This document shows positions 1 to 27,059 of a stretch of DNA of 27,059 bases, in pieces. The translations under genes and the position numbers were made by a program. The stretch is from Myxococcota bacterium (lineage in GTDB: Bacteria > Myxococcota_A > UBA796 > GCA-2862545): NCBI GenBank assembly GCA_039208735.1, contig JBCCQY010000124.1, positions 1 to 27,059 of the forward strand, given 5' to 3'. The notes below the pieces were generated by a model. It was not told where the DNA came from. It was given only the letters and a program-made list of their open reading frames with translations, and searched no databases. Numbering within the stretch: the stretch's first letter is position 1; every line of letters starts with the position of its first letter.

Positions 1-1
1 C

Positions 2-64
2 AGCCGCGCGCTCGTCACCGTAGACGTGAGCGACCCGACGGCCGATCCGAATCCGGAGCCCTGA
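2..64 (+). CDS. 3' end of an upstream gene (partial; ...SRALVTVDVSDPTADPNPEP*)
   Basis: Open frame from 2 to TGA at 62-64, overlapping the ATG at 64 (TGATG coupling). Confidence 0.5.
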   Translation, partial: SRALVTVDVSDPTADPNPEP

Positions 65-1494
65 TGATGCGACCGATGCTCGTGCTTGCCGTGTTGCTAC
101 CGGCTAGTTGCAGTCTGAGTGACCTCGAGCATCAACCCTGTCGTTCGGCAGTCTCGTGCCGTGAAGTCTTTGGGGCCCGCAGCACGTGCGGCGCTGAAGG
201 GTTCTGTACGGACCTCGAGACCCCCGCGCGGTGCGAGGAGACCTATCCGGTCGACCTCTTAGCCCAGCCCGACATCGAGGAGTGGCTGCTCTTGGGGTCC
301 GCCTTCGATGTCGGGACATCCGAGGGTGCAGGGCGCGAGCGTTCGGTCGAAGTTGCAGTCCGGATCGTCAATGAAGCTGGCGGGGTCGATGGCCGTCGGG
401 TCGGCCTCGTGAAGTGCAATAGCGAGCGCGATCCCGAACGATTTCCGGAGTCGGACGTACCTCCCCTCAATGAAATGTCCGACTACTTCGTGAATCTCGG
501 CATCCAGGTCATCGTCGGAGGCGATGCTTCGACTTCGCCAAGGGAACTGGCGTCGCTGGTTCTCGACCAGGGCATCGTCTTCGTCACGCCCGAGCCCGGC
601 GATCCGTGGTTGGATACGCTCGACTCGAATGAAGGCACGGAGCAGAATCCAGGTCGACTGTGGTCGACCGTTCCCTCCGTACAGCACCAAGGCTTCGCCA
701 TCGCCAAGGTCTTGGAAGAGAGCCTTGAACCTCCCTCACAGGTCACCATCATTGCCGACGCCACGGACTACGGGGCCTCGGTGAAGGACCAATTCTCAAA
801 ACGCTTCGTAGGCGCCCCTCCGACCGAGTTCACGGTCGATGTCGCCGAGACCGAAAACCTTCGTAACGTCATCAAAACGGTGGCTGCGTCGGGGGCCGAG
901 GTGGTCATCTACGCCGGCGAAAGACGTGTCGCGCAGTTTCTCGAACTTGCTGCGGAGCAACCGGATTTCGAAGCCAAAGCTCTTGTGCTCACAGAGGCAG
1001 GTGCACATTCCGAGGTACTCAACGACAAGGTCGTAGGGCGAGACCGCCTTTATCCGATGACACAAGGGGTCCGTTCGGCGATCGCGGAACCCAGTCGAAA
1101 CCCCTACGTTCGATTCCAGCAAGCCTATGAAAACACCTTTGGGGTGCCCATCGTCGAAGACCTTGGTTTTGCCGCATCCTACGATGCAGCGTGGCTTGCA
1201 ATGAGTGCGTTGGCATACGCAGCGTCGCAGGGGGGCGATAGAGCTGGCGATGCCATTGCTATCGGATTGCGGCAACTCAGCGCGGGAGAGCGTTTCGAGA
1301 CAGTCGCTCCGGACTGGCCCTTGGCCCAAGCGCGACTGCTTCAGGGTCAGAGCATCGATCTGGTGGGAGCTTCGGGAGAACTCGACTTCGATACCTCGGA
1401 GCAACTCGAGCCTCGTGTTGAAGCCTGGGACATCGAAGAACAGCCCAGCAACGATCCACGATTTCGGGTTCGCGTGCTGGGCGTCGTCCTTTAG
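64..1494 (+). CDS. Periplasmic-binding-protein type I (LivJ/Peripla_BP_6-like) lipoprotein with a Cys-rich N-terminal module
   Basis: Lipoprotein-like signal ending LPASC. Cys cluster follows (C-x5-C-x9-C-x5-C). Family motifs AVRIVNEAGGVDGRRV, DYG, ASYDAAWL and GASGELDFD. Confidence 0.8.
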   Translation: MMRPMLVLAVLLPASCSLSDLEHQPCRSAVSCREVFGARSTCGAEGFCTDLETPARCEETYPVDLLAQPDIEEWLLLGSAFDVGTSEGAGRERSVEVAVRIVNEAGGVDGRRVGLVKCNSERDPERFPESDVPPLNEMSDYFVNLGIQVIVGGDASTSPRELASLVLDQGIVFVTPEPGDPWLDTLDSNEGTEQNPGRLWSTVPSVQHQGFAIAKVLEESLEPPSQVTIIADATDYGASVKDQFSKRFVGAPPTEFTVDVAETENLRNVIKTVAASGAEVVIYAGERRVAQFLELAAEQPDFEAKALVLTEAGAHSEVLNDKVVGRDRLYPMTQGVRSAIAEPSRNPYVRFQQAYENTFGVPIVEDLGFAASYDAAWLAMSALAYAASQGGDRAGDAIAIGLRQLSAGERFETVAPDWPLAQARLLQGQSIDLVGASGELDFDTSEQLEPRVEAWDIEEQPSNDPRFRVRVLGVVL

Positions 1495-1537
1495 TTACTC
1501 CGAACGAGCCGCTGCCCGATGGTTGGGTCGCCCTCCC

Positions 1538-2365
1538 TCAACGCAGCCGTCTTAGCAATTGTCGCACGGCCTTTCGCATGGCTGGCGCATCCGAAAACCG
1601 TTTGTCGGGATCAATCTCACAGGCGTTCCGCACCAGCCCCCGCAAGGGCCGTGGCAAGATCCGATACGGATCGTGCTGCACTTGGTCGCTGCCACTTGCG
1701 TGGATGGCGAGACGGCGCGGGGTGCGTGCCGTCGCCAAGGCAAACAAAGTGGCCCCGAGCGAATACAGGTCAGACCGAGGCGTCACCTGGGTGGCATCGA
1801 GGTGCTGCTCGGGGGCCATGTAGGCCGATGTGCCCAGGGTGACACCGGGAGAAGTGAGGTCCGAACCTTCGTCCCGAATAATGCCAAAGTCACCAATCTT
1901 GACCAGGCCCGACCGCATCAACAGGATGTTCCCCGGCTTGACGTCCCGATGGACCCAACCGGCCATGTGGACCGCCTGCAGCGCCGCGAGAACGCAATCT
2001 GCGATGTGAAGGCACCACGTGACGGGCAAGCCACCACGCTTCTTGGCAAGACTGTGTGCGGTACCCCGATCCATCAGTTCCATCGCCATCCACGTATGCG
2101 AGTCTTCTTGACCGTAGTCATCGACCCGCACGACATTGGGATGACGAAGCACCCGCAGTGCTCCTGCTTCACGCAGAAATCTGCGTTCGACCTTTGTCCC
2201 AGCGAGCCGTGGTTGGAGCACCTTAATGGCGACATCACGGTCCGCCTGCAGATCACAGGCACGAAATACGGTACCCACACCCCCGTGCCCGATCGGCTCG
2301 TGAATGCGATACCGCCCTTGCCGCAGCGTGGACGGCGGCTCGACGGGGCCGGCGAGAAGGCTCAT
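1538..2365 (-). CDS. Hanks-type Ser/Thr protein kinase, stand-alone catalytic domain
   Basis: GHGGVGTV loop, VAIK, RRFLREA, HRDVKPGN, DFG, GTSAYMAPE and SDLYSLG are all intact. GGAG lies upstream of the ATG. Confidence 0.95.
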   Translation of the reverse strand: MSLLAGPVEPPSTLRQGRYRIHEPIGHGGVGTVFRACDLQADRDVAIKVLQPRLAGTKVERRFLREAGALRVLRHPNVVRVDDYGQEDSHTWMAMELMDRGTAHSLAKKRGGLPVTWCLHIADCVLAALQAVHMAGWVHRDVKPGNILLMRSGLVKIGDFGIIRDEGSDLTSPGVTLGTSAYMAPEQHLDATQVTPRSDLYSLGATLFALATARTPRRLAIHASGSDQVQHDPYRILPRPLRGLVRNACEIDPDKRFSDAPAMRKAVRQLLRRLR

Positions 2366-2626
2366 CCCTTTCTCCGTAAACGAACCAACTCATCCACCTC
2401 GTTACACGCCGGGTACCCAAACCACCACCGCAAGAGTCCAGCTCTTCCCTCGGAGACCCAGGGCGGTTTCAACCTGGCGGCAACCCTTTTCGGCTCAGAA
2501 TCGTGCAGCATGCCTCGCATTCGATTCGAATTCATCCAGCCGATCGACCAAACGCCACGAAGTGTCAATCTGCGTGGAAGCTCGTGTTCTGAGCCGCGAA
2601 GAGGGGTCGCGGGGTCGAGGAGCGAC

Positions 2627-3672
2627 ATGGTTGCCTTGCTGTGGGTCGCATCGATTTGGGCCAACGAACCGAATTGGCCAAGGCTCGCGTTCGAGCTGGT
2701 CCGTGCATCGACCGAGGACCGCCGGGCGAACGCCGCCGAGGCCCTTCGTAACGCTCCTCCCGAAGCGCTGGCCGAGATTGCTACGCAGGTCCTGCGCACG
2801 GTCACCTGGCACCCAGACGCCACGTTTCGACTTCGTGGGTCCATTCCCTGGTTCGCGGCCCTTCGGCTCAACGAACCTGAACGACGTCAACTCCTGACCG
2901 AGCTGATGGCCCATCGGGTTGCCCTCACGGTGCTCGGGCGCAACGAAGTACCCGAACGCCTCGAGGTGGAGCTACGCGCCTTGCTGGTCGAGGAGATCGA
3001 AGCGCTTGGCGAACCGACATGCACCACCGACTGGGTGCACCTTTACGGTGCCGCCAAAGGCGACGTGGCGGGGCTCATCGCCCGCCTTGGACTGACGGAA
3101 CGAGGGCAGTGGGCCTACGTCGTCGCCGAAGACGCGACGGTCCGCGACCCCACCTTGCGCGAGACGGTCAGCCTGCTCGGCCATCGCTCGGCGGTCGTGC
3201 GCCATCGCGCGGCCCGAAGCTTCGAGCGTCGGCCCGCGGAAGCCGTTCGGGCCCTCCGACACGCGTGGCGCTACGCTCCAGGACGGGTCGCCCCCCTCCG
3301 TGGTGACGTCGCGGTCCCCCAACTCCGGTGGTCGTACCCCACCTCTGCAAAGTGGGCGCGCACCTTGGTCCGATGGGCCGGCGAGGACAACGTCAACGCG
3401 ATGACCGCGGGCTTCGAGCCACGCTGCACCTCCTCTCGGCCCCCGGCGTCAGCAAGACCCTGCCCGACTCCACGCTCGATCGGGTGGGCAGCGCCCTGAT
3501 CCGGATCGCCCGCAGGGACCCCAATGCGGCGCGGTCGCTGGACCTTGGACAGGCCATGGATGCGGTGCTGCGCCATGTGCCTTTTGAGGACGGAGAACGC
3601 CCCGCTCCGGAGTTGCTACGTACGATTCGCCCGCGCTGGGTTCGGGCCAACGCCGACGCCGGGAGATCGTGA
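2627..3672 (+). pseudogene. Hypothetical exported alpha-helical (HEAT-like) protein with an apparent single-base frameshift near 3405
   Basis: SD GAGGAG at 2617-2622 and ATG at 2627 (MVALLWVASIWA...). The frame becomes low-quality after NAMT. The alternate frame continues RGLRATLHLLSAPG... to TGA 3670-3672, which overlaps the DJ-1 start. LGHRSAVVRHRAARSF is HEAT-like. Confidence 0.6.
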
Positions 3673-4313
3673 TGGACATCGTCATTCTGCTCTTCGAGAG
3701 GCTGACCGCCCTCGACGCCATCGGTCCATTCGAGGTACTCAGCCAACTGCCTGGAGCAACGGTTCGTTTCGCGGGAAAGACCACGGGCCCCGTCCGCACC
3801 GACAACGGCATGCTGGGGCTGCAGGTGGACGTTCCTCTGACCGCGATCGACCGTGCGGACCTCCTGTTGGTGCCGGGGGGCTGGGGCACCCGGGCGCTCG
3901 AAAGCGATGAGGAAGTTCTCGACTGGATTCGCCGCATCGACACCACGACCCGCCACACGACGAGCGTCTGCACGGGCGCCTTGGTCCTGGGCGCGGCTGG
4001 GTTGCTCAACGGCAAACGGGCGACGACGCATTGGGCGTTGCTCGATCGGCTCACCGAGTTCGGCGCTCTCCCCACGTCCGAACGGGTCGTTCGGGACGGC
4101 AAGGTGACCACCGCGGCCGGGGTGAGCGCGGGCATCGACATGGGATTGAGGTTGGTGGCCGAGTTGGCGACGCCTGAATTCGCACAAGCGGCCCAACTCG
4201 GTATCGAGTACGACCCGCAGCCTCCGTTCAACACAGGCAATGCCCAGACGGCTCCCCCCAAACTGGTCGAAGCGCTGCGGGCTCGACTGCGGAAGGCCGA
4301 AGCCGAAGCTTAG
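3672..4313 (+). CDS. DJ-1/PfpI family protein (isonitrile hydratase/ThiJ-like)
   Basis: LDAIGPFEVL, LLVPGG, nucleophile elbow SVCTGA, ATTHW, TAAGVSAGID and IEYDPQPPF. Start is ATG 3672 or GTG 3669. Confidence 0.93.
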   Translation: MDIVILLFERLTALDAIGPFEVLSQLPGATVRFAGKTTGPVRTDNGMLGLQVDVPLTAIDRADLLLVPGGWGTRALESDEEVLDWIRRIDTTTRHTTSVCTGALVLGAAGLLNGKRATTHWALLDRLTEFGALPTSERVVRDGKVTTAAGVSAGIDMGLRLVAELATPEFAQAAQLGIEYDPQPPFNTGNAQTAPPKLVEALRARLRKAEAEA

Positions 4314-7300
4314 ACGTCCGCCTCGTCGCTTTCGGCCCGTCGCCGCATCGCCTCTCGGTCCATCGCAATGGTCTCGGCCAGCTCGGCTTCGTCGAGCAAC
4401 CCCTCCGTCTCGGAAAGGTCGATGTCATCCTCCGACAGCTCGTCGGCCTCAAAGGGCGCCGGATGCTCCACGTCGAGGGTGGCGCCCGGCATTTCGGTCA
4501 CCGCGTCCTCGGCGTAGGGGGGCGGCTCGGGTTCCCGATCGGGCCCCGCGACCGACGCCGGTGCAGGTGCGGGTCCGGGCTCCGGCGCGGGTTCCGGCTC
4601 CGGCTCCGGCGCGGGTTCAGCGTCGGGAGCGAAGGGGTCGTGTGCGTCGAAGGTGGACGCTGGCCCCGGGTCGTCGGGAACGGGCCGGCGGTAGTTGGGC
4701 AATGGCGCCGTATCGGGGTTGATGGGCTCCGCCTTGAACGTGGGCTCGGGGGCCGGCTTAGGCTTCTTCACCTCGCGCACGGCTTCGAGCTGCTCGAGGG
4801 CTCGGTTGCGCTCGCCGGGCCGCGCGGACCGCTGTTGGGTACGGGCACCACTGGGCGCTTCGTTGAACGCAGTCTCGAGGGCCGCTTGCGCTCGACGGAG
4901 ACCGCGCTCCACCAGGTCGATGGACGCATCGCTCGGCTCGGCCGCACCGGCCCGTTGTGCGGCATCTCGCGCCGCAGCGGCGGCTTCTGCGGCCCGGCTG
5001 GCATGCCACTTGGCATCTTCATCCACCACCCGCTCGAGCAAGCTCTGCGCATCGAGGCGCATGGCTTCGGCCTCGTCGAGGGCGCTGCGCAGGGCCTGTC
5101 GCACCTTCGCGGCCTTGCGTTGGGCTTCGATCTGCAATGCCATTTGGGCCGTCTTCATGGCCTGCTGGGCCCGGGTCAGCGCCTTGCGGAGGCCTTCAAG
5201 GCCCTGGGTGACGCCGTCCGGATCGCCCGCCTCGGCCGCCCGCTGCGCCAGTTCGACGGCGGTGGCGGCATCCGAGTCGGCCAGATCGGCCTCCGAAAGC
5301 ACGCCATAGGCACTCTTCGGCGCGATGCGACGCACCTCTGCGGTCTCCGCCCGCACCTTTTGGAGGAGGTCTTCAGCCGGCCGAACGTCGGTGGCGGCCT
5401 GTCGACGACGTTGCGCCTGCCAGACCCGGATGGCCTCCTGAAGCGCCTCGAATCGCGCCAACACATCGGAGGCAGCTTTCTGCGCGACCTCGGCGCGGGC
5501 CTTGGTCGCCTCGAGTCCGCGTGCCCCTTGAACGGCCACCACCGCCTGATCCACACCGACCAACGCCTGTCGTAGGGCCTGGTGTTGCTGCTTGAGTTCG
5601 GGCGGAGCTTCCTGAGGGAGATCCGGCACGAGCAGCGAAGCGACACGCTCTTTGGCCTGCCCGGCCTGAAGCTGCACGTGGCGAATCTCAACCTCTTCCC
5701 GTGCTCCCTTGGCGGCCACCTCAGCGGCCTCCGCCGCTTGTCGAGCCACCTCAGGGGCAATCGCCTTGTCGGCCCGCTCGGCAGCCGCGATCGCGTCATC
5801 GACCTTCCGCTGAACCTGTTCCGACGACAGCTCCCGGAGGCACTCCCGCGCGGAACTCACCGCAGCGTGGGCCTGCTCCCGGGCTTCGGCACAGGCTTGC
5901 TGGGCCTGATCGGCCAACGTGCTCGCCAATTGTGCCGCTTCACTGGCCCGAGCCGCCGCGGCCTGGGCTTGGTCGACCGAGGTGGCCGCCATCGCCGCAT
6001 CAAACGCTCGACGAGCGGCATCCACCGCCTTCTCAACGGTCGATCCTCGGGCCCGCAACAGCACGGCTCGAGCGGCTTCGTTGGCCTCGCGGGCGAGGGC
6101 CCGTTCGGCCTTGAGCTGGGCCCGATAGGCCTGCGCTTCTTGCTCGGCATCGGCGAGCGCCGCTTCGGCAGCTTCGGCCGCACGGGCTGCCACTTCCACC
6201 ACGCTCGCGTTGCTGGCTTGGGCCACCGCTTCCTTGGCGGTGGCAAGCGCCTTGTGCATCGCCTCGGTGTCAATTTCGTCGAGCAGCGTCTGCACGCCGC
6301 CCAAAGCGCGCTGCGCCCGCCTTCGGGCCGTGGTGCGTTGCTCGACTTCTGCGTGAGCCACACGCTGGGCCTGGGCGATCGCCTGTTCGGCCTCGATCAA
6401 GGCCTCTTTGGCGGTTTCGAGGTCTTCTGCCGCCGCCGCCCGGTCGGCCGCCGCCCTTGCAATCTCGACCCCCTGCTTGACCTCCTCGGCTCCCGACAAG
6501 CCCAACAGCCCTTCCGCGCGACCCCGAGCGTCATCCGCCCGCTGACGAACCGCGGCCACGCGCTGACGCCGATCCGCGATGGCGGCTTCTGCCCGCTCTG
6601 CGGCCTCTTCCGCCGCTTTCGCCGCCGGTTCGGTCACCGCAGGATCCGCACTCGCCTTCACCGTTTCGGTGAGGTTCTTCACGATGGTCAGCGAGTCCTT
6701 GACGACGACCTCATCGGCCTCCCAACTCGCCTGTTCGATTCGCCGCATCGCAGCTGCGACGCGCGCGCGATGGGCTTCGACAACGCCGCGACTCGCGTCC
6801 GTGATCGACAACGCCTCGTTGGCGGAGGTCTCGGCCCGTTGGGCGGCCGCCATGGCGACCGGTACCTCGGTTGCAGACAGGGCCTCATCCGCGGCCACTC
6901 GCGCCGCTTCCACCGCTCGCATCCCATCTGGTGGCGCACGTCCGATGAGTTCTTCGGCTCGGTTGCGGGCCGTCACCGCGCGCTCCTGGATTTCCTCCAG
7001 GGCCTGCCGGTGCTCGGTGGCAAGCTTCACCGCCGAGTTTGCTGCATACTCCGCCTGATCGGCAGATTCTTCGGCCGCTGCGACGTTGATGGCGCGCCCC
7101 ACTTCCTCCGAGGCCTTGCTCGCGGACTCAATCCATTGCCGAACTGCGGCGGGGGCGCCAGGCCCGTCGATCTGACTCGCCCGGTTCGCAGCTTCCCGGG
7201 CGCGATGACGCAGTACCTCAAGCCGCGAATCCACCACCGATTGGGCCGCTTCCGCGGACGCAGCCGCAGCCGCAACCTCGGCTTGCGCCGTCTGCGTGTC

Positions 7301-10300
7301 GACCGCGGCCCCAATCCGGTCGAGCGCGTCTCGAATCGCCTGCACATGTTCCGCAAAGCGAGGATCGTCGAATCCCTCCCCGGCCGTCTCGATGCGCAAG
7401 AGAATCGCGAGGCCCTGCTCTTGCACCGCCTGTCGGGCCGTCGCCTGCTCGGATTGGACCTTCTGCTGGACGGCATCCAGGGCCTGCTGGGCAAGGGCTG
7501 CCGCCTGCTGCATGGCGGGCAGGGTTTCGTCTTCCTCGGCCCGTCGAGCCGCCGTACGGGCCCGCGCCACAATCTGCCGGACCTCCTCGTCGCTCGTCTC
7601 GTCGAGCAACGCCTCGGCCCGGGCGAGGGTGGCGATGGCTTGCTGGGCCGTATCCGCAACCGCGCCAAGGTATTCGGACAGCGCGCCGTCCGCCTGTTCG
7701 GCAAGCGCTTCGATGCCGTTGACGAGAGCGTTGAGTTCCGCGGCATCCCGGGTGGCTCGTGCCTCGGCGAGACGCAGGTCCGCCGCATCTGCGATGCGCA
7801 CCACGTGCTCGGATTCCTCGGCCGCAGTGCGCGCCCGTTCGATTCGGGAGACCGCCGCCGTGGCCCGCACAATCTCGGCTTCACGCTGGTCCGCAAACAC
7901 GGTTGCATGCTGTTGGGCCTGCAAGGCTGCGGCCTCGATCTGCTGCAACGCCACCTCAGCGGCATCGAGCGAATCGGCAGACTGAAGCACCGCCATCGCC
8001 GCCTCACCCTGCGACGCCAACTCCCGTACCACCGCAACCTGCGTCTCGGTGGCCGCCCGCTGCGCCGCCCGCAACGCCTCCTGGGCCCGGGCCCGCAGCT
8101 GATCGTGCACCTCGGCCAACCGGCCCGCCGCCTTGTGCGCGGCTTCGGCGGCCATGGTCGCTGCGTCCGCGGCCCGAGTGGCGGCGGCTAACGAATCGGC
8201 GTCCTCAGCATCCCCGACCGCCTGGCGAGCCTCTTCGATGGCCAAACGCACATCGGGGCCATCCGAGCGCGCCAATGCGGCCGACGCGCGTTCGACCGCG
8301 GCCTGGGCGCGCGCGATCTCCACCGCCTTCGCGGCCACCTCGGCGCGGTCAGCGGCCTGGACGACCTCGTTGCAGGACTCGGCGGTGGCTGCGATCTCAC
8401 CCGCGACTCGCGCTGCCTCGGCGTACAGACGGACTTCACCTTCGTCATGACGCTCGAGGACGCGGTGCGCATGATCGACCGCGGCCCGTGCCCGAGCCCG
8501 CGCGGCGGACATCGCCTCGTTGGCCACCTGCCGTGCGGCCTGCATCGACATTTCGGCCGCCTCGACCGCCTGCGCCGCAAGTTCGGGGTCGTTGGTGGTA
8601 CGAACCTGCTCGACCGCGGTGTGGACCGCCTCGACGTGGTGACGCACTCCGGGCTGGGATGCACTCTCCAGCAGGGCATTGGCCGCCACGATGGCACTCT
8701 TCGCCCGTTCATGGAGCGAGTGCAGGTGGGCCACCTCGGCCTGCCGATGCTGGTGAGCCTGCTCAAAGGCCGCTCGGGCGGCTGCGAGATCGCGCTGGAT
8801 GGCGTTGAGGTCATCGCCTTGCTCGGCGCGGTTCGCGAGATCGAGGGCTCGGGTAAACGCAGCCTGGAGTTCGACGGCATGGGCCTCCGACTGCTCGGCC
8901 AGGATGCGGCTGACCAACGCTCCCGCGGCCGCTTGGGCCTCTGAGATCCGCTGGACCATCGCCTCCCGACCTGCTCCGGCGATCGATGCCACCTGGTCGG
9001 CCACGTCCTCGGCACGCTGGGCCAGGTCTTGCGCCGCGGTGGGATCCGCGGTCGCCTCCAGTTGCGCAACCAGGGCCTGGACCTGTTCGACCATCGCCCC
9101 TAGGTCGACCGGCTCCGTCGCCTCCCCCTCCCGCTCGACCACCATCTCCGCCGGTGCCGCAAGGTGTTCGGCCTCCGCCGTAGCGAGCGCTTTTCGTCCG
9201 CGTTCCTTGGCATCCTGGAGTTGCGCCTGGGCCTGCGCGAGTTCGACCAACCAGCCGTCGACGGTGTTGCGGATCTGCTCGACTTCACCTTGGAGAACCG
9301 CGGGATCGAGGACCTCTTCGAGTTGATCCGCCTGGGCCCGTAAGGCGTCGAACCTCTCAACGTCGATGGAGTTTGGAAGCCTTGCGATCGTCTGTCGCGC
9401 ACGGTTTCGGAGCTCTTGCAGCTCGGCCTGCACCCCGCCAACCTGGCGCATCAACTCTCGGGCCAAGCTCGCCACCTCGGCCGCCGCCGCTTCTGCGGGT
9501 TCGGGAAGCTGTGCCGCTTGCGTCGCCTCCACCTGGTTGCGGAGCTGCTCCAAGGGGCCGGCCAGCGAAGCCGCCACCACAGTGGCCGCCGCCATCGTGA
9601 CCTGTTCCAGCTGGTCCGAGGCCTGCTGACGGGCTCGGGTGACCCGCCGGGTCAGCTGCTGGCGAAGCTCGATGGCCCGCTCGGCGGCTTCAGTCGCCAC
9701 CACGAGCTGGGTTGCGGCCTGGGTTTGGTCCTCCTGCACGGTGGCGAGGGCGCGCCCCACAAGCCCCTGCACCGCCGCGATTTCGTCGTGCGGCATCGCC
9801 TCATAGGCTTCGGTCACCTGCGCATGGGCGGCGATGATCTGGCTCACCGCTTCGTTGGCATCCACCTGGATCGCCTGCAAGAAGCTCCCCACCGCCTGGG
9901 CCGCGGTCGCCTCCTGGCGCGCCCGCTCTGCGGCCGCTTTGGCCACATTCAGGTTCGGTGCCGAGCGCCCCTCGATCGCGGCCTCTCGTGCGGCTTGGGC
10001 ATGCCGGGCAAGCTTCTCGGCGTGTTCGGGGTGCTTTCGCTGCAGCTCCTCGATGGTTCGCACATGACCTTCGGCCTGGCGAACCGAACGGGCTTGGTCG
10101 GCGAGTGTCTCCATCTCCTCGATTTGTGACTGCAGCTCGCCCATCGCGGCAAGCTGCTCCTCGTCGGTTGGAGGGGCTCCCTCGGGGAGCAGCTGGGTGG
10201 ATCGGTACGACAGCCGCGCCTGGGTCAGGCGTTGCTGGGCTTCATCGGCCAGGCGGGGCAGCCAACTGGCTTCGGCGGCGAGCGCCTCGAGCTGAGCCCA

Positions 10301-11641
10301 TCGCTTCGCCGCTTCGCCGGCCCGCTCCTGCACGCGCTCCACCCGGGCCGAAGCCATTTGCTCGACGGCATGCGCCAGCTTCTGGTGGGCGGTTTCAGCG
10401 TATTCTTTGACCTTGACAAGGGCTGCCTCCGCTTCGTCGGCCGCCTGGTTTGCCGTCTCGCCATTCGGCGCACTGCCCGCGCGCAGCAGCGCCTGCTGCA
10501 CCTGACGAGACGACTCTTCCGCCGCCGCCATCGCCACATCCGCGTCGTTCACGATCTCGGAGATCCGTGGCAGGGTGCGGTCGAGTTCACTCTGACGTTG
10601 GTCGAGCGCCGTCACGAGCAGGGTCACGGTCTCATGTGCTTCATCGACGGCACGCTGGGCACGTTCCTCGGCGGCTCGACGTTCTGGATCGTTGGGTAGG
10701 AGATCGGCAATGCGAAAGGCGGAAGGAAGGTCTTCTTCCGCATCGGTGATGAACTCTGCAGCGTACTGAACCGCTTCGGCCAGCGAACGACCTTGGGCCT
10801 GGCGGCTCGCCCGATCGACGGCAGCCCACCATCGTTCGGGGTCGGGCACGCGCCCGTCGGTCCGAAGCATCGCCGACACCACGGTCGCGACCACCTCCGG
10901 GACTTCTTGGAGGCTCGTTCGCACATCTCCCCGTTGCGCCAACGCCCATACCGCGGACGCACTGCCCCGATAGACGGGGAGGCCCGTGGCAAGCTCAACC
11001 GCCATTAAGCACAGCGCGAACAGGTCGCTCTCGACCCCCTCCGGGTGGCCCTCGAGCCGCTCGGGCGGCACGTAGCGAAGTCGGGTGGGAGCAGGGAGCT
11101 CCGTCCCCCCACTGAGGTACGCCTCAACATCGAAGGGTGGAATGCCGTAGCCCAAAACCACGGGATGCCCTGTTTCATCGACGGTAGCGAACCACGCGTC
11201 GAGCCCACCGTGATTCAATAGCCCACGATCATGCCCCGCAATGCCCACATCGATCATCGTGCGGGCCGTGCTGGCGAGCCATTGGAGGACGGCCCGGGGG
11301 CCCATCCCGCCATCTTCAGCAAAGACCGCCGCAAGCTCATGGACCGAACGCACGGGGCGACCCGTACGGTAGACCAGCAAGCCTGGCCGCACCGCGGCGA
11401 GTGGAGCGATGCCGTCGACGAGGGGCCACTCGAGAAAGTCCCGCACCGGCGCGAGGGCATGGCCAAACGCCTCGTGGATGGGTCGGGGATCGGCGAACGC
11501 CACGGCAACGTGATGCCCCGTGGCATGACTAAGATCGATGAAATCAGCGATGGGACCGAGCAATTTACGGCCCATCGGACGCATTTCTTCGAAGCGCGCG
11601 GTTCGGGAAGCCGACCGGTTCGTGGGGTCGCTGCTGGCCAA
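4310..11641 (-). CDS. Giant 2443-aa protein: N-terminal pseudokinase, long Ala/Glu/Arg helical repeat rod, Pro/Glu linker and acidic tail
   Basis: Uninterrupted ORF with TTG start and GGAG upstream. Kinase C-lobe motifs RYVPPE and SDLFAL are present, but the catalytic motifs are degenerate. Confidence 0.88.
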   Translation of the reverse strand: MASSDPTNRSASRTARFEEMRPMGRKLLGPIADFIDLSHATGHHVAVAFADPRPIHEAFGHALAPVRDFLEWPLVDGIAPLAAVRPGLLVYRTGRPVRSVHELAAVFAEDGGMGPRAVLQWLASTARTMIDVGIAGHDRGLLNHGGLDAWFATVDETGHPVVLGYGIPPFDVEAYLSGGTELPAPTRLRYVPPERLEGHPEGVESDLFALCLMAVELATGLPVYRGSASAVWALAQRGDVRTSLQEVPEVVATVVSAMLRTDGRVPDPERWWAAVDRASRQAQGRSLAEAVQYAAEFITDAEEDLPSAFRIADLLPNDPERRAAEERAQRAVDEAHETVTLLVTALDQRQSELDRTLPRISEIVNDADVAMAAAEESSRQVQQALLRAGSAPNGETANQAADEAEAALVKVKEYAETAHQKLAHAVEQMASARVERVQERAGEAAKRWAQLEALAAEASWLPRLADEAQQRLTQARLSYRSTQLLPEGAPPTDEEQLAAMGELQSQIEEMETLADQARSVRQAEGHVRTIEELQRKHPEHAEKLARHAQAAREAAIEGRSAPNLNVAKAAAERARQEATAAQAVGSFLQAIQVDANEAVSQIIAAHAQVTEAYEAMPHDEIAAVQGLVGRALATVQEDQTQAATQLVVATEAAERAIELRQQLTRRVTRARQQASDQLEQVTMAAATVVAASLAGPLEQLRNQVEATQAAQLPEPAEAAAAEVASLARELMRQVGGVQAELQELRNRARQTIARLPNSIDVERFDALRAQADQLEEVLDPAVLQGEVEQIRNTVDGWLVELAQAQAQLQDAKERGRKALATAEAEHLAAPAEMVVEREGEATEPVDLGAMVEQVQALVAQLEATADPTAAQDLAQRAEDVADQVASIAGAGREAMVQRISEAQAAAGALVSRILAEQSEAHAVELQAAFTRALDLANRAEQGDDLNAIQRDLAAARAAFEQAHQHRQAEVAHLHSLHERAKSAIVAANALLESASQPGVRHHVEAVHTAVEQVRTTNDPELAAQAVEAAEMSMQAARQVANEAMSAARARARAAVDHAHRVLERHDEGEVRLYAEAARVAGEIAATAESCNEVVQAADRAEVAAKAVEIARAQAAVERASAALARSDGPDVRLAIEEARQAVGDAEDADSLAAATRAADAATMAAEAAHKAAGRLAEVHDQLRARAQEALRAAQRAATETQVAVVRELASQGEAAMAVLQSADSLDAAEVALQQIEAAALQAQQHATVFADQREAEIVRATAAVSRIERARTAAEESEHVVRIADAADLRLAEARATRDAAELNALVNGIEALAEQADGALSEYLGAVADTAQQAIATLARAEALLDETSDEEVRQIVARARTAARRAEEDETLPAMQQAAALAQQALDAVQQKVQSEQATARQAVQEQGLAILLRIETAGEGFDDPRFAEHVQAIRDALDRIGAAVDTQTAQAEVAAAAASAEAAQSVVDSRLEVLRHRAREAANRASQIDGPGAPAAVRQWIESASKASEEVGRAINVAAAEESADQAEYAANSAVKLATEHRQALEEIQERAVTARNRAEELIGRAPPDGMRAVEAARVAADEALSATEVPVAMAAAQRAETSANEALSITDASRGVVEAHRARVAAAMRRIEQASWEADEVVVKDSLTIVKNLTETVKASADPAVTEPAAKAAEEAAERAEAAIADRRQRVAAVRQRADDARGRAEGLLGLSGAEEVKQGVEIARAAADRAAAAEDLETAKEALIEAEQAIAQAQRVAHAEVEQRTTARRRAQRALGGVQTLLDEIDTEAMHKALATAKEAVAQASNASVVEVAARAAEAAEAALADAEQEAQAYRAQLKAERALAREANEAARAVLLRARGSTVEKAVDAARRAFDAAMAATSVDQAQAAAARASEAAQLASTLADQAQQACAEAREQAHAAVSSARECLRELSSEQVQRKVDDAIAAAERADKAIAPEVARQAAEAAEVAAKGAREEVEIRHVQLQAGQAKERVASLLVPDLPQEAPPELKQQHQALRQALVGVDQAVVAVQGARGLEATKARAEVAQKAASDVLARFEALQEAIRVWQAQRRRQAATDVRPAEDLLQKVRAETAEVRRIAPKSAYGVLSEADLADSDAATAVELAQRAAEAGDPDGVTQGLEGLRKALTRAQQAMKTAQMALQIEAQRKAAKVRQALRSALDEAEAMRLDAQSLLERVVDEDAKWHASRAAEAAAAARDAAQRAGAAEPSDASIDLVERGLRRAQAALETAFNEAPSGARTQQRSARPGERNRALEQLEAVREVKKPKPAPEPTFKAEPINPDTAPLPNYRRPVPDDPGPASTFDAHDPFAPDAEPAPEPEPEPAPEPGPAPAPASVAGPDREPEPPPYAEDAVTEMPGATLDVEHPAPFEADELSEDDIDLSETEGLLDEAELAETIAMDREAMRRRAESDEADV
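4560..4620 (-). repeat. Pro/Glu/Ala low-complexity linker (EPAPEPEPEPAPEPGPAPAP)
   Basis: Repeated GGCTCC/GGCGCGGGTTC units at the DNA level. Confidence 0.7.
5690..9870 (-). repeat. About 19 degenerate ~74-aa tandem protein repeats (predicted three-helix units)
   Basis: Three consecutive units counted at exactly 74 aa: IADRRQ...AQRV, AHAEVE...AEQE and AQAYRA...ASTL. Recurring pattern R.RA..A..RAE.LL....EV..AVE.AR.A...A.....A..AA..AE.AA. Boundaries are approximate. Confidence 0.75.
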
Positions 11642-11745
11642 GGTCGCTCCAGGGTCAGGGGAGCTTACTGTGCCGCCACCTCGTGTGCCGCCGATCCCAT
11701 CGCCGCGCGGAACACATCACGCCGAAAGGCATGGAGGTACGCGCG

Positions 11746-12549
11746 TCAACGGTCCTTTTGGTGGGAGGCGTCGTTGAGCGCCCAATCATACTCGAAGAAG
11801 CGATGGGGGCACCCGTCTGCGGAGAGCGATTCGAGCCGGTCCCGGCGTTGGCCCTTGCTGTACTGGCTTGCGATGGCACAGGGATCGAGGCCCGCCGAGA
11901 AGAATTCGAAGTCGCCCGCGAACCAATCGAAGATCGGGTTGAACACCGCGACGTCATCTTCGATGCGCACTCCCCGGGCCTCATCGCGCATCCAACGGTG
12001 CATCTGGTCGGTAAGCTGGTTCCGAAGATCGGCCCCCCGTACCGCGTACAGTTCGTTGCGCAGCGGAGGACAGGACATTGAGGCGCAGTTGAGCGCAGCG
12101 TGGTCGCGAAGGTCGAGTTCGAGCTGCCGCACGCGCTCATGCTCGATCTCGGACAACGAAAGCCATTCCCCACGGACCAGGAACGCCGTCTCAAAGAAGA
12201 ATCGCGACCCGGCTCGCGGCAACCACCCCCGAGGCTCCTGGACCGACGAGGGCCGGTCCCGCTCGAGCACCTGAAACATGGACAACGCGTTGTAGGCGTT
12301 GAGGAAACGCCCATGCCAGTCGCGCCCGGACTTACCGGGCCACGACGCCGGATCACCGATGAACGCGATGTAGGCGTCAAGCGGGCCTCGGTCCGCCTCA
12401 AGCGCGTCGTAGTCGACGTAGCCATCGGGCGTCACGACCTTGGCGAGGAGGCTGTCGTAGTCCTCCCGCACTGTGGGCGGCACATCAGCGGTGGATCGCA
12501 TGCCCTGTCGGCACCCCGAAAGGGCCACCAATCCAAGCCAAAGCGTCAT
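11746..12549 (-). CDS. DUF547-domain lipoprotein
   Basis: Lipobox LSGC. Motifs YDSLL...DGYVDY, FLNAYNAL, LSEIEH, HAALNCASMSCPPL, IFDWFAGDF and YDWALND. Confidence 0.88.
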   Translation of the reverse strand: MTLWLGLVALSGCRQGMRSTADVPPTVREDYDSLLAKVVTPDGYVDYDALEADRGPLDAYIAFIGDPASWPGKSGRDWHGRFLNAYNALSMFQVLERDRPSSVQEPRGWLPRAGSRFFFETAFLVRGEWLSLSEIEHERVRQLELDLRDHAALNCASMSCPPLRNELYAVRGADLRNQLTDQMHRWMRDEARGVRIEDDVAVFNPIFDWFAGDFEFFSAGLDPCAIASQYSKGQRRDRLESLSADGCPHRFFEYDWALNDASHQKDR

Positions 12550-12662
12550 GGAGACGCCTCAACCGGGGCCACCGAGCGCACGTTGCCCTCGTACAACCAC
12601 CACGAAGACAGCGCTGCGGTGACGAACATGACGACCAAGAAGGTGATGACCCGACGAACCAT
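12546..12662 (-). CDS. Small 38-aa single-TM protein (MVRRVITFLVVMFVTAALSSWWLYEGNVRSVAPVEASP); not in the ORF track
   Basis: Basic N-terminus followed by a hydrophobic helix. Its TGA overlaps the DUF547 ATG (ATGA). Confidence 0.6.
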   Translation of the reverse strand: MVRRVITFLVVMFVTAALSSWWLYEGNVRSVAPVEASP

Positions 12663-12693
12663 GGACCGCAACTAACCCCGGACCCAGGTCAAT

Positions 12694-12743
12694 CTTGTTT
12701 GACACCGTTTAACTCAATCATAAGATGAACGGTGTTCAACAAG
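12694..12743. promoter_or_regulatory. Operator-like inverted repeat overlapping the promoter
   Basis: CTTGTTTGACACCGTT (12694-12709) and AACGGTGTTCAACAAG (12728-12743) are 14/16 complementary. Internal palindrome TGAAC-GGT-GTTCA at 12726-12738. Confidence 0.6.
12699..12726 (+). promoter_or_regulatory. Sigma70-type promoter for the SRPBCC gene
   Basis: TTGACA (12699-12704), 16-bp spacer, TAAGAT (12721-12726) in an AT-rich patch. SD AAGGAG at 12741-12746. Confidence 0.7.
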
Positions 12744-12751
12744 GAGTGAAC

Positions 12752-13237
12752 ATGTCCATGCTCTCCGTTCTCGTGATCGCAACCGCCGTTTCTGCCTCCG
12801 CCGAACGTGCTGAAGGCTCCATTCGCAACTTCACCCACACCGAGGTCACCACCGCCGCACCGAACGAGGTGTGGGCTCGGTGGATGGACGTCGCAGGCTG
12901 GCCTACCTGGGATACCGAGCTGACCTCCGCGCAGGCGGATGCTCCGCTCGCCCTTGGCGTGACCGGCACGCTCGAGAGTGGCGGCCGGACCTCACCGTTC
13001 GAAGTCATCGGGTTCGAACCCGATCGCCGCTACACCTACGAAGTGCCGCTGCCTGCGGGTCGCCTCGTGGTCGAGCGACACCTCGAACCCCTCGACAACG
13101 GCGGCACGCGCTTCACCCACACCGTGTCGCTCAAAGGGTTCGGGGGCTGGTTGCTCGGCCCGATGCTCGGACGAGGGTTCCGCGCGGCGCTTCCCGGCGT
13201 CATGCAGGCACTCAAAAACCAGGCTGAAGCCGGGTGA
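12752..13237 (+). CDS. SRPBCC/START-like (polyketide cyclase/dehydrase-type) ligand-binding protein with a predicted signal peptide
   Basis: APNEVWARWMDVAGWPTWD, EPDRRYTY, GTRFTH and a C-terminal helix LPGVMQALK. Start reassigned to ATG 12752, downstream of the SD. Confidence 0.85.
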   Translation: MSMLSVLVIATAVSASAERAEGSIRNFTHTEVTTAAPNEVWARWMDVAGWPTWDTELTSAQADAPLALGVTGTLESGGRTSPFEVIGFEPDRRYTYEVPLPAGRLVVERHLEPLDNGGTRFTHTVSLKGFGGWLLGPMLGRGFRAALPGVMQALKNQAEAG

Positions 13238-13280
13238 TCCGACTCGCCTAGGCTTCGCTTGCTTCCGTCGGCCAACCCTC

Positions 13281-13306
13281 TTACAAACAGTCATGACTGT
13301 TTTTAA
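13281..13306. promoter_or_regulatory. Palindromic operator, probably TetR-type
   Basis: TTACAAACAGTCATGACTGTTTTTAA has a perfect 18-bp core AAACAGTCATGACTGTTT (13285-13302), just upstream of SD GGAGG (13313-13317). Confidence 0.75.
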
Positions 13307-13322
13307 GCCGTAGGAGGTTTGA

Positions 13323-14198
13323 GTGACCGTGCAAGCTTCACAACTTCGCCCAGATGGGGTGAATGTGACCTACCGGCGCATGCGCTTTGACTTCGAGGAG
13401 GGCTTCGATCGGTACTGGCACGGGGGCTCGGCGTTCCGCAGCCTGTTCTGGACCCAACTGTCCACTGCCTTTCAGCCCGGAGAACGGTTCTTCATCGACT
13501 CCGCTCGCGCTCTGAAAGGCACCCTCGACGATCCGGCCCAACTCGAAGAGCTCGTCGAGTTCTGCAAGCAGGAGGGTCACCACACCGCCCAGCATCTGGC
13601 GTTTGACCGAATGAACGCAGCCAAGGGCATCGACATTGACGGGTGCCGGGACCGCTACACGTGGTGGCTCGATCTAGGTCGCCGGGTGCTCGGGCCCTAC
13701 CGTCAACTCGGCATCACCTGCGCTCTCGAACACTTTACGTCCAGCCTCGCCGACCGGTTGTTCGCGGTGCCCGAGATGACCGAAGGCGCCGATCCCCGCG
13801 TGCTCGCCCTGTGGACGTGGCATGCGATCGAAGAAGCCGAGCACCGTGGCACCTGTCACGACGTGTTCGTCGCGGCCGGTGGCTCCTACTTCACCCGCGT
13901 TTCGACCCTGTTCACGGCGTGGGGTCTCATCCTCGCCGTCTCGCTCGTCAACACGTTCCGGTTGCTGTGGCAAGACGGTCAGCTCTTCACCCGAGACACG
14001 TGGCGAGGACTTGGCTACCTGTTCGGGCGCCGCGGCATCGTGACGGGACTATTCCCGGTGTTTCTTCGTTATTTCCGACCCGGCTTCCATCCATGGCAGG
14101 AGCCCGTGGTGATCGACGGGGACGTCATCGCGCAATGGCAGGTCGACAACGCCCGCCACATCATCGCCGTCGGCTCAACGCGGGCGATGGGAGCCTAA
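13323..14198 (+). CDS. Predicted metal-dependent hydrolase (PF10118-like, ferritin-like dimetal motifs)
   Basis: GERFFIDS, QEGHHTAQH, ALEHFT, WHAIEEAEH and YFRPGFHPW. GTG start with GGAGG. Confidence 0.88.
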   Translation: MTVQASQLRPDGVNVTYRRMRFDFEEGFDRYWHGGSAFRSLFWTQLSTAFQPGERFFIDSARALKGTLDDPAQLEELVEFCKQEGHHTAQHLAFDRMNAAKGIDIDGCRDRYTWWLDLGRRVLGPYRQLGITCALEHFTSSLADRLFAVPEMTEGADPRVLALWTWHAIEEAEHRGTCHDVFVAAGGSYFTRVSTLFTAWGLILAVSLVNTFRLLWQDGQLFTRDTWRGLGYLFGRRGIVTGLFPVFLRYFRPGFHPWQEPVVIDGDVIAQWQVDNARHIIAVGSTRAMGA

Positions 14199-14771
14199 CA
14201 GGAGGGTGGCCAGTTGCTTGATGGCGTCGAGCGCCGCTTTCGTGCCCTCGGGATTGCCCCTTGCGAGGTTTCGCATCGCAAGGCCTTGGAGCACCGCCGT
14301 GCCCAGGGTGGGCAACACGTCGAGTTCGGGTCGATCCTCGACATCGAACAAGGTGCGAAAGTTCTCGTCGATCACCGCCTGCAATGCCTGGCCCGCTTCC
14401 GCGACAAACGCCTGGAGCGCGGGCTGGGTCCGCGCCGCAACGGTGAGTTCGAGCCAGGGTACAAATGCCTCTTCGGCGCCGACGGCCTCCCAGAACGCCT
14501 CGATGACCGTCGCAACGGGATCATCACCCTTGGCTTGGGCCAGCGCGTGATGAAAGGCTTCTTCGCGCTTGCGAAGTACGTAGGCGAGGACCTCCTGCAT
14601 GAGGACGGCCTTTGTGGGGAAATGATGCAGCATCGCCCCTCGAGACACCCCCGCCTCCTTCACGATGCGGGTGGTGGTGGCATCGGCGAACCCGTGCTCG
14701 ACGAGGACCCGCACCGCAGCTTCCAACACGCGGGCCCGGGTGGCCTCGCTCCGTTCACGTTGACTCGCCAT
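14175..14771 (-). CDS. TetR/AcrR family transcriptional regulator
   Basis: TRARVLEAA...GFADATTTRIVKEAGVSRGAMLHHFPTK helix-turn-helix. Confidence 0.95.
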   Translation of the reverse strand: MASQRERSEATRARVLEAAVRVLVEHGFADATTTRIVKEAGVSRGAMLHHFPTKAVLMQEVLAYVLRKREEAFHHALAQAKGDDPVATVIEAFWEAVGAEEAFVPWLELTVAARTQPALQAFVAEAGQALQAVIDENFRTLFDVEDRPELDVLPTLGTAVLQGLAMRNLARGNPEGTKAALDAIKQLATLLLGSHRPR

Positions 14772-14783
14772 GACCCCGTCAGC

Positions 14784-16427
14784 CTATCGCACCCGCCGGA
14801 TCTGCAAGCTCAGACGGGAGCGACTCGGCTTACCGGTGGCCGTAAGCTCGAAGACCGCTCCGTCGTCATCGGCCACGTAGAGCACATCGCCCTCCGCAAC
14901 CTGGACCTTCTCGTGGGTGATGTCTCCAAACACGGCCTCGTTCGTGCTCAGCTTCTCGGTCAGTTCCGCATCTTCGTAGAACCCGACGGTCGTGTAGGTG
15001 TATTCACGGTCGGGAACCCCTGTGCGACGAGGAATATCGTCGGGTTGAACGAACCAGAGCCAGTCCTCAACCGTGTCGCCATCGATGCGTGGCCGGTAAA
15101 AGACGTCCGGCGCCCCCACCCCATTTTCGGTGACCGCGACGGCCAACGGCCGCACGGCTTCGGGGTTGGCGGCCAGGTTCGCCTCCACCTGCTCGGTCAG
15201 CCCTTTGGCATCGAACCCAAGCGAAACGTCGGCGAGTTCGAAGATGGCCTGCGCCTGTCCCTCGACGATGCCCCCATCATGCAGCCGGGTTTGCGAGATC
15301 TCCAGCACGATGTCCCACAACAGGCGCGGAGGAGGCGGTGGTCCCACATCGGCAAACGTCGTGAACGTCGCCACCCCCGCCTCGTCGAGGACAGCGTTGA
15401 ATACCGGCGTTCCGGTGCCGAGGCGGTAGGTGAGTTCGATGGGGTCCAGCTCAACGGCTTTGGCAAACGCCGCTTCGATGAGCACCCGCTCAAAGGCCCA
15501 GGGCGGCAACGAAAAGGCAGGGCTGCCAAACCGATCGTCAAGCGCCGGCGTAGGTCCTTGAAACTCCGCATCTTCGGTCACCACCAAGGCCAGGGAGCCC
15601 ACCGACGGCTCGGGCACCAGCCCTTCGATCGAAATCCAATCCGGCCGCTCGGTCGCAAACAACGATTCGATCTGGCTCCCAATGGGGTTTTGCCGAGCCC
15701 CACTCGCGTCGGTCAAGTCGACCCCCGCAAAGGGCAGCGGATTGGCGTTGACGAGAAACGCCACCGCGAAGTTCTCGCCCAGCACCTGGACATCCGACGC
15801 CGCGGCCAAGAAACCGGGGTGTCGTCCCAACGGCGTGTCGGCGGGCCCAAAGCGTTCCGCAAGGTCGTCAAAGCCACGCAGCAGGTCGCCCATCGACACG
15901 GGCAACGCGCCCTCCCGGGCGGCGGGATGGCTGGCCACCAGACCCTGTGCGAGCGCGGGCACGAGCACCTCTGCGGGAAGCAGGGGCTCGGTCACCCCCA
16001 CCGCGAAGAGGTCTGCGAGGGGTCGCGCGATGGGAATGCCCACCGCGCCCGACAGGGCCTCCAGCGGTTCGAGCGACGTGCCCTCGAGCGACAGCGAGTC
16101 CGCCGAGGCCGCGATGAGCTGTTGAAGGTTCGAGGACGCAGGATCGAGCCGTTGTCGCTCGGCCGCCGACAGCGCCCCAAGACGTCGCACGATGCCATCG
16201 ACCATCGGGGTCAACGGCAAGTCGACAAGCCACACCTCATCGAGGACCTCTGGCGGAAGGGCGCGCAGATCGGCCTCATCGAGTTCGAGGCGGAACCCTT
16301 CCACATCGAAGGGAAAGGTGTGCAGCACGACTTCGCGAGTGTCGCCCACCATCAGGGGCATCGGGGATGGATCGACCGGAGGCGTCCCGGTCATGCATGC
16401 GAACAGGGCCCACATCACCGTGCTCAT
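14784..16427 (-). CDS. Hypothetical lipoprotein B (547 aa), paralog of 16424-18175
   Basis: Start reassigned to ATG 16427 by ATGA overlap with the upstream stop. Lipobox-like LFAC. Shares blocks with lipoprotein A. Confidence 0.8.
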   Translation of the reverse strand: MSTVMWALFACMTGTPPVDPSPMPLMVGDTREVVLHTFPFDVEGFRLELDEADLRALPPEVLDEVWLVDLPLTPMVDGIVRRLGALSAAERQRLDPASSNLQQLIAASADSLSLEGTSLEPLEALSGAVGIPIARPLADLFAVGVTEPLLPAEVLVPALAQGLVASHPAAREGALPVSMGDLLRGFDDLAERFGPADTPLGRHPGFLAAASDVQVLGENFAVAFLVNANPLPFAGVDLTDASGARQNPIGSQIESLFATERPDWISIEGLVPEPSVGSLALVVTEDAEFQGPTPALDDRFGSPAFSLPPWAFERVLIEAAFAKAVELDPIELTYRLGTGTPVFNAVLDEAGVATFTTFADVGPPPPPRLLWDIVLEISQTRLHDGGIVEGQAQAIFELADVSLGFDAKGLTEQVEANLAANPEAVRPLAVAVTENGVGAPDVFYRPRIDGDTVEDWLWFVQPDDIPRRTGVPDREYTYTTVGFYEDAELTEKLSTNEAVFGDITHEKVQVAEGDVLYVADDDGAVFELTATGKPSRSRLSLQIRRVR

Positions 16428-18175
16428 GGGACCGCCTGGATGGCGACGTCGATGGTGGTCGCGAATGGGGAGGAGGCCTCCACATCCAGGCGGTAGGTCC
16501 CCCCCCATGCATCCTGGACAAACACCGTCGACGAGCCCACCGGCGGATACCAGCCCTCCCGTTTGCCAAGCGAAGTGCTCACCCGACGATTCAACGCCGC
16601 ATCCTCAAAGAACCCAGGTCGGGGGGCTGGGGTAGCTGCAGGCAGATCGTCGGCGACCACGATCTGAAGGGCGGGCGTGCCATTTGGGTCCAGGGCAAAG
16701 ACCAGGTCCACCGGGTCCGAACGCTCCTGGAAATCCCCAAACAGTGCATCTGCAATCGTCGAGGATTGCGCCTGTAAATTGGTTCGAACAGCCGCCTCCA
16801 CGTCGGCGACCGTCAGTCCCGTCGGCAACCCTGACAGGTCGAACGAGGGGTTGGCCTGGCCCTCGTCAAAGGCGTAGGTGTCGAAGGCATGCAGGTTGAC
16901 CTCGGCCACCTCGAGGAGCAACTCCCAGATGTACTGCTCGTCGGGGGGGTCTCCAATGTCGGCGAGAACGTCGAAGGACAGGAAACCCGGCGGCGCGCCC
17001 TCTTGTCCCAGGCCTACGGTGACGGCGGGAATGAAGATCAAGAACGTGTAGGTGCGTTCGTAGACGCGCCCTTCGTTCTCGCGCCGGGCCGCATCGGCGA
17101 TGGCCCACTCCAGCGTCCAGGGCTCAAAGCTCCACACACTCTCGGTGCCCACCGGTTGTCCGGGCAAGTTGTCGTAGCAAGCCACATCGCCTTCGCAGGC
17201 GATGGACTTGGTCGGTGCCTCGTTGAGGGTAAGGCTCAAATCGACGGTGGGACCATCCACAAGCCCGGTGATGGCGAACCGATCGGGGTCGAGAAAGTCG
17301 AATTCCACCGGATCGGAGCCGGACGAGGCCACGAGATAGCCTTTGCCGCCCGCCGACAGGTCAAGGCCGTCCAGCACGGCCAAGTTCGAATCCATGGTGA
17401 GGGCCATGCCAAAGTCGTCCGCCAACACCTGGCCGAAAGGCGGAGGATCTACGTTGACAATACCAGGATGACCGTTCGCGGGGCCGAGGGTCGTGGCCAG
17501 CGTATCCAAGTCCGACAAGGCGTCGGCCAGCGTCACGGGCAGCCGACCGTCCGAACTCACCGCTGGGTGGGAGGCCAACCACCCATCCCGCAAAGCCTCA
17601 ACGAGCGCTTCGGTGCCCACCGCCAAGTCGTCCAACTCGCGCTCGAGGGTATCGGCCAAGACCTGCCCAAAGCCTCCCCCGATGTTCAAGGCGTCGGCCG
17701 TAGCCGCGACCCCCTCTAGGCTCGTGCCCTCAACCCTTGCATTGTCGGGGGTCATCGCGAGAAGACGCACCATGGCAAACTCGGGTGTGCTCGCCCAATC
17801 CGGCCCAAACGAACGGCCAAGGTCCGTAGCGGCACAGTCGAAGTCTGGGTCCGACCCTTCGAAGTTCGAACCACAGGCGTCGCGGATCTGGTCGATCGCG
17901 GCGCCGAGCAAGACTTCGGGGGCAAGGTCCAACAGCTTGAGGTCGGCCGCGATGGGGCCCAGCAGCTCCGCCACCTCGTCACGTGTCATCTCGAGCGTCA
18001 GGGGCGTGGACATCGCTTCTGCGACCGATAGCGAGACGACCCGCGTGGTCGGACTCGGCTCTTCACCCGTCGTGGGGGCCGTGGGCTCGGGAGAGGACGG
18101 CGCTTCGACGTTCGGTGGAGAAGCCTCGTCGGGCGCCCGACACGCCAATCCCAATAGTGCAACCATCGCAAACAT
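16424..18175 (-). CDS. Hypothetical acidic lipoprotein A (583 aa)
   Basis: SD GAGGTG before ATG 18175. MFAMVALLGLAC lipobox followed by a Pro/Ser/Thr/Glu tether. Confidence 0.82.
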   Translation of the reverse strand: MFAMVALLGLACRAPDEASPPNVEAPSSPEPTAPTTGEEPSPTTRVVSLSVAEAMSTPLTLEMTRDEVAELLGPIAADLKLLDLAPEVLLGAAIDQIRDACGSNFEGSDPDFDCAATDLGRSFGPDWASTPEFAMVRLLAMTPDNARVEGTSLEGVAATADALNIGGGFGQVLADTLERELDDLAVGTEALVEALRDGWLASHPAVSSDGRLPVTLADALSDLDTLATTLGPANGHPGIVNVDPPPFGQVLADDFGMALTMDSNLAVLDGLDLSAGGKGYLVASSGSDPVEFDFLDPDRFAITGLVDGPTVDLSLTLNEAPTKSIACEGDVACYDNLPGQPVGTESVWSFEPWTLEWAIADAARRENEGRVYERTYTFLIFIPAVTVGLGQEGAPPGFLSFDVLADIGDPPDEQYIWELLLEVAEVNLHAFDTYAFDEGQANPSFDLSGLPTGLTVADVEAAVRTNLQAQSSTIADALFGDFQERSDPVDLVFALDPNGTPALQIVVADDLPAATPAPRPGFFEDAALNRRVSTSLGKREGWYPPVGSSTVFVQDAWGGTYRLDVEASSPFATTIDVAIQAVP

Positions 18176-18179
18176 AGGG

Positions 18180-19565
18180 TCACCTCGACGCAAAGGTGAA
18201 ATGGGAGGTCAGCGAGGCCAACCAAAGGCCGTAGCGGCCATTGGCCAGGTCGTGATCGGAGGTCGTGACGGTTCGCGGCAGGATGCCCTGCAACTTCCCT
18301 CCGACCCACCATCCCGTTCGATCGGAAAGACGAATCTGAGTTCCGCCCTTCGCAAGCAGACGATAGCCATCAGGACTTGCGGCATCGACCGTGGCGTCAG
18401 GCGAGGCGGGCGATGCCACGCCGAGGCCAGCCACCCAGGTGGCCTGCTGCACCGTGAAGTCCAGGCCCCAGGCCGGCTGCCACTGCCGATCGATGCGCAC
18501 ATTCACCGTCTCGGGAATCCCCAATTCGGGCTGTTCAAACCCTGGACTCGTGAGCACAAGGCGCGTCGCATCGTAGCGGCGCCAATCCGCCCATTCGCCC
18601 GAGAACTGCGCCTGTAGCCCGGAGGCAAACGTATGGGCGAGCCCGAGACGGACCCGGCGAGGAGTCGCGACCGAGAAGCTTCCGTCGCCTTCGATCACCG
18701 TCGGGAACGAAAGACCGATGGGCGCCAAGTCGGAGGTGAAGAAGGGATCGTTGGTGTCGACGGTGAAACGGCCCTGGAAGGTCACCGTCGAACCGTGATC
18801 GTAGCTGGCCGCAACTCGCCAATCGCCCAGATCGACCGATGCGCCGAAGGCAAAGGTGAAGCCATGAGATATGCCGCGCCGCACTGCGAAGTCCCGAGCC
18901 AGCACCTCTTGTTCGCGGACCTCGCTCGGCGCCCGCCGGCCAAAGTCGTTGGGCTGGCTGACCGGCGGCTCGGTGATCACGTCAGCAAAGAACTTCAGCC
19001 CAGCAAAATCGGTCACCCGTGCGATCGATCCTGCGCCGAACACGTAGCTCGCGCGTGCCCCCAAGCTCACCTTGCCGAGATCCACGGCGGCTCCTCCGGC
19101 GAGGTGGGAGATGAGGAGCGTGGTGTCGCGCAGGGCGAACCGCTGGGGACCTTCTTCGGGAAATCGTAGGATGGCGGCATAGGGAACGTAGGCCCCGGCG
19201 CCGAAGGTCACCCGGTCGACCGGCACGGCGACGAAGAGATCCCCCAGCGGAGCGAACGGCGTGGCCCCCACACGGTCGGTGAGCCCGGTTCGCGACGGAT
19301 CCAGCTCCGCTGGATCAGTGGGCGCAACGAGGTTCAGCTGATCGGAAAAGCCATAATTCCCCAGACGCTCCCGGCGAACGGTGACGCGGCCGACGACGGC
19401 CCCTGCCCCCACGAGAACGCTCGGGCCCTCGACGTGGGACAGCAACGCAGGATTGTAGAACAGAGCCGCCGCGTCCGCGTTCATCGGACCACTGTTGACC
19501 GACCCGACCTGTGGCGCATCGAACCCGCCGGCCTGGGCGACCGCGATAGCAAACAGCGTGATCAT
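18180..19565 (-). CDS. OmpP1/FadL family outer-membrane transporter for long-chain fatty acids or other hydrophobic compounds
   Basis: The mature N-terminus GGFDAPQVG and the NPA motif (DAAALFYNPALL) match the FadL hatch. FGAGAYVPY and amphipathic beta-strands follow. Confidence 0.85.
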   Translation of the reverse strand: MITLFAIAVAQAGGFDAPQVGSVNSGPMNADAAALFYNPALLSHVEGPSVLVGAGAVVGRVTVRRERLGNYGFSDQLNLVAPTDPAELDPSRTGLTDRVGATPFAPLGDLFVAVPVDRVTFGAGAYVPYAAILRFPEEGPQRFALRDTTLLISHLAGGAAVDLGKVSLGARASYVFGAGSIARVTDFAGLKFFADVITEPPVSQPNDFGRRAPSEVREQEVLARDFAVRRGISHGFTFAFGASVDLGDWRVAASYDHGSTVTFQGRFTVDTNDPFFTSDLAPIGLSFPTVIEGDGSFSVATPRRVRLGLAHTFASGLQAQFSGEWADWRRYDATRLVLTSPGFEQPELGIPETVNVRIDRQWQPAWGLDFTVQQATWVAGLGVASPASPDATVDAASPDGYRLLAKGGTQIRLSDRTGWWVGGKLQGILPRTVTTSDHDLANGRYGLWLASLTSHFTFASR

Positions 19566-19607
19566 CCAGCAAGCCTACCGCACGTCGGCTCAGGCCAAGG
19601 AGACCCC

Positions 19608-20468
19608 ATGCTGGACTGGGACGACCTCCGCACGGTCCTCGAGGTGCATCGAGAGGGCACGCTCACCCACGCGGCCACGCGCCTTGCGGTGACGCGCACC
19701 ACGGTGGGCCGCCGCCTCAAGCAAGCCGAGGAACGGCTGGGGGTAAGGCTGTTTGATCGCACGCCAGAGGGCCTTTCGGTCACCGAGGCAGGACACGATC
19801 TCGTGCAAACCGCACTGCGGGTCGAAGAAGAGGTCCTCGCTTCCGAAAATCGTCTTTTGGGTCGAAAGACCGACCTGCGAGGCCCCCTGCGGATCACGAC
19901 CGTAGACTTTGTGTACGAAGCCATTGCCCCGGTGTTTGCGTCGTTTGTCGAGCGGTACCCCAGCGTCGAAGTGACGGTGCTCGATGAAGAGTCCCCGGCG
20001 TCGCTGCTTCGACGGGAGGCCGACATCGCCCTCCGGGTGGGAAACAAACCTGCAGAACACCTGGTCGGCCGACGCCTTTTGCGGTTGAGATTCGCCGTGT
20101 ATGCCGCACGATCGCTCGCGGACCGCGTGGGGCCAGGGGCCTCGCTTGCCGACTGGCCGTGGCTTCACTGGGATGAGCGCAAGGAAGAGGCCCGTTGGTT
20201 CGATCACTGGCTTGCCGAGCAGGCCCCCGGCGCTCGAGTCGTCATGCGGTGCTCCACCTTTCCTGTGCTCCGAAGGTCCATTCGTGCGGGCATCGGGGTG
20301 CTGTTCCTCCCGAAGAACCTCGGCGACGCCGATCCCGATCTTGTGCCGATCGGCAAGGATCTCGAGGGGGAAGACCGGGAGGTATGGGCCTTGACCCTCG
20401 CCGACTTGCGACCCAACCCTCGGGTGCGGGCCTTCATGGACCATGCGTACGACGCTCTGGCGGACTGA
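19608..20468 (+). CDS. LysR family transcriptional regulator
   Basis: MLDWDDLR...GTLTHAATRLAVTRTTVGRRL..EERLGVRLFDR and LLRREADIALR. SD AAGGAG at 19597-19602; start reassigned to 19608. Confidence 0.95.
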   Translation: MLDWDDLRTVLEVHREGTLTHAATRLAVTRTTVGRRLKQAEERLGVRLFDRTPEGLSVTEAGHDLVQTALRVEEEVLASENRLLGRKTDLRGPLRITTVDFVYEAIAPVFASFVERYPSVEVTVLDEESPASLLRREADIALRVGNKPAEHLVGRRLLRLRFAVYAARSLADRVGPGASLADWPWLHWDERKEEARWFDHWLAEQAPGARVVMRCSTFPVLRRSIRAGIGVLFLPKNLGDADPDLVPIGKDLEGEDREVWALTLADLRPNPRVRAFMDHAYDALAD

Positions 20469-20470
20469 TC

Positions 20471-20486
20471 CGTGCAGCCCTGCACG
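20471..20486. promoter_or_regulatory. Palindrome CGTGCAG-CC-CTGCACG, a possible regulator site upstream of 20563
   Basis: Perfect 7-bp arms immediately after the LysR stop. Confidence 0.4.
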
Positions 20487-20562
20487 CCCCCTGCCTGACA
20501 AACGTTCGTACCTCGCGAATCGAAGGGCCTTTAGGCTTGGTTCACCAAGAAGAGGATGAACC

Positions 20563-21153
20563 ATGCTTTTCCTTGCTGCCACCCTTCTATCATCCACCCC
20601 TGCGGCCGAGGCCAACGACGTTCCTCATCGCAAGCATTTCGTGAGCACCTCGCTCTTCATGATCGCAAACTTGCTCCCCAACCCTCCGAGTTTCGTTCAA
20701 GCCAACTTCGGAACACGGCTGACGAAGCGGGACGTCCTGATCGTCGAGGCGATTACCTGGACCTACGATGCGCCGTTGGGCATTCCGTGGGGGCCAGAAA
20801 AAGGCGCGCCCACCAACGCCTTTCCAGGGTTTGCCAGAGACGTTGGCGTGGGGCTGGCCTACCAGCGCTTTTGGTGGGAGGGCCTCTTCACGACGATTCA
20901 CGCCACGCCCTTCCTGCAGACGTACCACGACGAGGACGGCAAACGACTCGCCACCGGGTTCCAGCTCTTCCTCACGGCAAGGCTCGGCTGGCGCTTCGAT
21001 CTGTTCCGAAAACGGCTGTTCATCGAGCCTTCGATCGCCGCAACGGCCTGGCCCATCAACACGAACCTGCCCCGTGCGTTTCAACGGGAAGAGGACCGTT
21101 GGCCCGGCTATTTCCTCGCCGAGCCCGGCCTCAATGTGGGAGTCCAGTTCTGA
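20563..21153 (+). CDS. Hypothetical small outer-membrane beta-barrel-like protein
   Basis: Signal-like N-terminus, alternating strands (VGVGLAYQRF, LTARLGWRF, LFIEPSI) and a C-terminal GLNVGVQF ending in Phe. Confidence 0.7.
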   Translation: MLFLAATLLSSTPAAEANDVPHRKHFVSTSLFMIANLLPNPPSFVQANFGTRLTKRDVLIVEAITWTYDAPLGIPWGPEKGAPTNAFPGFARDVGVGLAYQRFWWEGLFTTIHATPFLQTYHDEDGKRLATGFQLFLTARLGWRFDLFRKRLFIEPSIAATAWPINTNLPRAFQREEDRWPGYFLAEPGLNVGVQF

Positions 21154-21262
21154 CGTCTCATTCGGGTGAAAGCGACCGACAAACCTTGATGCATGAACAC
21201 ACCCAACCACACCGTTCTGAGAACCGTTGGGGCAACGTTTTTGAATCGACTAGAAAAGATCC

Positions 21263-21883
21263 ATGAAGATCGACGTGAGCGCCGAGCGAATTGCGCAGGT
21301 GATTCGCCTTCACGACTGTGCCTACGCGTGGTTGCAGTGGTTCGATGAGCGAGGGCGCCAAGACCCCACCTTTCTCGAGCCCATCGCAGACGACCTACTC
21401 GACCGTCACCGCGCCCAACAGTGGCTCGAAGCCCACTGGGAGACGCTGCCCGAGCCTCGTCCCGACCGTTCCGAAGCCGCGCCTGTCGCGGGGTTGCTGG
21501 CCTCGTTCTTTTCGGTGTCGTTTCAAATCGCCATCGAACGAGGAGCGGACGGACGCCCCCTTCAAGCCCGCATCTTGCACCGCCCCACCTCCAAACGGAA
21601 GCAACGTCTCGGTCGAACCGAGGTCGAGGCCTTGCAGCGGCTCGCGATCGACGCCGGTCATCGGCCCCGTCGCGACGTGCTCCACACCTGGAGAGAAGCC
21701 CTCAACGACACCGACGTCGAGCTCTGGCTGTACGTGGTGGAACTCGCCTGCCGCGCCGAAGGGCGAACCCAGGGCCTTTCCGCGATGGGACTGTGGCGGC
21801 GATTGAGACTCGAGACCCGTCAGGACTTAGAGCCCGCCGTGGTGGACGCCCGAGCCCGAATGCTCGCGGCGCTGCCACTATGA
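21263..21883 (+). CDS. Hypothetical protein (206 aa)
   Basis: Protein-like composition, and it fills the gap between + strand genes. No family recognised. Confidence 0.6.
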   Translation: MKIDVSAERIAQVIRLHDCAYAWLQWFDERGRQDPTFLEPIADDLLDRHRAQQWLEAHWETLPEPRPDRSEAAPVAGLLASFFSVSFQIAIERGADGRPLQARILHRPTSKRKQRLGRTEVEALQRLAIDAGHRPRRDVLHTWREALNDTDVELWLYVVELACRAEGRTQGLSAMGLWRRLRLETRQDLEPAVVDARARMLAALPL

Positions 21884-21978
21884 CCCTCTGCGATACGGTC
21901 TTTCCCTGATTTCACCCAGGGACGGTCCAGGTTGGCTGACCTACTCCAGAGCTGCGGGACCACCGCTCTGGAGAAGCC

Positions 21979-22785
21979 ATGCGAATCCTGGGAATTGTCG
22001 TGTTGGGACTCACTGCCTGCGCCAAGGACCTTCGTCCTAAGTCGCTCAAGGCCTTTGGCGACACCGTGCCCGCGGGCGTAGAAGCGCAGGGGAGAGCCGT
22101 ACTTGCCGCGGCGGCGGAGGCTCATGGTCTCGACGCTTGGCAGCGCACCACGCAGATCGAACTCGACGTGGTCGACACCTGGCGGGTGGGATTGGTGCGG
22201 TCGATGATGACGCCCCTGCCCGACCGCGTCACCGAACTCACGTACCGCTTTGACGTTAATTCGGGGTTTGTCGGCGAAGGCGTGTTGACGGGTGGCAAAC
22301 ACCAGGGAGACCGATTTGGCGTGGCAGGGAAGCCAGGACCCGACAGCTACATCGTCTCGAAGGGCAAACGCAAGCAGAAGGGAGGGCTCGAGGCCAAGAT
22401 CTACGCCCCTTCGGTCCAGTACTTCACGGAGTTCCCGTTTCGCATCCTCGACGCAGAGCACGTGGCTTACGTGGACCGCGTTGCCTGGAAGGGCCGCCCC
22501 CATGACCGGGTCCTCGCCACGTGGGGCGGCATGAAGCCGCACATCAGCGATGATCAATACTTGCTCTACGTCGACGCCGAATCCCACACCATTTCGGCCG
22601 CGCGCTACACCATTCGCGTGGCAGGTCGTCCTATGGCGAGCGCCATCGTCTTCGACGATCTGCGTGAGGTCGACGGCATGCGACTGCCCTTCTTCCAGCA
22701 GGTCGGCTTCTTCCGCGAGGACGGCGTGCGCGAGTTTCATCGACTCGAAGTGCAGGCCATTCGAACCGGCCAGCCATCGACTTGA
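21979..22785 (+). CDS. Hypothetical lipoprotein (beta-rich, possibly LolA-like fold)
   Basis: MRILGIVVLGLTAC lipobox and GGAG SD. Motifs AAAEAHGLDAW, YFTEFPF and FDDLREVDGMRLP. Confidence 0.75.
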   Translation: MRILGIVVLGLTACAKDLRPKSLKAFGDTVPAGVEAQGRAVLAAAAEAHGLDAWQRTTQIELDVVDTWRVGLVRSMMTPLPDRVTELTYRFDVNSGFVGEGVLTGGKHQGDRFGVAGKPGPDSYIVSKGKRKQKGGLEAKIYAPSVQYFTEFPFRILDAEHVAYVDRVAWKGRPHDRVLATWGGMKPHISDDQYLLYVDAESHTISAARYTIRVAGRPMASAIVFDDLREVDGMRLPFFQQVGFFREDGVREFHRLEVQAIRTGQPST

Positions 22786-22810
22786 CGATGTCCCGATGCG
22801 AAGGCATGGT
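22782..22810 (+). promoter_or_regulatory. Putative trp operon promoter
   Basis: TTGACG (22782-22787), 17-bp spacer, CATGGT (22805-22810). Confidence 0.5.
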
Positions 22811-22814
22811 GCTC

Positions 22815-22877
22815 ATGATGATGTTCAATGCCCAGCGCTGGTGGTGGTGGTCCTTCTCCGTGGAGGTGGCTGCCTAG
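22815..22877 (+). CDS. trpL: trp leader peptide MMMFNAQRWWWWSFSVEVAA
   Basis: Four tandem TGG codons (22839-22850) in a short ORF that ends 92 nt before trpE. Alternative in-frame ATGs at 22806, 22818 and 22821. Confidence 0.88.
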   Translation: MMMFNAQRWWWWSFSVEVAA

Positions 22878-22962
22878 CCGTGCGCGCGCATCGAAGGCCC
22901 ATCCCCACGGAGTGACCGAGGGGTTGGGCACCGCCGGGTGAACTCTCCTCGACCTCGAGGAG
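22856..22962 (+). promoter_or_regulatory. trp attenuator with mutually exclusive hairpins and an SD-sequestering stem
   Basis: 22856-22875 pairs with 22895-22912. Alternative hairpin at 22897-22929. CTCCTCG-ACCT-CGAGGAG (22945-22962) buries the trpE SD. Confidence 0.75.
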
Positions 22963-22969
22963 TCCCCGA

Positions 22970-24322
22970 ATGAATCGTCTCAAGCCGCCTGCTCCCCGCT
23001 TCGACATCGTGGCGGACCTCGACACTCCGGTGTCGGCGTTCCTAAAGCTAGGTCCCCTCAAACCCCGCTACCTCCTCGAAAGTGTCGAGGGGGGAACCCA
23101 CCAGGCACGCTACAGCTTGATCGGGTTTGGGGAAGCCGAAACGATCGTGCTTCGCAGCACGGATCCGACGCCGCAGGGCGTTGTGGCGTGGCTCCGAGAG
23201 GCCCTCGGCCGCGCCCCTGTGGTGCAGGCATCCCCAAGCCCGTTTTCCGGCGGTCTCGTGGGCTTCACGAGCTACGACCTGGTGCGCCGCATCGTGGGGC
23301 TCGCGCCACGGCCGGGCGAAGGCCTCGATGCGGCGTACCTCGCCATGCGCTCAACGCTGGTGTTCGACCACGTCACCCGATGCATGGCCTTGCTCCACGA
23401 TGGGCCCGAAGACGAGGCCCGTGCACTGCGCGGGGAGGTCGAACGGCTCCTCGAGGGAGCGGTGCCCAAACCTCGCCCCCTGACCGCAGGGCCGGCCCAG
23501 GCCACCCTCAACCAGGCCAACTTCATCGACCGTGTGGCCACCGTCAAGGAGCACATTCGCGAGGGTGATGTGTTTCAGTGTGTGCTGTCTCTGGCGATGT
23601 GGGGCGAGGCGGAAGGCGACGCGTTTTCTGCCTACCGGGCACTGCGGCGGCTCAACCCGTCGCCCTACCTCTACTACGTGGATGTAGCGGGGGTTCAGGT
23701 GGTGGGCTCATCCCCCGAAGCCCTCGTCAAGCTCGACGGCGACCAGGCCACCCTGCGACCCATCGCGGGCACGCGTCCCCGAGGCAGCACGATGGAAGAC
23801 GACCTTGCCCTCGAAGCGGACCTCTTGGCCGACGCCAAGGAGGCGGCGGAACACGTGATGCTGGTCGATCTGGCTCGCAACGATCTAGGCCGCGTCGCGG
23901 TCCCGGGGACCATCCGGGTCGCCCCCAGTCGCTCGATCGAGCGCTACAGCCACGTCATGCATCTCGTCAGTGGGGTCCAAGGCACCCTCGAAGCCCCTCA
24001 TGACGCCTTCGATCTCTTTGCTTCCGCCTTCCCTGCGGGCACCGTCACGGGCGCGCCTAAGGTGCGGGCCATGCAGATCATCGACGAACTTGAGCCCGAA
24101 CCCCGCGGGATCTACGCGGGCACCGTCGGCTACTTCGGCCACCACGGTCAAATGGACCAGGCCATCGCAATTCGTACGTTGACCTTCGCAGATGGCCGAT
24201 ACCGATACCAAGCGGGCGCCGGCATCGTCGCCGACAGTGTTCCCGAATCCGAGCACGCCGAGTGCCTCGCCAAGGCCGCGGCCCTTCGAACCACCCTGGA
24301 CCAGGCGGGAGGTCCGGCATGA
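22970..24322 (+). CDS. trpE: Anthranilate synthase component I
   Basis: DLDTPVSAF, LLES, GDVFQCV, NPSPY, SSPE, PIAGTRPRG, EHVMLVDLARND, FPAGTVTGAPK and QAGAGIVADS. Confidence 0.96.
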   Translation: MNRLKPPAPRFDIVADLDTPVSAFLKLGPLKPRYLLESVEGGTHQARYSLIGFGEAETIVLRSTDPTPQGVVAWLREALGRAPVVQASPSPFSGGLVGFTSYDLVRRIVGLAPRPGEGLDAAYLAMRSTLVFDHVTRCMALLHDGPEDEARALRGEVERLLEGAVPKPRPLTAGPAQATLNQANFIDRVATVKEHIREGDVFQCVLSLAMWGEAEGDAFSAYRALRRLNPSPYLYYVDVAGVQVVGSSPEALVKLDGDQATLRPIAGTRPRGSTMEDDLALEADLLADAKEAAEHVMLVDLARNDLGRVAVPGTIRVAPSRSIERYSHVMHLVSGVQGTLEAPHDAFDLFASAFPAGTVTGAPKVRAMQIIDELEPEPRGIYAGTVGYFGHHGQMDQAIAIRTLTFADGRYRYQAGAGIVADSVPESEHAECLAKAAALRTTLDQAGGPA

Positions 24323-24912
24323 GCCACCTCGTCATCATCGACAACATCGACTCCTTTACCTTCAACCTGGTCCAGGCGTTCCGCCAGCTCCCTACGCACG
24401 TCACCGTCTTGCGGCACGATGTGGCGGTTGAGGACGTGCTGGAGCACGCTCCGAGCCACCTCGTGGTGTCGCCCGGCCCCGGCCGCCCTGAACACGCCGG
24501 CAACAGCTTGGCCATCCTGGATGCGTTCGCGCGCACCGGACGCCCCATCCTCGGCGTGTGCTTAGGCCATCAGTGCATCGCGAGCGTCTTTGGCGGCCGC
24601 ATCGTGCACGCCCCGACCCTGCGCCACGGCAAGACCTCCTCTGTCCACCACGACGAACGCGGCTTGTTCCGCGGTTTGCCCTCGCCCTTTCCCGCAGGTC
24701 GCTACCACTCGCTCGTCGCCGAAGAGGCCTCTTTGCCCGACGATCTCGAGGTGTCCGCCCGCACGGACGATGGCGTCGTGATGGCGATTCGACACCGCAG
24801 CCGGCCCATCGTGGGCATCCAGTTCCACCCTGAAAGCGTCCTCACCCCCGATGGGGACGCCCTGCTCGCCAATTTCCTCGCCCTGCCAAGCGAACGTAAG
24901 GAGGCCGCGTGA
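24319..24912 (+). CDS. trpG: Anthranilate synthase component II (glutamine amidotransferase)
   Basis: IDNIDSFTFNL, SPGPG, GVCLGHQ, RYHSL and QFHPES. ATGA overlap with trpE sets the start at 24319. Confidence 0.96.
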   Translation: MSHLVIIDNIDSFTFNLVQAFRQLPTHVTVLRHDVAVEDVLEHAPSHLVVSPGPGRPEHAGNSLAILDAFARTGRPILGVCLGHQCIASVFGGRIVHAPTLRHGKTSSVHHDERGLFRGLPSPFPAGRYHSLVAEEASLPDDLEVSARTDDGVVMAIRHRSRPIVGIQFHPESVLTPDGDALLANFLALPSERKEAA

Positions 24913-25877
24913 TCGACCGGCTACTCGAAGGTGAACACCTGGAAGAACCTGAAGCCATGGCGTTGGTGGGCGTGCTGACGCGCGAGGAGGCTCCGGAGGC
25001 GCTCAAAGCCGGGCTCCTGGTCGCATTGCGGGCCAAAGGCGAAACGGCGACGGAACTCCGAGGCATGGCCAAGGCCCTGCGCAACGCAGCCGTGCCCATC
25101 GAACTCGGTGCAGTGCTCGACTCCGCGGGCACCGGAGGCGACGGCAAAGGCACGGTCAACCTGTCGACCGCCGCCGCCCTCGTGGTGGCCGCAGCCGGGT
25201 ACCCGGTGGCAAAGCATGGCAACCGGTCGGTGTCGAGCCGCTCCGGCAGCGCCGACGTGCTCGAGGCGCTGGGCATTCCCTTGCGCGCCGATGCGACCCA
25301 GGCCAAGGCCCAATTCGATGCCCATGGATTCACGTTCCTGTTCGCACCGACCTTCCACCCCTCGATGAAAGCGGTCGCGACGGTTCGTCGGGGCATGGGC
25401 ATCCGGACCGCGTTCAACCTGATTGGCCCCCTTTCGAACCCTGCTCGGCCCGCCACCCAGCTGATTGGCGCCTTCGATCGTGATGTGGCCGAGCGACTGG
25501 CCTATGCGTCGGTGGGCCTGGTCCCTCGGGCATTCGTGGTGCATGGATTGTCCGGCCACGACGAAGCCACCCCCATCGGTCCCTTTGTTCGGTTCGCGGT
25601 CGAGGGCACCACCGTCTCGGAGGCGACCATCGACCCGAAGGAGCGCTACGGCGTGCCCCGATGCACGCCCGATGCCCTGAAGGGCGGCGACGCTTTGGAC
25701 AATGCGGCGCGGCTCACCGAGGTGTTCCGGGGAGCCCGAGGCCCCATCCGCGATGCGGTGGTGCTGAATGCGGCGTTGTTGCTTGAAGCGCACGGCGTGG
25801 CCGACGCCTTCCCTCGCGTGACCGCGGCCCTCGATGACGGGGCGGTGCATGCCTTAGTGGAGGCGCTTCGTGGCTGA
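24909..25877 (+). CDS. trpD: Anthranilate phosphoribosyltransferase
   Basis: GTGGDG, NLST, KHGNRSVSSRSGSADVLEALG, FLFAPTFHP and RTAFNLIGPL. GTGA overlap with trpG. Confidence 0.96.
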   Translation: MIDRLLEGEHLEEPEAMALVGVLTREEAPEALKAGLLVALRAKGETATELRGMAKALRNAAVPIELGAVLDSAGTGGDGKGTVNLSTAAALVVAAAGYPVAKHGNRSVSSRSGSADVLEALGIPLRADATQAKAQFDAHGFTFLFAPTFHPSMKAVATVRRGMGIRTAFNLIGPLSNPARPATQLIGAFDRDVAERLAYASVGLVPRAFVVHGLSGHDEATPIGPFVRFAVEGTTVSEATIDPKERYGVPRCTPDALKGGDALDNAARLTEVFRGARGPIRDAVVLNAALLLEAHGVADAFPRVTAALDDGAVHALVEALRG

Positions 25878-26685
25878 TGCACTCCCCCCCGTCCTCGAGG
25901 AACTTGGCCACCGGGCTCGGCAACGCGCCGATCAGCTCGATCGCCGCACCCTGCTCGCCCAACTCCGCGACGCCCCGTCCATCGTCAACCTCAAACTGGG
26001 TCCCTTCGGAATCATCGCGGAATTCAAATCCGCTTCGCCCTCGGCCGGCGCCCTGACCGCGCCCGGATCGCGCGACACCCAAGTGCTGGCCTACGCGGAA
26101 GGAGGGGCCGCCGCGATCAGCGTGCTCACCGAACCCACGCGGTTTGGTGGCTCCCTCGACGACCTTCGCGCGGTCGCGGCATTGGTGAATCGTCCGGTGC
26201 TCCGTAAGGACTTCGTGGTCGACCCCCTGCAGGTCCTCGAAGCGCGCGCCGCCGGGGCGAGTGGCGTGCTCCTCATGGCCTGCCTGCTGGACGATGACCC
26301 CCTGGTTGCGCTGGTCGACAAAGCCGGAGAGCACGGACTGTTCGTGTTGGCTGAGGCGCATGACGAAGCCGAACGGGCTCGGGTGATGGACGCCTTTCGC
26401 AGGGTGGGGACTTCGCCTGACTTGGGGCTCGTCGGCATCAACACCCGCGATTTCACAACGTTGACCACCCATTTGGACCGGCTTGCCGCACTTGCGCCAC
26501 CCTCGACCTCCACGCGACCATGGGTGGCGGAAAGCGGGTTGTCTTCCCCCGAAGACGCGGCCATGGCGTCCCGTCTGGGGTACCGATTGGGCCTGGTGGG
26601 CACCGCCCTGATGCGGTCGGACAACCCGGCCCAGGCGCTGCGTGACCTCATTGCGGCCGGACGCCGCGCTCGGGAGGTCGCATGA
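25870..26685 (+). CDS. trpC: Indole-3-glycerol phosphate synthase
   Basis: IIAEFKSASPSAG, ISVLTEP..FGGS, PVLRKDF, GINTRD, VAESG and LVGTALM. Confidence 0.95.
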   Translation: MADALPPVLEELGHRARQRADQLDRRTLLAQLRDAPSIVNLKLGPFGIIAEFKSASPSAGALTAPGSRDTQVLAYAEGGAAAISVLTEPTRFGGSLDDLRAVAALVNRPVLRKDFVVDPLQVLEARAAGASGVLLMACLLDDDPLVALVDKAGEHGLFVLAEAHDEAERARVMDAFRRVGTSPDLGLVGINTRDFTTLTTHLDRLAALAPPSTSTRPWVAESGLSSPEDAAMASRLGYRLGLVGTALMRSDNPAQALRDLIAAGRRAREVA

Positions 26686-27059
26686 TCAAGATCTGCGGTC
26701 TGACGCATCCCGAGGCAGTGCAGCACGCCATCGACGCTGGCGCTGACGCCATTGGCATCGTTTTGGCCCAGGGCTCCCCTCGCACCATCCGCGACCCCAG
26801 GCCCTTGCTTGCCGTCTGCAAAGGCGTGGTGCGGGTCGCGGTCTTTCGCGCCTACACGGGGCAGCCCGTCGAGGGCTTCGACCTTGTGCAGGCCTTCGCC
26901 TTTGATGAAGTCCCCCCGCTTCCCCGCCTGCCCGCATTTCGCGACCGCACCGCCGAGCACCCTGGCCTGACCGAAGCACTGGCCCAGGGCGACGACACCC
27001 CGATCGGCCGGGCCGTCTTGGATGGTCCGGGAGGCGGTGGGCAGGGCATCACCGCCGAC
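26682..27059 (+). CDS. trpF: Phosphoribosylanthranilate isomerase (partial; runs off the window)
   Basis: MIKICGLT, GADAIGIV, SPR and LDGPGGGGQG. ATGA overlap with trpC. Confidence 0.88.
   Translation, partial: MIKICGLTHPEAVQHAIDAGADAIGIVLAQGSPRTIRDPRPLLAVCKGVVRVAVFRAYTGQPVEGFDLVQAFAFDEVPPLPRLPAFRDRTAEHPGLTEALAQGDDTPIGRAVLDGPGGGGQGITAD

Follow-up and report, generated by a model that had tools for sequence, protein, structure and literature searches.

What does a bacterial cell do with a 2443-residue protein that begins with a degenerate kinase, continues for about 2000 residues as an Ala/Glu/Arg-rich rod and ends in an acidic tail? The gene lies in the window, the whole stretch of 27,059 nucleotides analysed here, and a sequence-only reading had proposed a cytoplasmic, dead-kinase-headed ruler, filament or tether. 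The open reading frame behaves as a real gene. Its codon bias is coding-like (GC1/2/3 of 0.81/0.50/0.76), a GGAG precedes the TTG start, and the ortholog in G001 keeps the same TTG-started N-terminus. Long plus-strand shadow ORFs (e.g. 5582–8191) were discarded as antisense frames. All the motifs cited earlier are present: VAVA (45–48), NHGGLDAWF (143–151), GYG (164–166), RYVPPE (189–194) and SDLFAL (205–210). Residues 311–2290 contain 26.5% Ala, 11.4% Glu, 9.4% Arg and 8.5% Gln, and Asp plus Glu make up 39% of residues 2390–2443, in agreement with the very acidic tail described before. No transmembrane (TM) segment is called in the 2443 residues because the highest 19-residue hydropathy window scores 1.55 and falls within the kinase F-helix, and inspection shows no signal peptide; the earlier statement on both points holds. 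The neighbouring genes are housekeeping genes, with no motility gene near any ortholog examined and no adjacent secretion, pilus or tail gene. A connection with motility or polarity, suggested earlier, is thus not borne out.

Table 1. Features of the giant gene and its product (window coordinates).
Feature	Position	Strand	Evidence or remark
Whole gene, 2443 aa, TTG start	4310..11641	-	Collinear orthologs in G001, G002, G004
GGAG, Shine-Dalgarno-like, 5 bases upstream of TTG start	11647..11650	-	Direct sequence reading
Predicted pseudokinase head, aa 20-300, N- and C-lobe both complete	10742..11584	-	Profile, AF2, Foldseek, structural alignment
Rod part 1, aa 321-947, ~8 irregular helical-bundle units, fastest-evolving rod part	8801..10681	-	Repeat-profile scores weak, 8-24 bits
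Rod part 2, aa 948-1965, ~14 regular units of 74 aa, a long and a short helix alternating, each followed by an Asp/Pro cap	5747..8800	-	Autocorrelation, profile, AF2 of aa 1523-1965
Rod part 3, aa 1966-2260, highly conserved terminal section of ~4 irregular units	4862..5746	-	Profile, dN/dS 0.11
Pro-rich, then acidic tail, aa 2261-2443, poorly conserved, presumably disordered	4313..4861	-	
Candidate T2424 near C-terminus, acidic-T-x-x-hydrophobic context, weak match	4346..4381	-	

The head is predicted to adopt a kinase fold that is, judged by its residues, catalytically dead. Its AF2 model is a two-lobed Hanks-type Ser/Thr kinase fold with a five-stranded N-lobe, αC and a helical C-lobe (pLDDT 94.4, pTM 0.93). 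Kinases rank top in the Foldseek search of the model, the ESM Atlas returns generic kinase clusters, and structural alignment with VIA matches MEK1 (Z 21.4, rmsd 3.1, 253 aligned) and PknB (Z 19.9). An alignment profile of the family (29 heads) aligns with PknE from position 12 to 276 (E 5.7e-19). The N-terminal 300 residues therefore model as the kinase fold that was expected of them. The scaffold had been recognised by its C-lobe motifs, which are present, but the N-lobe is there in full as well; the Gly-loop reported as missing is reduced to one Gly (G29-P30) and is not absent as a structure. An active Hanks-type kinase carries a β3 Lys, an HRD Asp and a DFG Asp. The corresponding residues of the window head are A48, G146 and G164, and F151 occupies the position of the catalytic-loop Asn, which bears out the pseudokinase assignment. 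Among 151 heads, the β3 Lys is retained in 1 of 149, the HRD Asp in 18 of 150 and the DFG Asp in none of 150; none of the 18 heads with the HRD Asp also has the β3 Lys. One mis-framed row (L028) was excluded from the head alignment.

The head descends from an order-wide pseudokinase family: 29 of the 36 genomes in one order carry it, against none of the 215 other genomes of the phylum. Forms with a rod, the architecture that the earlier reading had proposed to look for in Myxococcota genomes, are confined to one family. The short form, in which the head is followed by two ubiquitin-like (Ubl) domains, occurs throughout the order, and other non-rod partners of family heads (winged-helix/STAND/TPR, GAF/SpoIIE) are, like Ubl, of cytoplasmic type. 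In all 20 head-Ubl loci examined, the next gene encodes an FHA-like/lytic-transglycosylase (SLT) protein, and an active kinase is found at 18 of them. The module encoded with the short relatives comprises an FHA-like domain joined to a TM segment and a lytic transglycosylase, a small membrane protein and an active Ser/Thr kinase. The FHA assignment of the operon partner is weak (among 21 members, PF00498 matches 2 at E 0.058, and a PDB sequence search finds nothing); genome G000 contains 43 FHA matches. The giant gene sits outside this conserved operon. In G000, no pseudokinase gene precedes the operon (C60); the Ubl paralog is encoded elsewhere, at C184. The α-G region is conserved in Ubl-type heads and diverged in the window's clade; therefore, the ancestral partner may be lost.

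Two described systems resemble the short relatives. The combination of a pseudokinase, an FHA domain and a ubiquitin-like protein has a precedent in YukC, the FHA region of YukB, and YukD (10.1101/2025.01.24.634720). This type VIIb trio (EssB/YukC, EssC/YukB, EsaB/YukD) recurs in the order-wide operon, but there the pseudokinase lacks a TM segment, the Ubl domains are fused to it and the partner carries a lytic transglycosylase in place of ATPase domains. The window protein itself also differs from EssB/YukC, which is a TM pseudokinase of a type VIIb locus with WXG100 substrates: it has no TM segment, its neighbours are unrelated, and G000, which is 93% complete, yielded no WXG100 gene. In the MviN-PknB-FhaA system, a Thr just behind the pseudokinase domain of MviN acts as a docking switch (PMC12599244). 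MviN (ActPs3), like the window head, has a Hanks fold without all three catalytic residues. Across 20 short forms, a Thr about 10 residues past the head, at the equivalent place, shows conservation of 90% or more, and a cell-wall enzyme context is common to both. In contrast to MviN, the window family is not actinobacterial and has neither a flippase fusion nor a TM segment; the activation-loop deletion and C-terminal TM region of ActPs3 (PMC12599244) are not seen in the window head, and the activation segment of the heads is no shorter than that of active kinases. The window protein also differs in its 1,940-residue rod and in having no Thr motif behind the head. GLW pseudokinases have GLW for HRD, a poly-Leu β3 and a C-terminal TM segment, whereas this family has HGG or HGS at HRD and no TM segment. 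As far as the accessible part of their description goes, the traits of CP1 (COG3899 ATPase), DYD (DYD motif, Arg at β3), DLHK (HRD Asp retained, according to the discussion in the kinase atlas), ActPs1 (G-helix loss) and ActPs2 (large inserts) are absent as well.

The rod consists of about 26 tandem 74-residue units, each composed of a 49-residue helix and a 19-residue helix, a repeat that the sequence-only reading had not noticed. Autocorrelation at lag 74 reaches z 6.2 over residues 900–2000 (shuffled maximum 3.7) and z 3.9 over the whole rod, which is under the shuffled maximum of that run (4.2). Self-BLAST of the window protein did not reveal the repeat; autocorrelation and a profile did. 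The profile, built from the G002 and G004 orthologs only, finds 12 full units of at least 40 bits in the window protein and none in each of five block shuffles; the repeat counts rest on this shuffle-controlled profile and not on a first count made without composition correction. Six units (aa 1523–1965) were modelled with AF2 as a monomer. The model (pLDDT 93.6, pTM 0.53) alternates the long and short helices and forms antiparallel three-helix bundles chained on one continuous helix; the earlier reading had called for such a windowed structure prediction. Single modelled units (about 75–80 residues) align with antiparallel three-helix bundles at Z 8–9.5, and EzrA aligns over 398 of the 443 modelled residues (Z 7.9, rmsd 24 Å; Foldseek E 0.24). 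These Z values are within the range that VIA gives for a common arrangement of helical bundles. The rod is thus predicted to be a chain of three-helix bundles with spectrin/EzrA topology, approximately 100–120 nm long if straight.

The layout predicted for the rod is that of EzrA and spectrin/dystrophin, in which three-helix bundles follow head to tail on a continuous helix between terminal binding modules. The EzrA paper describes five spectrin-like units in EzrA, at that time the only such bacterial protein known. The present rod has about 26 units and no membrane anchor, and its units are Ala-cored and 74 residues long instead of the approximately 100–122 residues of spectrin/EzrA repeats. 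No spectrin or EzrA match is found in the window protein with Pfam, and no NCBIfam family matches it or its G002 and G004 orthologs. Foldseek returns nothing at E 0.001 or below for the modelled rod, and the ESM Atlas gives no usable match. With rod residues 948–1965 as query, 6 proteins emerge among 8000 scored candidates of 1343–4276 residues. Besides the query protein, these are five relatives already recovered with the head, and none has a name beyond 'hypothetical'.

The tail offers a candidate phosphorylation site. Ligands of FHA domains carry a phosphorylated Thr followed by a hydrophobic residue at +3. With a matrix trained on short forms only, the window protein's Thr site scores 3.5 bits and ranks second within the protein; in 5 of 27 giants, the best site lies in the last 110 residues with at least 15 bits, and the remaining 22 lack a strong terminal site. 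The acidic-T-x-x-hydrophobic pattern occurs 18 times in the clade tails against 10.0 expected, a count reached in 6 of 1000 shuffles, among kin that are not independent and with 3 of 12 lacking the pattern. It is absent from the last 150 residues of L016 and P0001, the two closest orthologs, and of P0009. A regular-expression count (51 versus 8.1) was set aside; the expression had been devised after viewing the sequences and mostly captures one inherited position. Among 65,251 six-frame segments of G000, 30 fit a similar expression, which is therefore not family-specific.

The best reading of these data is a non-catalytic tether between a kinase/envelope module and a second site, with putative partners. 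In its full form, a kinase-fold dead head, a monomeric spectrin-like rod of about 26 units (about 100 nm) and an acidic tail would together act as a cytoplasmic tether, to which we give an even chance. The head would serve as a protein-docking module, and its likeliest target may be the membrane-bound FHA-like/transglycosylase/kinase module of the short relatives, or a paralogous FHA or kinase partner. The rod would keep the tail at a distance of up to about 100 nm and would present position-specific binding sites along its length. The tail might then engage a second complex, and phosphorylation of a threonine may act as the switch, much as the pseudokinase tail of MviN recruits FhaA. The cytoplasmic scaffold or tether idea in the sequence-only reading is thereby supported as an idea. 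A bolder extension, which we regard as rather unlikely, is a bacterial counterpart of dystrophin or talin: an envelope-module pseudokinase followed by a chain of about 100 nm of force-labile three-helix bundles with a phosphothreonine docking motif at the far end, which would form a phosphorylation-switched mechanical linker in Gram-negative cells. Such a linker would have arisen once, in one family, and then been duplicated and retuned by the addition or resizing of units.

Alternatively, function may reside in the rod, which would gather kinases and FHA proteins at many sites along its length as an extended platform or polar hub, with end-to-end tethering incidental. Purifying selection acts along the rod. 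Relative to G001, the head has a dN/dS of 0.17 and rod parts 1, 2 and 3 have 0.34, 0.15 and 0.11, so that parts 2 and 3 are constrained like the head. Behind the head, 113 non-Ala columns are invariant across 6 orthologs, which keep unit-specific rod residues (in part 3, W2074, G2139-D2140 and W2212-H2213), and the tail is the least conserved part of the protein. However, many of the invariant residues are Leu, Val, Arg and Glu at repeat positions, which folding alone could explain, and beyond the genus the rods cannot be aligned by BLASTP, although the head and general layout persist. We consider the platform unlikely.

Spectrin and talin bundles unfold under force. By analogy, small Ala-cored bundles could yield under load, and the protein could be a spring or sensor that connects the cytoskeleton with a motility or envelope machine. 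The modelled chain topology and the 60–80% Ala at the core positions are consistent with this idea, and the genome encodes a full-length GltG-like protein, although at 315 bits it falls under the cut-off of 650. With no motility gene near any ortholog and only a weak, partial CglB match, a force-bearing role seems quite improbable.

The filament of the sequence-only reading would correspond to a dimeric, Ala-rich coiled coil of non-heptad periodicity. Scy and FilP have Ala-rich hendecad cores, dimeric coiled coils and a DivIVA-like head (PMC9858780). These Streptomyces proteins share with the window protein a very long Ala-rich helical cytoplasmic scaffold behind a small N-terminal head. The Ala/Glu/Arg make-up is similar, the hydrophobic period of about 3.7 is near the hendecad value, and the rod was modelled as a monomer only. 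In contrast to an unbroken hendecad, however, two columns per unit are 68–74% helix-breaking or capping residues, and adjacent columns contain 16–32% Pro. The five AF2 models (pLDDT 91–94) include a best model that folds back exactly at these capping points, and the N-terminus is a kinase fold rather than a DivIVA-like motif. Because the helix is broken twice per 74 residues and models as chained three-helix bundles, the rod is not a plain coiled coil; the composition given earlier for a 2000-residue helix stands, but the plain helix and the likeness to myxobacterial motility scaffolds do not, and a Scy/FilP-like filament is very unlikely.

A precise ruler that fixes the length of some structure, like tape-measure proteins, would fit the four collinear proteins of near-equal length (G000, G001, G002 and P0009, 2315–2443 residues). 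However, the G004 rod contains a 211-residue insertion, lengths in the clade range from about 1,900 to 3,360 residues with other periods, and the 74-residue period is clear in the genus-level group only. A fixed ruler, also proposed earlier, is thus very doubtful, since unit number and period differ among relatives; the absence of adjacent secretion, pilus or tail genes, and the lack of a WXG100 match in G000 (93% complete), point the same way. P0106 was left out as an architecture because it appears to be a chimeric assembly of a glycosidase fragment and a rod.

Ebh and BibA, Gram-positive surface stalks made up of many small three-helix bundles in series, are exported and anchored to the wall or membrane. 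Either an exported stalk of this kind, to which some of the likeliest Foldseek look-alikes of the rod (BibA, prob 0.82; EbhA, 0.75; all E >0.04) would point, or a head with a new SelO- or SidJ-like activity, for which the H-G-x-L-x-P-W-R loop kept across the family might speak, is highly improbable: the window protein has no TM segment, no visible export or anchoring signal and no sequence match to the stalks, family partner domains are of cytoplasmic type, and the head has lost the P and R of the loop (A149, F151) and has no metal-binding Asp.

The tether reading concerns an architecture that, as was suspected from the sequence, matches no described family in the Pfam, NCBIfam, rod-sequence and literature searches. 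In the accessible part of the literature on bacterial pseudokinases, Myxococcota and coiled coils, the family is not described among the matches listed. We propose it as a candidate new bacterial pseudokinase family, found in one order only among the genomes searched and set apart from seven described families, as far as their accessible descriptions extend, by the features given above. We know of no cultured host. One dead-kinase module recurs with different extensions (Ubl, disordered, STAND, rod), and the order-wide operon of pseudokinase-Ubl, FHA-like transglycosylase and active kinase brings together, in a Gram-negative lineage, the same kinds of parts as the type VIIb secretion and MviN/FhaA control systems. 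The giant adds to these a cytoplasmic bacterial rod whose predicted spectrin-like units, about 26 in number, are in the range of animal spectrins.

The head of the giant protein is predicted to adopt a kinase fold and carries none of the canonical catalytic residues. Pfam Pkinase alone matches it weakly (E 0.0035); a profile from 29 relatives covers positions 12-276 of 292 in alignment with M. tuberculosis PknE (E 5.7e-19). The AlphaFold model displays a full two-lobed fold (pLDDT 94.4), for which Foldseek and VIA returned kinases (best Z 21.4, rmsd 3.1, 253 aligned), supporting the kinase-like head proposed in the sequence-only reading. The loss of the three catalytic residues claimed there was also borne out: in the PknE alignment, the β3 Lys, HRD Asp and DFG Asp correspond to A48, G146 and G164. 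The Gly-loop aligns with G29-P30. Among 151 heads (150 best representatives and the giant-protein head), the β3 Lys is present in 1/149, the HRD Asp in 18/150 and the DFG Asp in 0/150, and no head combines two of them. Judging by these residues, the head is probably catalytically dead. The family retains an H-G-x-L-x-P-W-R loop, a G-Y-G/A segment and R-Y-x-P-P-E-R; the giant protein no longer has the loop's P and R.

The rod has a 74-aa period within aa 321-2260, which is clear at aa 900-2000 (autocorrelation z 6.2 vs 3.7) and stronger in the orthologs of two same-genus genomes (z 9.3 in G004 and 7.2 in G002). A repeat profile built only from the units of these two orthologs detects 12 full units of at least 40 bits in the giant protein and none in five shuffles; weaker flanking matches bring the total to about 26. 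In each unit, a long amphipathic stretch whose core positions hold Ala is followed by an Asp/Pro cap, then by a short helix and another cap. In the predicted model of aa 1523-1965 (14-row alignment, pLDDT 93.6, pTM 0.53), 49-aa and 19-aa helices alternate with 3-aa loops between them. In structural superposition, segments of about 75-80 aa match antiparallel three-helix bundles, and EzrA aligns loosely over 398 residues. Foldseek returned nothing significant for the rod; the weak rows include BibA, EbhA and EzrA. The rise, estimated by hand as (49 - 19) x 1.5 Å, comes to about 4.5 nm for each unit, and a straight rod of 26 units would measure about 100-120 nm. The regular period is limited to the genus-level group. 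In other rod-bearing members (giants), helix breakers recur with periods near 30 and 110-125 aa, which suggests the same design with larger bundles. Several extra, near-identical units at about aa 785-1160 of the G004 rod (L017) point to recent tandem amplification of the 74-aa repeat.

The tail (aa 2261-2443) is first Pro-rich and then acidic. A T-x-x-hydrophobic motif lies directly behind the head in 69/118 short proteins, on which a Thr-site matrix was trained. Its best site (at least 15 bits) is no more than 110 aa from the C-terminus in 5/27 giants, all from the window's clade, with scores reached by at most 2/40 shuffles; none of the 27 has a good matrix site behind the head. The corresponding candidate in the giant protein, T2424, scores weakly. 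Across 12 clade members, the last 150 aa hold 18 occurrences of an acidic-T-x-x-hydrophobic pattern where 10.0 are expected, but it is absent from this region of L016, P0001 and P0009; 16 other giants, with basic tails, contain it once against 3.7 expected. PknA-dependent sites are reported, in the available text of PMC7164672, with upstream acidic residues and a hydrophobic +3 position; the tail pattern is no more than a lead. Unlike the window's clade with its acidic tails, other giant subfamilies (L021, L022, L026, L027, L032, P0084-P0148) have Arg-rich basic C-termini, and many of these end in a short amphipathic motif, D-x-L-L-x-R-L-R/K.

The family was searched with the 29-relative profile (E <= 1e-30, nine candidates scored per genome) in 251 genomes across the phylum. 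Heads occur in 29, all inside the window's order (29/36), and in none of the 215 genomes outside it at this threshold. Sorted by what follows the head, 172 heads comprise 71 with a tandem ubiquitin-like (Ubl) pair, 39 with only a low-complexity tail, 37 with a long Ala-rich rod, 23 fragments or partial rods and 2 with a winged-helix/STAND/TPR region. One Ubl member matches YukD (E 4e-4); the others were called by a custom profile. Among the matches listed, head-bearing frames of at least 1,800 aa are found in 13/25 genomes of the window's family and 0/16 from other families of the order. In an IQ-TREE tree of 57 rows, whose base lacks resolution, a single group holds 27/28 rod heads with a STAND form inside (SH-aLRT 91, not starred); FastTree (178 rows) places the rods basal with weak support. 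Mainly from the distribution across genomes, we infer that the rod was gained once, from the Ubl form. The window's genome, G000 (9.4 Mb, 288 contigs, 93% complete), encodes five heads: the giant protein on C124, a second rod and a STAND form (C157), a tail-only form (C11) and a Ubl form (C184). The two C157 heads lie on either side of an ECF sigma factor gene and its neighbour, and their counterparts in G001 are arranged likewise.

The Ubl form belongs to an operon. Among 20 head+Ubl loci, mostly the best match per genome (two further loci ended at contig ends), the next gene in 20/20 encodes an SLT transglycosylase together with a hydrophobic segment and a weakly assigned FHA-like domain; after it comes a gene for a small membrane protein. 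An active kinase lies downstream in 18/20, and one of the two exceptions is cut there. G000 is exceptional in that its C60 operon lacks the pseudokinase. Often a gene for a YukD-like membrane protein is found 2-3 kb upstream of the order-wide operon. Pseudokinase, Ubl and FHA parts also assemble type VIIb secretion, according to the available text of 10.1101/2025.01.24.634720; no WXG100 gene was found in the 93% complete G000. This operon seems to be a module for envelope remodelling, not yet described, with parts in common with type VIIb secretion.

That the giant protein is a non-catalytic tether seems to us about an even prospect. Observation covers the missing catalytic residues, the repeat, the selection and the family context; the folds are predictions. 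The head would dock onto a kinase, FHA or envelope partner, the rod would act as a spacer offering unit-specific sites, and the tail would bind a second site, perhaps under the control of Thr phosphorylation. In MviN, PknB phosphorylates a pseudokinase tail, which recruits FhaA and controls wall synthesis (available text of PMC12599244). Less probable alternatives are a platform hub formed by the rod, a mechanical spring, a coiled-coil filament, a fixed ruler, and a new enzyme or exported stalk. We prefer the tether.

Neither the rod nor the protein as a whole is covered by a Pfam or NCBIfam family, and a rod sequence search among 8000 scored candidates of 1343-4276 aa returned only unnamed close relatives. 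The architecture is not described in the titles and abstract openings covered, a body of literature mostly outside subscription journals, so the earlier remark that it was not recognised as a described family stands within this scope. By the features in the available text of 10.1101/2025.01.12.632604 and PMC12599244, the head falls outside all seven bacterial pseudokinase families; the family profiles and the preprint supplements could include some of these sequences. A kinase-fold head and a helical-bundle rod are each of a known kind; what appears new is their combination, along with the small Ala-cored unit and a family restricted to one order.

Locations of the giant gene, its neighbours and related loci
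Feature	Location	Strand	Remarks
Ser/Thr kinase, kinase domain only	window 1538-2365	-	275 aa; Pkinase E 3.5e-45, motifs intact
Giant gene	window 4310-11641	-	ORF of 2443 aa; TTG start, GGAG ahead of TTG
FadL/Toluene_X-type outer-membrane channel gene, then two paralogous lipoprotein-like genes	window 14784-19565	-	
trp operon, ordinary (trpE, trpG, trpD, trpC, probable trpF)	window 22970-27059	+	trpF cut by contig end
Second rod head and winged-helix/STAND/TPR head	G000:C157:1-14529; G001 L030:932-14935		flank ECF sigma factor
Short-form operon loci	L033:705-6816, L034, L035, L028, L038-L047, L050-L055; G000:C60:17736-21815 (L037)		

The giant gene has a coding-like base bias across its ORF, and the N-terminus of its product is the same in G001. 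Collinear orthologs are present in 3/4 same-genus genomes searched (stop-to-stop frames of 2362, 2334 and 2806 aa); the fourth, G003, yielded only a more distant rod paralog. The gene is under selection, with dN/dS against G001 of 0.17 for the head and 0.34, 0.15 and 0.11 for three successive rod parts. The head of P0003, labelled 'Myxococcales bacterium' by NCBI, is 45% identical to that of the giant protein, which makes the source organism a likely myxobacterium. Enterobacteriaceae and Bacteroidota labels are attached to other close relatives of the gene, which has 68% GC (the L036 record and the P0106 source); these are probably mislabels or mixed bins, and the P0106 record appears chimeric.

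The giant gene sits among housekeeping genes in a partly conserved order. A DUF547 gene adjoins it in the window and G013 and is two genes off in G002; a fused methylmalonyl-CoA mutase is close in G001, G002 and G004, and lipoyl synthase is near in G004 and G013. The kinase-only gene lies downstream both in the window, 2 kb away, and in G001, 1.3 kb away (L016:15245-16072), and its product is a possible partner of the giant protein. The channel gene and the lipoprotein-like genes, the latter of about 580 aa each and without a Pfam match, may form a lipid uptake unit; their neighbours are a TetR gene and one for a metal-dependent hydrolase.
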